Assembly (NCBI GenBank): GCA_913051655.1
Contig: CAJXHI010000006.1
Span: forward strand, 34,273 to 98,272
Reading direction: 5' to 3'
DNA length: 64,000 bases
Source of the DNA: an uncultured Alphaproteobacteria bacterium
GTDB taxonomy: Bacteria > Pseudomonadota > Alphaproteobacteria > Rhodobacterales > Rhodobacteraceae
Part shown: positions 1 to 64,000 of the stretch, piece by piece
How positions within the stretch are numbered: position 1 is the stretch's first letter
Layout of the letters: each line of letters starts with the position of its first letter
Notes under the pieces: model-generated
Told to the model about the DNA's origin: nothing
What the model saw: only the letters and a program-made list of their open reading frames with translations
Database searches by the model: none
Translations under genes and position numbers: made by a program

Positions 1-24
1 GTTTTTGGAGTGTTTGAAGCAACT

Positions 25-1509
25 TCAGTCATCTTTTACTCCTCCTTTATTGGGTTTATTTGCGCTTGGTTCAAGCGTGAGAACGGTTTCAATCACCACG
101 CGTTCTGCGCCTGCGGACAGCGCTGCCTTTTCAGCAGCATCGCGCAGATTTTTCGCAGCAGAAATACGGGTCAGAATTGGGTGTTGAGCCACGATGCGAT
201 CAAGGGCAGCTTGAGCGTCTGCATCCCACGGAAAATCCCGTTTTAACGTCGTAGGCGTGGCGTCTGTCGCGTCCATTTCACTTCCCAGCGGCAGAATATG
301 AAAGAGCGCATCAAACAATCCGTTGCAGACTTCTTGAAGCAAATAGGTCGCCCCTGAATAGCCCATCATTGGTGTTCCTGTGGCGCGGCGAATGGCGGCC
401 CCAGGGAAAGACGCGGGAATGAAGGCGGGGCTTGGCCCATGGCCACCTTTCAATTCGGCAAGATACATTTTCTCATTGATGCTGCCCAAGACAACTAAGG
501 GGCGTTTTTGCGCTATTAAAGCGCGGACTTCATTGTTATTTGTTTTGCTTCCCCGCGCACGGGCCACAGCAAAGGCGCAAGGCAGACCAAGATCTGTCTC
601 TAAATAATTGCGAATACCACGCGCGTAGGTTTCGTTTGCCACAATCGCAAAACTCGCTGTCGCGAAAAAGTCCTGCGTCACAGACCGCCACAAATCCCAG
701 ATGGGTTTGATCGTGGAATGTTTTTCTCTTTCAATGAATGGTTCTGGATCAAGTGTTAACAAATCACCCAACTTGCGCAGGAATTTTGTTGTGCTTTCCA
801 TACCGATCGGAGCCTGAACATAGGGTTTTCCAAGCAATTCACAAAGCCCACGGCCGAACTCACGATACATACAAACGTTGACATCGGCATTTACTAAGTC
901 ACGCATTTCAGCAACATGTGCCCCTAGCGGCATCACCATATTAACTTCCGCACCTATTCCCTCAACTAGCCTCCGAATTTCAGCCAGATCGCTTGGCATG
1001 TTAAATGTACCGTACATCGGACCAAGAATATTGACGCGGGGCCTATCACCTTCTTGACGCTTTTTCTCGCGTGGCATCCGACCTTTGGTCATACCAAATT
1101 CCGTAAAGATCCAAGTCATCGCTCTATCTGCGGCTTCCCATTGATCCTCATCGATGGTACGCGGCAGAAAGCGTTGAATATTGGTGCCTTGTGGCGTAAC
1201 TCCACCACCAATCATTTCTGCAATGGATCCAGTTACAACTACCGCAGGTAAAGCCGGATCAAGAGTTCCCCAGGCACGTCGCATCGCACCCTCTGTGCCC
1301 TCCCGACCTAATTCTTCTTCAGCGAGCCCAGTTACAACAATGGGTAATTCATGTGGCGGAAGACCATCAGTATAATGCAACACGGAGGTTACTGGTAAGT
1401 TTTCGCAGCCAACAGGACCATCAATAACACATTGAAGCCCTTTAACAGCACAAAAAGCGTAAATTGCCCCCCAATATCCACCTGCGCGATCGTGATCTTG
1501 AATAAGCAT
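25..1509 (-). CDS. bchZ: chlorophyllide a reductase subunit Z (BchZ)
   Basis: 494-aa ORF with a nitrogenase/DPOR-like N-terminus ([26 protein letters not shown]). It is the last gene of a bchC-X-Y-Z run, and its ATG shares 1 nt with the bchY stop (TGATG at 1507-1511). Confidence 0.9.
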
Positions 1510-3074
1510 CAGATCATCTCCTGCGCTTTGGCAGCACGGGCTGCTTTATCCAGCTTTTTCTGATGGTTTGCACGGAAATCTGGGCGAAGATTTGGCTCAC
1601 CCTCCCAAATGCCTGCCGTGTCACCTTCTCCAACACCTTCAAAAAAGGTACGCATCTTGTCCATGCGGGCTCGTCCTTTGATGGCTGCGTTGACCACTTC
1701 GGCTAAAGATCCAGCACCGGCTGGGCCCATCAATGGGCGCGCCGAGATGAGATTGGTGAAATAGAGGCCTGGGATCGCAAGCTCTTTGGCCTTTTGAACA
1801 ACCGGTGTAGTGCCTACTGCAAGATCCGGCTGAAAAGCTTCCATAGCCGCACAATCATCTTCAAGAGATGCGCGAAACTTGACCTTGGTGCCCTTCGCTT
1901 CTAACCATTCTGCATCGACAGCAGAACATGGAGTCTTGGGACAAGCAGAGCCTACGTAAGGAATTTCTGCACCGCTCTCAATCAGAAGACGTGCCACCAA
2001 TAATTCACTGCCTTCATACCCTGAAAGGGTGATACGCCCTTGTATAGGTGCGTTCGCCAAAGCGGTTTTGATAGCTGGTAAAAAGGCGTTCTGAGCCGCG
2101 GCAACCCTTTCTGCAGGAAGCTCAAAAACTTTGCCGATCTCTTTAAGCCAAGCTGCGGTACCGTCATATCCAACGGGAGCACTTCCCACTATTGGACGGC
2201 CAGCAGCCTCAAATTCGCGAATTGCAGCAGTATAGAACGGGTGAATAGCTGCTACGGCTCCGCAATCTAATGCCGTGTAAAGTTCACGCCACTCACGGGC
2301 CGGAACGACGGGACCTGCTGATAGCCCAAGTGGAGCGAGCATTGCCCCGATCATCATAGGATCAGCAGGAAACATTTCTCCTAAAAGTGTTACGTTCGGA
2401 CGGTCAGATTTGCCTCCAACAGGAGCTTGTACAGGTCCTGCTTTTATCTCTCGACGGGCATAATTTAGCATGGCGCCAGCAAGAACATCTTTAGCTTCGG
2501 CGTGCGTAGGAATTCCAAATCCAGGGACATCAATACCAACTATTCTCACGCCGTTTATCTCATCTGGCAACAGTCGGAGAGGCACTCCACTAGCGGTTGG
2601 TACACACAAATTTGTAACAACAACTGCATCGTAAAGCTCGGGGTCTGCAATTTCATGTACGGCATCACGAATATCTTCAAATAACTTACCAGTGACCAAG
2701 GATTCCGAATTAAATGGAACATAGCCCACTGACCTCCTTGCACCGTAAAAATGGCTAACGAAGGTTAATCCATAAACGCAACAGGCCGACCCAGAGAGGA
2801 TTGTCGCCACGCGCCGCATCCTCAGCCCAACACGAAGTGACCCGAATGCTGGACACATCGATTGTGGTTTGTCATGGGGCCCTTGAGGATAATCTCTAGC
2901 GAATTGATCAAGAAGCTCAGTATTACCAGAAGCGCGCGCAGCCTTTTCCATCTCAGAGCCAGAATGGCACCCGAGCCCATCCTGCAACAGGGGCGCATCA
3001 GAGACATCATCGCGAGGATGGCCTTTGATGACCTCTGCTCGCGCTGCGGTGTCGTATGTTACTTCGTCACCCAT
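1509..3074 (-). CDS. bchY: chlorophyllide a reductase subunit Y (BchY)
   Basis: 521-aa ORF with a Cys-containing motif typical of BchY/NifD-like subunits ([18 protein letters not shown]). It lies between bchX and bchZ. Length matches Rhodobacter BchY (about 500 aa). Confidence 0.9.
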
Positions 3075-3077
3075 AAA

Positions 3078-4091
3078 TTATGCCTCGTCATATATCACTT
3101 CAAGTGATTCCCTGGGTTGCGCATTTGCACCGCGCATATCTACGTCAGTTGCAGGAACTAGGACGTAATCACCTCCAGTATCTTTACTATCAAAGAGCGC
3201 TAGAAGACCGTCTTGATCCAACGGGGTAGGGCGCACAGGAGGCGCAAGACCAACAGCATCCGCCAGTTGAGTGAATAATCCTCCCCACTGGCTTTCATTA
3301 GTACCAACTATTTGGTAATTGGCAGACTTTTTTCGCAGGTCGTCATCTTGTGGAATGGCTGCAAGGATGGGAATATCAACCGCTTCCGCAAAGGCTGCGG
3401 CTTCTCCACTGCCATCATCCTTGTTAATCACCAAGCCCGCTACGCCAACGTTACCCCCCAACTTTCGGAAGTATTCAACAGCAGAGCATACGTTGTTTGC
3501 TACGTAAAGTGATTGCAAATCATTCGACGCTACGAGGATAACCTTTTGAGCCATATCTCGAGCAATTGGCAAACCGAAGCCGCCACAAACTACATCACCC
3601 AAAAAGTCAAGCAGAACGTAGTCAAAATCCCAATCGTGAAAACCCAGCTTTTCTAAAAGCTCAAAGCCGTGGATAATCCCGCGTCCACCACAGCCGCGAC
3701 CTACCTCAGGTCCGCCCAGTTCCATCGCAAAGACACCGCCCCGTTTGAAACAGACATCCCCGATCTGGACTTCTTCGCCAGCAAGTTTCTTTTTGGTAGA
3801 TGTCTCGATGATAGTCGGGCAGGCCTTGCCACCAAACAAAAGACTTGTGGTATCCGATTTTGGATCGCAGCCGATTAGTAATACACGCTTACCTTGTTCT
3901 GCCATCATATGGCTAAGATTTGCAAGTGTGAATGATTTGCCGATCCCACCTTTACCATAAATTGCAATGATTTGGGTTTTTGAGGTGGGCTCACCCTGTT
4001 CTTCCGCCGCCTGTACATCGGCAAGGTCCATATGCGCCTCTTCGCGCAGCTTTTTATCAAAATCTTTGAGGTTTGGGACTTCGTCTTTCAC
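3078..4091 (-). CDS. bchX: chlorophyllide a reductase iron protein subunit X (BchX)
   Basis: NifH/BchL-like P-loop and switch motifs ([36 protein letters not shown]). The start is set at GTG 4089-4091, which overlaps the bchC stop (GTGA). The N-terminus [19 protein letters not shown] then aligns with the remembered Rhodobacter BchX N-terminus. Confidence 0.9.
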
Positions 4092-5053
4092 GCAATGTCC
4101 TTCCAATTGAGCATCATTTTCAAGCAAGTGGGTTCTTCGAAAGCGACAAGGTAGGCTTTTTGCGCCTCTTCTGCGGCCATGTGATGCGTTATGAGTCCTG
4201 CAAGGGATAGCGCACCATTTTCGATTAATGCACGGGTGGCAATCATGTCTTCTTTCTGCCATTCCGCAGCAATTCTTATCCGCGCCTCTTTCATAAAGGC
4301 CGGAGGAAAAGCGAAATTTAAAGGCTGTGTATAGAAACCTGCCAAGACAATTTCTCCGCCCTTGGAAATCCGGCTGACCAATTCGTTCAGAATGGCCCCA
4401 TTGCCGGAGGCGTCATAGACCGACTGATAATCACGACGAGGATCACGATCAGGCGCGATCACCTCATATCCGTCTGCACCACCCTGACGAGACGAATCAA
4501 TTTCCCAAACGGTGGGCGCTGGAGCTCCGGCGGCAATAGTCAATCTGGCCAGCAATCGGCCAAGAACCCCATGACCCACAATCAGATCAGGCACCGTCTT
4601 TTGTAATCCTGCTATCGCATGACGCGCCGTGGCCGCCAGCGCGAGCAGCGCGCCTTCGGGCCCGAAATCTTTGTCAAGTTTACTGACACGATCAGCAGAG
4701 GTCACAACGTGACGTGCAGACCCACCAAAGAGACCAAAGGCATCCGTGTAACAATTGGCGCCAGGCACAAACACATGATCTCCCACTGAAAATCCAGACT
4801 GGGATGGGGCTTCTACTATTTCACCAAAGGCTTCGTATCCGGGAACCAAAGGGTATCCCATGCCGGGAAAAGGCGGCATATCACCTGTCCAGAAAAGTTT
4901 TTCTGTTCCAGTGGAAATGGCAGAATGGGAGATTTCCACGACAACATCATGAGTGCCAGGCGCCTTAAGCTTAAGAGCACCAAACGACAGGTCGCGCGGT
5001 CCTTGCAAAATGACAGCTCGTGTCTGCAACAATCTCTCCCTTAATCGATTCAT
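4088..5053 (-). CDS. bchC: bacteriochlorophyllide a dehydrogenase (BchC), Zn-ADH/MDR family
   Basis: 321-aa ORF with near-collinear similarity to the remembered Rhodobacter BchC ([36 protein letters not shown]; CLKMMLNW C-terminus). It is the first gene of bchCXYZ. Confidence 0.88.
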
Positions 5054-5082
5054 TCCACCCGCAGGTGTCAGAATTGCCTATG

Positions 5083-5126
5083 TGTCAGTTTAACCTGACA
5101 GTTTAGCCTGTCAATTAAAATAGACA
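5083..5126. promoter_or_regulatory. pair of PpsR/CrtJ-type palindromes (TGT-N12-ACA) upstream of bchC
   Basis: TGTCAGTTTAACCTGACA (5083-5100, a perfect palindrome in its outer 6 nt) and TGTCAATTAAAATAGACA (5109-5126) are separated by 8 nt. Both lie in the 94-nt crtF-bchC gap. This matches the published two-palindrome, 8-bp-spacer architecture of the Rhodobacter bchC operator. Confidence 0.75.
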
Positions 5127-5147
5127 TATTTGATGAGACTGTTTGAC

Positions 5148-6281
5148 TTACTTTACAGAAATGACTGCAGAAGTGATGAATTTTCGGGGTGCTTTCGGGA
5201 TAAATATAGACTGAAATCCTATTTCTTTACACATTTCAGCGATTTGATTCGGGCTACGCGCTCTACCTGTTCGCATCGCCATCGTGTAAAATGCGAAATA
5301 TACATCCCCTGCCCGATGCGGTCTGTCACCGCCAGTCATAGGCTCTGATACGATGAGCTTTCCACCATACGGAAGCGCATCATATGCGCTCTGCAGCAGC
5401 CCCATAACAGTGTCATCCGAATGATCGTATAGCACACGGATTAATGTGAGTACATCATACCCCAAGGGAAGGGGTTCGTCACGAAAAGAACCAGTCTGAA
5501 AACCAATCCTGTCTTTAAAGCCATTTGCCGATAAATGCGCTTCAGCGGAAGTTCTGACCTGTGGTAAATCAAAAACATCGACAGAAACGTCACCAAATTT
5601 ACGTATCAGCTCTATCGCAAAATTACCAGTTCCTCCCCCAACATCTAAAATTTTGTCGCCAGTTCTGAATGCCACCATTTTCAACGTATCATGCGCCACC
5701 AATTTCTGCGAAGCTGCCATGAGATACGAATAATTTTTAGTCACGTCCACAGGTGCGCTATCTGAAGCACCAAATACGTAGGGCCAGAAATGGGACAATT
5801 CTGTGTCTACTTCATCGCGCAACAAAGCGACAGGATCTGACATGTCACGATAGAAATGTGTATGATGGTGTATCATATCCGTCAGACCCGGAACGCCCAA
5901 CAATGATGCGCCTTTACGACGCAGCACATAAACTCCGTTTGCACGCCGTTTTGTGAGGCCAAGCGCCGTTGCGCTGTTCATCAGAATTTCTGCACGCTCT
6001 GGGCGCAATGACGTTTCCAAAGCAATTTCTGACATATGCTTTGGCCCGTCTAGCAGAGAATTCAAAATCCGAAGTTCGACCAAAGCCCAAAGCACTTGGG
6101 CATTCACAAATCCCATGACAAGATCAAAAATCTCTTCGCCCTCATTTCGGGCGACCCTTCTGATAAAAGGTACATTACTTGCCCAAGATTGAAATTTTTC
6201 GCATGAAAACAGGCTATTTAAGTCCCAAAATCTAGAAGCCGCCGAGGTACGGTGGTGATCATGTGACTGGATAGCCGACAT
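5148..6281 (-). CDS. crtF: demethylspheroidene O-methyltransferase (CrtF)
   Basis: 377-aa class I SAM O-methyltransferase (ILDVGGGTGNFAIEL) with an N-terminal dimerisation/winged-helix part. It sits directly downstream of crtE and upstream of bchC, as in Rhodobacter crtEF-bchCXYZ. Confidence 0.85.
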   Translation of the reverse strand: MSAIQSHDHHRTSAASRFWDLNSLFSCEKFQSWASNVPFIRRVARNEGEEIFDLVMGFVNAQVLWALVELRILNSLLDGPKHMSEIALETSLRPERAEILMNSATALGLTKRRANGVYVLRRKGASLLGVPGLTDMIHHHTHFYRDMSDPVALLRDEVDTELSHFWPYVFGASDSAPVDVTKNYSYLMAASQKLVAHDTLKMVAFRTGDKILDVGGGTGNFAIELIRKFGDVSVDVFDLPQVRTSAEAHLSANGFKDRIGFQTGSFRDEPLPLGYDVLTLIRVLYDHSDDTVMGLLQSAYDALPYGGKLIVSEPMTGGDRPHRAGDVYFAFYTMAMRTGRARSPNQIAEMCKEIGFQSIFIPKAPRKFITSAVISVK

Positions 6282-6283
6282 AT

Positions 6284-7183
6284 TTAGACCTCTGAACGTG
6301 TCTTGACGTCCGGCATGATTTTCTTTGCCTGCAAAGTCACCATCTGAGCAAGCTGCGCTTCACCCGGACAAGAGGGTATGGATGAAATTGCACCGGCAAG
6401 AATATCTTTAAGCCTTGATTGCGCCCCATCAAGACCAAGCTCAGAAACAGCATTTGGCCTTTCATGAAGAATGTCCTGACCAGCGGGTTTTCCAAGTTCT
6501 TCTTCGCTGAACATCACATCGCGCAGATCATCTGCGACCTGAAAGGCCTCTCCAATCCGCGCGCCCAACTCGTACCATTGCTCCGCATCCTGACCAGCAG
6601 CAACGGCACCCATCTGTGTCGCTGCTACAAAAAGAGCCCCTGTTTTGGACCGGTGATATGCCGAAAGATCGATTTTTTCCTCACTTTCCCAACCCTGTCC
6701 CGCACAAATTCCATTGGGCATACCTGTCTGATGCGCAAGGATCTGTACAAGCTTCATTGAACGAGCCGGATCCGCGCTGGGAACAGAAGAAAGCGCCTCA
6801 AAGGCAAGGACAATCAGACTATCTCCAGTCAAGATAGCAAGAGGCTCTGAATAGCCGCGATGAACCGTTGGTTTACCGCGCCGCACATCTGCGTTGTCAA
6901 AGCAGGGTAAATCATCATGAACCAGACTTGCGCAGTGTATAAGTTCAAGCGCCGCTGCAGCTGCATCTGTCAATTCTGGCTGATCATCCGCGCAGGCCAT
7001 CGCCACAGAGGTCAAAATAGTTGGTCGTATCCGAGCGCCGCCCGGAAAAGTGGCATACTGGAGCGCGGACAAAAGCTTTTCAGGCGCTTGAGACGATCCA
7101 CTAAGCGCAACCGCGCGAACCATTGCCGCTTCGATACGTCCAGAAAGACTGTTTTTTGGCAAATTTTTCAAAATATGTACCAT
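6284..7183 (-). CDS. crtE: geranylgeranyl diphosphate synthase (CrtE)
   Basis: 299-aa trans-prenyltransferase with a first DDxxD region (LVHDDLPCFDNADVRRGKPTVH) and a second (FQVADDLRD). A 2-nt gap separates it from crtF. Confidence 0.88.
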   Translation of the reverse strand: MVHILKNLPKNSLSGRIEAAMVRAVALSGSSQAPEKLLSALQYATFPGGARIRPTILTSVAMACADDQPELTDAAAAALELIHCASLVHDDLPCFDNADVRRGKPTVHRGYSEPLAILTGDSLIVLAFEALSSVPSADPARSMKLVQILAHQTGMPNGICAGQGWESEEKIDLSAYHRSKTGALFVAATQMGAVAAGQDAEQWYELGARIGEAFQVADDLRDVMFSEEELGKPAGQDILHERPNAVSELGLDGAQSRLKDILAGAISSIPSCPGEAQLAQMVTLQAKKIMPDVKTRSEV

Positions 7184-7199
7184 TTTATTGACGCTTATG

Positions 7200-7238
7200 T
7201 GTAAATCATACTGGACACAATGTCAGAATGAGTCAACA
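7200..7238. promoter_or_regulatory. pair of TGT-N12-ACA palindromes in the divergent crtE/crtD promoter gap
   Basis: TGTAAATCATACTGGACA (7200-7217) and TGTCAGAATGAGTCAACA (7221-7238) are 3 nt apart. Together they fill most of the 63-nt gap between the crtE start (7183) and the crtD start (7247). Confidence 0.65.
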
Positions 7239-7246
7239 ATTGAATT

Positions 7247-8839
7247 ATGAACTTATCTGTGATCCAAAATCGTACCAAAGGTCAGGTGATCGTCGTTGGC
7301 GCTGGTATTGCAGGCCTTGCCGTCGCTGTGCGCCTTGCCCACGAAGGATATGCCGTAACAGTTCTTGAACAACATAATGGTCCCGGCGGTAAGATACGCG
7401 TGGTACCTTCTCAGGCAGGACCAATTGATGCAGGGCCAACCGTTTTGACCCTTCGTCCAGTTTTTGAAGAGCTGTTCAAATCTATTGGTGAAAGTATAGA
7501 CAAGCACCTGAGTCTAGTTCGCCAAAAAATATTGGCGCGTCACTGGTGGCCAGATGGTTCTACCCTTGACCTCTTTGATGATTACGAAACGTCACAAGAG
7601 GCTATTTATGATTTTGCAGGGTTGAAAGGGTTTAAGGAATTTCAAAATTTCTTCCAGAAAACCAAGCTTCTGTTTGAAACTTTTGATCTTCCCATGATGC
7701 AGACAAGTGAACCATCACAATGGGATATGGCCAAGCTGTTGATGCAACAACCATCTTTAGCTCGTTATATCGCGCCGCTTCATACAATGGCGAGCAAACT
7801 GGCCCAATATTTTTCCGATCCTCGTTTGGCACAATTATTTGGGCGCTATGCCACATATGTCGGGGGATCGCCCTATTTGTCGCCAGCCCTATTGTGTTTG
7901 ATCTGGCAAGCAGAGGCCAAAGGCGTTTGGTGTGTCAAAGGCGGGATGCATCAGCTTGCCCAAACACTCATGTCCCTCGCCAAAGAACGGCAGGCAAAAT
8001 TTGAATTTAAAACAAAGGTAAAACGTATTTTGGTCAATGACGGGAAGGCCAACGGGGTTCTTTTGGATAATGGCGAACAGCGCATGGCAGATATCGTGGT
8101 CTTTAACGGTGACCCAAGAGCACTGGCAATAGGTACACTTGGCCCTGAACTTCAAGATATCGCTAAAGAAAGCCTTCAGGACGCTCGTAGCCTCTCAGCA
8201 AGGGTTTGGAGCTTTGATTCAATTGCGAATGGACCCGACCTGATCCATCACAACGTGTTTTTTGCCAGCAACCCAAAATCGGAATTTGATGACATTAAGG
8301 CGGGCCGAATGCCCAAAGACCCCACCATTTATGTCTGTGCCCAAGACCGCGGATTGAATGCCGATTATCCCGAACGGGAACGTTTTGAAATCATTCTAAA
8401 CGCGGCCCCCGTATGCGAAGCACACCCTATAAAAGAGGAGTTCGAAACATGTCGCACATTAACTATGACAAAGCTGGAACGCTTCGGACTGACCTTCACA
8501 CCACAGCCCAACGAAAAGGCATTGACGACTCCACAAGATTTCGAAGCGATGTTTCCAGCCTCGGACGGATCGCTTTACGGGCAGAGCCCACATGGGCTGA
8601 CAGCGGCCTTCCGGCGCCCAACCAGCAGGACGGTGATCTCGGGGCTGTATCTGGCGGGGGGTGGGGCACATCCGGGCGCCGGGGTTCCTATGGCAACGCT
8701 CTCCGCACGGCACGCGGTCGAGGCGATCTTGAAGGACCGAATTTCAACATTATCGTCCCCTCAAACGGCTACGCTTGGTGGTATGTCGATGGCGTCAGCG
8801 ACACCGCAGAACGCGCAATTTCGATCATCGGATTCATAG
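7247..8839 (+). CDS. crtD: hydroxyneurosporene/methoxyneurosporene desaturase (CrtD), phytoene-desaturase family
   Basis: 530-aa ORF with an N-terminal FAD fold (VIVVGAGIAGLAVAVRLAHEGYAVTVLE) and a C-terminal GGGAHPGAGVPMA motif. It is divergent from crtE and followed by crtC. Confidence 0.82.
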   Translation: MNLSVIQNRTKGQVIVVGAGIAGLAVAVRLAHEGYAVTVLEQHNGPGGKIRVVPSQAGPIDAGPTVLTLRPVFEELFKSIGESIDKHLSLVRQKILARHWWPDGSTLDLFDDYETSQEAIYDFAGLKGFKEFQNFFQKTKLLFETFDLPMMQTSEPSQWDMAKLLMQQPSLARYIAPLHTMASKLAQYFSDPRLAQLFGRYATYVGGSPYLSPALLCLIWQAEAKGVWCVKGGMHQLAQTLMSLAKERQAKFEFKTKVKRILVNDGKANGVLLDNGEQRMADIVVFNGDPRALAIGTLGPELQDIAKESLQDARSLSARVWSFDSIANGPDLIHHNVFFASNPKSEFDDIKAGRMPKDPTIYVCAQDRGLNADYPERERFEIILNAAPVCEAHPIKEEFETCRTLTMTKLERFGLTFTPQPNEKALTTPQDFEAMFPASDGSLYGQSPHGLTAAFRRPTSRTVISGLYLAGGGAHPGAGVPMATLSARHAVEAILKDRISTLSSPQTATLGGMSMASATPQNAQFRSSDS

Positions 8840-9666
8840 GTTCGGTCTTTTCTCCTTGGTATCGATGGTCAGGACGTAAAAATCCGGAGAACCATGTCTG
8901 TATCAATGTCGCAACCTACGGTCCGGGGGGGCGGTTTACTATGACCGACCGCGGTCAAAGCGCTTTGCAGCAATCTCAATCGCAATTTCAGGTTGGACCA
9001 TCCTCTATGAGGTGGGATGGGGATCGTTTGGTCATTGACGTAAATGAAATCGGATCGCCTCCGCTTATTTCGCGGGTGACGGGTCAGATCATTCTCACGC
9101 CCTCTGCTATTACAGATATTGAACTGCCGCTCAGTACAGATGGGGCACATATCTGGCGGCCCTTTGCGCCAACCTCTCAAATCAGTGTGGATCTCAACGG
9201 GGCAGGCTGGCAGTGGGAAGGGCACGGTTACTTCGATGCTAATTTTGGCACCCGCGCTTTGGAGGAGGATTTTTCATATTGGACATGGGGGCGCTATCCA
9301 ACCCAGGGTGGGAGCACCTGTTTCTATGATGCCAAACGGTTAAACGGGAGCGAACTGGCAGTGGCCGTCCAATTTGATGAAAATGGACACGCGCAGGATA
9401 TCCCCCCGCCCCCCAAAGCAAGACTAAAACGCAGCCTTTGGGCCGTTGCGCGCGAAACCCGTTCGGATGCGGGATATCAGCCTCAACAGGTAAAAAACAT
9501 GTTGGATGCGCCATTTTACAGCCGCTCAGCTGTCAAAACCCAGCTTAATGGCTTGGAAACAGTAGGCGTTCACGAGGCCTTGGACCTAGTGCGTTTTCGC
9601 AGCCCATTTTTGAAACCTATGCTAGCCTTAAGAGTACCTCGCCGCGCAAGATGGCGCTTTGATTGA
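8749..9666 (+). CDS. crtC: acyclic carotenoid 1,2-hydratase (hydroxyneurosporene synthase, CrtC); 5' end uncertain
   Basis: There is strong family resemblance from NGYAWWYVDG...IIGFIGSVFSPWYRWSG...NVATYGPGGRFTMTDRG to the C-terminus. The frame is open from 8413, but no ATG/GTG/TTG lies near the expected N-terminus. ATT 8749 (GAAGGA at 8730-8735) is used here only as a placeholder start. Confidence 0.75.
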   Translation: MIVPSNGYAWWYVDGVSDTAERAISIIGFIGSVFSPWYRWSGRKNPENHVCINVATYGPGGRFTMTDRGQSALQQSQSQFQVGPSSMRWDGDRLVIDVNEIGSPPLISRVTGQIILTPSAITDIELPLSTDGAHIWRPFAPTSQISVDLNGAGWQWEGHGYFDANFGTRALEEDFSYWTWGRYPTQGGSTCFYDAKRLNGSELAVAVQFDENGHAQDIPPPPKARLKRSLWAVARETRSDAGYQPQQVKNMLDAPFYSRSAVKTQLNGLETVGVHEALDLVRFRSPFLKPMLALRVPRRARWRFD

Positions 9667-9733
9667 TCCATCCAACCGGATCAGTTCCTTGCATAAAAAT
9701 TAGTAAATTAGATATTTTCTCAAAGGACCTACT

Positions 9734-10198
9734 TTATCCAAGTGCAGATTCTTCTGGGTTTAATCGCCAGACAGCAAAATTCAGCGCACCCGCGATGCTC
9801 ACCCAAAGTAGATAGGGCACAAACAGCCAGCCTGCCAATGGATTTACCAGAAAAAAGCTGACTGTCGTGGCCGCAACGGCAATCCAGAGTCCTGCAAGAA
9901 TATAAAAGCCAAGCTTAATCTGGCGCAGGCCGAAAAAGACAGGCGTCCAAAGTGTATTAATCGTAATCTGCAATGCCCAAAAGGCAAGCCCAATGCCCCC
10001 ATTTGAATCCTGTGCAACAAGGGCAGCAGCATAAGACATGCACAGATAAAGCGTTGTCCAAGCCACTGGAAACAACCAATCCGGTGGCGTCCAGCTGGGC
10101 TTTTTCAATCTCTTATACCATTCCCCGGTTGGGAAAAGTGCACCAGTGGCACCAGCGGCAAAACATGCAGCCAAAAATATGAAAAAAAGTAACGTCAT
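9734..10198 (-). CDS. tspO: tryptophan-rich sensory protein TspO (CrtK)
   Basis: A 154-aa membrane protein results if it starts at Met-12 of the ORF (MTLLFFIFLAAC...). W-rich motifs (WYKRLKKPSWTPPDWLFPVAWTTLY, NTLWTPVFFG) are collinear with the remembered R. sphaeroides TspO. It lies downstream of crtB. Confidence 0.9.
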   Translation of the reverse strand: MTLLFFIFLAACFAAGATGALFPTGEWYKRLKKPSWTPPDWLFPVAWTTLYLCMSYAAALVAQDSNGGIGLAFWALQITINTLWTPVFFGLRQIKLGFYILAGLWIAVAATTVSFFLVNPLAGWLFVPYLLWVSIAGALNFAVWRLNPEESALG

Positions 10199-10231
10199 CC
10201 AAGAGGCGTTTAATTCGTGAATGCGGTACAA

Positions 10232-11245
10232 TCAAGCGGGATGTTTTTGCCTGTCAATATGATGCAGCTGCTCCATCGGATCAAAAAGCTTATCGCTCCA
10301 CTCGCGCTTTTCTGGAAAACCTTCGGCCGCAGCATCCACAAGAAACGCCACTTCTGGAAGCGGTTTTGCATAGATAACAGCAGATTGTGGCATGACAGTC
10401 CCCGAAATCGCCCGCAACATCGACAGTCCCATCCAACCAATTTTTTGCCCCTTGCTTGTACACGCACGGGTTGTAATCGTTTGATAACTTTGATGGCGGA
10501 TTACATCAGTAATTCCTGCATAAATAAAGCGGGCCGCAAAAATTCCAGGCCGGCAACGTAAAGGCAGACGGGTAATACCCGCCTCAGATCTGAGGTAAAG
10601 CCTATCACTTTCCACAACAAGGCGCCGCACCATCTGGCGTATCGCCTTGGTTGGCTTCGGATTGGAAAGAAAATCTTCTTCGTCAATGCCTGCTTCACGC
10701 AGCCATTCTTGTGGAAGGTAGAGACGCTCTTCCAATGCGTCCTCTCCGACATCGCGGGCGATATTGGTCAGCTGCATCGCAATACCCAGATCGCAGGCCC
10801 GCGCAAGCGCATTGCGATCCCGGACACCCATCAACACGCACATCATAACGCCCACCGCAGCGGCAACCCGCGCAGAATAAGATATGACACCTGACAATGT
10901 GTCATACCGCCGCCCCTCTGCATCCCATTTCAATCCCTCCAAAAGAGCTTGGGGCAAAGCTTTGGGCATATTGGTAGCTTCGACCATTGTAGCAAACGCA
11001 CGATCAACAGGTGTATGAAAAGGATTACCAGAATATGCCGCATCCATCCGCTCTTGCAACACTTCCAACGCAGGAAGCTTATCCGCTTTCAAATCCACTT
11101 CATCGTCTGCCAAACGGCAAAAAGCATAAAGGGCGAGCGCCGGGTTTCGCACATCTTTTGGCAGAGCTTTGGACGCAGTGTGAAAAGATAGAGATCCATG
11201 GCGGATGGCCTCTTCGCAATAGGCCATATCTTGTGGATCAATCAT
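10232..11245 (-). CDS. crtB: phytoene synthase (CrtB)
   Basis: Squalene/phytoene synthase motifs are present (YAFCRLADDEVD; NIARDVGED). The start is set at ATG 11243-11245 (MIDPQDMAYCEEAIRHGSLSF), which overlaps the crtI stop by 8 nt. The ORF-track start at 11269 would add 8 aa. Confidence 0.9.
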   Translation of the reverse strand: MIDPQDMAYCEEAIRHGSLSFHTASKALPKDVRNPALALYAFCRLADDEVDLKADKLPALEVLQERMDAAYSGNPFHTPVDRAFATMVEATNMPKALPQALLEGLKWDAEGRRYDTLSGVISYSARVAAAVGVMMCVLMGVRDRNALARACDLGIAMQLTNIARDVGEDALEERLYLPQEWLREAGIDEEDFLSNPKPTKAIRQMVRRLVVESDRLYLRSEAGITRLPLRCRPGIFAARFIYAGITDVIRHQSYQTITTRACTSKGQKIGWMGLSMLRAISGTVMPQSAVIYAKPLPEVAFLVDAAAEGFPEKREWSDKLFDPMEQLHHIDRQKHPA

Positions 11246-12794
11246 GATATCTAGTCCATTTTTCTGCATCCGGCACCAATTGGGTGAGCACCTCGGAAGA
11301 AGTTACAACGCTCGGTACGCCCGCCCCTGGGTGGGTACCCGCTCCAACAAGGTAGAGGCCTTGAAATTCTTCACTGACGTTATGCGGGCGAAACCAAGCC
11401 GATTGAAAAATTCGTGGTTCCAGCGAAAAGCCAGCGCCATAGGGGCTAAGATATCGGGCTTTAAACGTCTCAGGTGTGAAAATTTCTGAAGCTGAAAGAT
11501 GGTCCTCAAATCCAGGGATTGCCTGTTCGTTAAGTACATAAGCCAGTTTTTGACGATAGGGTTCGATTTCTTTGGCCCAATCCACAGGATTTTCGCCAAC
11601 CAGATTAGGAACAGGAGAAAGCGCATAAAAGGTATCATCGCCCACAGGAGCGACACTGGGATCGGTGACAGAGGGCCGATGAAGGTAGATCGACATATCA
11701 TTGGCCAAATGACTCTTTTGAAAAATGTCCCTTAGCAATCCGCGATACCTTGGGCCGTTCAGAATCGTATGATGCCCCACGTCTTTCCACATCTCTGAAG
11801 TGCATTTAGTCCCGAAATACCAAACGAATAGACCCATCGACCAGCGCGCCTTATTCATACGGACATCGCTCCAGCGCGATTTTTGCCTTTTCCGCAATAG
11901 ATGCCCGTAGGTAAATCCCGGGTCGGCATTAGACACCACAAGGTCAGCGGAAATGATATGACCCGCCTTGGTTTTAACCCCACGTACCTGCCGCCCGCTA
12001 GTGATAATTTCATCCACCTCTTCGCCAAGCCGCAATGTGCCGCACTGCTCTTCAATCACTTTGCCCATGGCATCGGCAAGCGCCTGAACACCGCCCATTG
12101 CATAATGGACGCCAAACGCGCGTTCTAGATGCGAAACAAGGATGTACATCGAAGTCACATGCAGAGGATCCCCGCCGATAAAGAGCGGATGAAACGATAG
12201 CGCCATACGCAAGCGCGGATCACGCACACGCTTTGCAGCATGCGCATAGACAGAGCGATCCGCACGTAATGCCGCAAAGCCCGGCAGTTCTTTGATAAGG
12301 TCCCAAAGCTTATTCATGGGCTTGCGCCCCATGCCTTCAAAGCCAAAGGCATAACGCGCTTCGCTGTCTTTCAGAAACTTTTGATAGCCTTTGAAATCGG
12401 ACGGAAACAGCCGCCTGATTTCATCTTCCATATCCTGTTCATTGGGCAGAAGACGGAACTTTGTTCCATCACTCCAACGGATTTCATAAAATGGATCGCA
12501 GGGACGTAAGTCCACATCTTTGTCAAAATTCCGCCCACACTCCTGCCACAGCTCGCGAAAAACCTGAGGCACTGTGATTATGGTCGGGCCCAAATCAAAG
12601 CGATGTCCGTTTTTCGAAATAGAAGAACCCCGTCCCCCCAAACGATCAAGACGATCAATGACGCTGACACGGTACCCTTTGGCCCCAAGACGCATGGCTG
12701 CGCTAAGCCCGCCAATGCCCGCACCAATAACGACCGCATGCGCGGCGCTCTGTTTTTTTGACATTAAAGCCACTTTAAGATCTAAACGTGTCAT
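11238..12794 (-). CDS. crtI: phytoene desaturase (CrtI)
   Basis: 518-aa ORF with an FAD fold (AVVIGAGIGGLSAAMRLGAKGYRVSVIDR) and a C-terminal GAGTHPGAGVP motif. Met-11 (start at 12764) is an alternative start, because a PpsR-type palindrome covers the ATG at 12792-12794. Confidence 0.9.
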   Translation of the reverse strand: MTRLDLKVALMSKKQSAAHAVVIGAGIGGLSAAMRLGAKGYRVSVIDRLDRLGGRGSSISKNGHRFDLGPTIITVPQVFRELWQECGRNFDKDVDLRPCDPFYEIRWSDGTKFRLLPNEQDMEDEIRRLFPSDFKGYQKFLKDSEARYAFGFEGMGRKPMNKLWDLIKELPGFAALRADRSVYAHAAKRVRDPRLRMALSFHPLFIGGDPLHVTSMYILVSHLERAFGVHYAMGGVQALADAMGKVIEEQCGTLRLGEEVDEIITSGRQVRGVKTKAGHIISADLVVSNADPGFTYGHLLRKRQKSRWSDVRMNKARWSMGLFVWYFGTKCTSEMWKDVGHHTILNGPRYRGLLRDIFQKSHLANDMSIYLHRPSVTDPSVAPVGDDTFYALSPVPNLVGENPVDWAKEIEPYRQKLAYVLNEQAIPGFEDHLSASEIFTPETFKARYLSPYGAGFSLEPRIFQSAWFRPHNVSEEFQGLYLVGAGTHPGAGVPSVVTSSEVLTQLVPDAEKWTRYHD

Positions 12795-12831
12795 TAATTA
12801 TGTACAGTATAACTGTCTAGTTTGATTTACA
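12789..12831. promoter_or_regulatory. pair of TGT-N12-ACA palindromes in the divergent crtI/crtA region
   Basis: TGTCATTAATTATGTACA (12789-12806) and TGTCTAGTTTGATTTACA (12814-12831) are 7 nt apart. The first overlaps the upstream-most crtI ATG. The second overlaps the ORF-track ATG (12822) of crtA. Confidence 0.7.
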
Positions 12832-12893
12832 ACTCTTTCTTGATATGCTTTGATAGAGTTCTAACGCCACTCTACGCATTTAAGGGGATTGAT

Positions 12894-13601
12894 ATTCAGG
12901 TTGTGACGATAAGTTTTTATCGCTTTGACACGCGCCTTGCACGGCTGTGGGCCTTTGCTATGATGGGTTTTGCACGCTTACACTTCGCGCGACTCCCCTC
13001 GCTGCACTTTTGGAAACTCTGCGGATCCGGCACTGGCGAAGGGTTCACCCCACGCCCGAATACATCTGTCTATTCTGTATTATGCGTTTGGCCTGATCAG
13101 GCCATGGCAGAGCAATCGCTTGAAAACGTGGGAATTTTTGCACGCTATCAACGCATGAGCGCGGAAAACTGGACAATATTCCTTGGCCCCACCTCGGTTC
13201 GTGGCAGATGGTCGGGAAGAACCCCATTTGAAGCAGACCACACCTTTTCAGGCGGACCAATCGCCGCTCTAACCCGGGCCACTATTAAACCGTCAATCTT
13301 AATGAAATTCTGGGATCGCGTGCCTGCCATAAGTGATGTGATCGGAACAAACGAGGACGTTATTTTTAAAATCGGTATTGGCGAAGTACCATTTTTTCAT
13401 CAAATCACCTTTTCTATTTGGCCCGATACAAAAAGCATGACTGCCTTTGCACGACATGATGGCCCCCATGCAAAAGCTATCCAAGCTGTGCGAGATGGCC
13501 TTTGGTTCAAGGAAGAGCTCTATGCGCGCTTCAACGTGCTTGCTACAAGGGGCAGCTGGAACGGGTATGACCCCTTATTGACGGAATACAGCCATGCATA
13601 A
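12894..13601 (+). CDS. crtA: spheroidene monooxygenase (CrtA); start uncertain (ATT 12894, GTG 12903 or ATG 12822)
   Basis: IQVVTISFYRF...LWAF...KLCGSGTGEGFTPRPN matches the remembered CrtA N-terminal region. It is divergent from crtI and followed by bchI (8-nt overlap), as in Rhodobacter crtA-bchIDO. Confidence 0.8.
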   Translation: MQVVTISFYRFDTRLARLWAFAMMGFARLHFARLPSLHFWKLCGSGTGEGFTPRPNTSVYSVLCVWPDQAMAEQSLENVGIFARYQRMSAENWTIFLGPTSVRGRWSGRTPFEADHTFSGGPIAALTRATIKPSILMKFWDRVPAISDVIGTNEDVIFKIGIGEVPFFHQITFSIWPDTKSMTAFARHDGPHAKAIQAVRDGLWFKEELYARFNVLATRGSWNGYDPLLTEYSHA

Positions 13602-14598
13602 GACTTTTCCTTTCTCAGCCATTGTGGGCCAGGATCAAATGAAGCGCTCAATGATCCTTACAGCTATTGACCCCACAATTGGCGGAGTTTTGGTTTTCGG
13701 GGATCGTGGGACGGGAAAATCTACGGCTGTGCGGGCTTTGGCAGCACTTTTACCAAAAATTTACGTCATAGATGGTTGTCCCATCAATTCCGAATTTGCG
13801 AAGGATGTCCCAGACTGGGCGCAAAATGTATCAAAAAAAAGCGTGCAACGGCAAACCCCTGTTGTTGATCTTCCCCTTGGGGTCTCAGAGGATCGCGTCA
13901 CAGGCGCACTTGATATTGAGCGGGCCCTTACGAAGGGCGAGAAAGCATTTCAGCCCGGACTTTTGGCGCTTGCAAACAGGGGGTATCTTTACATTGATGA
14001 AGTAAATTTGTTGGAAGATCATATTGTTGATCTGTTGCTTGACGTGGCACAATCTGGCGAAAATCTTGTGGAACGTGAAGGGCTGTCTATCCGCCATGCA
14101 GCCAAATTTGTACTCGTCGGATCAGGAAATCCCGAAGAAGGCGAATTGCGTCCGCAATTGTTGGACCGCTTTGGGCTTTCTGTCGAAGTCACATCACCCA
14201 CCAATATTGAAGAGCGAGTAAGCGTTATTGAACGGCGTGACGCCTTTGAACGTAATCCAAAGAGGTTTATTGGAAAATGGGCCTCAGAAGAAGAAGCCGT
14301 TCGAGAGCGCATTCTTGCAGCACGGTCTGCATTAAAATCTATCAAATCACCAAAAAAGATTCTGCGCGACTGTGCGGATCTTTGTGTCAATTTGGGTGCA
14401 GATGGGTTGCGCGGTGAATTGACGTTGCTGCGCGCAGGCCGCGCTCTCGCCGCCTATGAAGGCGCGGCCGCATTAGAGCGCAGACACCTTAGCGAGATAG
14501 CGCAGTTGGCTTTGTCCCATCGCTTGCGCCGAGATCCTTTAGATGAGGCAGGATCAGGTGCACGTGTTCAAAGAGCCGTTTGTGAAATCTTGGGATGA
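13594..14598 (+). CDS. bchI: magnesium chelatase ATPase subunit I (BchI)
   Basis: 334-aa AAA+ protein (FPFSAIVGQDQMK; GDRGTGKST Walker A; YIDEVNLL Walker B). It overlaps bchD by ATGA. Confidence 0.95.
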   Translation: MHKTFPFSAIVGQDQMKRSMILTAIDPTIGGVLVFGDRGTGKSTAVRALAALLPKIYVIDGCPINSEFAKDVPDWAQNVSKKSVQRQTPVVDLPLGVSEDRVTGALDIERALTKGEKAFQPGLLALANRGYLYIDEVNLLEDHIVDLLLDVAQSGENLVEREGLSIRHAAKFVLVGSGNPEEGELRPQLLDRFGLSVEVTSPTNIEERVSVIERRDAFERNPKRFIGKWASEEEAVRERILAARSALKSIKSPKKILRDCADLCVNLGADGLRGELTLLRAGRALAAYEGAAALERRHLSEIAQLALSHRLRRDPLDEAGSGARVQRAVCEILG

Positions 14599-16262
14599 CT
14601 AGTGGACAGTACATATGGATGCAGGTTCACTTAGCGCTCCAACTCTTAGCTCTTGATCCCCAAGGTTTGAAGGGGGTGGTGTTTCGCGCCCGTGCAGGGC
14701 CCGTGCGCGATGCGCTTTTGTCCTTAATCCACAAACTCGCAGGACCCACCACAAAGCTGCACCCCAATATGAGCGATGAGCAATTCTTTGGCGGGGTCGA
14801 TGTGGTTGCAACTTTGGCAAATGGGCATCTCACCAAAACGACAGGCCTGTTGCATCGATCCGGTTGGTTTGAATTAACGATGGCAGAGCGTACGCCGCTA
14901 CAAACTGCAGCCCGTTTTTGTCAGGCTTTGGATCAGGGATTGATCAGCCCCTTTGTTGCCTTGGACGAAGGCGTCGAAGATGAAACGCTTCCCACCCTTC
15001 TGAAAGAGCGACTTGCCTTTCACTTTGATCTTTCTGAGCTGCATCACAGCGAAACAGATTTGGATTTATTCGAGAGTACAGAGATCACAAAAGCTGCGCT
15101 AGCCTCTGCTTCTGATATGCGCACTTTGACGATACTTGCACAGAGCTTTGGCATCTATTCTCTGCGCGCGCCCATTTTAGCACTGAATGTTGCCAAAGCA
15201 AATGCTGCCGCGAATGTACGTACTTCGGTGGAGGCAGAGGATTTGGAAATAGGCGCAAAGATGGTATTCCCTAGTCGGGCCACACTCATACCACAAGCTG
15301 CAGATGATCAAGATCCGCCACCACCTCCAGAAGAAAGCGCTGAGGAAACGGCTGAAGCCAATAAGAATGGTGTATCTGCCAAATATCTGGAGCTACCAAA
15401 TGAGCTCTTGATCGAAGCCGTGAATGCGCTTTTACCTTTGGATTTCCTTGAAATCCTAAAGCTTCAAAAAAGCCGTGCAAAAACCACAGGGATCGGTTTT
15501 GGTATGCAAACCAAAAGCAAAACGCGCGGGCGCCCAAAGCCGCCGCGCAAAGGCAAACTGGACGCGCAAAACCGCATTGATATTGTAGCCACTCTAAGAG
15601 CAGCAGCACCGCTACAGACAATAAGGCGGTCACAAATCAATACAAACCGGCAAGTGTTAATCTATCCGGACGATATCCTCATTAAACGTTACGAAACACG
15701 GTCTGAAAGAGTGATTATTTTTGCTGTTGATGCCTCTGGGTCGGCGGCACTAGCCCGCCTCTCTGAGGCTAAAGGCGCTGTTGAGCTTTTACTTGGCCAG
15801 GCCTATGCCCGGCGAGATCAGGTGGCTCTCGTTGGATTTCGAAATGCTCAGGCGGATATTCTGCTCCCGCCTACACGCTCGCTTGTGCAAACCAAAAGAC
15901 GGTTGGCCGAATTGCCCGGTGGCGGTGGGACACCCTTCGCCATCGGGATCAAAACAGCTGCAGAATTAGCACAAAAGTGCGCGGCACAAGGCAAAACCCC
16001 AATGATCGTCATTTTGACCGACGGACGTGCAAACATTGCGCTTGACGGCACTCATGATCGTGGCACAGCTATGGAAAACGCCCATCAAATGGCACGATAT
16101 ATAGCAAGTTTAGGCTTACGCTCTGTCATAATGGATGTGGGCAATCGCCCCAATCAAGCGCTCAGCCACGTCGCGCGGGACATGCAAGCACGTTATTTCG
16201 CACTGCCCCGAGCGGATGCGCTGTGCATTTCAAACACAGTCGGGGCAGAGCTTTACACCTGA
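14595..16262 (+). CDS. bchD: magnesium chelatase subunit D (BchD)
   Basis: 555-aa ORF with a degenerate AAA+ N-half, an acidic/Pro-rich linker (DDQDPPPPPEESAEE) and a C-terminal vWA domain (IIFAVDASGS MIDAS-like). Confidence 0.9.
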   Translation: MTSGQYIWMQVHLALQLLALDPQGLKGVVFRARAGPVRDALLSLIHKLAGPTTKLHPNMSDEQFFGGVDVVATLANGHLTKTTGLLHRSGWFELTMAERTPLQTAARFCQALDQGLISPFVALDEGVEDETLPTLLKERLAFHFDLSELHHSETDLDLFESTEITKAALASASDMRTLTILAQSFGIYSLRAPILALNVAKANAAANVRTSVEAEDLEIGAKMVFPSRATLIPQAADDQDPPPPPEESAEETAEANKNGVSAKYLELPNELLIEAVNALLPLDFLEILKLQKSRAKTTGIGFGMQTKSKTRGRPKPPRKGKLDAQNRIDIVATLRAAAPLQTIRRSQINTNRQVLIYPDDILIKRYETRSERVIIFAVDASGSAALARLSEAKGAVELLLGQAYARRDQVALVGFRNAQADILLPPTRSLVQTKRRLAELPGGGGTPFAIGIKTAAELAQKCAAQGKTPMIVILTDGRANIALDGTHDRGTAMENAHQMARYIASLGLRSVIMDVGNRPNQALSHVARDMQARYFALPRADALCISNTVGAELYT

Positions 16263-17128
16263 TGAATTGGGAGCGACATAAGGCTGATTGGCCAAATACA
16301 GCAGCGTCTTATTTCGTGTCTTCAGGCAAACACAAATGGCATATTCAGAAAAAAGGCAGCGGTTTATCGTTGCTGTTGCTGCATGGCACCGGAGCTTCAA
16401 CGCATAGTTGGGATGGATTGTTTCAAAAGCTTAGCCTGTCTTATGAGGCGATTGCCATCGACCTACCGGGACACGGGTTTACCAATCTGGGCACAAAGCA
16501 CCGTAGCAGCCTGACCCATATGGCAGCAGATATCCGCGCACTTTGCCATGATCAAGCGATAAAGCCAGATGTCGTTATTGGCCATTCTGCGGGCGCCGCC
16601 ATTGCATTGGAGCTGTCAAAATCAATTTCGTTGACGGGTGTGATTGGCATAAATGCCGCACTCAGCAAATTTGGGGGCATCGCAAGCTGGGCCTTTCCTT
16701 TTATTGCAAAATTTATCACACTCAATCCGCTTGTGCCAAACTTTCTAGCGGAGCTTGGGCGTAATCCTCTGCGGGTGGAAAAACTGATGAGAGAGACAGG
16801 GTCGCACTTAACTGAAACGCAGCTTTCTCGCTACAGAGCCCTATTTCAGGATCGAGACCATGTAGAAGGGGCGTTATTGATGATGTCTCAATGGAATTTA
16901 GAGCGGCTTTTGTTGAATTTAAGCCCGCTGAAAACACCAACGCTTTTACTAGCTGGCACAACCGATCAAACGGTACCTTCAAGCGTTTCTCGCACTATCT
17001 CTGATCAAATGGCGAATGCATCCTTTGTCGAATTGTCCGAGCTCGGTCATTTGGCGCATGAGGAACAACCCAATCTGATCTTTCAGAAAATAAAAGCCTT
17101 CATCGATGCGGAATTGGTTCAAACATAA
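16262..17128 (+). CDS. bchO: alpha/beta hydrolase BchO
   Basis: Alpha/beta-hydrolase motifs are present (LLLHGTGASTHSW; nucleophile elbow GHSAGAA). The start is set at ATG 16262, sharing 1 nt with the bchD stop (TGATG). The name comes from its position after bchD. Confidence 0.75.
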   Translation: MNWERHKADWPNTAASYFVSSGKHKWHIQKKGSGLSLLLLHGTGASTHSWDGLFQKLSLSYEAIAIDLPGHGFTNLGTKHRSSLTHMAADIRALCHDQAIKPDVVIGHSAGAAIALELSKSISLTGVIGINAALSKFGGIASWAFPFIAKFITLNPLVPNFLAELGRNPLRVEKLMRETGSHLTETQLSRYRALFQDRDHVEGALLMMSQWNLERLLLNLSPLKTPTLLLAGTTDQTVPSSVSRTISDQMANASFVELSELGHLAHEEQPNLIFQKIKAFIDAELVQT

Positions 17129-17151
17129 AGCTATAACAACATTTTTTGGTA

Positions 17152-18831
17152 TTAACGCGATTTCGCCCCAAGAATGCCCGGCAAAGAAAGGTTATTTTCG
17201 CGAGCACAGGCTTTGGCGTCCTCATATCCGGCGTCGGCATGACGCATCACACCTGTCGCGGGATCGTTCCAGAGCACACGCTTAAGCCGGCGTGCGGCGT
17301 CCTCTGTACCGTCGGCACAAACTACCATACCGGCATGCTGGCTAAAACCCATGCCAACGCCTCCCCCATGGTGCAGAGAGACCCACGTGGCGCCCGAAGC
17401 AGTGTTCAAAAGCGCGTTGAGTAAAGGCCAGTCAGAGACAGCATCAGATCCATCTCTCATCGCTTCGGTTTCCCTATTCGGTGAAGCGACAGAACCACTA
17501 TCCAAATGGTCCCGCCCAATTACAACTGGGGCCGATAATTCGCCTTTGCGCACCATTTCATTGAACGCGAGACCAAGTTTATCTCGCGCTCCAAGCCCGA
17601 CCCAGCAAATCCGCGCCGGCAATCCCTGGAACGCAATACGCTTACGAGCCATATCAAGCCAATTGTGTAGATGGGTATCGTTTGGCAACAGCTCTTTCAC
17701 CTTTAGATCCGTCTTGTAGATATCCTCCGGATCACCCGATAGTGCCGCCCACCGAAACGGTCCTACGCCGCGGCAGAACAAGGGGCGGATATATGCAGGT
17801 ACAAATCCCGGAAAATCAAATGCGGTTGTAAGCCCCTCTTCCAGGGCTACTTGGCGAATGTTATTTCCGTAATCAAGCGTGGGCACCCCCATATTCCAGA
17901 AATCGACCATTGCAGCGACATGAGTTTTCATGGAAGCGCGTGCCGCCTTTTCTACAGCTTTGGGGTCACTTTGACGCCCTGCTTGCCACTCGGCTAATCC
18001 CCAGCCAAGCGGCAGGTAACCGTTTACGGGATCATGCGCGCTGGTTTGATCAGTGACAATGTCGGGTCGAATGCCAGCTTTGACCAATTCCGGAAAAACC
18101 TCTGCCGCATTTCCCAAAAGTCCGACAGATTTCACCTCCCCTGCTTTTGTCCAATTTGAAATCATCTCGAGAGCTTGTTCTAGCGTCTCTGCGCGTTCGT
18201 CAAGATATTTGGTGCACAATCGAAAATCGATGCTGTCAGGATTACACTCAACGGCCAAACAACACGCCCCTGCCATAACCGCGGCAAGGGGCTGTGCGCC
18301 CCCCATACCGCCAAGACCTCCCGTCAGAATCCAGCGGCCTCTAAGGTTGCCACCATAATGCTGGCGTCCAGCCTCCACAAAGGTTTCATAGGTCCCTTGA
18401 ACAATGCCTTGAGTGCCAATGTAAATCCAAGATCCCGCTGTCATTTGACCATACATGGCAAGACCCTTTTTATCGAGCTCATTAAAATGGTCCCATGTGG
18501 CCCAGTGAGGTACCAAATTTGAATTGGCGATTAATACGCGTGGGGCATCCTTATGGGTTTCAAATACGCCAACAGGCTTTCCAGATTGCACCAAAAGGGT
18601 TTGGTTTTCCTCAAGCCCTATAAGACTGTCAACAATCGTATCAAAATCTTGCCAACTGCGTGCCGCGCGCCCAATGCCTCCGTAGACAACCAATTCATGA
18701 GGATTTTCCGCCACTCCTGGGTGAAGGTTGTTCATTAACATTCGCATGGGCGCTTCTGTCATCCAACTTTTGGCGGTCAGAACGCTGCCAGTCGGCGGGT
18801 ACACCTCTCGAATATTTTTACCATCAACCAT
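17152..18831 (-). CDS. hutU: urocanate hydratase (HutU)
   Basis: 559-aa ORF, collinear with urocanase ([15 protein letters not shown]; [15 protein letters not shown]-binding). Confidence 0.95.
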
Positions 18832-18917
18832 TGCGATCTCCTTTCACTGATCTAGGCGGCAAACGATTCATCCAACCAGCAGCGCGTCCAAATTTGTTAC
18901 GATACACAGTCAACTCC

Positions 18918-20453
18918 TTATGCCAATTCAGGTAAACGGGCGGACATGGACCGTTGACATGCGCCAGAACCAACAAAATCTGCGGCACGTTCTATGTCAC
19001 TGGCAAGAAAGCGGTCTTCCTTCAACGACGGAACCTCTTTGCGCAAAGCGCCAATACAAGCTTTGAGAGAAGCACTTGTTTGCAAAGGCAACCTGAATTC
19101 CACGCCCTGCGCCGCACACAAAAGTTCAATCGCAATGATGCGCTTGAGATTTTCGGCCATCCGAACCAAACGAAAAGCTCCATGTGCGGCCATTGAAACA
19201 TGATCCTCTTGATTGGCAGAGGTGGGTGTACTGTCCGTAACACAGGGGTTTGCAAGATGTTTGTTTTCACTCATCAGTGCGGCAGTGGTCACTTCGGCAA
19301 TCATAAAACCCGAATTAACGCCGGGGTTTGGTGTCAGAAAGGGTGGAAGATCAAAGGACAGCGCAGGATCCACCATCAGCGCAACCCGGCGCTGTGCAAT
19401 TGAGCCGATTTCTGATACGGCAAGCGCGATCATATCTGCAGCAAAGCCAACTGGTTCTGCATGAAAATTCCCGCCAGAGACGATCCGCCCCTCCTCCACC
19501 AATACCAAAGGATTGTCCGTTGCCGCGTTTGCTTCGATGCAAAGCGTCTGGGCAGCCTGACGCAAAATATCCATGGCGGCCCCAGTTACTTGTGGTTGGC
19601 AACGGATACAATAGGGATCCTGCACGCGACTGTCTGCGTCGCGATGGCTTTCGCGAATCTCTGATCCTTTGAGGATCGCACGCATTGATTCTGCCACTTC
19701 GATTTGACCACGATGTCCGCGAAAAGCATGGATGTCAGGGTGCAGGGGCGCCGTAGAACCCATAACCGCATCTGTCGACATGGCCGAAACGATTAGTGCA
19801 GACTGGGCAAGCCTCCAAACGTCAAATAAACCAGCTAAAGCGAAGGCGGTTGAAAACTGTGTCCCGTTGATAAGTGCTAACCCCTCTTTGGGTCCAAGCG
19901 TCACAGGCTGGAGCCCTGCCATTTGCAGGGCCTTTGCCCCTCGCATGGTTTTGCCCTGAAACTCTGCCTCGCCCTCACCTATCAAAACAGCGCTCATATG
20001 GGCCAGCGGTGCAAGGTCTCCAGATGCCCCAACAGATCCCTGTGCGGGGATAATAGGCGTGATCCCTTTGAGCAACATATTCTGTATGAGATCAATGATG
20101 TCCCAACGTACACCCGATGCACCCCGCCCAAGCGACAAGAGTTTCAGCGAAAGGATAAGGCGTACCATGGTGTTTGAAATATGCTCTCCTACGCCGCAGC
20201 AATGAGACAGGATCAAATTGCGCTGCAAGGTTGCGGTTTCATCTAGTGAGATTTTATGGCTTGCCAGTTTGCCAAACCCCGTATTGACCCCATAAACAGG
20301 ATGCTCACCTTCCGCAGCCTTTAAAATCTGCTCTGCTGCAGCCTCAACGCTTGGGCGGCAATCGTCTGAAAGAACCACAGACGCGTCGTCACGATAGACC
20401 TTGTAAAGGTCTTGTAGCGTTACTTTGCCAGCGCTGAGCATTAGGACGTTCAC
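18918..20453 (-). CDS. hutH: histidine ammonia-lyase (HutH)
   Basis: 511-aa ORF with the MIO-forming ASGDL motif ([15 protein letters not shown]). GTG start, one nt after the hutI stop. Confidence 0.95.
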
Positions 20454-20454
20454 C

Positions 20455-21657
20455 TCAAACTCCCCCGAAGATGCGCTGATAGAGGGGATTAAACCCTATA
20501 CGATAAGCCAATTCTGCGGGGTCTTTCACATTCCACACCGCTAAATCCGCGCGATATCCTTCGATAATTAATCCCCGATCGCGTAGGCCAAGCGCCTGAG
20601 CAGCATGACGGGTGACACCAGAAAGTGCCTCTTCTGGCGTTAATCGAAAAATGGTGCAAGCCATATTCATCGTCAACAGAAGCGATGTCATGGGCGACGA
20701 GCCGGGGTTGGCATCACTTGCTAGAGCGATTGGTACATTATAAGCGCGAAAAAGATCAACAGGCGGCACATTCGTTTCGCGCAGAGTGTAGAATGCACCT
20801 GGCAAAAGCACCGCAACCATGTTGGCCGACGCCATGGCCGAAACTCCAGTTTCGTCAAGATATTCCAAATGATCCGCGGACAATGCCCCATACCGCGCAG
20901 CGAGTTGTGCCCCGCCAAGGTTCGACAGCTGTTCGGCATGAAGCTTGATTGGGATATTTAGACTTTGCGCCAAATCAAACAGGGGAACCAATTCTTCGGG
21001 TTGAAAAGCTATCCCCTCACAGAATGCGTCAACTATATCTACGAGACCATCTTCAACTGCAGCGCGCAACGTGGGAAGGCAGACTTCTGAAATATAATCC
21101 TTCGCACGACTTTTGTATTCCGCTGGTAATGCATGCGCACCAAGAAAACTTGTGATGACCTCCACAGGACGCATCTTTGCGATGCGGCGCGCAGTTCGCA
21201 GCATCTTCAGTTCTGTGTCTTGATCAAGCCCATAGCCTGATTTGATCTCAAGCGTGCCTACCCCTTCTGAAATGAGAGCATCAACGCGCGGAAGCGCTTC
21301 TTCTAACAACATATCTTCGCTTGCTACGCGAGTTGCAGAAACGGTGGAAATGATTCCACCACCCGCCTTTGCTATGGCTACATAACTTTTTCCGTTGAGG
21401 CGCATTTCAAATTCTTTGACGCGGTTTCCACCATGGACAATATGCGTGTGACAATCAATGAAGGAGGGCGTCACAAGGCGGCCACCAAGGTCTGTCATGG
21501 TGAACTTCGCGAAATCTTTGGGCAGGGCGGCATCATTACCAACCCATACAATATGCCCTTCTGCCATCGCAATCGCGCCCTTTTCTAATAAAACGTAATC
21601 ACTCTGTTTATCCGATATGCGCGCAATGCGGCAATTTCGTAAAACTCTTTTTCGCAC
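20455..21657 (-). CDS. hutI: imidazolonepropionase (HutI)
   Basis: 400-aa amidohydrolase ([12 protein letters not shown] metal-binding HxH). GTG start. First gene of hutI-H-U. Confidence 0.9.
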
Positions 21658-21718
21658 TCAATCCATCCTAACCGTTTTCACAACCTTGCATTTATTTTTG
21701 TATGTATTAATATTTATT

Positions 21719-21730
21719 ATGTCTATACAT
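21719..21730. promoter_or_regulatory. candidate HutC (GntR/HutC-subfamily) operator
   Basis: ATGTCTATACAT contains GTcTAtAC, which fits the GT-N-TA-N-AC core described for HutC-subfamily regulators. It lies in the AT-rich 87-nt divergent hutI/hutF gap, 15 nt before the hutF ATG. Confidence 0.45.
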
Positions 21731-21744
21731 ATTAAGGGATCATA

Positions 21745-23109
21745 ATGCAGGTTTTTGCAAATAACGCGCGGCTAAGCTCTGGTTGGGCAGCAAACGTAAG
21801 GATCAGCATTGAGCAGGGTGTCATCAACGCAATACATCCTCAAACGGCATTATCCCCAAAAGATCTGCACGTGGATACGCTCTTGCCTGCACTACCAAAT
21901 CTGCACAGCCACAGTTTCCAACGTGCCATGGCAGGCATGAGTGAATATCGTGCGAAAGATCGCGAAAGTTTCTGGACTTGGCGGGAGCTGCTGTATCGGT
22001 TTCTTGATCAGCTAGGTCCGGATGATTTCAAAGCTATCGCAGCAATGGCCTTTATGGAAATGCAAAAGGCAGGCTACGGATCAGTTGGCGAATTCCACTA
22101 TGTCCATCATCAACACCGAGGGCGCCCGTATGATGACATAGCGGAATTATCAATCCGCATCTTGGAAGCCGCTGCAGAGACCGGGATAGGATTGACCCAT
22201 CTGCCAGTGCTTTATTCCCATGGCGGTGTAAACGAAAAACCGCTTTCGGGTGGGCAGCTGCGCTTTGGAAATACGCTGGAGCAATATTACCAACTTTACG
22301 AAAGCTGCGCCCATCATTTTGGACAATTGCCGTCAGATGCCCGCCTTGGCATAGCAGCCCATTCTTTGCGCGCTGTCTCTGGTGCTAATCTGAGTGCATT
22401 GGCCAAAGAGTATGCCGATCACCCCCTCCATATTCATATCGCAGAACAAACCAAAGAAGTGGAAGAGATCACCGCTGCCTACGGCCTGTCCCCTGTCCAG
22501 TGGCTTTTGCAACATCAAGATGTATCCCCGCGCTGGTGTCTAATCCATGCAACCCATATGACGGATTCCGAAACCCGCGCGCTCGCGCAGACTGGCGCCA
22601 CTGTGGGTCTTTGCCCGATCACGGAGGCAAATCTTGGTGACGGGGTTTTCAAAGGCTCTCAATTTATCAGTGCAAATGGTACCTATGGTGTTGGGTCAGA
22701 TTCAAATATCAATATTTCCCTGATCGAAGAATTACGTACCTTGGAATATTCTCAGCGTCTATTTCACAAAGAACGCAACGTTATGGTGAATGGGATAGGT
22801 TCCACGGGAGAGGCTATCTACCTCTCAGCCGCCAAGGGCGGTGCACAGGCCCTTGGTCGGGCTTGTGGCAGTATCGATGTGGGTCAACTTGCCGATCTTG
22901 TGGCTATCGACAGCTATGATGCAGCCCTTTGTGCACTATCGCGAGATCAAATTTTGGATGGGCTAGTCTTTGCCGCTAAAGATCGTGCGGTGCGCGACGT
23001 TTGGAGTGCAGGGCGGCATATGGTCCGTGCAGGCCATCATGTGAATGAAAAGCGAATTACAGAGCGTTTTCGTGCAACAGTACTAAACCTAAAGGACCGC
23101 CTGAGATGA
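21745..23109 (+). CDS. hutF: formimidoylglutamate deiminase (HutF)
   Basis: 454-aa amidohydrolase-superfamily ORF (LPNLHSHSFQRAMAGMSE). It is divergent from hutIHU and translationally coupled (ATGA) to hutC. Confidence 0.8.
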   Translation: MQVFANNARLSSGWAANVRISIEQGVINAIHPQTALSPKDLHVDTLLPALPNLHSHSFQRAMAGMSEYRAKDRESFWTWRELLYRFLDQLGPDDFKAIAAMAFMEMQKAGYGSVGEFHYVHHQHRGRPYDDIAELSIRILEAAAETGIGLTHLPVLYSHGGVNEKPLSGGQLRFGNTLEQYYQLYESCAHHFGQLPSDARLGIAAHSLRAVSGANLSALAKEYADHPLHIHIAEQTKEVEEITAAYGLSPVQWLLQHQDVSPRWCLIHATHMTDSETRALAQTGATVGLCPITEANLGDGVFKGSQFISANGTYGVGSDSNINISLIEELRTLEYSQRLFHKERNVMVNGIGSTGEAIYLSAAKGGAQALGRACGSIDVGQLADLVAIDSYDAALCALSRDQILDGLVFAAKDRAVRDVWSAGRHMVRAGHHVNEKRITERFRATVLNLKDRLR

Positions 23110-23807
23110 GCACTGATCAAAAGACATCTTATCTCGACGTTAAAAATGTGATCCGGAGACGTATTCATGACACGGTTTGGGAACCTGGCTCATTAATGCC
23201 AGGTGAAGTTGAACTGTCGCAAGAATTTGGGTGCGCCCGCGCAACCGTGAACCGCGCTTTACGCGAATTGGCGCAAGACGGTATGATTGAACGCAAGCGC
23301 AAGGCCGGAACACGGATCAAATCCGCACCCACCCGTCACGCTAAATTTGTCATTCCACGTATAAGAGAAGAAATAGAAAGAATGGGTTTTGACTATCGCT
23401 ATGCCCTAATTGAACGGAAAGAGAAAACGATCCCCGATTGGCTATGTGCCCGTATCGGAGGAAAAGCAGGAGAGGACGTTCTTCATCTGCGATGCATGCA
23501 TTATGCCGGCAGCCGCGCGTTTCAATATGAGGATCGCTGGATCAATCTTGTATCAGCTCCCAAAGCCAGAGCTCAGACATTTCAAGACATCAATCCAAAC
23601 GAATGGCTTATCCGTGAGGTTCCATTTTCTGACGGAGAAGTGATATTATCAACCGTCAATGCAGATCAGATTATGTCCGAGATGTTGAATGTGTCTTTAG
23701 GTGCAGCGCTTTTCACGCTGGAGCGAATCACATGGTTAAAGGACATGCCTATGACCTTTGCCAAACTTTATTTTCACGCCGGATATCAAATGACAACGAG
23801 GCTCTAA
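23106..23807 (+). CDS. hutC: histidine utilisation repressor, GntR/HutC family
   Basis: 233-aa ORF with an N-terminal GntR winged helix (LPGEVELSQEFGCARATVNRALRELAQDGMIERKRKAGT) and a UTRA-type C-terminal half. Genomic context is hut. Confidence 0.8.
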   Translation: MSTDQKTSYLDVKNVIRRRIHDTVWEPGSLMPGEVELSQEFGCARATVNRALRELAQDGMIERKRKAGTRIKSAPTRHAKFVIPRIREEIERMGFDYRYALIERKEKTIPDWLCARIGGKAGEDVLHLRCMHYAGSRAFQYEDRWINLVSAPKARAQTFQDINPNEWLIREVPFSDGEVILSTVNADQIMSEMLNVSLGAALFTLERITWLKDMPMTFAKLYFHAGYQMTTRL

Positions 23808-25151
23808 AGACACTTTGTTCGACTTGGCAAACGTATCACAGAATTGCGGCAGCGCTCCAAACCTTGAAATGAAGACTTTGCACCAGAGACCTTTCACCAC
23901 CAATTTGAAGCGCGCCTTAAATAGGTTTAGTCCTGCGCGTATAATTATAATTGTACGCACACGTGCAGGCCAGGGATAAATTTCAATGTAAAGCATAAGG
24001 ATCGATGGTGTGCAGGTCGTATTGTGCAATAATGTATTAAAAATCCTTTTTAATGGAAAACCAATTCATCAAAGAGATTGGCAAGACCAGGAAAGCAGAC
24101 TTCATAATTGATCTAAATGTTTGTTTCGAGGCCAGCACTGATCGATGTCTATAGTGACGCATTTCAAAGATTTTTCATGGTCAGAGAGAGCGTTTTTTCA
24201 ATCGAAATAGCCATTCTTAAAAGTGATTTACAGCTTACGCCCAATGGGATTATGACAGTCTATCGTGCTGTAACGCCCGTCTTGAAACTAAACTTACGTA
24301 ACATTTACAGCTCCAGAAATTTTAATGGAGCGACTGCTGCAAGCTCACCTCGGTCAAGCGTTGAAAACTGCATTTAATTACGGTGGAAAACCTTCGCTTT
24401 TGAGGCTTCGGAAGCGTCAAATCAACATTTCTGGGACCACTTTTGCCTTCTATTACTTTTAACGGTCATAGTCCTGAGACGATGCAATCTTGTGCAGACG
24501 CTGAGCCACGTTAATTCACGAATAGAAACACACAACTCATTTCGCAATGTTGGAGCAAAGGCCTCTGAGTTTCCGATGTGAACCGCGGTCGCGAAGTCCG
24601 TCAAAGATAACCACGACTTCGTGGTCTTTCGCGCACCTAATATGCTAGGGGAAGTAAGTTATTTAGGATCAACAAATGTATCAGAAATGATTGCAGATTA
24701 ACTTTGCAATATTTCGGTTTTGATTTATTACTCACCTGCGACTCAAGCCGCGGTGTATCAATTTTCCTTTATTTAGAAACATCTCTGTCCAAATTCTAGT
24801 CGCTTATTTCTAATTGTCCCACACTGGCTTTGAAAATTTATGACTACGGCATCTATAACTTGAAAAATGCACCGATCTTATCCTTGTGGATTGGTGTGGC
24901 TTGCAAAGACCTGCAGTGCGCATAGCTCGCAGCAGCAGCACGCTCGCTTCTCAATCCCTTACATTTTGATTCGCTCAAAAGGCTGAATTGAGATCATATT
25001 TCGACAAGTATGGCAGTGATACCAGCAACTTTTCGCCGTTTGATAAACATTAATTTTTTAATACGCTTTGCTATTTGACCTTTTTTTGATTTGTAACATA
25101 ATAGGCTCTGGAATAAATTTCGCTTGTCTATGATGACACGGGGAAACATCG

Positions 25152-26573
25152 ATGAAGAAACTTCTGATCTTATCGTTGCTAGCGTTGCAGTACGCAGGCG
25201 CAAGCATTGTGTACGGGCAGAGCGGTACAATCGTGACTAAACAATATGATGACGGCGGTGTTTACGAAGGTACTTTTCGTGATGGAGTGCAGCATGGCAA
25301 AGGCACCTACCGGCTTCCAAATGGATATGAATACGTTGGCGATTGGTCTGACGGGGAGATCAAGGGCACTGGAACCGCAAAATTTCCTAACGGCTCAGTC
25401 TATCAGGGAACATTTGAAAAAGGCAAACCTCAAGGCATTGGAAAAATTATATTTGCAGATGGCAGCACTTACGAAGGGTCTTGGGTTGATGGGGAAATTT
25501 CCGGAAAAGGGATCGCGAATTATGCGAATGGGGCCCGTTATGAAGGCGGATTTGAACAGGCCAAACACCACGGCCGTGGCGTGATAACTAATACGGGCGG
25601 ATTTGTTTACGACGGCGATTGGGTCAATGGCGATAAACAAGGTTTTGCAAAAGTTACTTACCCGGATGGCGCTCTTTACGAAGGCGATATCGCGGGAGGA
25701 AAACGTCAGGGTTCTGGCAAGCTGAAAATGCCTAATGGTGTCGTGTTCGAAGGGCTTTGGGAAAACGGCCAAATTAATGGCATGGGCAAGCTTATTCAAC
25801 CCAATGGTGATACCTATGAGGGGATGCTGGTCAACGGCATTCGCGAAGGTGAAGGACGCGTCGTTTATGCTAATGGTGACATTTACGACGGGAATTTTGA
25901 AAAAGATCGGCCTGAGGGCCAAGGTACATTTACCGGTCAGGAAGGATATACTTACGTGGGCGGCTGGACTGACGGCAAGATGGAAGGCTCAGGCGAAGTC
26001 GTTTATCCTGATGGTTCAACCTATGTTGGCAACTTTACGGCGGGTATTGCCAACGGCAAAGGTAAAATCACTTATCCTGATGCAACCAACTATGAGGGTG
26101 ACTGGGTCAATGGTTTAATTGAAGGAGAAGGTGTAGCAACCTATCCAAATGGCATCACCTATAAAGGTGCGTTTAAGAATGCACGAATTCATGGTTTCGG
26201 CGTGATGACCTACAGAGATGGATATACCTATGAAGGCGAATGGAAGGAGGACCTCCGCCATGGAAAGGGAAAAGCAACCTTTCCTGACGGTATGATCTAT
26301 GAAGGCGAATATAAAAATAGCCAACGCCATGGCACCGGTAAAATCACTCTAGCTGACGGATTCAGTTATGAAGGTACATGGGAAAACGGTGAAATAAATG
26401 GTTTTGGCAAAGCAACCTATCCAAATGGCGACGTCTATGAAGGCAACTTCGTGAAAGGGAAGCGTCAAGGCGAAGGTACGATCACATTCGCCAGCGGCGA
26501 AGCAACCACCGGAGAGTGGAAAAATGGTGCTTTGGTGTCTTCGGAAACCGACGGTGTCGTAAAAGAAAATTGA
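25152..26573 (+). CDS. secreted MORN-repeat protein
   Basis: 473-aa ORF with a signal peptide (MKKLLILSLLALQYAGASIVYG). It is followed by 18-19 back-to-back 23-aa MORN units (Y-E/V/D-G-x-W/F-x-x-G-x-x-x-G-x-G). GGGGAA lies 6 nt before the ATG. Confidence 0.85.
   Translation: MKKLLILSLLALQYAGASIVYGQSGTIVTKQYDDGGVYEGTFRDGVQHGKGTYRLPNGYEYVGDWSDGEIKGTGTAKFPNGSVYQGTFEKGKPQGIGKIIFADGSTYEGSWVDGEISGKGIANYANGARYEGGFEQAKHHGRGVITNTGGFVYDGDWVNGDKQGFAKVTYPDGALYEGDIAGGKRQGSGKLKMPNGVVFEGLWENGQINGMGKLIQPNGDTYEGMLVNGIREGEGRVVYANGDIYDGNFEKDRPEGQGTFTGQEGYTYVGGWTDGKMEGSGEVVYPDGSTYVGNFTAGIANGKGKITYPDATNYEGDWVNGLIEGEGVATYPNGITYKGAFKNARIHGFGVMTYRDGYTYEGEWKEDLRHGKGKATFPDGMIYEGEYKNSQRHGTGKITLADGFSYEGTWENGEINGFGKATYPNGDVYEGNFVKGKRQGEGTITFASGEATTGEWKNGALVSSETDGVVKEN
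25254..26528 (+). repeat. 69-nt periodic coding repeat (MORN units)
   Basis: The period of 23 codons is visible throughout the ORF translation (VYEGTF, EYVGDW, VYQGTF, TYEGSW ... VYEGNF). The units are diverged at the DNA level. Confidence 0.8.
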
Positions 26574-26895
26574 TCCAGCTTGCTCTGTTGGGCGTCAGCC
26601 GTCAAATGTAATTAATAGAATTCAGACGCATATAAAATTTTCTCCGATCGAATTTTAGAGAACACAAATAACTTTCCCAGTATTAAATTTTTATCGAAGC
26701 GATACCAAACACAACTTTTTTTAGCTTAACAAAAACTATAGAGACCCAAGTAAAGATTGTTTAAACTCGATAGCAATATTTTAAATTTGAAGCCTCTCAG
26801 CAAGCGCGATTAGGGCCCTCTCAAGTTGTCGAGCAGGCCTAAAGTCGTAAATTAAATAGATGTTCTGTCGGGCCAAATTAATAACGGAGATATGC

Positions 26896-27432
26896 ATGCA
26901 ACCCTACGAAAAACTTAAAAAGGCTTACAGCATCCAAGTTGCAGAGAATCAGGCCTTTGTTCAGGAAAATTTCAACATAGCATCAAAGCTTGTAAATGAT
27001 TTGACTGCATTTTTGGCTTTACCAACGATTGCAGAAACCCCTGACATGCCGTCCATTCTACAATTTTTACGCCCCAAGCCCGAAGGTGGCTTTGCACCGG
27101 TTACGAAGTTAGAAGAAGCCGTACTAAGCTTTCCTGAAGGAAAATTTCAATTTGGACTTGGGCTTCTTCTCAAAGCTGACGGGAAGGTACCAAGTAAACA
27201 GATTGCAACATTCGCCTACAACTGTGATCGTACTGGCGATCAGATGACGATCTTTGTCTTGGGGCAATCATTCGACCTTAACTTCACCACCACAGACCTG
27301 CTGGACTTCCGACCTATTTCCATATTCGTCTTTGAAGAACTTCTTGAGGGTTTGAATTGGCGTATCAGCGATGAGGTGGAAAAAACCCGTGTCGGTTTTG
27401 ATGTAACCCCAGTGGACGCAGAGACTGCCTGA
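26896..27432 (+). CDS. hypothetical protein (no recognisable family)
   Basis: 178 aa result if it starts at ATG 26896, which has GGAG 6 nt upstream. The composition is acidic and protein-like, with no signal peptide or TM segment. Confidence 0.5.
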   Translation: MQPYEKLKKAYSIQVAENQAFVQENFNIASKLVNDLTAFLALPTIAETPDMPSILQFLRPKPEGGFAPVTKLEEAVLSFPEGKFQFGLGLLLKADGKVPSKQIATFAYNCDRTGDQMTIFVLGQSFDLNFTTTDLLDFRPISIFVFEELLEGLNWRISDEVEKTRVGFDVTPVDAETA

Positions 27433-27545
27433 CACTTGCCAGATATCGTAAGGACCCCCATAGAAAAGACAGCCCACAGCGCATTGACGCCAAGCTGCTC
27501 TCTCCCTAGGGTCGGCCCGAAGTATTAGAGAGCACCATAAAACCA

Positions 27546-29627
27546 ATGCAAATTAACGACGTTGTTTCGATTGAAACTTTAGACAATATCGCGCTGATTT
27601 GTCTGAATAACCCACCCGTGAACGTTGCCTCCCAAGCCTTACGCGTGGGTATTCAAAAGGCGGTGTCACAGGCAAATGTTGATGCAGAGATCGCCGTGAT
27701 TGCGATCTATGCAGCAGGACGAACCTTTGTCGCCGGCGCGGATATTAAGGAATTTGGTAAGCCACCGCTTGACCCGATGTTACCTGACCTGATCAACGAG
27801 ATCGAAGAAAGTGCAAAACCAGTTATAACAGTGCTTCATGGTACAGCCCTTGGTGGAGGTTTAGAAATAGCTCTCGGTGCGCATTTGCGCGTTGGATTGA
27901 ATGGGCTGAAATTAGGCTTGCCGGAAATTCACCTCGGATTACTTCCTGGTGCTGGTGGAACACAACGAACACCGCGTTTGATCGGCATCCCCGCAGCAAT
28001 AGAAATTATTTTATCTGGTCGCCACTTAGAAGCTAATGAAGCTCTGGGACTCGGTCTGCTTGATCGCCTTTCGGACGAATCCCCGAGAGAAGCAGCGATC
28101 ACTGCTGCCAAAGATGTCTTGTCCGGCACTATAAACCCAAGGCGAACGGATGAAATTGAGGTAAAGCCAGATCATGCGCATCTAGATGAAATGGAAGCAA
28201 AACTTGTGCAAACCCATTCGCATCTCGTGTCGCCTCATAAGTGTGTCGAGGCGGTCCGCGCCTCCACACTACCTGTGAATGAGGGTTTAAAAGTGGAACG
28301 TCAGGCTTTCTTTGAGTCCATGAATACGCCCCAACGAGCAGGGCTTATCCACGCCTTTTTCGGAGAACGCGCAGTCAGTAAAGTTTCAGAATTCAAGTCT
28401 ACTCCACGCGAAGTGGCCCAAGTGGGCGTCATAGGTGGTGGCACAATGGGCTCTGGCATCGCAACAGCATGCCTTTTGGCGGGGCTTCGGGTCATACTTG
28501 TTGAAACCACCGAGGAGGCGCTTGGCAGAGGAATCGCGACAATCCACAAAAACCTAGAAGGTGCACTTAAACGGGGAAAATTGGCTCAAGACAGATTTGA
28601 CGCCACAAAGGCAGCACTCAAGGGGGAGTTGCAACTAACGGCGCTTGATAATGTCGATCTGGCAATTGAGGCTGTCTTTGAAAATATGGATGTCAAAAAA
28701 GATATCTTTGGTCAGCTAGATAAGATTTGTGAGCCGGGGGTCATCCTTGCCAGCAACACATCGTACCTTGATCTGGATGAAATCGCCGCCACTACTTCGC
28801 GACCTGAAGATGTAATTGGGCTTCATTTCTTTTCACCAGCACATGTGATGCGTCTTTTGGAAATCGTTGTAGGTGCAAAAACCGATGAAAGTGTAATCGC
28901 CACCGGATTTGCTCTCGCCAAACGCCTGCGCAAAATTGGAGTAAAATCAGGCGTATGTGATGGATTTATCGGAAACAGAATTCTCGCCCACTATCGAAAA
29001 ACGGCGGCCTATCTTGTTCTAGATGGGGCCAGTCCGCAAGAAGTGGATCGAGCTCTAGAGGAGTTCGGATTTGCGATGGGACCCCATAAGGTAGGGGACC
29101 TCGCCGGGCTTGATATCGACTGGATGACCCGCCAGCGTAAGGCGGCAACACGCCCGGAAGAGGAGCGCTACTCCGGCCACGTCGCCGATAGGATTTGTGA
29201 AAATGGCTGGTTTGGGCGTAAATCAGGCAAGGGTTATTACCTCTACGAGAGCGCTAATATGCTGCCCAATCCTGAAGTGGAAACAATCGTCGCAGAAGAA
29301 CGCGAAAAGGCGGGCATCACCCCAAAACCAATTGCAGCCGCTGACATCGTAGATCGCTATATGACAGCAATGATCAGCGAAGCGGTGCGCACATTGGAAG
29401 ACAAAATCGCCGCAAGACCACTCGATATCGATATGGTGCTTCTGTTCGGCTATGGCTTCCCTCGGCATCTCGGCGGACCGATGCATTATGCTGATACTAT
29501 TGGCGCCAAGGAACTGATTAACCGCATCAAGACCTATGCCAAAGAAGATAGTTATTACTGGAGAGTCCCAGGGCTCTTGCGTCAAATGGCAGACGACGGA
29601 ACCACATTTGCAGATATGAACAGGTAG
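27546..29627 (+). CDS. bifunctional enoyl-CoA hydratase / 3-hydroxyacyl-CoA dehydrogenase (FadB/FadJ-like)
   Basis: 693-aa ORF with a crotonase N-domain (GRTFVAGADIKEF; GGGLEIALG) and an NAD-binding HAD domain (VIGGGTMGSGIA). Confidence 0.9.
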   Translation: MQINDVVSIETLDNIALICLNNPPVNVASQALRVGIQKAVSQANVDAEIAVIAIYAAGRTFVAGADIKEFGKPPLDPMLPDLINEIEESAKPVITVLHGTALGGGLEIALGAHLRVGLNGLKLGLPEIHLGLLPGAGGTQRTPRLIGIPAAIEIILSGRHLEANEALGLGLLDRLSDESPREAAITAAKDVLSGTINPRRTDEIEVKPDHAHLDEMEAKLVQTHSHLVSPHKCVEAVRASTLPVNEGLKVERQAFFESMNTPQRAGLIHAFFGERAVSKVSEFKSTPREVAQVGVIGGGTMGSGIATACLLAGLRVILVETTEEALGRGIATIHKNLEGALKRGKLAQDRFDATKAALKGELQLTALDNVDLAIEAVFENMDVKKDIFGQLDKICEPGVILASNTSYLDLDEIAATTSRPEDVIGLHFFSPAHVMRLLEIVVGAKTDESVIATGFALAKRLRKIGVKSGVCDGFIGNRILAHYRKTAAYLVLDGASPQEVDRALEEFGFAMGPHKVGDLAGLDIDWMTRQRKAATRPEEERYSGHVADRICENGWFGRKSGKGYYLYESANMLPNPEVETIVAEEREKAGITPKPIAAADIVDRYMTAMISEAVRTLEDKIAARPLDIDMVLLFGYGFPRHLGGPMHYADTIGAKELINRIKTYAKEDSYYWRVPGLLRQMADDGTTFADMNR

Positions 29628-29635
29628 AATGACAG

Positions 29636-30823
29636 ATGGACCTTAATTTCACGAGCGAAGAACGGGAATTTCAAAATGAAGTTCGCAGCTTTCTGTCTGG
29701 TAATCTACCAGAGTATATCGCTGCGGCCGTTCGTGCCAATCATGGTTTAACTAAAGACATGATGGATAAATGGCACACCATTTTGAACAAAAGAGGCTGG
29801 CTTGCGACAGTTTGGCCCAAAGAATTTGGCGGTCCAGGTTGGAGCCCCGTTCAGAAATACATTTTCGAAGAAGAGTGTTGCCGAGCCTATGCCCCGCGTA
29901 TTGTTCCATTTGGTACCAACATGTTAGGCCCTGTTTTGCAGAAATTTGGTAGTAGAGCTCAACGAGACGAATATTTACCACGCATTTTATCAGGCGAAGA
30001 TTGGTGGTGTCAGGGTTACTCCGAACCGGGTGCAGGATCTGACCTTGCCTCCCTAAAAACCCGTGCCGTTCTTGAGGGGGATGAATATGTTGTCAACGGA
30101 CAGAAAACTTGGACCACCCTTGGTCAGCATGCCAATAAGATATTCTGTCTCGTGCGCACGAGCACAGAGGGCAAACCCCAAGAAGGCATCAGTTTTCTTT
30201 TGGTCGATCTGAACACGCTCGGCATTGAAATGCGTCCCATCCGCCTGATCGAAGGAGGCTACGAAGTGAACGAAGTTTTTTTCACCAATGTACGTGTACC
30301 TGCTAAAAACCTTGTCGGACAGGAAAACAAAGGCTGGACCATCGCAAAATATCTTCTGAGCCACGAACGCACGGGTATTGCAGGAGTCGGATTTTCAATG
30401 CAGGCATTGGAAGAGGTTAAAGCCATCTCTGCGATGATCAAACGCGGCGCCAAACGGCTTATCGATGATCCGCTTTTTGCAGCGCGTCTTGCTTTGATTG
30501 AGATTGACTTGGAAGCCATGAAAATCACCAATTTGCGCATGCTGTTTCGCGCACAGGAACAAGGCGCACCAGGGCCTGAAACATCTATTTTGAAAATCAA
30601 AGGATCCGTCATAAATCAGGAATTAAAGGATCTGGCCCGTCGCGCACTTGGCCCATTAGCCTCCCCTTTCCCGGGACATGTCAATGACGGCAACCTTCTT
30701 TTTGGTCCGCCTGATACAGCCTTTAACGCGGCGTGCTATTTCAATAATCGCAAAACATCAATCTTCGGTGGGTCCAACGAAATTCAGCGTAATATACTCG
30801 TCAAAACCATTTTGGAGCTTTGA
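29636..30823 (+). CDS. acyl-CoA dehydrogenase
   Basis: 395-aa ORF with an ACAD fold (WCQGYSEPGAGSDLASL; IFGGSNEIQRNI C-terminus). Confidence 0.9.
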   Translation: MDLNFTSEEREFQNEVRSFLSGNLPEYIAAAVRANHGLTKDMMDKWHTILNKRGWLATVWPKEFGGPGWSPVQKYIFEEECCRAYAPRIVPFGTNMLGPVLQKFGSRAQRDEYLPRILSGEDWWCQGYSEPGAGSDLASLKTRAVLEGDEYVVNGQKTWTTLGQHANKIFCLVRTSTEGKPQEGISFLLVDLNTLGIEMRPIRLIEGGYEVNEVFFTNVRVPAKNLVGQENKGWTIAKYLLSHERTGIAGVGFSMQALEEVKAISAMIKRGAKRLIDDPLFAARLALIEIDLEAMKITNLRMLFRAQEQGAPGPETSILKIKGSVINQELKDLARRALGPLASPFPGHVNDGNLLFGPPDTAFNAACYFNNRKTSIFGGSNEIQRNILVKTILEL

Positions 30824-30826
30824 TTG

Positions 30827-31912
30827 ATGGATTTTCACCTTACCGAAGATCGCCGCATGTTGTCCGACACGCTTAACCGCTATCTTGGTGATCAATATGG
30901 GCTAGAGCATCGCAATTCTGTTGCCTATGAGGCGCCTTATTATGATTCTGTTAAGTGGCAAGAGCTTGCTGAGCTTGGTGTTTTTGCAGCACTTGCAACC
31001 GAAAAGGACGGAGGTTTCGGTGGTGCAGGTGGCGATATATCCGTCGTATTCGAAGCTTTGGGCAAAGCGCTTGTATGCGAACCTGTCTTACCTGTTCTGA
31101 TGGCCAGCAGGTTGCTATCTGCTGCAGGCAAAGATCAAAGTGGCCTCTTGGATGGATCCATCAAGTATGGGTTTGCTTTGTCAGAACCGGATGCGCCGTA
31201 TGATATTTCGGACATAACAACAAGCGCGGATGCATTCCATAAAGTGACCGGCCGCAAGTCGGCCGTCTACGGCGCCCATTTGGCAGATCGTATACTCGTT
31301 GCTGCACGTAGAGAAGGGCAAATAAACCTTTATGAAGTGATGAAAACCGATGCTGAAATCATTTCATATGGGATGATTGACGGCGGTGGTGCTGGCGAAG
31401 TCCTTCTCGATAAATCCTCTGCAGATCTGATTTTGCAAAACGCAGCTGCCGCAGTGAAGGATGCAATGAATGCAGGTGTTGTTGCGCTTTGTTCTGAGGC
31501 GATAGGTGCAATGGAAACCGCCTATGAGATGACAGTTGATTACCTAAAACAGCGCAAACAATTCGGCCGTACGATTGGCAGTTTCCAAGTTCTTCAACAT
31601 CGTGCGGTTGATATGCTGACAGAAATTGAACAAGCCCGCTCAATCACCATTAAGGCCGCTGCCGAACTTGGTGGGCCTGACGCGAGCAGATTTGCTGCTA
31701 TGGCAAAAAATATGATTGGTCGTGCGGGACGTCAAATCGCAGAAGAAGCGATCCAATTGCACGGCGGCATTGCTATGACTTGGGAATATGGCGTGTCCCA
31801 TTATGCAAAGCGCATAATTATGATCGATCACCAATTGGGGGATACGGATTATCACTTGGCCCGTATTATGTCTGATCTAAGCGCTTCACAGGTAGATAAA
31901 GGGTCTGTTTAA
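30827..31912 (+). CDS. acyl-CoA dehydrogenase family protein (probable partner subunit)
   Basis: About 361 aa. ACAD C-terminal helices are present (QRKQFGRTIGSFQVLQHRAVD; LHGGIAMTWEY). It lies immediately after the previous ACAD stop. Confidence 0.85.
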   Translation: MDFHLTEDRRMLSDTLNRYLGDQYGLEHRNSVAYEAPYYDSVKWQELAELGVFAALATEKDGGFGGAGGDISVVFEALGKALVCEPVLPVLMASRLLSAAGKDQSGLLDGSIKYGFALSEPDAPYDISDITTSADAFHKVTGRKSAVYGAHLADRILVAARREGQINLYEVMKTDAEIISYGMIDGGGAGEVLLDKSSADLILQNAAAAVKDAMNAGVVALCSEAIGAMETAYEMTVDYLKQRKQFGRTIGSFQVLQHRAVDMLTEIEQARSITIKAAAELGGPDASRFAAMAKNMIGRAGRQIAEEAIQLHGGIAMTWEYGVSHYAKRIIMIDHQLGDTDYHLARIMSDLSASQVDKGSV

Positions 31913-32014
31913 AAACAGTACCCATTTGGGTTCGGTAGTTTAAAAAGATACCGAGCTAAATATCTGTTGCTTTCCAGTTGAATTGAATCAGTGTACAATC
32001 ACGGGCAATATGAC

Positions 32015-33322
32015 CTAAAGAACAAAACGGCTAAGGTCTGCGTTCCGTGTCAAATCGCCCAGGTTGTTTTCGACATATTTCGCGTTCACGACTACGCTTT
32101 GGCCGGATTTGTCTGGTGCCACAAAAGACAATTCCTCAAAAATACGTTCTATCACGGTGTAAAGCCGACGCGCTCCAATATTTTCAACAGATTGGTTCAC
32201 TTCAGCAGCAATTTTAGCAATCGCTGATATACCATCTTCGCTAAAAGTTACCGCCACACCTTCGGTATCCATCAAAGCACGATATTGCAAGGTCAGAGCG
32301 TTATCTGTTTCCGTCAGGATACGCACAAAATCGCCTTCTGTCAGAGCGCGTAATTCAACGCGTATGGGCAGACGGCCCTGAAGTTCCGGCAAAAGATCTG
32401 AAGGTTTGGCGACATGGAATGCACCAGAGGCAATAAATAAAATATGATCTGTTTTGACAGGACCATATTTTGTGCTGACAGTTGTGCCCTCAATCAGGGG
32501 CAGCAGATCTCGTTGCACACCTTCACGACTCACATCAGCGCCACGCGCATCGGATCGCGCGCACACCTTATCTATTTCGTCCAAGAATACGATCCCATTT
32601 TCTTCAACTACGCTCATCGCTTTGCGCGTCACGGCTTCGTCATCCAAAAGCTTATCCGCCTCTTCATCCATTAAAAGATCATGACTTTGCGACACGGTCA
32701 TCTTGCGCTTCATTGTGCGTTGACCTAGGGCTTTACCGAAAATATCTCCTAGGTTCATCATCCCCATTTGGCTTCCGGGTTGACCGGGGATATCAAACAG
32801 TGGCATTGGATTGCTCGTATCGGCAACTTCTAGTTCGATCTCGGTGTCATCCAAGTCACCTGAACGCAGTTTTTTACGAAACATTTCCCGCGTTGACTCG
32901 CGCGCGTCGCTTCCAGCGATGGCTTCTATGACGCGGTCTTCTGCCGCACGCACTGCCTTCGCTTTAACATCCTCACGCATTTGATCTCGGGTCATGGCAA
33001 TTGCACTATCCACGAGGTCACGCACAATCTGTTCCACATCGCGTCCGACATAGCCAACTTCGGTAAATTTTGTTGCCTCAACTTTGATAAACGGCGCCTT
33101 GGCAAGTTTGGCCAATCGTCGGCTTATTTCGGTTTTTCCTACACCCGTTGGTCCGATCATGAGAATATTTTTTGGAAAGACTTCTTCGCGCAGGCTATCA
33201 TCCAACTGTTTTCTGCGCCAACGCGACCGAAGCGCCACAGCAACCGCGCGTTTTGCATCTTTTTGCCCAATGATAAAGCGGTCCAACTCAGACACGATTT
33301 CGCGGGGGGTCAGGTCAGTCAT
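32015..33322 (-). CDS. hslU: ATP-dependent protease ATPase subunit HslU
   Basis: [34 protein letters not shown] and Walker [16 protein letters not shown] are present. The start is set at Met-11 of the ORF (MTDLTPRE). Confidence 0.95.
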
Positions 33323-33391
33323 ATCTACCTCATGGAACGTTTCACAGCGCATTAAGCGCCGTTGTGGGGTCTCTGAAACCCAAAATGCAAG

Positions 33392-33961
33392 TTAGGGTGA
33401 AATTTCTTCGACAGTAAGTTTGCCGTTCGTGTAAACGCAAATGTCGGCGGCGATAGCCATGGCATCACGCGCAATGCTTTCCGCATCTTTGTCCGATTCC
33501 ATCATGCCCCGTGCCGCAGCTAGAGCATAATTACCGCCAGACCCAATCGCCGCTACGTCATGTTCGGGTTCCAAAACATCCCCAGCGCCAGTAATCACCA
33601 TCAAATGTGATCCATCACTCACAATCAGCATAGCTTCGAGCTTTTGTAGGTATTTATCCGTGCGCCAGTCTTTGGCCAGTTCAACAGCCGCGCGGGGCAG
33701 TTGGCCCGGTGTCGCTTCCAGCTTAGCTTCCAAACGTTCCAAAAGCGTAAAGGCGTCAGCCGTTGAGCCCGCAAAACCTGCAACGACGTCAAATCCACCA
33801 GGAGACAAACGACGCACTTTCCGCGCGGTGCCTTTGATAACAGTCTGCCCAAGGGACACTTGCCCATCCCCTGCAACGACGACTTTCCCATCCTTTTTGA
33901 TCCCAATTATGGTCGTACCGTGCCAGCTTGGGAACTGACCATTTTTCATGAAGTGATCCAT
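33392..33961 (-). CDS. hslV: ATP-dependent protease subunit HslV
   Basis: [40 protein letters not shown] contains the catalytic Thr. The start is set at an internal Met (33961 or 33949), since the ORF-track N-terminus is too long. Confidence 0.9.
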
Positions 33962-34041
33962 CTTATTGGCAACCTCTAGCGTCACGTGTTTAGGGGGATG
34001 CAGGAGCAATGTATTTACCCCTAATGCCAACTAAATAACGC

Positions 34042-34362
34042 TCAAATAGAAGACTCAATCCAGCTCTGAAGCGCTGCCTTTGGCGCAGCGCCCGCACGGT
34101 TTGATATAACTTCGCCATCTTTAAAAATAAATAGTGCAGGAATGCCGCGCACCCCCATGGAAGCAGCTGTATCCGGGTTGGAGTCCACATCTACCTTTGC
34201 AATTTTGACTTTACCTTCCATTTCCGAAGAAAGCTCTTCTAAGGCAGGGCCAATCTGCTTGCAGGGCCCACACCATTCTGCCCAAAAATCTACAACAACT
34301 GGGATATGGGAATTTTTGACTTCGGTATCAAAAGTGGCGTCTGTCACCGCTACTGTGGACAT
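34042..34362 (-). CDS. trxA: thioredoxin
   Basis: 106 aa with the WCGPC active site ([12 protein letters not shown]). Confidence 0.92.
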
Positions 34363-34421
34363 GTCGTACTCCTTAACATGTAAGCTCTAGATGCTTAACG
34401 TAAGCAGCGACATGGAAAAGG

Positions 34422-37400
34422 TCAAGCATCCCCCATCGTACAAAGTGTTTTCATCACCTGTTCTGGTTCAAGCTGCATCAGAACAGGTGTGCTGGTCCAC
34501 AGAATACATGGTTTCACTTGATGATCGGGATAGATATCGCTCAGCGCTGCGGTATAAGCACCCATTTGCCGCAAAATACCCAATGGGACCTCATGCTGGG
34601 TCTGCGGAGTAATCCGGTTGGTTTTGAAATCAATCACCCAAACGTATTTCTCCGTGACGATAAGGCGATCGACAATACCGTTCATTAAGCGATTTTTCAT
34701 CATAGGTAGCCGCGCCGAAATGGAAACCTCAGCTAGGGAATCGGGTGCAAATACAAACGACAGTTCAGAGGCGTTTAAGACAGAAAGGGCTTCATTGACC
34801 ACCGAATCGATGTTTTCGTCCGACTCAAGTAGAGCTTTGTTTTTTAGTAAAGTCTCGGCATGCCTTCTGCGCTCAGAAGAGGCAATCTTAGGGAGAGTTT
34901 CGAGTAAAAGGTGAATCTGCGTACCACGTCGCAGCGCGGTTTCTTCGTCTTCGCCCTCTGCAATCCAAAGTGCTTTGGCGCCCCCAAGGTTGGAGGCTAT
35001 CACAATCTCTTCTTCCTCCGCGCATGTTGTTGGTTCTTCAGCATACCAATCCGGCAATTCGATTAGCTTCTCATCGCTGATAATTGGTGATTTTGGGACA
35101 AGCCGGTCCCAGTCGCCAAAGGACACACGTTTTCCCACACCACTGTCGAATATCTGATCATATGCGCCGGCGCGCGCCATACCCTCTGCAACCTGTTCAT
35201 ACCAACTTGGATGTTCACCTCCAAGGTCACCAGCTGCCGCCACTATCAGCCATTTTTGCGCTCGCGTCATAGCCACGTAAAGCAATCTATCGCGTTCCTG
35301 CAATTCTTTTTTCTGCTTTTGCTCGTAAAAGGTAGAAAGCGCCTGTGGCATTTTCTCTTTGGTAGGTTTCCAAAGCATCATATCGTTAACCTTCAAAAGT
35401 GCATCAGAGCTACTGAGCGGACGTCTTGCCGTATCAGGAAGGATCACGATGGGGGCCTCAAGCCCCTTCGCCCCATGCACCGTCATCACGCGAATTTCCG
35501 TCCCGTCGTTTTCCACCTGTCGCTTAATTTCAAGCGCATCACTTTGGCTCCATAAAATGAAACCAGTCAGGCTCGGTATTTCGCTTTGCTCATAACTCAG
35601 TGCTTGGCCCAATAGCGCATTCATACCCTCTTCTGCCTCTGGCCCGAGACGGGCAATGAATTTTCGTCGTCCATCATGACGAGTTAAAATCCGCTCTAAA
35701 AGCTCATAAGGACGTAAAAAATCCACTTTATCGCTTAGATCTTGCAATACAAAAAGCTCTGGGGCATATGCCTTAGGGTCATCACGCATGGCCTGCCAAA
35801 GGTATTTCTTTCCCCGCCCATAAGCGAGAGAAAATAATTTTTGTTCGCCCCATGAAAAAAGTGGCGATTTTAGCACAACAGCAAGCGATAAATCATCTTC
35901 TGGCAAAACCAGAAAGGACATAAGCGAAATAAGGTCTTTCACAGCCATTTCTGCACCCACTTTCAGCCTGTCAGCCCCCGCAATAGGTAGGTCTAAAGCT
36001 TTGCAGGCTTGGATTACCTGGTGAAACAAATCACTGCGCCTTTGCACAAGAATTAGAAAATCCCCAGCCCTAACCGGTCGAGCCTCAAACGCGCCACTAT
36101 TGCCAATTTCGACTGGCAGAGGGTGTTTTTTATCAATCATTTTTTTGATCATCGCAGCAATTTGGCTGGCAAGATTTACCATATGGTTTTGCCGCCCCGG
36201 CAGATCTACGGGGTGAAACCATGCCTCATCACTATCGTCTTTAACCCTGGGAACAACAGGCCAAAGATCAACGCGACCCAGCATCCTTGATTTAAACGCC
36301 AAATGTTGTTGAGTTAATGGAAAGCCAGAATTTTCTTTGCCCACAAACGTTTCATCCACAACCCGCAGAATGGCGGGGGATGAGCGAAAAGAATATTCTA
36401 AAGAGCGGTCATTCAACGGCGTTTTTGTCAATGCCAATTGGTCACCAAAGACGATTTTCATCTCCTCAAAGGCATCTGCATCCGCACCTTGAAATGAATA
36501 GATTGATTGTTTTTTATCACCTACCACAAAAAGCGTGCGGTTTTCACTACCATGCGCACCCTCGCCGCTTGTGATTTCTTGGGCTAATTTGGCAATTACC
36601 TCCCATTGCAACGGGCTAGTATCCTGCGCTTCGTCAACAAGAATATGGCTGATACCACCATCGAGGCGGTACAACACCCAATCTGCCACTTTAGGATCAA
36701 TAAGCAGATCCCTTGCTTTGAGAATCAAATCGTCAAAATCAAGCCAACCTCTGATTTGTTTTTCCCGCTCATACTGTGGCAGAAACACGACTGCCAAACG
36801 ATGAAGTGCGAGGCTTTGTTGGACAAGAGAGAGTGACAATGCCTCCTGTTTTGAGGTCGCGACGCGTTCCATTAGTTCCTGCACCTTGTCCATCACAGGG
36901 GCAAGCGGACCAGTTACAACGGCCTTTGAAGGAAATTGCGCCCGAATAGAAAATGGATGTGATTTTATTAAAAATGCATCTTGCAACGTCCGAAGTGCAT
37001 CAAGTGATATATCATCTATCTGCGATAGGATATCGGCAACGCCCTGATCCGTTTTGCCCCCAGAGCGCAGAGCATCTTTGATTGTGACAATCAAATCGAG
37101 ATCATTTTCAAAAAAGTGTTGAGTAACAAGGTCCTCTTCATGAGTCAGATGACGCATATCCAAAGCATGACAAATGGCGCCGCGGTCTTCTTTGAAATGA
37201 CTGTTCTGGCGGGCGCGCAACAGATCATTGATGACACTTTCAAGCGCAGTCTCGTCGCTAAATTCTACAAATCCGTCCATGATGTCGGAGTGCCCTGAAC
37301 TTGCAAAGTGTTCAAGTATATCCTGACAAAGTGTTTTGGTTGCGCGTTCGTCCATTTCGCTAAAATCGGGGCTAACCCCCGCCTCTAGCGGAAACCTGCG

Positions 37401-37796
37401 CAGTAAGACAGCACAAAACGAATGAATTGTCTGAATTTTAAGCCCGCCAGGAGTTTCAATTGCGCGAGCGAAAAGTGTTCTCGCATGACGCAATTGTGCC
37501 GTATCAAACTTAGCTTCCAACCCAATCTGGCTCAGTTGATCATAAAGCGCGCGGTCCTCTTTCATTGCCCAATCACCAAGCAGACGGAACAATCTGTTTT
37601 GCATCTCACTCGCCGCCGCTTTTGTGTAGGTCAGGCAAAGAATCTTTTCTGGTGCAACGCCCTGCAATAGTAAAAGCGCCACACGATCTGTCAGCACCTT
37701 GGTTTTGCCCGATCCGGCATTGGCAGATAACCATGTTGAAGCGTTAGGATTCGCAGCGCGTACTTGGTTTTCACTGGCAGCATCACGGATCGTCAT
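34422..37796 (-). CDS. addA: double-strand break repair helicase-nuclease AddA
   Basis: UvrD-like Walker A (SANAGSGKTKVLTDR), the DEAQDTS motif and a C-terminal PD-(D/E)xK region are present. The start is set at ATG 37794-37796, overlapping the addB stop (ATGA). Confidence 0.9.
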   Translation of the reverse strand: MTIRDAASENQVRAANPNASTWLSANAGSGKTKVLTDRVALLLLQGVAPEKILCLTYTKAAASEMQNRLFRLLGDWAMKEDRALYDQLSQIGLEAKFDTAQLRHARTLFARAIETPGGLKIQTIHSFCAVLLRRFPLEAGVSPDFSEMDERATKTLCQDILEHFASSGHSDIMDGFVEFSDETALESVINDLLRARQNSHFKEDRGAICHALDMRHLTHEEDLVTQHFFENDLDLIVTIKDALRSGGKTDQGVADILSQIDDISLDALRTLQDAFLIKSHPFSIRAQFPSKAVVTGPLAPVMDKVQELMERVATSKQEALSLSLVQQSLALHRLAVVFLPQYEREKQIRGWLDFDDLILKARDLLIDPKVADWVLYRLDGGISHILVDEAQDTSPLQWEVIAKLAQEITSGEGAHGSENRTLFVVGDKKQSIYSFQGADADAFEEMKIVFGDQLALTKTPLNDRSLEYSFRSSPAILRVVDETFVGKENSGFPLTQQHLAFKSRMLGRVDLWPVVPRVKDDSDEAWFHPVDLPGRQNHMVNLASQIAAMIKKMIDKKHPLPVEIGNSGAFEARPVRAGDFLILVQRRSDLFHQVIQACKALDLPIAGADRLKVGAEMAVKDLISLMSFLVLPEDDLSLAVVLKSPLFSWGEQKLFSLAYGRGKKYLWQAMRDDPKAYAPELFVLQDLSDKVDFLRPYELLERILTRHDGRRKFIARLGPEAEEGMNALLGQALSYEQSEIPSLTGFILWSQSDALEIKRQVENDGTEIRVMTVHGAKGLEAPIVILPDTARRPLSSSDALLKVNDMMLWKPTKEKMPQALSTFYEQKQKKELQERDRLLYVAMTRAQKWLIVAAAGDLGGEHPSWYEQVAEGMARAGAYDQIFDSGVGKRVSFGDWDRLVPKSPIISDEKLIELPDWYAEEPTTCAEEEEIVIASNLGGAKALWIAEGEDEETALRRGTQIHLLLETLPKIASSERRRHAETLLKNKALLESDENIDSVVNEALSVLNASELSFVFAPDSLAEVSISARLPMMKNRLMNGIVDRLIVTEKYVWVIDFKTNRITPQTQHEVPLGILRQMGAYTAALSDIYPDHQVKPCILWTSTPVLMQLEPEQVMKTLCTMGDA

Positions 37797-40732
37797 AACA
37801 AATCCTGTGCAATTGCGTCTTGGGTAATGTCCCATTCTCCAAAACGTGATAGTTGATCGTATTGGGATAAATCCTTGGCTTTGAACAGCGCACGGCGCGG
37901 CGTATATCCTTGATCCTTCTCTTGGTAGGCAGCAATCAAAGCTTCGAATTTATCCCACGCTTCTTGTACGGACTCCTTCGCGAATGGTGCTGCGCGATAA
38001 AGACCCGATCCCCCAAGCCCAATAAAAGCTGCCTCTGATACAGGCGCAGCTTTGAAAGCGTCAAAACCACCTTCTTCCGCGATAGCGGCCATCAAATATA
38101 GCTGTTTGTCAAAAATCCGCTGCTGGGCAGGTGTGGGAGGTGTGCCAGTTTTATAATCAAATAGGCAGATGCTTTGATCTTTGCGCAGGTGAACGCGATC
38201 CGACCGGGCAACTAGCGTAAATTTCAAGTCGCTCAAATTGATTTTTCCGTCGACCTCAAAGGCACTATGGATAATTTCGTTTTGACGCATAGCCTCTTCG
38301 TTGAGAAAATCCGTACAAAAACGCTCTATCCGATGTCGCCAAAAAGCACGGGTCAATGCCCAGGGAACTTCACGAGCCAAAGTATCATCCAAGATAGACA
38401 AAAGCTTCGGACTTCGTTCATCCGGTTCCAAATTCGGCCAGTCTTTCATAAAAGTTTCAAAGACCTGATGTACAACGAGCCCTCGCAGCCGCGGATCAGC
38501 CCTCACGTCCAGCGGGTCAATCTCGGTCAGTTTTAAAATACGTTTGGCGTAAATAGCGTAAGGATCACGTATCAAGGTCTTGATCTCAGTCGCGGATAGC
38601 TGCCTTGGCCGCGCCGAAAGTGGCGGTCGGGGTGAAATTCGTGGCGCTGGTGAATGCGACGTAACCCTTTCCATCGTCTTTAAATACCCAAGGTACTTTG
38701 CGCCCCGTGCCCGCATCTCATCCAAAAATTTCGGCCCACCTAGCGCTGGCAAGCCCATGAGCAGATTGACCATCCGATTGATCCAGCGCGACGGAACAGT
38801 TTCCGCCTCGTCCGAGCGAATTGATCGGGTGATCCAAACCCTTTTTACGGCGACCGCCTGTTGAAAATCATGCGCTGACAGGCCGATCTGACGCTCCGGA
38901 AGCAAGAGACCGGCGCTTTGCCGCATTTGAGAATTCAGCCAAGGGTCAGGCGCCGGGACTTTGGGCCAGCTGCCCTCGTTCAATCCACCCAAAATTACAA
39001 GGTCAGCCCCTTGCACACGCGCCTCCAAAGTGCCCCAAATCAAAATATTAGGATGAGGGGCAAGGGGATCTCTAACTTCTTCTTCCGCCAGAACCGCACC
39101 AAATATGTCGTTGTAATCCTGCACAGACATCACGCCACCACGATGCATAGCTTCCTTTATGGCGTCGCAGCTTTTGGCAACAGCCGCGCCCTCTTTCCCG
39201 TCCCATAATGAAGAAATCTCTTTATCCACGTCGGGGGCATGACCCAGCGCGATCAATTCACATAGTGTTATGTGGGTTTGAAAATGTCGTTCAAAGCTTT
39301 GCTTGTCTAGCGACATTTTGCCCAGAAACGTGTGGCAAAGCCAGTCAGCCCATAGTGCAACCTCTGGTTCACTGCGTTTGCGAGTCCAATTTTCAATGAT
39401 TTCTGCATTTGGAAAGGCCACGCGTTTGTCCCTCAGGAACAATTCTAATTCCCTGCTAAGCCGCAAATGTTCATTTCGTTTTCCTCCGCTATGGGAGAGA
39501 GGGTGCTTTAAAAGCGCAAGCAACGCTCCGGAGCTAAGTTCGTTGTAAAAAAGTTGACCAACTTGCCGCATAAAGCGGCCAACTGCACTCAGATGGAGTG
39601 GCACACCTGCACTGTCATCTGGTCGGATATCCCAACTGTCTAGGGCGGCGGCCACCTGTCTCGTCAACTGCCGGTCGGGCGAAATCAATGCCGCGATCTC
39701 CCCCATATTGACGGCCTCCTTCAACCTAAGCGCGATGGCAAGCGCCTCTCGGCGCTTGTCAGGTGCCTCTAGAAGCGTGATGTCTCTGGTTGCGTCCTTC
39801 AAAGATCTGAGCTGAGGCCCCTCGGTCAGCCAAGCATCAGTAATAGGCGCAGGACGCAATGCCAAAGACACAAAGGCATTGCGCTCAGGACAGGGTGCAG
39901 AGACATTTTGCCAATTTGCCACTTCTGACACAGCGGATTTCGTTTCATGAAGAAGTTTTTGAAAACGCGTCTGGGGGTGATCTTCTGATCCAGCGAAGGC
40001 CGCTAGCTCCACCCAAGCGCTCGCGGGCATGTCAAAATCAAACCCCGGCAGAACTAACACCCCTTGCGGAAGCTTTGCCACTGCCTTCATCAGCAACATC
40101 GTCGTTCCTCGCGACCCCGTGGATCCCGCGACGATTACCGGCGTCTTTGGTGAATCCCTTTCCCAACTATTGATCAAAGACAAAACAGAATTTCGAAGTG
40201 CTAAGGTACTGTCAGGCGTAATTTGGCGCAATTCTAGATATCGCTGCACAATTGCAACAAATTTTTGTGCGCGCTCCCAATGGCCTGACTGATCGCTCAC
40301 GTCAAGAGAAGCAACAGTTTTAGGATCAACGCCCTCACCTATCATTTCATCAATAAGTTTTGCCAGATTATCCGCCAGCGAATAAATAGAGGAGCGCGCT
40401 GCGAGATCAGGTTGCTCAGTGATCAATTTTTCTACCAGCTCAACCAATTCAAACCTTGTGGCAAGCTTTGACACCGTTGGAGCGGGACTGGGAGTTGAAA
40501 TCAAAGCACTCAGATTTGTCACAAGATGCAATCTGGGGTGAAGAACGCCGGATTTCAGCCCAAACAAATTCTGAACGCGTCGCAACATACGTTCCGTGTT
40601 TAAAATGATATCCACACGGGCAAGCGCCTCTGGCGGATCATTTTGGTAATTGTCACAAAGACCATCAACCAGCGCTTTAGGAAAATCAACGCCCGGCGCA
40701 AGGCCATATATACGGTGTTCAAATTTTTTCAT
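37793..40732 (-). CDS. addB: double-strand break repair protein AddB (alphaproteobacterial type)
   Basis: 979-aa ORF directly upstream of and coupled to addA. It has a C-terminal nuclease-like region (CLFDYKTGT). The tsaE-amgK-murU-addB-addA-trxA order is conserved in alphaproteobacteria. Confidence 0.85.
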   Translation of the reverse strand: MKKFEHRIYGLAPGVDFPKALVDGLCDNYQNDPPEALARVDIILNTERMLRRVQNLFGLKSGVLHPRLHLVTNLSALISTPSPAPTVSKLATRFELVELVEKLITEQPDLAARSSIYSLADNLAKLIDEMIGEGVDPKTVASLDVSDQSGHWERAQKFVAIVQRYLELRQITPDSTLALRNSVLSLINSWERDSPKTPVIVAGSTGSRGTTMLLMKAVAKLPQGVLVLPGFDFDMPASAWVELAAFAGSEDHPQTRFQKLLHETKSAVSEVANWQNVSAPCPERNAFVSLALRPAPITDAWLTEGPQLRSLKDATRDITLLEAPDKRREALAIALRLKEAVNMGEIAALISPDRQLTRQVAAALDSWDIRPDDSAGVPLHLSAVGRFMRQVGQLFYNELSSGALLALLKHPLSHSGGKRNEHLRLSRELELFLRDKRVAFPNAEIIENWTRKRSEPEVALWADWLCHTFLGKMSLDKQSFERHFQTHITLCELIALGHAPDVDKEISSLWDGKEGAAVAKSCDAIKEAMHRGGVMSVQDYNDIFGAVLAEEEVRDPLAPHPNILIWGTLEARVQGADLVILGGLNEGSWPKVPAPDPWLNSQMRQSAGLLLPERQIGLSAHDFQQAVAVKRVWITRSIRSDEAETVPSRWINRMVNLLMGLPALGGPKFLDEMRARGAKYLGYLKTMERVTSHSPAPRISPRPPLSARPRQLSATEIKTLIRDPYAIYAKRILKLTEIDPLDVRADPRLRGLVVHQVFETFMKDWPNLEPDERSPKLLSILDDTLAREVPWALTRAFWRHRIERFCTDFLNEEAMRQNEIIHSAFEVDGKINLSDLKFTLVARSDRVHLRKDQSICLFDYKTGTPPTPAQQRIFDKQLYLMAAIAEEGGFDAFKAAPVSEAAFIGLGGSGLYRAAPFAKESVQEAWDKFEALIAAYQEKDQGYTPRRALFKAKDLSQYDQLSRFGEWDITQDAIAQDLL

Positions 40733-41442
40733 GGTACAAGTTTTGATCTTTGCAAAGCCGAAGTTTTAGCAATCTGCTCTTCAGCAAGGATCACCCCCTC
40801 AGGTGTACCAACATCACACCATTTACCATTATATAGCATGCCAAAAACTGTATTATTCCGAAGCATAATATCCCAAATTTTGTTAAGCGAAAAAGCACGC
40901 TCTTTTATCTCAGCAAAAAGGTCTGTTTTAATAATTTGCACCCCAGAATAAACAAGGTCGCCCTTGCGTTGCAGTCTTCCATCTTTTGCCAGCGCAAAAT
41001 CCCCCTGACCAAGATAGCCTACGGTATTGTCAATGCGCACGCACATCAAAAGCGCGTCCATTATTTTTGGATTCCATCTATGTTGTAGGGCGACTAATGG
41101 ATTCTCACCCAACCAGACTACATCTGAATTCAACGTCATCACAGGATTGCTGCCAAGATGCGGCAAAGCCGCCTTAAGCCCGCCACCAGTTTCCAAAACA
41201 TCCGGCCATTCAGGCAATACATTGACGGGTTGTCCAAAAAGGTGCGACACTAACATTTCCTTTTTGAAATGGACGTTTACGACGGTTTTTATCGGGAGGA
41301 TGTCATCTGTCAGAGAAATGGCGTGATCTATTAAAGTACGCCCACCCACTTTAAGCAGCGGTTTTGGTCGGTCATGTACCAAGTGCTTCATCCGCGTGCC
41401 CAAACCAGCAGCAAAGATCATAAGGGCCATATCCTCAGACAT
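40729..41442 (-). CDS. sugar-1-phosphate nucleotidyltransferase (MurU-like)
   Basis: It has an N-terminal nucleotidyltransferase motif (LMIFAAGLGTRMKHL..DRPKPLLKV). The start is set at ATG 41442 (or 41430). The ORF-track N-terminus overlaps the upstream kinase gene. Confidence 0.7.
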   Translation of the reverse strand: MSEDMALMIFAAGLGTRMKHLVHDRPKPLLKVGGRTLIDHAISLTDDILPIKTVVNVHFKKEMLVSHLFGQPVNVLPEWPDVLETGGGLKAALPHLGSNPVMTLNSDVVWLGENPLVALQHRWNPKIMDALLMCVRIDNTVGYLGQGDFALAKDGRLQRKGDLVYSGVQIIKTDLFAEIKERAFSLNKIWDIMLRNNTVFGMLYNGKWCDVGTPEGVILAEEQIAKTSALQRSKLVP

Positions 41443-42433
41443 GCGCAGCTCTTTGCAAATTCCGTGTAGGCGCGGATAGAAGTGACATGAGATCATCATG
41501 AAACGCGTCAAACTCTGCAGCGCCGAGAGTACTTTGAATGTACCCCTTAACACGCGGAATTAGCACAAGATAAGAGGATTTGTTCTCATTGTATGCTAGG
41601 CGAGCGAAAATGCCCAATATCCGTAAATTCCTTTGGATGCCCAAAATACGATAAGAAGCAAAAAAACTTTCGTTGTGCTCGTCCACCTGTGACAAATAAT
41701 AGCCGATCATGTCCTTTTCGATTTCTGGCGTTACGCAACGGCGTGCATCTTGGAGAAGCGAGACCAAATCATAGGCTGGATGGCAGATAAAGGCATCCTG
41801 AAAATCCAACAGCCCCACAGACGCAAAGCCCACACGGTTTTTTAAGAACATCAGATTTTCTGCATGACAATCCCGCAGCGAAATAACACGCTTACCATGA
41901 TCTATCACATTTAAAGCGCCTCTTAACTGCCTCTGGAGAGCAGAGACAACAGTGTGATCTTTTTGATTTTCATCCACGAAATGGTCAAAAAATGGATCCA
42001 GCATAGAAGTCAACACTTCGGAGGACGCGATGTTTAGAGTCTTGGGCGGTTTGAGACTACGCAGATAAATCAGGGCATCTATGGCGTCACGGTATAAGTC
42101 GACTTCGCGCTTTGGGTCGCTTTCCATCAAACGAGCGAAAACCTGATCCCCGAAGTCTTCCAAAAGTATAAGCCCACTTACAAGGTCACACGCGTATATT
42201 GTGGGCACAGACATACCATGGTCACGCAACACCCCCGCTACTTTACAAAATTGCTCTGTCTGGGATCGCTCTACGTCGCGTGCGTCCATCAAAATCGCAG
42301 ATTTACTTGAATTTTTAAGCCGCACGTACCGACGCGCAGACGCATCCGATGTCATTTGCGTAAACGACGCCCCACTCCATCCATGAGTTTCTATAAACCT
42401 GATTATATCTGTATCGAGTTTAGTTATCATCAA
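41435..42433 (-). CDS. aminoglycoside-phosphotransferase-fold kinase (AmgK-like anomeric MurNAc/GlcNAc kinase)
   Basis: 332-aa ORF with APH-type catalytic loop motifs (LRDCHAENLMF; LLDFQDA). It is paired with the MurU-like gene. Confidence 0.7.
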   Translation of the reverse strand: MMITKLDTDIIRFIETHGWSGASFTQMTSDASARRYVRLKNSSKSAILMDARDVERSQTEQFCKVAGVLRDHGMSVPTIYACDLVSGLILLEDFGDQVFARLMESDPKREVDLYRDAIDALIYLRSLKPPKTLNIASSEVLTSMLDPFFDHFVDENQKDHTVVSALQRQLRGALNVIDHGKRVISLRDCHAENLMFLKNRVGFASVGLLDFQDAFICHPAYDLVSLLQDARRCVTPEIEKDMIGYYLSQVDEHNESFFASYRILGIQRNLRILGIFARLAYNENKSSYLVLIPRVKGYIQSTLGAAEFDAFHDDLMSLLSAPTRNLQRAAHV

Positions 42434-42899
42434 GCATATCCTCTAGACGTCTAGACCAGAACCGCTCTTCATAGTGCAGCGCGATTTGACGCTCTTCGTG
42501 TTGGGATGTGGTGATGATGTCAATTTGCAGTGCTTGTTCAGGAATCAGTGACCCTAAAATATCAGGCCACTCAATAAGGCAAATTGCGTTATCAAATGCT
42601 TCTAAAAGGCCCAATTCTTCAACCTCATCCACAGAAAAAAGGCGATAGAGATCTGCATGTACGACTTCCCCGACACGCGTGTCATAGGTTTGAACCAAAG
42701 TAAATGTGGGCGACGGTACGTCTTCTGGTTGCTCCTGCATCGATTGAATAACTGTACGCGCAATAAAACTTTTGCCAACGCCGATATCCCCTCGTAGGAG
42801 AACAATATCTCCCCGCACTAAAGCCGCGCCTAGCGAAAGCGCAAATGCTCGCACTGCGCTTTCTGTTTTCAGATGAACAGATTTCAAACTTCGTGCCAT
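42420..42899 (-). CDS. tsaE: tRNA t6A37 biosynthesis ATPase TsaE
   Basis: It has the P-loop LRGDIGVGKSFIAR and the downstream PSPTFTLVQTY motif. About 159 aa result from the internal Met. Confidence 0.85.
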   Translation of the reverse strand: MARSLKSVHLKTESAVRAFALSLGAALVRGDIVLLRGDIGVGKSFIARTVIQSMQEQPEDVPSPTFTLVQTYDTRVGEVVHADLYRLFSVDEVEELGLLEAFDNAICLIEWPDILGSLIPEQALQIDIITTSQHEERQIALHYEERFWSRRLEDMLDDN

Positions 42900-43983
42900 G
42901 ACGATACCATGACAGCGCAAAGAAAGCTTCACAAGATAGATTTATATGTCAGACAAGATACCGAATGTTTGTATAACTGGAGATTTGTCCAACTACCGCA
43001 TTCGGTGTCCATTTTACTATAAACAACCCATCAGAGAATTTTTTTTGGCCAAATTCTTCGAAAATATCCGCACCAATGATCCATTTATCACCGTGCTGCC
43101 ACAAAATGTATCTAAGCTAAATTTTCAAATAGCTTTTTCCCGTTCCGCGGAATGTCACACTTGCATTTTCTAATTCATTTAAGGACTCGTTGATCTAATC
43201 CTAGGATCGGATTGCAATCACTTTATTGTAATAATCTTTGGAAATTCTTCAATAAGCATTGTAATTGTCCCATCTAATTGAGGTCTGCCAGTCAGTCGGT
43301 AAACAAGTCCGCTAGAAAGCAATCAAAGGTCTTGATAAAATCCTTTTTCAACTTCTGCAGACATCTCGTTCAACCTCTTGCAACAATCTGTGCAATCCTT
43401 CGTTTCAGGCATGATTTGGCTGTCTCTCAAACGGTCAAAGACGCTCATCAATCTGGCTTAGCCATCAGAAAATCAGCGCCTAAACGTGTCAAATCAATCA
43501 GTGCAGGGTTGAACATAATCAATTTGCGCCATTGGTTTAAGTTTGGACGAAGTTCTTTTATGACTGCTCCACACTGACAAGCCGAGTTACACTCACTGCA
43601 TAATTAACACAACCACCAAACTCAGTTACCAATATACAAACCCAAGCGGATTTTTATCCATCAATTTTTCTTGAACTACAGGCTTTAAAAAAATGCATAT
43701 CTGTTACCTAAAATTTAAATTTTCACAAGGCCAAACGCTAGTTTTTACTCACAGACCAAATTGAGATATCCACGCATTTAATGAATTCTTCGATTTGTTC
43801 TGTAATCCGGTGAGAGGGCTAGCGCTTGAGAAATTGGTGCAACTTTATAAAGGAAAATTATATAAATTATGCGTAGACACTAAGCACGATTAATATTTCC
43901 AACCACATATCCATGCGTTTCCCCAATGATGTAATTAAGTCGTCGATCTTAAATCAATGTTCAAATAAAATATAGTCGGTGCT

Positions 43984-45369
43984 CTAAATTTTTAGCGTCT
44001 GATTTTTGCCCAATGCTCCACTGGGCTGTTCAATTTTCGACCGGAGCCAACTGACCGTCACGATTGCTCCAATTTTAAAGCGGGCTGATTTTTCTGTCTG
44101 ATCCTCATGACGTCCATTAGAAAATGTCAGCTCAGCCCCTGTTCGTTCAAGAAGCGTTTTAGCGATAAATAAACCCAATCCCATGCCTTCATAACCAGGA
44201 CGTTCAATGCTGCCGCTTTCAGATCGCTTCACACCCATGAAAGGGTCTCCTATCCGAGGCAAAATCCCGATTGGAAATCCCGGCCCATCATCTAAAATTT
44301 CAATCCGCAGGTCATCTTCTGTCCAAGTGACATTAACCAACACTTTCGACCGGCTGAAATCAACTGCATTTTGCATCATATTGCGTAGTCCGTGAATGAC
44401 CTCTGGGTGGCGGAATACGATAGGCTGCACTTGCTTAGCACCGTCCTCAGGGGCATAATAACTTTCGATCTTAATACCACGTTTTGCATGTGGTTCAGCA
44501 GCTTCGCGTATAATTTCGCTGATAGGAGCGGTGCGTAAATGTTTGTCACTTTTGCCTACGCGCCCCATTGATCGTAAGATATCACGACATCGGTCTGCCT
44601 GTTCTCTGATCAATTCTGCGTCCTCATAAAGCTCCGGACGACCTTGCAATTCCTCCATTAACTCCGCACTGGTCAATTTGATTGTGGCTAGAGGCGTACC
44701 AAGTTCATGCGCGGTAGCGGCTACGACACCACCAAGATCCGTTAACTTCTGCTCCCGGCTGAGCGCAATCTGTGTGGCCAGCAATGCATCGCCCATGGTG
44801 TTCATTTCGCTCGTGATCCAACGGGAATAGACGCTCAAAAATATCAAAGCGATTACAATAGCAATCCAATTACCAAATATGAAAATATCAGGAATTCCTA
44901 AAAACATACCCTGCTGAGTGGTTAACGGGATATGATAAAGAGATAAGATTGTGGCAATCAGCGTTGCACTCCCACCAAGAATGATAGTCGATCTCAACGT
45001 CAAAACCGACGCAGACACCGCGACCGGAGCTAATAAAAGAATACTAAAAGGATTTTGCAATCCCCCTGTCAGATAAAGCAAAAACCCAAGCTGCAAAACA
45101 TCAAAAAGGATCATCAACATATTTTCTGTTTCTGACAACCGTTTGTTGCCAGGAAATGCAAACATCGAACCAATATTGACAGCTACAGAGACCCCGACAG
45201 TGATTAGGCATAACAGCACTTGAATCTGTAAATCAAAATATTCAACCGCAATGACAATGGCAGATAATTGTCCAAAGATGGCAGCCCAGCGTAAAAGAAT
45301 AAGCGTTCGCAACCTGATCCAACTGCTGCGGCGTTGTTCAGAAAATGGGCTGATATATGTATCCGTCAT
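43984..45369 (-). CDS. regB: redox-responsive sensor histidine kinase RegB/PrrB
   Basis: There are six predicted TM helices with the conserved GGLQNPF segment. The H-box is ATAHELGTPLATI and a redox-box Cys lies in REQADRCRDIL. It is divergent from senC-regA. Confidence 0.85.
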   Translation of the reverse strand: MTDTYISPFSEQRRSSWIRLRTLILLRWAAIFGQLSAIVIAVEYFDLQIQVLLCLITVGVSVAVNIGSMFAFPGNKRLSETENMLMILFDVLQLGFLLYLTGGLQNPFSILLLAPVAVSASVLTLRSTIILGGSATLIATILSLYHIPLTTQQGMFLGIPDIFIFGNWIAIVIALIFLSVYSRWITSEMNTMGDALLATQIALSREQKLTDLGGVVAATAHELGTPLATIKLTSAELMEELQGRPELYEDAELIREQADRCRDILRSMGRVGKSDKHLRTAPISEIIREAAEPHAKRGIKIESYYAPEDGAKQVQPIVFRHPEVIHGLRNMMQNAVDFSRSKVLVNVTWTEDDLRIEILDDGPGFPIGILPRIGDPFMGVKRSESGSIERPGYEGMGLGLFIAKTLLERTGAELTFSNGRHEDQTEKSARFKIGAIVTVSWLRSKIEQPSGALGKNQTLKI

Positions 45370-45443
45370 GAATCTTTCTTCAAGAATTTTGACTTGTTCT
45401 CATTCCACAAGATGGTAGGAAGCTGCATTAGTAACCAAGCATT

Positions 45444-46094
45444 TTGGGTAAAGCTTTGTCAAAAAAAATCTTGATCATAGCAAGTATTGTTCTCGCAGGC
45501 TTTTTATTTTGTATCTGGCTAGCCACATTACCTGCAGGGAATTTCTTTCAGCGCAGTGATGATCCTTTCGCAGAATGCAGGACCACGCAGATTGTTGGTA
45601 GCGCGGGAACGATTGGCGGGCCATTTTCATTGATCAATCAAGATGGTAAAAAGGTTAGTGAGAAGGAGGTAATTAAAGAGCCGTCTTTTGTCTATTTTGG
45701 ATACACATTTTGTCCTGATGTATGTCCCTTGGACAGTGCACGCAACGCAGAGGCGGTTGATCTGTTGGCGCAGCAGGGGCTACCCGCAACGCCAATCTTT
45801 ATCTCGATTGATCCCAAAAGAGACACACCAGAGGTAGTGGCCGAATTTACAAAGTGGATACATCCAAAAATGATTGGGCTGACCGGCACAGCCGAACAAG
45901 TAAAAGCCGCAAGCAAAGCCTACAGAACATATTACAGGGCGGATGATCAAGAGGATGCGGAATTCTATTTGGTCGATCACTCGACCATGACCTACCTCAT
46001 GTTGCCAGAATACGGCTTCGTTGAGTTTTTCAGACGGGACGAAAGCGCAAACACCCTTGCAGAGAAGGCTGCCTGTTTTATTTCGCAATCTTAA
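45444..46094 (+). CDS. senC: SCO1/SenC (PrrC) copper chaperone/thiol-disulfide protein
   Basis: It has an N-terminal TM anchor and the CxxxC motif FGYTFCPDVCP. The start is TTG, as given by the ORF track. Confidence 0.85.
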   Translation: MGKALSKKILIIASIVLAGFLFCIWLATLPAGNFFQRSDDPFAECRTTQIVGSAGTIGGPFSLINQDGKKVSEKEVIKEPSFVYFGYTFCPDVCPLDSARNAEAVDLLAQQGLPATPIFISIDPKRDTPEVVAEFTKWIHPKMIGLTGTAEQVKAASKAYRTYYRADDQEDAEFYLVDHSTMTYLMLPEYGFVEFFRRDESANTLAEKAACFISQS

Positions 46095-46267
46095 CGTTCT
46101 GTTTTTCCGTCAAAATCAAGCAGCGAAGGTTGCTTGCACCTGTTATGTAAGACAATGATTCATAAAAAAATGGATCAGATGCGAAGGTCTTTTTTCGCCT
46201 TTGTTTGACCATCTTATCAATTGGCACTATCTGTAATTTAACGAAACGGCAGGAACGGAGTGCCATC

Positions 46268-46825
46268 TTGGTAGCTGAACGAAAAATCGAAGATATTGGC
46301 GTTGATAAATCATTACTCATTGTAGATGACGATGAACCGTTTTTGCGTCGTCTTGCCAAAGCGATGGAAAAACGGGGCTTTGAAGTGGAAACTGCAGGTT
46401 CGGTCGCTGCTGGACGCGCAATTTCAACGGCAAGACCGCCTGCCTACGCTGTTGTGGATTTGCGCCTTGAGGATGGAAACGGGCTTGATGTTGTCGAAGT
46501 CTTGCGCACCAAACGCCCCGGATGCAGAATTGTCGTGTTAACAGGCTATGGGGCGATCGCCACAGCAGTGGCTGCTGTCAAGATAGGGGCTATTGATTAC
46601 TTGAGTAAACCTGCCGATGCGACGGACGTGATGAACGCTTTGCTTGCAAAAGAAGATGATTTACCTCCCCCACCTGAAAACCCGATGAGCGCGGATCGTG
46701 TGCGTTGGGAACATATTCAGCGGGTTTACGAACTGTGTGATCGCAACGTTAGTGAAACAGCACGGCGGTTGAACATGCATAGACGCACTTTGCAGCGGAT
46801 CTTAGCGAAACGTTCCCCCAAATAA
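46268..46825 (+). CDS. regA: response regulator RegA/PrrA
   Basis: It has a receiver domain (SLLIVDDDEPFLRRLAKAMEKRGFEV; D in VVDLRLEDGNG) and a highly conserved HTH (NVSETARRLNMHRRTLQRILAK). The start is set at TTG 46268, with GGAG 8 nt upstream, giving about 185 aa like Rhodobacter RegA. Confidence 0.9.
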   Translation: MVAERKIEDIGVDKSLLIVDDDEPFLRRLAKAMEKRGFEVETAGSVAAGRAISTARPPAYAVVDLRLEDGNGLDVVEVLRTKRPGCRIVVLTGYGAIATAVAAVKIGAIDYLSKPADATDVMNALLAKEDDLPPPPENPMSADRVRWEHIQRVYELCDRNVSETARRLNMHRRTLQRILAKRSPK

Positions 46826-46853
46826 GAGTATTAAATCTCAGTGTCGATTGAGG

Positions 46854-48074
46854 CTAGGCGGCTTTTCCTGCGACGATCCCTTTGTCAAAAAGCTCAGCTA
46901 TTTCCGTGTCATCGGCTCCAACAACATCGCTCAGTATTTCTTCTGTATGTTGTCCCAACCTCGGCGCAGGCTGCGCATCGTTTGCACCACATTGCCCAAA
47001 GTTCACAGGCGAAGCCGGTATAGGAAAACTACCCAGCCCCGGTTGATCCATCATTTTGAACATCGGGTTATCGATTGATAAGTCTTTGTCCAGTTCTAAC
47101 GCCTCTTTCAGAGACCGAAAAATAGACCAAGTCACTCCCGCTTTATCAAATTCCGGTGCAAAGTCCGCAATAGCGCGTTGTGCAAACCATGGTTCCAACA
47201 AAGAAGAAATCCGATGGCGTAATGCCCAACGATTACTTTCTTCTTTCAATGATAGTCCTGTTTCTTTTTCAAGAGCCGCCATTGCCTGAGAGCTTTCGGT
47301 TGCATCGACAATCAGTTTCCATTGCCGATCGGTTAATCCGATCACCATTACACGCTGATCATCCGCACAAAGAAAGTCATGGCCATAGGCACCATAAAGA
47401 TCATTGCCCGATTTACCGCGTTGGTTAAGATTTGTGGCGGCATCGCCAATCATGCCCAAATGACCAAGCGTTGCTGCCGCGACATCCTTGAGCGAAAGTT
47501 CAACATCATCGCCCTGTCCATTGCGAAGCCTTCTTCGTTCCGCAGCCAAAAGCGCTGACACAACCATATTCCCGGCAATCAAATCCCAGGCCGGAAGCGC
47601 GTTGGCAACCGGATCGGGATATCCCTCTGGCCCTGTGATATGCGGTATGCCAAGAGCCGGGTTGACCGTATAATCCACAGCTGGACGTCCAGCGCGGTCT
47701 CCTGTGAGAGTCACCATGATTAAATCACTTCGGTATTTAGATAGGTTTTCATGATCCATCCAGCCTTTGACGCGCAAGTTTGAAATAAAAAAACCTGCAT
47801 CTTCGCCCGGTGCTGTTATTATCCTTGTGATCAAGTCTTTGCCTTCGGGGCTACGCATATTTATGGCGATGGAGCGTTTTCCTTTGTTCATTCCCGACCA
47901 AAAATGACTTTGGCCGCTCGCAGATATTGGCCAACGTTTTGCGTCCAACCCTCCTTCAAGACGATCAAAGCGGATGACGTCAGCTCCCATCTGGGCAAGT
48001 GTCATTCCTGCCAAGGGAACGGCCACAAAGGCAGATCCCTCTATCACACGCATTCCATTCAAAACTGTGCTCAT
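46854..48074 (-). CDS. family III (CaiB/BaiF) CoA-transferase
   Basis: LNGMRVIEGSAFVAVPLAGMTLAQMGADVIRFD is a typical family III N-terminus. The start is at ATG 48074, with AAGGGG 5-6 nt upstream. Confidence 0.85.
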   Translation of the reverse strand: MSTVLNGMRVIEGSAFVAVPLAGMTLAQMGADVIRFDRLEGGLDAKRWPISASGQSHFWSGMNKGKRSIAINMRSPEGKDLITRIITAPGEDAGFFISNLRVKGWMDHENLSKYRSDLIMVTLTGDRAGRPAVDYTVNPALGIPHITGPEGYPDPVANALPAWDLIAGNMVVSALLAAERRRLRNGQGDDVELSLKDVAAATLGHLGMIGDAATNLNQRGKSGNDLYGAYGHDFLCADDQRVMVIGLTDRQWKLIVDATESSQAMAALEKETGLSLKEESNRWALRHRISSLLEPWFAQRAIADFAPEFDKAGVTWSIFRSLKEALELDKDLSIDNPMFKMMDQPGLGSFPIPASPVNFGQCGANDAQPAPRLGQHTEEILSDVVGADDTEIAELFDKGIVAGKAA

Positions 48075-48087
48075 GATTGTCCCCTTT

Positions 48088-48918
48088 TTACCAGTTTGCC
48101 TGCGCCTGCATAGTTTGATGACCCCGGGGCACGCCAGCAAAAAGGTTCAGGCTGTCTTCATCCTCCACTCCGCAAACAAGAAGATCATCGAAGTGGAAAC
48201 ACGGGTGAACGCCCCTAAATGAAAACTTTGACATCGATTTTCGTGCATGCTCTGCGGCAGATTTGGCCAATATCATGGCCTGCATAGGTCCATGAACAAC
48301 GAGCCCCGGATATTTCTCAACCTCCTTTGCATAAGGCAGATCAAAATGAATCCGATGAGCATTGAATGTGATCGCAGAAAACCGAAACAACCGCGTGGTT
48401 GGCATCGCATAACGACGTTCAAAAACATTACTTCCGGGCATGGGCCTTTTGACAGGTGGTTCAAAAAATTTTGGCATCGCTAGATACACGATGCTTTGGG
48501 ATTCCCGGATCGCTAACCCACATTCACCAGAAACCTCATGCGCCACAGTTACAAAGGCCAGCTTTCCGGATGAGCCGTCCTTTATGTCGACCTTTTCAAT
48601 CGTGGCAGTGCGAGTCAAAGACTCTCCCACGTGCAGATCTCGCAAGAATTGCAACTTTCCACTGGCCCACATGCGTCGCTCTAAACCGAGGTCTGGCAAA
48701 AACGTACCTTTGTCGGGGTGACCATCTTTTCCCAAGTCATCCGTTGGAACAACGGGAGAAAAAGCACACCAATGACAAAGTTGAGGCAAAATTGCTCCAT
48801 TGTTGGTTTCGCTAGTCCAGCCAAATGTTGCAAATATTTCCGCGCAGCGTTGTGTACTTATAACACCCGTCTCCGTAAAATTTCGGCCAACATACTCCTG
48901 CGCAACTGGATCTTTCAT
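48088..48918 (-). CDS. double-hotdog MaoC-like acyl-CoA (de)hydratase
   Basis: 276-aa ORF whose C-terminal half has a MaoC-like segment (SAITFNAHRIHFDLPYAKEVEKYPGLVVHGP). It is coupled upstream of the CoA-transferase. Confidence 0.65.
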   Translation of the reverse strand: MKDPVAQEYVGRNFTETGVISTQRCAEIFATFGWTSETNNGAILPQLCHWCAFSPVVPTDDLGKDGHPDKGTFLPDLGLERRMWASGKLQFLRDLHVGESLTRTATIEKVDIKDGSSGKLAFVTVAHEVSGECGLAIRESQSIVYLAMPKFFEPPVKRPMPGSNVFERRYAMPTTRLFRFSAITFNAHRIHFDLPYAKEVEKYPGLVVHGPMQAMILAKSAAEHARKSMSKFSFRGVHPCFHFDDLLVCGVEDEDSLNLFAGVPRGHQTMQAQANW

Positions 48919-49052
48919 TCTTTCCGCCCTTTAACCTAGGCAAATACATAAGAGAAAAAATCAAAAAATCAAAAAATATGTAAGGAATGGGTCAATTCTT
49001 GTTCTAACCACTTTTGCTTTTCATCTTTGATCACAAGCAATAGGTCCCAACG

Positions 49053-49405
49053 ATGCGCAAAAATTCTACAGATATTACTGCTACTGCAGAAATGACCATC
49101 GGGCTTTTGATCTTCTTGCTTTGACGCCTAGATCAATCTCAGACCTTGTCCAGACGCGCTTTCCTCGTTGCAAAAATTGAATTTCACATCTAGTGGCCCA
49201 AAGTGGTATTTACCAGTGAGGAAAAATTATGCAGGCGGTAGCAGTTTTGACGAAAAACACGAAACCAACAGATACTGAGATAAACGGTGTCATGGCGGGC
49301 AACTTGTGTCTTTGCGGAACCTATACTGAAATGCAAGGCGCGTATGACGCTAATGTAAGTAAATTTGATAATATAATTGGTAAAATCGAAAAATTCTTGG
49401 ATTAA
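49053..49405 (+). pseudogene. decayed [2Fe-2S] small-subunit gene of a molybdopterin oxidoreductase (IorA/CoxS-like)
   Basis: The 58-aa tail ORF 49229-49405 reads AVLTKNTKPTDTEINGVMAGNLCLCGTY, against the family motif LL..NP.PT..EI...M.GN.CRCGTY. Upstream frames show AEMTIGL (like TTIEGL) and RRAFL, separated by stops and frameshifts. The N-terminal Cys cluster is absent. Confidence 0.5.
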
Positions 49406-49573
49406 ATCAGTGAAATGTAGAGTACAATCGTGATGGTCACAACGGACCATGGCGATATGCTACGCGAAGCGATCGACTGGCGCAGTTTGCTGCCGATAGT
49501 CAAAGGCCAATATGATTCTGTTGATGAGGCTAGTAAGAGAATATTTTGCCGAAATTGCGTATATATTTTTTGC

Positions 49574-50719
49574 TTAGATCACAGCGCAAAGGGTCGCAGT
49601 CAGATTATCCGTTGTAAGTGCTACAGCGTTGCCGCCACAACTTGGATCACCCAGCGCTCCTTTGACCAAAACTTCCACGTCGGGGTTTGACACACCAAAA
49701 TCTGAAAGGGTTTTGGGAATTGCAAATCCATCATTGAAAGCGTCTACAAAATCACAAAATCCAGCAAAACCACCCGAAACGCCAATGTAACTGGCAACCT
49801 CATCAAAGCGGTCTTTGATCATTGGAGCGTTCAGCTTAAGGACTTCTGGCATCAGCACGGCATTCGTTGTGCCGTGATGCGTGTTATAATGGGCACCAAT
49901 TGGATGGCTTAGCGCATGTATTGCCCCAAGCCCTTTTTGAAAGGCTGTTGCCCCCATCAACGCGGCGGACATCATGTGCGCGCGCGCATTCAGGTCGTCA
50001 GGAATTTTATAGGCGGTAGGCAGATTTTCGATGACAAGCTTCATGCCCTCAACCGCGATCCCCTGCCCCATAGGGTGGTAATGCGGAGAACTAAAAGCTT
50101 CAACACAATGGGCAAAAGCGTCGAGACCTGTTCCTGCAGTGATAAACTTAGGCATTCCAACGGTTAGCTCGGGATCACAGATCACTACAGCGGGCAACAC
50201 TTTGGGATGATAGATGATCTTTTTCTCATGGGTTTCAGAATTGGTGATGACGCTCGCGCGTCCAACCTCTGACCCCGTTCCCGCGGTGGTGGGAACAGCA
50301 ACAATCGGGAAGATAACCGAGGCATCAGCACGAGTCCACCAATCCTCAATGTCTTCGAAATCCCAAACAGGACGAGACTGCCTCGTCATAAAAGCCACCA
50401 TTTTGGCGAGGTCCAATCCAGACCCTCCGCCAAAGGCCACTACACCGTCATGCCCACCCGTGCGAAAGACATCCAAGCCTGCAGCTAGATTTTTTTCGTT
50501 CGGATTTACATCTACATTTGCAAATTTTGCAGAATTAAGGCCACCGCTTTGCAGAATATCCATCGCTCGCTCTGTGATGGGTAAATCAGACAATCCCCGA
50601 TCTGTCACCAAAAGTGGTTTTTTCATTCCCACTGAAAGACAGGCCTCTGCCAATTCATCAATGCGTCCTGCGCCAAACCTGATAGAGGTTGGATAAGACC
50701 AGTTCGCGTTAAGTGTCAT
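49574..50719 (-). CDS. iron-containing (group III) alcohol dehydrogenase
   Basis: Fe-ADH motifs are present (VAFGGGSGLDLAK; GAIHALSHPIGAHYNTHHG). The start is set at ATG 50719, preceded by AGGA. Confidence 0.9.
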   Translation of the reverse strand: MTLNANWSYPTSIRFGAGRIDELAEACLSVGMKKPLLVTDRGLSDLPITERAMDILQSGGLNSAKFANVDVNPNEKNLAAGLDVFRTGGHDGVVAFGGGSGLDLAKMVAFMTRQSRPVWDFEDIEDWWTRADASVIFPIVAVPTTAGTGSEVGRASVITNSETHEKKIIYHPKVLPAVVICDPELTVGMPKFITAGTGLDAFAHCVEAFSSPHYHPMGQGIAVEGMKLVIENLPTAYKIPDDLNARAHMMSAALMGATAFQKGLGAIHALSHPIGAHYNTHHGTTNAVLMPEVLKLNAPMIKDRFDEVASYIGVSGGFAGFCDFVDAFNDGFAIPKTLSDFGVSNPDVEVLVKGALGDPSCGGNAVALTTDNLTATLCAVI

Positions 50720-51707
50720 ATTTCCTGATCCTTTTTGCAAAGCTGTTTCACTTTATTGTGCCACCCTTCGCTACAACGAATGCTAAAGATCGTCTGAATA
50801 CCTTTGTGCATCACCTCAAAGAGTAAATATATTAGCCCCGCGCAAAACGATAAAGTCAACTCTGCAGCGCGGTTTATGTTGCCACAAACATTTTGTAATT
50901 GTCGCGTACCGCAACATTCTGACTATCTCCTTTCCACTTTTCGCGAAAGTAAATTTAAATTCAATTAAACATGCTGCCTTTTCAAATAAAGAGCAAAATA
51001 GGCACATCGCTAAAACTTGTGCTGCGATGGAAGCAATCGATATTAAGGTTCTATTTGCTACGGTCTATAGCGATGAAGCTTGGCTGATTACAAATGTCAT
51101 TATTAAAACACCAGCCATCAATGCAACACGCACGTAGTTACAAAGTGAAAAACTTATCCGCTCGTCATTTATGGAATTTTAATAGTGGAGGAGGCACATG
51201 AATCCCTGATCCGTGAATTATAATGACAGAACTTCTTGTTAAAATATCTGAAAACGGTAGCCTAATTAGTCAGGTAACTAGTGTGTTTGAAAGTGAGATT
51301 AATATCTACACGTGGAATGAGTGATATCCCAGTCCTACACGATGATCTTGACTCGATAAAACGTAAAACTCAAATAAATCGACTGTTTTTAGGCAAATCT
51401 TAATTAGCTGTTTTTTAAAAAATCTAAGTCAAAGAGACGCGAAGTTCATTATTGATATGATGGTAAATATGCGCATTAACATGGCGTTTATTTAAAAATG
51501 ACCAAACACAATTTTGATCAACGCACTTATGAATAAATTAAAGATAGTGATAAATTTGACGTAATTACAGGCCGATATACGTTTTTGGCTGCAACTCACA
51601 CGCTCAACCCAGAACTTTCAAATAACATTTTGAAACAAACAACTGCATTGCAACAACGGGCTCAGTATGCTGCACGATACCAGTTAGAATGCGATTGAGA
51701 GCACACT

Positions 51708-51920
51708 ATGCCGAGTATTCCAGAAAATGAATTTAATACCCAAGGTGTAACGGCTATTCAGCAAACCTTGTAGGACAATAAAGACGTAATCGTTCCGCTC
51801 AGAGGCGAGAACAAGTATGTTGTCATAGGCTTTGAACAGTACAAAAAAGTAAACAAATCTGAGCTAGAAGCTGCCATTCATAAAACTCGCAAACGTATCG
51901 CTGAAGGAGAGCTTGTGTAA
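51708..51920 (+). pseudogene. Phd/YefM-type antitoxin gene with in-frame TAG
   Basis: The translation is MPSIPENEFNTQGVTAIQQTL*DNKDVIVPLRGENKYVVIGFEQYKKV...AEGELV. The stop at 51771-51773 interrupts an otherwise antitoxin-like 70-codon frame. Confidence 0.55.
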
Positions 51921-51956
51921 TAAAATCTTTATTACCATTTGCGTCGCATTGAAGCG

Positions 51957-52239
51957 ATGGAACGAATTATCGGCTAGTATTCAACGAAAGCTAAAACAAG
52001 AATGCCACCGAGTGGATCAAGAAGCACCCCACCTTAAACGATCAATATCTTAAGACCCTGCAATTGAAATTATTGGACATCCATCGCCGATCACTGAGTC
52101 TGTATAAGTTGGCGGCAACATGAGCAAATTAAGCTCGGCCTCAATTAATATCAGCTAACGCATCATACTAGAGCTTATGATCCAAGATAATTGCATCATA
52201 CTGATCAACAGAGGGTCGCATGACTAAGTGTATCGATAA
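51957..52239 (+). pseudogene. RelE/ParE/YoeB-superfamily toxin remnant (multiple stops and frameshifts)
   Basis: Pieces in three frames are YRLVFNES, NATEWIKKHPTLNDQYLKTLQLKLLDIHRRSLSLYKLAAT and RIILELMIQDNCIILINRGSHD*VYR. Together they recapitulate a toxin layout (..hkL.g....yRiiy.i.d..i.i..ig.H..vY). The remnant lies directly after the antitoxin remnant. Confidence 0.5.
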
Positions 52240-52612
52240 CAGTTTAATCTATTGTGAAGTGTCATTCGTTTTATTGACGAAGCAAAGCCAACAGCAAAAA
52301 TACAACATCGGCAAGAAGGGCAAGAAAACGGAAGTTTCGTCACACGCGCAGAATAATTACGCCGGTTAAATTTAATCCAGTTTTGTTTGAAAATAAATTT
52401 ACTTAAAAATCAATACAAATAAGCTTCAATAACATTATACCAGACACATAGAATATATTTGGTAAAAAATTATGATACTGACCGTAATTTATTTAGTAAG
52501 TAAGATAGAGTCACAAGCGGCTACTTGGTATAGATCAGCAGTAGACTTTTAAATGCTTTTTGCTAAGGATGACAGCTCGGCTATCTCTAGCTTCAAGAAA
52601 AATGGATAGAAA

Positions 52613-53935
52613 ATGAATTATTCTTGGTCTTATAAGCTGATGTTTTTGTCAGTAATTTTTTTGTCTGCCTGCAGCAGTGGACTTCCAAACTTACTGAAGC
52701 AAAGTTATTTGATGAAGCGTCAAAAAGATGTGGTTGCTACTCAAACTATAGCTTCCCTTACGCCTAAATTAACTCCAAAAGTCCCAATGCAAGGTAACCT
52801 TGACATAGCAGTAAATTCAGCAGCGAAAGTCCATCCCCAGTTCTTAGCAGCACAATATGGAATAGAGGAGGCTAAGGTAAATTTAGATATAAGTGAGGCA
52901 AGCACAAAACCGCAAATATCTACCTCGATATTCTCTGGGTTAGACGATATTGAAAACCTTTCTGCTGGCGTTACGGCGTCATTAAATCTGCAAACACTTT
53001 TATACGATGGCGGTAAGGCGGACCTCCAAAGATCTCTCGATGAATTAAATATCGAGAATGCGAAATTAAGCCTTGAAAAAGTACAAAATTCTCTCGTGCT
53101 AGGCTTCTACAATGATTTTAACAATCTTGCTTCATTGGAACTCATTGAAGAGGTATATGCAAACAAAATCCAAGTCATTAACGAATATAAGACGCGGCTC
53201 AATACGATGAAAAATGCCGGTGTCATCGACTCTTCAGCGATCTCACAAGCACAAAGGATTAGTAATGATATAACAAAAAATTTGGAGCTGACTTCTATTG
53301 ATAGGCAGCTCGTTGAGGAAAAATTAGGATTGTACTTTTCTGACACAATAATTCCGACAGGCGCGATCCAAAAAAGTATTGCAAAGCTTAAACGTTCAAA
53401 AGCATCGATCCTGAAAAACCTTGAGATTAAAACAGCATATCTACAGGTAAGTGCAGCGACCATAAGAGTGGAACAAGCAAAGAGAACTAATTCTTACGAC
53501 GTGGTTTTTCAATCGGGTGTACGCCAAACAATAGGAAGTAGTCTGGACACACAGCCAACGCTGGGGATTGCATTGTCGAAGCCGGTTTACCGGGGAGGAT
53601 TATTACAAGCACAGATCAATTCGGCAAACGCTTCCAAACAGCGCGCATCTTCTGATTTTAACACTACTTATTCGAAGGTAAAAGAAGAGCTCAAGTTGTT
53701 GGATGTCAACCTCCGAGCTGTTGAAAGAAAGTTAAACATCATAAAACAAGAGACGCTTTTTTCTCGGACGGAAATTGACCGCATTAACTCACAACTTACT
53801 ATAGGCCGGTCCAGTATCAATGACTTAATTTCCGAAGAAAACAATCTTTTAGAATTAGAATTGCAAACCATTCAACTTGAAAAAGAGAAAAACGAATTGA
53901 CCTTCAGCAGATTTAGCTGGCTTGGAGCCATATAA
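52613..53935 (+). CDS. TolC/OEP-family outer-membrane channel lipoprotein
   Basis: 440-aa ORF with a lipobox signal (MFLSVIFLSAC). It shows the two-fold coiled-coil/beta pattern typical of outer-membrane efflux proteins (LNLQTLLYDGGKADLQ...; PVYRGGLLQAQINSA...). The DNA is strongly AT-rich. Confidence 0.7.
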   Translation: MNYSWSYKLMFLSVIFLSACSSGLPNLLKQSYLMKRQKDVVATQTIASLTPKLTPKVPMQGNLDIAVNSAAKVHPQFLAAQYGIEEAKVNLDISEASTKPQISTSIFSGLDDIENLSAGVTASLNLQTLLYDGGKADLQRSLDELNIENAKLSLEKVQNSLVLGFYNDFNNLASLELIEEVYANKIQVINEYKTRLNTMKNAGVIDSSAISQAQRISNDITKNLELTSIDRQLVEEKLGLYFSDTIIPTGAIQKSIAKLKRSKASILKNLEIKTAYLQVSAATIRVEQAKRTNSYDVVFQSGVRQTIGSSLDTQPTLGIALSKPVYRGGLLQAQINSANASKQRASSDFNTTYSKVKEELKLLDVNLRAVERKLNIIKQETLFSRTEIDRINSQLTIGRSSINDLISEENNLLELELQTIQLEKEKNELTFSRFSWLGAI

Positions 53936-54216
53936 AAAATTGCCTAATGCTTGAATACAAGAAATAATTTTAATCGATTTTGTAAGTAGAGAAAGATAAA
54001 TCCATTTTAATTGATCTAGATAAATTTGTTATCCTAATCGTTGGTTTTTAAAATTTCAAAAAATTTGAATTTACTTGTTCATAATAAACTCCCGCGTTAA
54101 TGACAAATAATCGTCAAAATAAACATGCGATTATAGCCATTTAGGGAAACTAAATCCCAAAATCTCTATTGGAATTTAGTTAGCATTTTTGACTTCCCAG
54201 CGTCTTCGATACGAAC

Positions 54217-57200
54217 CTAGACAATATCTAATGTAACCACGTAGGGGTCCTGGGTGAATGTTGAACCGTCCCCGAGTGTCACAGTACCAGATACCGTAAA
54301 GTTTGTAGAAGTTACGGTATCCTTTGGATTTAGGAAAATCGTTACAACCTCATCACTTGAGTCAATTCTACGTGTCCCAGTGTCAAGATCAACGAGGACA
54401 CTATCTGACGCAAGTGCAGTATCTCCAAAACTATTATTATCGAGCACATCATTTACAAGTCCTGTAATCTTTGAAGATAGAAATTTGTACTCCAACCCTT
54501 GAGTGGAATTTCCCTCATTTTCTACGCTATCGGAGACATTTTCCAAATCTACCACCACGGGAGTTATGCTGAAGCTTGCGCCACTTATATCAGTAGAAGT
54601 AGTTGATGAAAGTTCATTAGCGTCAAGCGTTGCTGTAAGCTGGATGTACTTTGTGGTAGACCCGTTAGAGAAGTCTTCATCATTAATAAATGTAGAAGCT
54701 GCCGATTCTGTAACTGTAGACGCAGCCACACTAATTACCTTTGCGACCACCTCTTCAACATCTATCACATTCAATGTTACGGACTCGGTTGCTGTTTTTC
54801 CGTCTGCTGTAGCTACGACATCAAAAGAATAACTGGTTTTGGTTTCATAGTCTGCAGCTTCATTGAGAGTTACGGCACCTTGTGAACTAATGGTGAAAGA
54901 AGCAGCGTCTGTTCCTGTCAAAGAAAATACAATATTTTCGCTATCAATGTCCGCAGCAGTTGCATTTAACACAGTGGAGCTTGCGCTATCTGCTCCCTCC
55001 GTTATTCCAACATCACTTCCTCCAGCATTAGCAACTGTGAGTGTTGGAGCATCATCAACGGCGTTAATAGTGACATTCACTGTGGCAGTATCAGCATCTG
55101 TACCATCGGAAACAGTTACTGTGAAAGAGTCGGAGCCATTTTCATTAGCACTCGGCGTGTAGGTAAACTGACCACCATCACCAAATTCCACTGTTCCTTT
55201 GGTTGAACCAGATGCACTGTAGGTCAACTCAGTTGTCTCGATATCAGTTGCATTAATTGTGCCAGTTACCGAACTGTCCTCGTCAACACTTACCGTTGTA
55301 TCACTCGTCCCAATAACCGGTGTATCGTTTACCGACGTCACAACCAAAGCACCGGGTAAAGTTTCTCCGTCTGCCGTCTCAACCTGGAAGTTAATTGTCC
55401 CAAACCAATTTGCTTCAGGTGTGAACGACGTGCCATCCTCGCTAAGAGCACCCTTGCCAGTTAGGTCTTCGTTCGCGGCAAGGGTTACTGTAGCACCGTC
55501 ATATCCAACGGCTGCAATAGCAATTGAACCAGAGTCTTCATTCCCAGAACCAACCGAGACAGCACCTATCTGCACAGAGACAACTTGTGTTTTATCATCA
55601 GACGTTGTTCCGTCACTCACGGTGATAGTAAAGCTATCTGCACCTTCTTCACCAGCCGTGGCGGTGTATGAGTAGGCGCCCCCTTCCGTAAAGGTTACGG
55701 TCCCTTTGCTTGCACCGGAGGCTGTGTAAGTAAGATCGCTAGTCTCAAGGTCACTTGCAGAAATCGTCCCTGTTGCAGTGCCACCATCATCCAAAACGAC
55801 CAATGCTGCATCAGTATTGTCAGTATCTATTACTGGGGCGTCGTTCACTGAGCTAACAACTAGAACACCAGGCAATTCACCTTCTGAAGTTGTAATGTCA
55901 AAGGCAACACTTCCAAACCAGTTTGAGTTTGGAGTGAACACTCCGTTTTCGAATGTACCTTTAGAAACTAAGTCGGTTTCACTCGCAGCAACGGCAAATG
56001 TCGCGTCTGCATATCCTTCTGCAGAGAGAGTAATTGCGCCGCCATCCTCAATACCACTTCCAACGGGTATTGAATCAACAACAAGCAATTCTGCTGTCGA
56101 AGACGATGTTACACCGGCTGTGTCGTTGACTGTATATGAAAAAGTAACGGTTGCATTCTCATCTCCATCCACAGGAGTGAATGTAAACGTATTGTTTCCA
56201 TTATCTACGATTGCGCCAGCACCTTGCTGTATGGAAACAGATTTTAGGGTTTTTGTATCTCCAACATCGACATCAGTAACGGCGTCTGCGAAATCATCAA
56301 TTGTAAGGGTCTTAGCGACAGTGTCTCTTAGTATTCCCAAATCAACCGAAGTAGCAATTGGTGCATCATTCGTGTTTTCGACTGAAACAGAAATCTCTTG
56401 TGTCGCAGATAAGGAATAAGCATCTGTCGCTGTCACAACAATAGTAAAGGTTTCAGAAGTTACATCGCCATTGTCAGGCGTGCCCGTAATAGCACCCGTT
56501 GCTTCGTCAATTGACAACCATTCAACAGGACTTGCAAGGCTATACGTTAAAACGTCATTTGTGTCATGTCCATTTGCAATATCCGGGTCAGTAAAGAGTG
56601 CTGCAGCATCGTACGCTAGGGCAGCGTCTTCTGTAGCAGTCACGCTTACAGCACTTTGTGTGACAGTCTCTGGGCTATCGTTAGTGTTTGTAACTGTTAT
56701 CTTAAAAGCTTCAGAAGATACTTTCGCTCCAGCGGCGTCAGACCCGCTTACAGTTACTGTATACTCGCCATATGCGGAAGATGAAGGCTTTCCAGAGATA
56801 ACACCGGTGCTTTCATCGATTGTCACTCCATCTGGTAGTCCTTCAGCAGAAAATGTCAGCGCGTCGGCTGTATCAGCGTCTTCAAATGCTCCGCCAAAAT
56901 TAATCACTGAACTATCAGAAATCTCTAGACCTTGCGCAATTGCAACATCCGCTGGCGTCTCAAAATCGCCAACAAGTGTCGGTGCATCATTTTCCCCAAT
57001 TATCTTAACAGTAACAATTTTTGAAGCTCGAATTGTACTCTCGCTATCAATAAAAACCGGCGCCCCTTCAGCATCTGTTACGTAGACCTTAAAAGTCTCA
57101 ACTATTTGGAAATTAACATCCGTAAAGTTTACACCTTCTTTTGCGTTTACAGCACCTTTATTAACTGGAGCCTGGAGCGCATTTAAATCTGACATTGTTG

Positions 57201-58473
57201 AAGCTGATAACGTGTATGTCCATTGACCTTCTGCAGTAAGAGATAGTGTACCTTTGGCATCACCAGCACCCAAGAAATCTATACTTTCCGTATCAAATTG
57301 ATAGCTAATTTCATCGGCTAAGTCCGGGTCAGTTATAGCAAGAGCCCCGGTGATAGTATGCGCTTCAGCACCACCGAGGTCATTATCCTCTGATAACTCG
57401 GCGATCGTATCCCCGCTTACACGAATATATGTCCCAGCCAGCGCAGCAATATCGGCTGTTTTCAAAAATGTCAGCCCAGCGACATCACCACTTTGGGCAG
57501 CAGATTGAGCCGTCTCTGCTAGGATTGACTGCGCCGCAAATAAAACATCTCCGGCAGTATCGGCTGTAGTATCGGTCACTGTGTCGATTGCCGTTGCAAT
57601 CGTCGCAACCGCATCACCCAGAGCCGTAGTTAGGCCAGCGTTTGCAGCAACCTGGGTTGTAGCGTTAGTAATTACCGTTGTTACTAGTGCCGCATCAACA
57701 ACTAATTCAGTCTCAGCGTTAGCGGCAATTAATGCCTGGTCTGCAATTGTTTCAAGCGCAGATAGGATCACAGTTCCTTTATCGGCACCGCCGGCAGACG
57801 CCTCAGCAGTTGCGATTGTGTTTGCAACCGCCACGATTTTTGCTGCGGCCTGAGCATATGAAACAGCATCTTCACTGGTTGTATCCCCACTGAATGGATT
57901 GAATGTCGCCAATGATTCTGTCGAGTCAGCGCCCGTGAACGCCTCGGACAAACCCAAGGCCTTCGCCGCCTGTCCGTAAGCATCATTAATTGCCTCTTCA
58001 ATTTGCTCGTCCGTTGCCCCAGCACCAAGTGCATCAATTGCGTCGTCGGCTATTTTTTTTGCGACTGTTGTAGCCGGCGAAATTACAGATGAACCTGTTG
58101 GAGCGGTTAGAACAAGCCCGTCTACACTGGCACCAGATGAAGCGTCTGTTGTTTCACTCGTTCCAACGACGACCAAAGGACCTGTTGCGTTGGTAGTCAG
58201 AGTAAATGTACCATCTGAGCTCGTCCAAGCCCAATCTTCCGAACCATCAAGAAGGTTGTTGTTATTTGAGTCCACAAACACCTTGGCGCGAGCCAGCGGA
58301 CCATCGAATGCAACACCCGAAATTGACGGCCCGTCTTCTCTATTTTGTATAATACAACCACTCAAACCTTGCGCAAACAAAACAAGTACGGCTGTGGAGG
58401 ATCCTCTTTTCAACGCGCGCTCATAGTTAAGCTTCTTTGCAACGTGAGATTGAATATTAGTTAACTGGTTCAT
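54217..58473 (-). CDS. giant lipobox-bearing surface protein with cadherin-like/VCBS-type repeats
   Basis: 1418-aa ORF whose N-terminal signal ends in LSGC (Cys-40). An Ala/Thr-rich segment spans about aa 140-350. At least six beta-domains are delimited by (E/T/S)N(T)ND(A/S/T)P boundaries (ENDAPT, NTNDSPE, NTNDAPI, SVNDAPV, SVNDTPV, AVDDAPT). The protein is very acidic with no Cys after the lipobox. Confidence 0.75.
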   Translation of the reverse strand: MNQLTNIQSHVAKKLNYERALKRGSSTAVLVLFAQGLSGCIIQNREDGPSISGVAFDGPLARAKVFVDSNNNNLLDGSEDWAWTSSDGTFTLTTNATGPLVVVGTSETTDASSGASVDGLVLTAPTGSSVISPATTVAKKIADDAIDALGAGATDEQIEEAINDAYGQAAKALGLSEAFTGADSTESLATFNPFSGDTTSEDAVSYAQAAAKIVAVANTIATAEASAGGADKGTVILSALETIADQALIAANAETELVVDAALVTTVITNATTQVAANAGLTTALGDAVATIATAIDTVTDTTADTAGDVLFAAQSILAETAQSAAQSGDVAGLTFLKTADIAALAGTYIRVSGDTIAELSEDNDLGGAEAHTITGALAITDPDLADEISYQFDTESIDFLGAGDAKGTLSLTAEGQWTYTLSASTMSDLNALQAPVNKGAVNAKEGVNFTDVNFQIVETFKVYVTDAEGAPVFIDSESTIRASKIVTVKIIGENDAPTLVGDFETPADVAIAQGLEISDSSVINFGGAFEDADTADALTFSAEGLPDGVTIDESTGVISGKPSSSAYGEYTVTVSGSDAAGAKVSSEAFKITVTNTNDSPETVTQSAVSVTATEDAALAYDAAALFTDPDIANGHDTNDVLTYSLASPVEWLSIDEATGAITGTPDNGDVTSETFTIVVTATDAYSLSATQEISVSVENTNDAPIATSVDLGILRDTVAKTLTIDDFADAVTDVDVGDTKTLKSVSIQQGAGAIVDNGNNTFTFTPVDGDENATVTFSYTVNDTAGVTSSSTAELLVVDSIPVGSGIEDGGAITLSAEGYADATFAVAASETDLVSKGTFENGVFTPNSNWFGSVAFDITTSEGELPGVLVVSSVNDAPVIDTDNTDAALVVLDDGGTATGTISASDLETSDLTYTASGASKGTVTFTEGGAYSYTATAGEEGADSFTITVSDGTTSDDKTQVVSVQIGAVSVGSGNEDSGSIAIAAVGYDGATVTLAANEDLTGKGALSEDGTSFTPEANWFGTINFQVETADGETLPGALVVTSVNDTPVIGTSDTTVSVDEDSSVTGTINATDIETTELTYSASGSTKGTVEFGDGGQFTYTPSANENGSDSFTVTVSDGTDADTATVNVTINAVDDAPTLTVANAGGSDVGITEGADSASSTVLNATAADIDSENIVFSLTGTDAASFTISSQGAVTLNEAADYETKTSYSFDVVATADGKTATESVTLNVIDVEEVVAKVISVAASTVTESAASTFINDEDFSNGSTTKYIQLTATLDANELSSTTSTDISGASFSITPVVVDLENVSDSVENEGNSTQGLEYKFLSSKITGLVNDVLDNNSFGDTALASDSVLVDLDTGTRRIDSSDEVVTIFLNPKDTVTSTNFTVSGTVTLGDGSTFTQDPYVVTLDIV
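55054..56070 (-). repeat. tandem duplication of a ~169-codon two-domain unit inside the 1418-aa gene
   Basis: aa 802-970 (IPVGSGIEDGGAITLSAEGYADATF...NWFGSVAFDI...SSVNDAPVIDT...LTYTASGASKGTVTFTEGGAYSYTA...DSFTITVSDGT) parallels aa 971-1140 (VSVGSGNEDSGSIAIAAVGYDGATV...NWFGTINFQV...TSVNDTPVIGT...LTYSASGSTKGTVEFGDGGQFTYTP...DSFTVTVSDGT). Confidence 0.75.
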
Positions 58474-58486
58474 GTTAAGGCCCTAT

Positions 58487-60955
58487 TTATATAACAAATG
58501 TTCCGCTCAGATCTACATCACCGTTCTGGACAAGATAAAGGTTGGTGTCAACTGATGCAGTGCTTAGTTCGGTAACTACGTTACCACTTGAGTCAGAAAC
58601 ATCAAATGAAGTTATCGTTTCAAGTCCAACAATGTGTTTCAAGTTTGCTATAACATCTGCTATAGCAATTTCACCATCGTTATTGACATCAGCTGCCGCT
58701 GCGGAATTTCCGCTTAATGGTGACAATCCCACAATATCCTTTAACTGCGCAATAACATCGGAGATCGCAATATCGCTCTGATAAGTAGTAGATTGATTAC
58801 TTATCTGGGCGTGTGTGAATGATATACTTGTTTCAAGTAACATAGAACCGCTGGACACAGTGGCATCTAAAACAGTAGTACTGTCCGACACAAACTGAAT
58901 TTGCACCCCATCGGGTGCTGCCGGTGGATTAGCCTCAGCTGCATCAAATATAGAAAATGTGGTTCCAGCCCTATCGTTATCAATTACCGAGATAGACTGA
59001 TTTCCGATTGTGTTTAAATATTTGACGGAGGTTGTGCCCCCCTCTGCAATCGCGTGCTGAATAGCATGCGTATGAATGCCATCATTATTTTGTCCTGCTT
59101 CGATGACTGTATCATCCTCCGCACGCACAATAATTGTCGCACTTGGAGAGGCAGAACTCAATTCAAAGGAACTTGCAGAAACAAATTCTAAGCCAGAACC
59201 TTCTAGGTTAAGGGTTAGAGCCTCTTCGTTTAAGTTACTCGCCGTGATTGTGTATGTTGCCGTTGCACTTTCTGATGCCTCAGAAACCACCCCAGCAGCT
59301 GACGAATATACCACTTCAGATACTGTGAAACTTGCAATGTTCTCATTGACGGTGAATGATGTGGCAGAAACACTCAAATCATTAAAGGCTAGATCTAAGC
59401 TCTGTGTTGAATAAGAAAGTGAAACAGTTTCCGACAGGCCGGCGCCATCGGTATTACTTATTGCGGAGACATTGAAGGTTTGGCTGGTAGTCGTAGCGTC
59501 TAGTTGAATGCGATATGTATTATCTTGTGCAGATACTAGCAGGACATTATCACCTTCGATGGTCAGGTCATCAGGTGCGCTCAAAATCAAATTAACAGTT
59601 TCACTTGGTACGCCATCAAGTGTTGCAGTTAAGGTTTGAAATGATGATGCGTCACCTTCAACAAGAGGTGTCCCTTCTGCGCCAGAAATTAAAACGCCTG
59701 CATTCGCTGTATTAAGAGTGTACTTTACCAAGCCAGATTGATCGCTTGGCACTGTAAGTATGCCTAAATCCGACACACCGGAGCCATCTCGCACTGCTAC
59801 GTATAATTTCTGGCTTTCAGCACCAGCGCCAGCAACATATTTTGCAGTTTCGAACTCGGAAGCCGTTAAGGCATAAAAGAAGCCCGACACATTATCCGCC
59901 GTTTTCGCCGCTATAGACGTAAAATCGGAGGCGCCATTATCCTGATACTGTATAGTACCATTTGTATTTTCAGATCCCAGTAGCCCAACAATATAAGTTG
60001 AAATATTTCCATTGGGCGTATCTGCAGTATCACCATCACTTGCTGTCACCAGTGTGGATAAAAGAGTTTCGCTAGAAGTTGAGACATTGGAATAAACGTT
60101 TTCATTCTCAACAGGGACATCATAAGCGCCTGATAATACGCCATTAACAGATACTGATGGTGTGGAGTTATAATCTGTAGTACCCGTCAGAGAAAGAGTG
60201 TAATTCTTACCGAATTCTGATGAGTCCCCAAATGTTTCGGAGTTATTGGCTGTCACGTTAACAAAATATGTTCCGGCTTCAGTCGGTGACGATGCGGCCA
60301 CAGTGAACGTCAAACTTCCGTCGCTCTGTCCCGCACTTGTCGAAAGTGCTTCACCACCAGATTTACTAATGGTCGCACCATTTGCGTCCGTGATCTTTAC
60401 ATCATAATACGTTGCATCAGAAGCAAAGGCAGAAAGTGTCAGAGACACAGTTCCACCGTCGTCTGCACCAGTCGTGAAATAATACCAATCGCTATCTGAC
60501 GCGCTACTTAAATTACCTTTGAAATTTGCATTATCGATGAGCAAATTAGACGTGGCAATCGTATCGTTCGTTGTATTTGAACCTAATTCTGACTCGGCTG
60601 TCTCGATCACCGAATAGCTCAAAGTATAATTGCTGGAATCATAAGAGTCTGAACTTGCTACGCGTATGTAGTACGGCGTATCTGGATCTGCATCCGCGGT
60701 AAAGCTACCTGCAACTCTAAACTGGGAACTCTCAACAACAGAATCAGATTGGTTCCTAATAGACACATCAAACAGGTTGTTTTGGCTGCTAAAATCACCT
60801 TCGAAATTGACAACTATTTGCGAAGGCACAGAAAAATTATCTGCGGAGAGTTTGAAATAGTCCTTATCATCAGAGTTCGAAAGGTTGTCGGTCTTTTCTA
60901 TTCCACTTAGGAGAGGAAGGGGACCTGCTGAGATTGAACCACGTGCGTCAGCCAT
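58487..60955 (-). CDS. secreted multidomain protein: 2x PPC-like, Calx-beta-like, C-terminal dockerin-like duplication
   Basis: 822-aa ORF with no signal peptide. Two pre-peptidase-C-terminal-like modules are present (DKDYFKL...YYIRV...YTLSYS; DSDWYYFT...YFVNV...YTLSLT). Calx-like ends are present (IIVRAEDDTVIE; ISVIDNDRAG). The C-terminus holds DVIAQLKDIVGL / DVNNDGEIAIADVIANLKHIVGL. GGAG precedes the ATG. Confidence 0.7.
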   Translation of the reverse strand: MADARGSISAGPLPLLSGIEKTDNLSNSDDKDYFKLSADNFSVPSQIVVNFEGDFSSQNNLFDVSIRNQSDSVVESSQFRVAGSFTADADPDTPYYIRVASSDSYDSSNYTLSYSVIETAESELGSNTTNDTIATSNLLIDNANFKGNLSSASDSDWYYFTTGADDGGTVSLTLSAFASDATYYDVKITDANGATISKSGGEALSTSAGQSDGSLTFTVAASSPTEAGTYFVNVTANNSETFGDSSEFGKNYTLSLTGTTDYNSTPSVSVNGVLSGAYDVPVENENVYSNVSTSSETLLSTLVTASDGDTADTPNGNISTYIVGLLGSENTNGTIQYQDNGASDFTSIAAKTADNVSGFFYALTASEFETAKYVAGAGAESQKLYVAVRDGSGVSDLGILTVPSDQSGLVKYTLNTANAGVLISGAEGTPLVEGDASSFQTLTATLDGVPSETVNLILSAPDDLTIEGDNVLLVSAQDNTYRIQLDATTTSQTFNVSAISNTDGAGLSETVSLSYSTQSLDLAFNDLSVSATSFTVNENIASFTVSEVVYSSAAGVVSEASESATATYTITASNLNEEALTLNLEGSGLEFVSASSFELSSASPSATIIVRAEDDTVIEAGQNNDGIHTHAIQHAIAEGGTTSVKYLNTIGNQSISVIDNDRAGTTFSIFDAAEANPPAAPDGVQIQFVSDSTTVLDATVSSGSMLLETSISFTHAQISNQSTTYQSDIAISDVIAQLKDIVGLSPLSGNSAAAADVNNDGEIAIADVIANLKHIVGLETITSFDVSDSSGNVVTELSTASVDTNLYLVQNGDVDLSGTFVI
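58622..58798 (-). other. duplicated dockerin-like (EF-hand loop + helix) segment
   Basis: The second copy, DVNNDGEIAIADVIANLKHIVGL (58622-58690), fits the D-x-N-x-D-G-x-I-x-x-x-D Ca loop plus amphipathic helix. The first copy, QSDIAISDVIAQLKDIVGL, keeps the helix but has a degenerate loop. Confidence 0.55.
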
Positions 60956-60973
60956 TTCTTCTACTCCAACTTA

Positions 60974-63900
60974 TTAAATAATATCTGAGACAATAAACAT
61001 GGAGGCGTCTAGCTCATCTTTAGACACATTCTCAATTAACACCGAGTTGTTTTCACCTAAATTTATGAGAGCACCATCTGACGTATCTGATATGCGCGAT
61101 AAGACACCCGAACCCGAACTGATACTTGTTCCATTTACCAGTGACTTAATCTCAATTTTATCACCGTCTGTGAAATCGGAGACTCTGTCAGTACCAGAGC
61201 TGTCATCAAATATGAAGACATCGTTTCCATCACCTCCGGCCAATATATCAGAACCATCACCTGACGTAATTTCGTCGCTGAAATCTGTACCATCTTGATT
61301 CGTAATCGTATTTAACCCGTCTTGCAGTGAAAAACTGGTAACACTTTCAGAAGCAGTTTCAAGTTCGACTACACCATCGCTAAACTCCAACTTCTCAATT
61401 CCAACCAGAGTATCGACTTCATCATCTTTTGTAACTGTGTATACGTCCAATATTTCATGCACATCGTGAACTATAAACTGATTATCGTTGCTATCAGTTG
61501 CACGGAGAACCTTGACTAATTCCATTGTTGCAGTGTCAAAGTTATCGTCCGCAGATCCAGTGTAAACACTGATGCCATTTTCAGAACCGCCTACAAAATA
61601 GCCTTCTGACGTAGTACCATCGCTCTCAAAAGCCTGCACAACATCTGCGGTTCCGTCGCCATCCCCATCATACGTTTCGCTAACTTTTGCAACGTAAACT
61701 TCGTCTATAGCTGTAAACACTGTAGGCTTATTGCTTACATCAATGTCCTTGTCTGATAGCTCCTTAATCGCACCCTCTTCGACCTCAAGGAGTATGCATT
61801 CACCGCTTTCCGAAACGTATCCTGTACAAAGTACAAAACCGGCCTCTGCGATAGTGAAATCAGCCTGTTCATCCTCGCCAATTTCTCCGTCGCCATCAAC
61901 ATCTGATGACGTTGCTTTGCCCTCAAAAACGGCTGTGTCAAACAAAGCTTCACCTTTGGCGTCAACTCCAGCATCCGCACCACCAAAGATGAAGTCACTG
62001 CCCGCGCCACCTGTGACCATGTCACCACCGTCGCCGGCAGCTATAACATCATCCCCGGAACCACCATCTATATAATCAGTGAGTTTACCTGTCGAAACTA
62101 GATCTTCGTTACCAGTGGTCCCTTTGACAACTGTTTCATCAACAACGCCGTCGTCATCTACATCCAAGTTTGTTGTAAGAACTTCAAGACTTTGAAATCC
62201 ATCTTCATATTCAACGCCTTCAACACCCTTTACGTATACTTTGTATCCTGAAATGTCACTTGTCGTGTAAAGAAGATAGTCGGAATAATTTCCTTCACCG
62301 CTCTCAGAGGACCAAGTTGACTGAGCTCCATCAAGTATAACGATGTCAGTGCCTTCTCCACCATCAATAACGTCAGTTGTAGAGGACGTTGCTTTCCCAG
62401 GTAAAATAAGGTCATCACCTGCTCCCGCTTCGATGGTGTCTGATCCAAAGCCACCATCAATCACGTTATTTGCAGCTAACATATTTTCTGCGACCGCCTC
62501 AGTAACATTGAGTGTTTCTACTAGCCCTGAGCTGGTAAAGCTTTCGCCGGCCAGACCACCAAAGATTTCGGCTACATCAAAAATGCCGTCATAATTGAAG
62601 TCATCATAACGGTGCTCAGCATCAAAGTTTAAGAAACCGTCTTTCAGTTCGATACCTTCAACTTCTGCTACGTAGTCAGTCCCGGTCGTCTCACTTTCAA
62701 ACTTATAGGCTGAAATTGCAGTGAAACCTTCATCTACTTCCGCGTCGGAATACAATTTCACGGCACCATCAGTATCGAGCTGATATTCACCTGTTACGCC
62801 GTCCTTCGCGAAATAACTACCATTTTCCGCAAAAGTTGTGAATTCAGAGAGATTTACATCGAACGCAACAACATCCATTTCAAATTCATTATCATCGCCG
62901 GCTAGAATAAAGTCATCATTCGCGCCGCCGTCGAGGTAGTCGCTGCCTTTACCACCAATCAGAGTGTCGTTACCTGCTTTACCCTCTAACTTATCATCCA
63001 TTTCATCGCCAGTAAGCGCATCAGCAGCACTTGTACCGCGCTGGCCACCAGCATCTGGCAGTCCATCACCGTCAAGATCTACAAAAGTATTGGAGGCTAT
63101 AAAACTGATAAAGTCGTCGTCAAACTGTAAGGCCTCGATCCCGTAAAGTGTATCAGTACCCAATGCAACGCTATCATCACTGCGGGAGTCTGCGACGGTA
63201 ATGTACCCATCTATTTGATAATCGGATGCTACTTCGCCGTCATAGTTATAATAAGTGATTTCGAAGTTTTCACTATCTGCATGAAAGATAGCAACATCTT
63301 CACCAGGGTTACCCCATTCATCGGTTCCATTTTGCCCACCCCGAATAGTGTCGTTTCCAGCGCCACCAATAAAGTGGTCCGGACCACCATTCCCAACTAA
63401 GGTATCAGCTCCAGAACGGCCCTCCATGAAGTCAGATCCAGATGTGCCCTCGATAGTGTCGCCAAAAATACTTCCAAAGTAGTCAGTACCGATGGTGTCG
63501 CCCAAATGATTGGTTCTTTCAAACGCTTCTGTACCAATATTTATTCGCTGATCATTGAATTCCAGAACCTCAACATTGGTTATTGTGTCGGTGCCGTCAC
63601 CATGTTGATCCGAATGGGTTACTGTGATTGTTAGAACGCCATCCACATCTGCGTCTTCAATTTCGTAATCAACGTAGTCACCGTTATAGCGGACAACATC
63701 CACCATAATATGACCAGAATAAGGATCTATCCCGTCTTCTCCACCATCAATAATGTCATCGCCGGCTCCACCTTTGATGAAATCACCGCCTGCGCCACCG
63801 TAAATCGTATCGTTGCCATTGTTCCCGATGAGATCATCATTTCCAGAATAATTATAAGAACCAGCTGTGACAGTGCTAGCATCAGCAACACCAATAATGT

Positions 63901-64000
63901 CATTACCATCGGTGCCGTCCACAAAGGCCCGTACCATCTGACCGGCAGCATTGGTTTCTATGAATTCTTCCACCGCCAAAGCAAGATACTTATCTTGGAA
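60974..64000 (-). CDS. RTX-type calcium-binding protein, type I secretion substrate (5' end beyond or at window edge)
   Basis: At least 1001 aa. The frame stays open from the TTG at 63977-63979 to nt 64000. Repeated GGxGxD nonapeptide blocks are present (GGAGGDFIKGGAGDDIIDGG; GNGGPDHFIGGAGNDTIRGG; GKAGNDTLIGGKGSDYLDGG; GGSGDDVIAAGDGGDMVTGGAGSDFIFGG; SGDGSDILAGGDGNDVFIF). Each block is followed by a D.V.F.G....F/Y...G.E.L.F-type module. The C-terminus is acidic and hydrophobic (...DELDASMFIVSDII). Confidence 0.85.
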   Translation of the reverse strand, partial: FQDKYLALAVEEFIETNAAGQMVRAFVDGTDGNDIIGVADASTVTAGSYNYSGNDDLIGNNGNDTIYGGAGGDFIKGGAGDDIIDGGEDGIDPYSGHIMVDVVRYNGDYVDYEIEDADVDGVLTITVTHSDQHGDGTDTITNVEVLEFNDQRINIGTEAFERTNHLGDTIGTDYFGSIFGDTIEGTSGSDFMEGRSGADTLVGNGGPDHFIGGAGNDTIRGGQNGTDEWGNPGEDVAIFHADSENFEITYYNYDGEVASDYQIDGYITVADSRSDDSVALGTDTLYGIEALQFDDDFISFIASNTFVDLDGDGLPDAGGQRGTSAADALTGDEMDDKLEGKAGNDTLIGGKGSDYLDGGANDDFILAGDDNEFEMDVVAFDVNLSEFTTFAENGSYFAKDGVTGEYQLDTDGAVKLYSDAEVDEGFTAISAYKFESETTGTDYVAEVEGIELKDGFLNFDAEHRYDDFNYDGIFDVAEIFGGLAGESFTSSGLVETLNVTEAVAENMLAANNVIDGGFGSDTIEAGAGDDLILPGKATSSTTDVIDGGEGTDIVILDGAQSTWSSESGEGNYSDYLLYTTSDISGYKVYVKGVEGVEYEDGFQSLEVLTTNLDVDDDGVVDETVVKGTTGNEDLVSTGKLTDYIDGGSGDDVIAAGDGGDMVTGGAGSDFIFGGADAGVDAKGEALFDTAVFEGKATSSDVDGDGEIGEDEQADFTIAEAGFVLCTGYVSESGECILLEVEEGAIKELSDKDIDVSNKPTVFTAIDEVYVAKVSETYDGDGDGTADVVQAFESDGTTSEGYFVGGSENGISVYTGSADDNFDTATMELVKVLRATDSNDNQFIVHDVHEILDVYTVTKDDEVDTLVGIEKLEFSDGVVELETASESVTSFSLQDGLNTITNQDGTDFSDEITSGDGSDILAGGDGNDVFIFDDSSGTDRVSDFTDGDKIEIKSLVNGTSISSGSGVLSRISDTSDGALINLGENNSVLIENVSKDELDASMFIVSDII

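Follow-up and report, generated by a model that had tools for sequence, protein, structure and literature searches.

Introduction

The Pseudomonas LapA/LapEBC, Marinomonas MpIBP, Salmonella SiiE and Legionella RtxA/LssBD systems are the closest described counterparts of the locus reported here. Each centers on a huge, acidic, Ca2+-binding RTX protein that lacks a leader peptide, and genes for an ABC exporter, an HlyD adaptor and a TolC-like protein lie alongside; in our case, the TolC-like gene adjoins the locus and the other two were seen in a relative. Other systems combine several calcium-binding products. In Rhizobium leguminosarum, one type I secretion system (T1SS), PrsDE, serves several acidic Ca2+-binding, matrix-shaping proteins with cadherin-like (Ra/CHDL) domains; its cargo includes the Rap proteins and the Ply glycanases (PMC9298526, PMC2275737). 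Chlorochromatium aggregatum encodes an RTX T1SS substrate beside an Ig-repeat protein with a C-terminal dockerin (Cag_2037/Cag_2038), and the two have been proposed to join at the cell surface (bioRxiv 10.64898/2026.03.19.712371).

We analyzed a 64,000-nucleotide stretch of DNA from an uncultured alphaproteobacterium (contig CAJXHI010000006.1), referred to below as the window. An original prediction held that three genes at its end encode a multi-component extracellular adhesion or matrix module and that no named system has such a composition. The second part of this prediction did not survive. The locus is a T1SS cluster, and it has analogues in LapA/LapEBC, RtxA/LssBD, PrsDE/Rap and the Chlorochromatium pair.

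Gene organization and conservation of the locus

Three long minus-strand open reading frames, designated A, B and C, occupy 60974..>64000, 58487..60955 and 54217..58473 and are spaced by 18 and 13 nt. Their coordinates and a direct reading of the sequence bear out the co-directional three-gene run that had been predicted. The main features are listed here with the evidence for each in parentheses.

52613..53935, plus strand: TolC-family outer-membrane factor, 440 aa (PF02321 OEP)
54217..58473, minus strand: gene C, 1418 aa, acidic lipoprotein (predicted) with cadherin-like/tandem-95 repeats (Pfam, NCBIfam)
58474..58486, minus strand: B-C junction, 13 nt (sequence read directly)
58487..60955, minus strand: gene B, 822 aa, leaderless, cysteine-free, acidic (open reading frame, conserved Met1)
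60956..60973, minus strand: A-B junction, 18 nt (sequence read directly)
60974..64000, minus strand: gene A, 3' part only (last 1008 codons), giant RTX Ca2+-binding protein (PF00353, open frame)

The reading frame of gene A is still open at base 64000, and the end of the window therefore cuts this gene. A GGAG ribosome-binding site (Shine-Dalgarno) is present in the A-B junction, 10 nt ahead of the ATG of gene B, and neither junction contains a terminator-like site. In related loci (designated L with a number), counterparts of the A-B junction measure 14-37 nt (L003, L006, L022 and L023) and counterparts of the B-C junction 14-24 nt (L003, L022 and L023). Intergenic gaps thus range from 13 to 37 nt across the window and its relatives, and A, B and C are probably co-transcribed. 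All three products are very acidic, with a pI of about 4.05 and a K+R content of about 3%.

A, B, C and the outer-membrane gene are conserved as neighbors. A B-like gene follows A in all related loci with visible downstream DNA, and the order A-B-C plus a convergent outer-membrane gene recurs in lineages where identity to the B of the window is as low as 50-77%. These two observations support the view that A, B and C form a conserved functional module and not a chance neighborhood. The multi-component aspect of the original prediction is upheld by this linkage, and the adhesion or matrix role that it assigned to the module would follow by analogy.

Type I secretion genes

The TolC-like gene is convergent on gene C. 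Its product matched PF02321 (OEP) with E = 6.4e-23 (82 bits, cut-off 22), and its best NCBIfam model was TIGR01844 (type_I_sec_TolC; E = 1.8e-17), with a score of 63.5 bits that falls far below the curated cut-off of 225, which counts against the T1SS reading. The protein contains a lipobox, L-S-A-C, whose Cys20 is its only cysteine. L003, L022 and L023 each have a lipobox-bearing homologue at this position, likewise convergent on C, giving four lineages in all. From this sequence evidence, the TolC-like protein is presumed to be the exit duct of a type I secretion system.

We found no ABC exporter or adaptor gene within the window. Both were detected in one relative only, L011, which encodes an LssB-type T1SS ABC exporter (TIGR03375, 743 bits, cut-off 693) and an HlyD adaptor (TIGR01843, 322 bits, cut-off 209) upstream of A. 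L010/L022, a locus with A-B-C and the outer-membrane gene, is collinear with L011. A serralysin-like protease gene is also found upstream of A in relatives. The earlier statement that the exporter and adaptor genes are out of view was correct, and the TolC-family gene had gone unnoticed. We identify the locus as a T1SS cluster because of this gene and because the ABC exporter, the HlyD adaptor and the protease are encoded upstream of A in relatives. We consider it probable that the region represents the cargo end of a conserved T1SS cluster of uncultured pelagic Paracoccaceae (Roseobacter-type), whose products would form a Ca2+-stiffened surface structure.

Gene B and its C-terminal module

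B contains no cysteine and has a pI of 4.05. Its Met1 is invariant among homologues and is not followed by a hydrophobic leader, so the 822-aa protein is leaderless, as predicted. No Pfam or NCBIfam family matched B at E < 0.01. None of the 58 homologues found has a functional name or comes from a named organism; the B family is uncharacterized and almost confined to metagenomes. An AlphaFold2 model (mean pLDDT 77) and profile searches divide the protein as follows.

60179..60898, minus strand: B residues 20-259, two PPC/collagen-binding-domain-like beta-sandwiches (PDB profile, Foldseek)
58796..60157, minus strand: B residues 267-720, string of Ig-like beta-sandwich domains (secondary structure of the AlphaFold2 model)
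58490..58888, minus strand: B residues 690-822, C-terminal module (AlphaFold2 model, PDB dockerins, Dockerin_1)

Residues 20-259 include the motifs DKDYFKL and DSDWYYF. They resemble the ColG tandem collagen-binding domain 5iku in Foldseek (E = 5.9e-8) and weakly in a PDB profile search (E = 0.0033), and Pfam PPC (PF04151) did not match B or 24 orthologues. The PPC-like assignment made earlier therefore stands at the level of the fold, with a weak sequence match, and not in Pfam. In other large proteins, this PPC-like unit is present in up to 18 copies. Residues 267-720 gave generic multi-Ig structure matches only, including the RTX-adhesin extender 6xi1. A Calx-like part had been proposed for this region of B, and our searches did not support it. 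Calx-beta (PF03160) had no match at residues about 520-665 in 25 orthologues at E <= 1, and the PDB profile search returned no solved Calx-beta structure at E <= 1.

The C-terminal module consists of a beta unit, a dockerin-like helix pair (residues 725-778, loop DVNNDGEIAIAD) and terminal strands ending NGDVDLSGTFVI. The AlphaFold2 model places helices at 731-741, 749-755 and 765-775. Both helices of the dockerin-like pair are present; the second Ca2+ loop, DVNNDGEIAIAD, is canonical and the first is degenerate. The PDB dockerins 2ccl and 1ohz matched the module with E = 0.16-0.37. Dockerin_1 did not match B itself at E < 1, and it matched 9 of 25 orthologues below threshold (best E 0.011). 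Among other proteins with the module, P0371 scored 24.1 bits against the Dockerin_1 cut-off of 22.9, and P0404 scored 22.5 bits. The predicted dockerin-like character is thus weak in B and supported for the family.

Of 147 listed representatives, 74 carry the module, and 61 of these have it at their very C-terminus. By a crude test, 63 of 64 Met-started carriers have no signal peptide, and RTX repeats lie N-terminal to the module in 13 carriers. The other domains of these proteins are typical of exoenzymes: M10 protease, polysaccharide lyase, lectin and hydrolase. L014, L016, L019 and L021 have protease genes immediately upstream of A. The encoded proteases carry the module internally (residues about 130-256), and in them it is therefore not merely a C-terminal secretion signal.

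These distributions bear on a refinement of our preferred explanation. The B module could act as a Ca2+-dependent plug that docks B, the neighboring serralysin-like proteases and other leaderless exoproteins onto C or A, in a T1SS-fed, cellulosome-like display. The carriers that reach the Dockerin_1 cut-off, the internal module of the proteases and the joining of the module to enzyme and lectin domains, as in cellulosomal dockerins, are all consistent with such docking. There is also a precedent in Chlorochromatium, where the gene of a cohesin-bearing RTX protein adjoins that of a BIg protein ending in a dockerin. Counting against docking, the first Ca2+ loop of B is degenerate, and our searches yielded no receptor. 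Pfam Cohesin was not matched in A, B, C or full-length A homologues, PDB sequence searches of A N-terminal regions gave no cohesin, and neither did profile and fold searches of the C-terminal domain of C, for which the model is of low confidence (pLDDT 54). Nor did we find any other receptor for the module in C or A. We regard docking as possible but rather unlikely. It is doubtful that the module marks a widespread, undescribed class of leaderless T1SS exoproteins in marine bacteria that plug Ca2+-dependently into C or A.

Gene C

The 1418-aa product of gene C divides into four parts.

58354..58473, minus strand: C residues 1-40, predicted lipoprotein signal peptide with lipobox L-S-G-C (16-orthologue alignment)
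57364..58353, minus strand: C residues 41-370, N-terminal beta domain, then an Ala/Thr-rich spacer (conserved alignment columns)
54754..57351, minus strand: C residues 375-1240, VCBS, He_PIG, Cadherin_5, Big_9 and cadherin repeats (Pfam, NCBIfam)
54220..54741, minus strand: C residues 1245-1418, C-terminal beta domain, family unassigned (orthologue alignments)

The lipobox corresponds to residues 37-40 within KRGSSTAVLVLFAQGLSGC, and Cys40 is the sole cysteine of the protein. Alignment of 16 orthologues (39-70% identity) showed that F33, A34, G36, L37, G39 and C40 are invariant. There is no Asp at position +2, and the more distant C-like genes of L014, L019 and L021 encode LAGC. The sequence of C conforms to the lipobox pattern [LVI][ASTVI][GAS]C, preceded by a charged n-region and a hydrophobic h-region, and acylation is predicted. 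The invariance of the lipobox, together with its position at the only cysteine, argues for lipidation of C.

The N-terminal beta domain has the conserved pattern GVAFDGPL..AKVF.D.N.N..LD, and the Ala/Thr-rich spacer is probably helical. Pfam did not match C before residue 375. Beyond this point, C matched Big_9 (4.5e-33; 114.4 bits, cut-off 23.6), Cadherin_5 (5.3e-29; 100.4 bits, cut-off 26.5), He_PIG (1e-21), Cadherin_4 and Cadherin in Pfam. It scored 162.7 bits against the NCBIfam tandem-95 model NF012211 (cut-off 90) and also matched VCBS. The linker motifs xNDxP can be read in the translation as ENDAP, TNDSP, TNDAP, VNDAP, VNDTP and VDDAP. The predicted 1418-aa lipobox protein with cadherin-like domains is confirmed by the invariant lipobox and the tandem-95 match.

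No significant PDB fold or sequence match was obtained for the C-terminal domain. C ends ...VVTLDIV, and the pattern [TI][LI]D[IV][VI] is kept in 15 of the 16 orthologues. An acidic residue followed by hydrophobic ones is typical of T1SS cargo, so C may be released rather than anchored. One explanation of this ending is that C is exported in two steps: it would reach the periplasm by the Sec route, lipidated or not, and leave through the TolC-like duct, which would make all three proteins extracellular. A, B and the proteases end in a similar way, and in the marine adhesin BapP a T1SS-like C-terminus likewise accompanies a predicted Sec signal. However, an invariant lipobox that holds the sole cysteine favors lipidation, the common ending may be merely a final beta-strand, and classical T1SS cargo bypasses the periplasm. 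We consider two-step export improbable. The differing targeting features of A, B and C agree with the predicted set of one anchored and two exported partners. Our searches of C and A gave no cohesin or other receptor for the B module; that an anchored C would pair with two exported proteins is plausible.

Gene A

Two contigs nearly identical to the window, L001 (99.1%) and L002 (99.98%), extend gene A to at least 2151 aa, and its full-length relatives comprise 4158-4992 aa. PF00353 (HemolysinCabind) matched the part in the window with E = 1.3e-30 in 7 stretches, and full-length homologues have 13-14 such stretches. Tandem repeats of the nonapeptide GGxGxDxUx, which define RTX proteins, are present, and the RTX repeats run along the entire length of A and its full-length homologues. 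The last 100 aa of A align with the C-terminal end (519-615 of 616) of the model for the T1SS-secreted polyurethane esterase PueA/B, and the C-terminus is similar to the ends of serralysins and of esterases secreted by T1SS. A ends ...MFIVSDII, an acidic residue followed by hydrophobic ones; a strict consensus does not exist for T1SS signals. The N-terminus of A lies outside the window, and full-length homologues begin MERTEISLFGSEV... and MDLNEFGADEL..., with no hydrophobic leader. These data confirm the predicted RTX protein and are consistent with a C-terminus of the type I secretion kind, and A is presumed to be a type I secretion substrate.

An adhesive role for A would be an analogy: we saw in A neither the tandem Ig-like extenders nor the recognizable retention module of proven RTX adhesins. 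HemolysinCabind was the only domain detected in the 4158- and 4992-aa homologues, with no BIg/Ig-like extender array. Pfam and NCBIfam scans gave no S-layer family match in A, and inspection of the genes listed for related loci showed us no LapG or LapD and no LapG-site retention module. A short 96-aa tandem repeat array of at least 2.5 copies is present further upstream in A on L001. It is quite improbable that A is a LapA/MpIBP-type adhesin held in the TolC pore with B and C unrelated, or an RsaA-like surface-layer subunit trimmed by a Sap-like protease: its giant size, RTX repeats, 96-aa repeats and adjoining T1SS genes, and the serralysin-like protease beside A in relatives (compare Sap for RsaA), would fit either case, but the negative searches stand against them, as does the strict A-B linkage across loci, which argues that B is not a bystander.

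Model for the T1SS cluster

We return to the explanation we favor, in which these genes make up the cargo end of a T1SS cluster. A and B would be synthesized without leader peptides and exported C-terminus first through the ABC exporter and HlyD adaptor, whose genes lie upstream of A in relatives. Both would exit through the TolC-like channel encoded at 52613-53935, itself predicted to be lipidated. Seawater Ca2+ would then fold the RTX beta-rolls of A and the PPC-like, Ig-like and dockerin-like modules of B. After Sec export and lipidation at Cys40, C would be sorted to the outer membrane and there extend a Ca2+-stiffened stalk made of its cadherin-like repeats. We infer that A, B and C, together with the serralysin-like protease in relatives, would interact at the surface to build or remodel an acidic, Ca2+-dependent coat or adhesive structure.

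The surface ocean is rich in pelagic Roseobacter-type bacteria, most of which are uncultured. To our knowledge, little has been described of how they display enzymes and adhesive proteins at their surface. Many marine metagenomes contain the cluster, which spends well over 20 kb on three highly acidic proteins that bind Ca2+. Two uncharacterized elements emerge from it: the B family, whose genes are strictly tied to a giant RTX gene, and the C-terminal dockerin-like module, which is common to dozens of families of leaderless exoproteins. Should the module be a docking or secretion tag, it would aid the prediction of marine exoproteomes and might itself serve as a display or secretion tag. If a docking class exists, it would be a Gram-negative, T1SS-fed counterpart of the cellulosome through which free-living ocean bacteria would present proteases, lyases, lectins and hydrolases at their surface. 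If the module is neither, the locus is one further type I secretion surface-protein cluster.

Comparison with known systems

The PrsDE/Rap system of R. leguminosarum, which we compared by its published description, resembles the system proposed here in its multi-cargo T1SS, cadherin-like domains and alphaproteobacterial host. Rap proteins are small, all are T1SS cargo and their genes are scattered, whereas here a 1418-aa cadherin-like protein with a lipobox is encoded with the cargo. The Chlorochromatium pair belongs to another phylum and has no lipoprotein partner, and its RTX protein contains a recognizable type II cohesin, in contrast to the proteins searched here.

B shares with the clostridial cellulosome dockerin (Dockerin_1) a duplicated helix segment (IAISDVIAQLKDIVGL and IAIADVIANLKHIVGL) and a DxNxDG Ca2+ loop, and in both cases the module is placed C-terminally on enzymes and lectins. 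Unlike cellulosomal dockerins, B falls below the Pfam cut-off, has a degenerate first loop and has no known cohesin, and the carriers of its module are leaderless and RTX-associated instead of Sec-exported. C resembles Saccharophagus degradans CabC/CabD and the NCBIfam tandem-95 proteins, which are large, acidic marine proteins with cadherin-like repeats and Ca2+-binding linkers. It differs from them in its invariant lipobox, its specific N-terminal domain and Ala-rich spacer, and its fixed place in a T1SS cluster.

The comparison with LapA, MpIBP, SiiE and RtxA extends to the exporter, since the L011 ABC exporter belongs to the same LssB subfamily as that of Legionella RtxA/LssBD. Those proteins have one C-terminal RTX block, whereas the RTX blocks of A run along the whole protein, with no Ig-like extender array detected and no retention module, LapG or LapD seen. 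In our loci, B is always the next gene, a cadherin-like protein with a predicted lipid anchor is linked to the cluster, and the TolC-like protein is itself predicted to be lipidated. The cluster adds a new variation to the familiar type I secretion systems for surface proteins.

Gene arrangement in the window

Three long open reading frames lie head to tail at the end of the window, with gaps of 18 nt between A and B and 13 nt between B and C. These genes and other features of the window are as follows.

60974 to beyond 64000, minus strand: gene A, a long open reading frame for a giant RTX protein
58487-60955, minus strand: gene B, a long open reading frame for an 822-aa protein
54217-58473, minus strand: gene C, a long open reading frame for a 1418-aa protein
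52613-53935, convergent with C and directly downstream of it: gene for a TolC-family outer-membrane factor (PF02321, 82 bits)
50741-52612: ORF-poor stretch of ~1.9 kb between the Fe-alcohol dehydrogenase and TolC-like genes (no ORF above 63 codons, G+C 0.38-0.42)
34422-42932, minus strand: AddA/AddB-type helicase-nuclease pair, preceded by nucleotidyltransferase, APH-like kinase, and TsaE genes
25152-26573, plus strand: gene for a 473-aa protein that consists nearly throughout of MORN repeats (PF02493, E = 1.8e-100, 10 stretches)

The original prediction described the position, shared direction, and spacing of the three genes correctly. Gene A is only a fragment here because the frame stays open to the window's last base. 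A ribosome-binding site (GGAG) lies 5' of gene B, and neither the A-B nor the B-C junction contains a terminator-like hairpin. Promoter and terminator scans of the window gave counts that were not above those of shuffled sequence. All three products are extremely acidic (pI ~4.05, K+R ~3%). We infer that A, B, and C are co-transcribed.

The rest of the window carries ordinary alphaproteobacterial housekeeping genes (AddAB, TsaE, HslUV, and fatty-acid oxidation), and Rfam and tRNA scans of the window found nothing. The arrangement of nucleotidyltransferase, APH-like kinase, and TsaE genes with AddA/AddB is typical of Alphaproteobacteria. It fits the assignment of the only genome relative, the single-cell genome of Paracoccaceae bacterium AH-700-A06, which alone among 185,579 species genomes contains B. 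The MORN-repeat gene lies in a patch of lower G+C (0.44-0.45) where the GC skew changes sign.

Conserved gene order, and secretion genes in related loci

Related lineages share the order A-B-C with a convergent outer-membrane gene after it. This order is found in the species of the single-cell genome (B 50% identical to that of the window), in the metagenome-assembled genome GCA_014466335.1 (B 59% identical over the first 325 residues), and in the closest relative, locus L023 (C 69% identical). B comes next after A at every locus with visible downstream DNA, and C is upstream and divergent in more distant loci. The best NCBIfam model for the TolC-like protein is the T1SS TolC subfamily, with a score below the cut-off. 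This protein has a lipobox of its own (LSAC), and three further lineages have lipobox-bearing homologs at the equivalent place.

Secretion genes were found upstream of A in the related locus L011, which is collinear with L010/L022. The ABC exporter is of the LssB T1SS type, contains a C39-like domain, and scores 743 bits against a cut-off of 693. The HlyD adaptor scores 322 bits against a cut-off of 209, and a serralysin-like RTX protease is encoded divergently. Combined, the loci give the order ABC exporter, adaptor, protease, A, B, C, and outer-membrane factor, in which only the genes for the protease and the outer-membrane factor point in the reverse direction. Related loci also carry additional genes.

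L023 15958-24272: second giant of at least 3517 aa, adjoining the TolC-like gene, with RTX, PPC, Peptidase_S8, P_proprotein, and He_PIG domains
L006 (a distant locus) 14296-23876, opposite strand: mirrored second set, with a 2730-aa RTX giant and a B-like 1120-aa protein
L006 14407-14904: 165-aa gene call (202 codons as an open frame), with little beyond a dockerin-like module
L022 16580-17431: LuxR-type regulator (Autoind_bind and GerE), directly beyond the outer-membrane gene in GCA_014466335.1

The second giant in L023 is probably a further cargo of the same secretion system. This RTX/PPC/subtilisin gene sits at the place equivalent to the ORF-poor stretch of the window (50741-52612); the two have no similarity, and we rejected the idea that the stretch is a remnant of this gene. 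The LuxR-type gene hints at quorum-sensing control of the A-B-C module in the GCA_014466335.1 lineage.

The giant RTX protein A

The 1008 visible residues of A contain seven RTX stretches (PF00353, E = 1.3e-30), and the final 100 residues align with the C-termini of models that describe T1SS-secreted esterases and serralysins. Two Tara Oceans contigs, L001 and L002 (99.1% and 99.98% identical to the window), show that A is at least 2151 aa long. They lengthen A by just 3.1-3.4 kb and stop inside a tandem repeat, presumably a point at which assemblies break off.

L001 1-718, upstream continuation of A outside the window: 288-nt (96-aa) unit, HPAYYNMDSHEVLDQSR..., in at least 2.5 tandem copies (93% identity); a 24-nt repeat rich in Gly, His, and Glu comes next

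The L023 scaffold has a gap within A. Complete homologs in related loci are 4158, 4284, 4424, 4472, and 4992 aa long, and the N-termini of full-length homologs have no hydrophobic leader. In the 4158- and 4992-aa homologs, Pfam detected no Ig-like extender array; its sole matches were 13-14 RTX blocks, distributed over the full length. We also considered a cohesin or retention module at the N-terminus of A; a PDB sequence search with the first 800 aa of two full-length homologs returned RTX blocks only.

The predicted cadherin-like lipoprotein C

The prediction that C contains a lipobox followed by cadherin-like domains is borne out. C matches Big_9, Cadherin_5, He_PIG, Cadherin_4, and Cadherin, and the NCBIfam tandem-95 model scores 162.7 bits against a cut-off of 90. 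The lipobox is a strong one: all 16 orthologs of 39-70% identity share the pattern F-A-x-G-L-[SA]-G-C, more distant homologs have LAGC, and Cys40 is the sole cysteine of the protein. Under the E. coli Lol rule, a lipoprotein with no Asp at position +2 is sorted to the outer membrane; C has no Asp at this position.

The lipobox leads into a conserved beta domain and a spacer rich in Ala, neither of which matches a family. C closes with a domain of ~175 aa without a recognized fold. The last residues, [TI][LI]D[IV][VI], are conserved and similar to those at the ends of A, B, and the proteases. A sequence profile of this C-terminal domain matched nothing. We modeled residues 1235-1418 with AlphaFold2 using 11 ortholog fragments; a Foldseek search of the PDB gave nothing below E = 0.016 and no cohesin, a weak test given a model pLDDT of only 54. 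A cohesin in this domain is unsupported.

The B family and its C-terminal module

Gene B matched no Pfam or NCBIfam family, and none of its 58 homologs has a functional name or comes from a named organism. Met1 is invariant, and the protein has neither a leader peptide nor a cysteine. An AlphaFold2 model (pLDDT 77) divides B into four parts.

Residues 20-259: two N-terminal beta-sandwiches
Residues 267-720: string of Ig-like sandwiches
Residues 731-775: three-helix piece
After the helices: terminal strands

A fold search with the whole model returned mostly generic multi-Ig proteins, with ColG and RTX-extender matches as the only informative ones. B had been predicted to combine PPC-like, Calx-like, and dockerin-like parts. 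The N-terminal pair resembles the tandem collagen-binding domain of ColG, a member of the PPC superfamily (sequence E = 0.0033, Foldseek E = 5.9e-8), but Pfam PPC matched none of 25 B orthologs. Calx-beta was supported by no test, neither Pfam on the same 25 orthologs nor a PDB profile search. Many copies of the PPC-like unit occur in other giant proteins (P0286, P0295, P0299, P0312, and others), the most being 18 matched stretches in a protein of 3429 aa, so the unit is itself a widespread repeat module.

The dockerin-like call holds at the level of the family but is weak in B itself. In the helical piece, a helix motif is duplicated and one loop, DVNNDGEIAIAD, is canonical. The piece weakly matches the dockerins of PDB entries 2ccl and 1ohz (E = 0.16-0.37), and Dockerin_1 gives sub-threshold matches in nine of 25 orthologs. 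In P0371, another protein with this module, the Pfam Dockerin_1 cut-off is exceeded (24.1 bits against 22.9).

A B profile searched against 1.84 billion representative proteins matched 2008 of them at E <= 0.001, including 686 at E <= 1e-10; in many, the match covers just the final 130-170 residues of B. An HMM built from B residues 690-822 identified this module in 74 of 147 listed representatives. In 61 of the 74 carriers, no more than 15 residues separate the end of the module from the C-terminus. Endings are of the type ...NGDADQSHADWDFV or ...DIV. RTX repeats lie upstream of the module in 13 carriers, and among the 64 carriers with an initial Met, a crude test found no signal peptide in 63. 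The attached domains are C-type lectin, polysaccharide lyase, cyclophilin, and He_PIG, as well as an M10 protease and an FSH1 hydrolase, both with RTX repeats. The module is also present in extra small proteins of L006 and, internally (residues ~130-256), in serralysin-like proteases directly upstream of A at four related loci. The C-terminus of P0326 reads ...CLLYTSDAADE, which is the translated Nextera adapter (TGTCTCTTATACACATCTGACGCTGCCGACGA); the seemingly internal position of its module is therefore an assembly artifact.

On these observations, B looks like T1SS cargo. Its tail looks like a dockerin-type, Ca2+-binding module that is used repeatedly in this gene neighborhood.

Proposed mechanism and comparison with known systems

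On balance, we favor a model in which the locus is the cargo end of a T1SS cluster that builds or remodels a surface structure. A and B, plus the protease in related lineages, would be exported leaderless by way of the ABC exporter, its adaptor, and a TolC-like duct that is probably lipidated, and would fold on contact with Ca2+ in seawater. C would reach the outer membrane by the Sec and lipoprotein route. Together, the products would form or remodel an acidic, Ca2+-stiffened structure with a possible role in adhesion. Gene content, linkage, and targeting features are documented here; export routes, localization, interactions, and adhesion are inferred. The original prediction of one anchored and two exported partners is a reasonable hypothesis, and the observation behind it is largely correct.

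The main refinement of this mechanism would have the dockerin-type module attach B as well as the proteases to C or A, an idea supported by the internal module of the upstream proteases and by the Chlorochromatium precedent. We consider such docking unlikely, as Pfam and PDB sequence and fold searches found no cohesin in A or C. Weaker alternatives are that C is a two-step cargo, as discussed for BapP, or that A is a LapA-like adhesin or an RsaA-like surface-layer protein.

As the cargo end of a T1SS cluster, the locus would work like the giant-RTX/T1SS surface proteins LapA, MpIBP, SiiE, and Legionella RtxA/LssBD, and like the multi-cargo PrsDE-Rap system of Rhizobium. The claim that its composition is unprecedented was therefore overstated. 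We found no description in the full-text literature of the combination of features that distinguishes the locus from these systems. Its A protein has dispersed RTX blocks with no detected Ig-like extender array and is obligatorily coupled to the uncharacterized B family. The locus also includes a predicted cadherin-like lipoprotein and a probably lipidated outer-membrane factor, and its dockerin-type module is common to many leaderless exoproteins.
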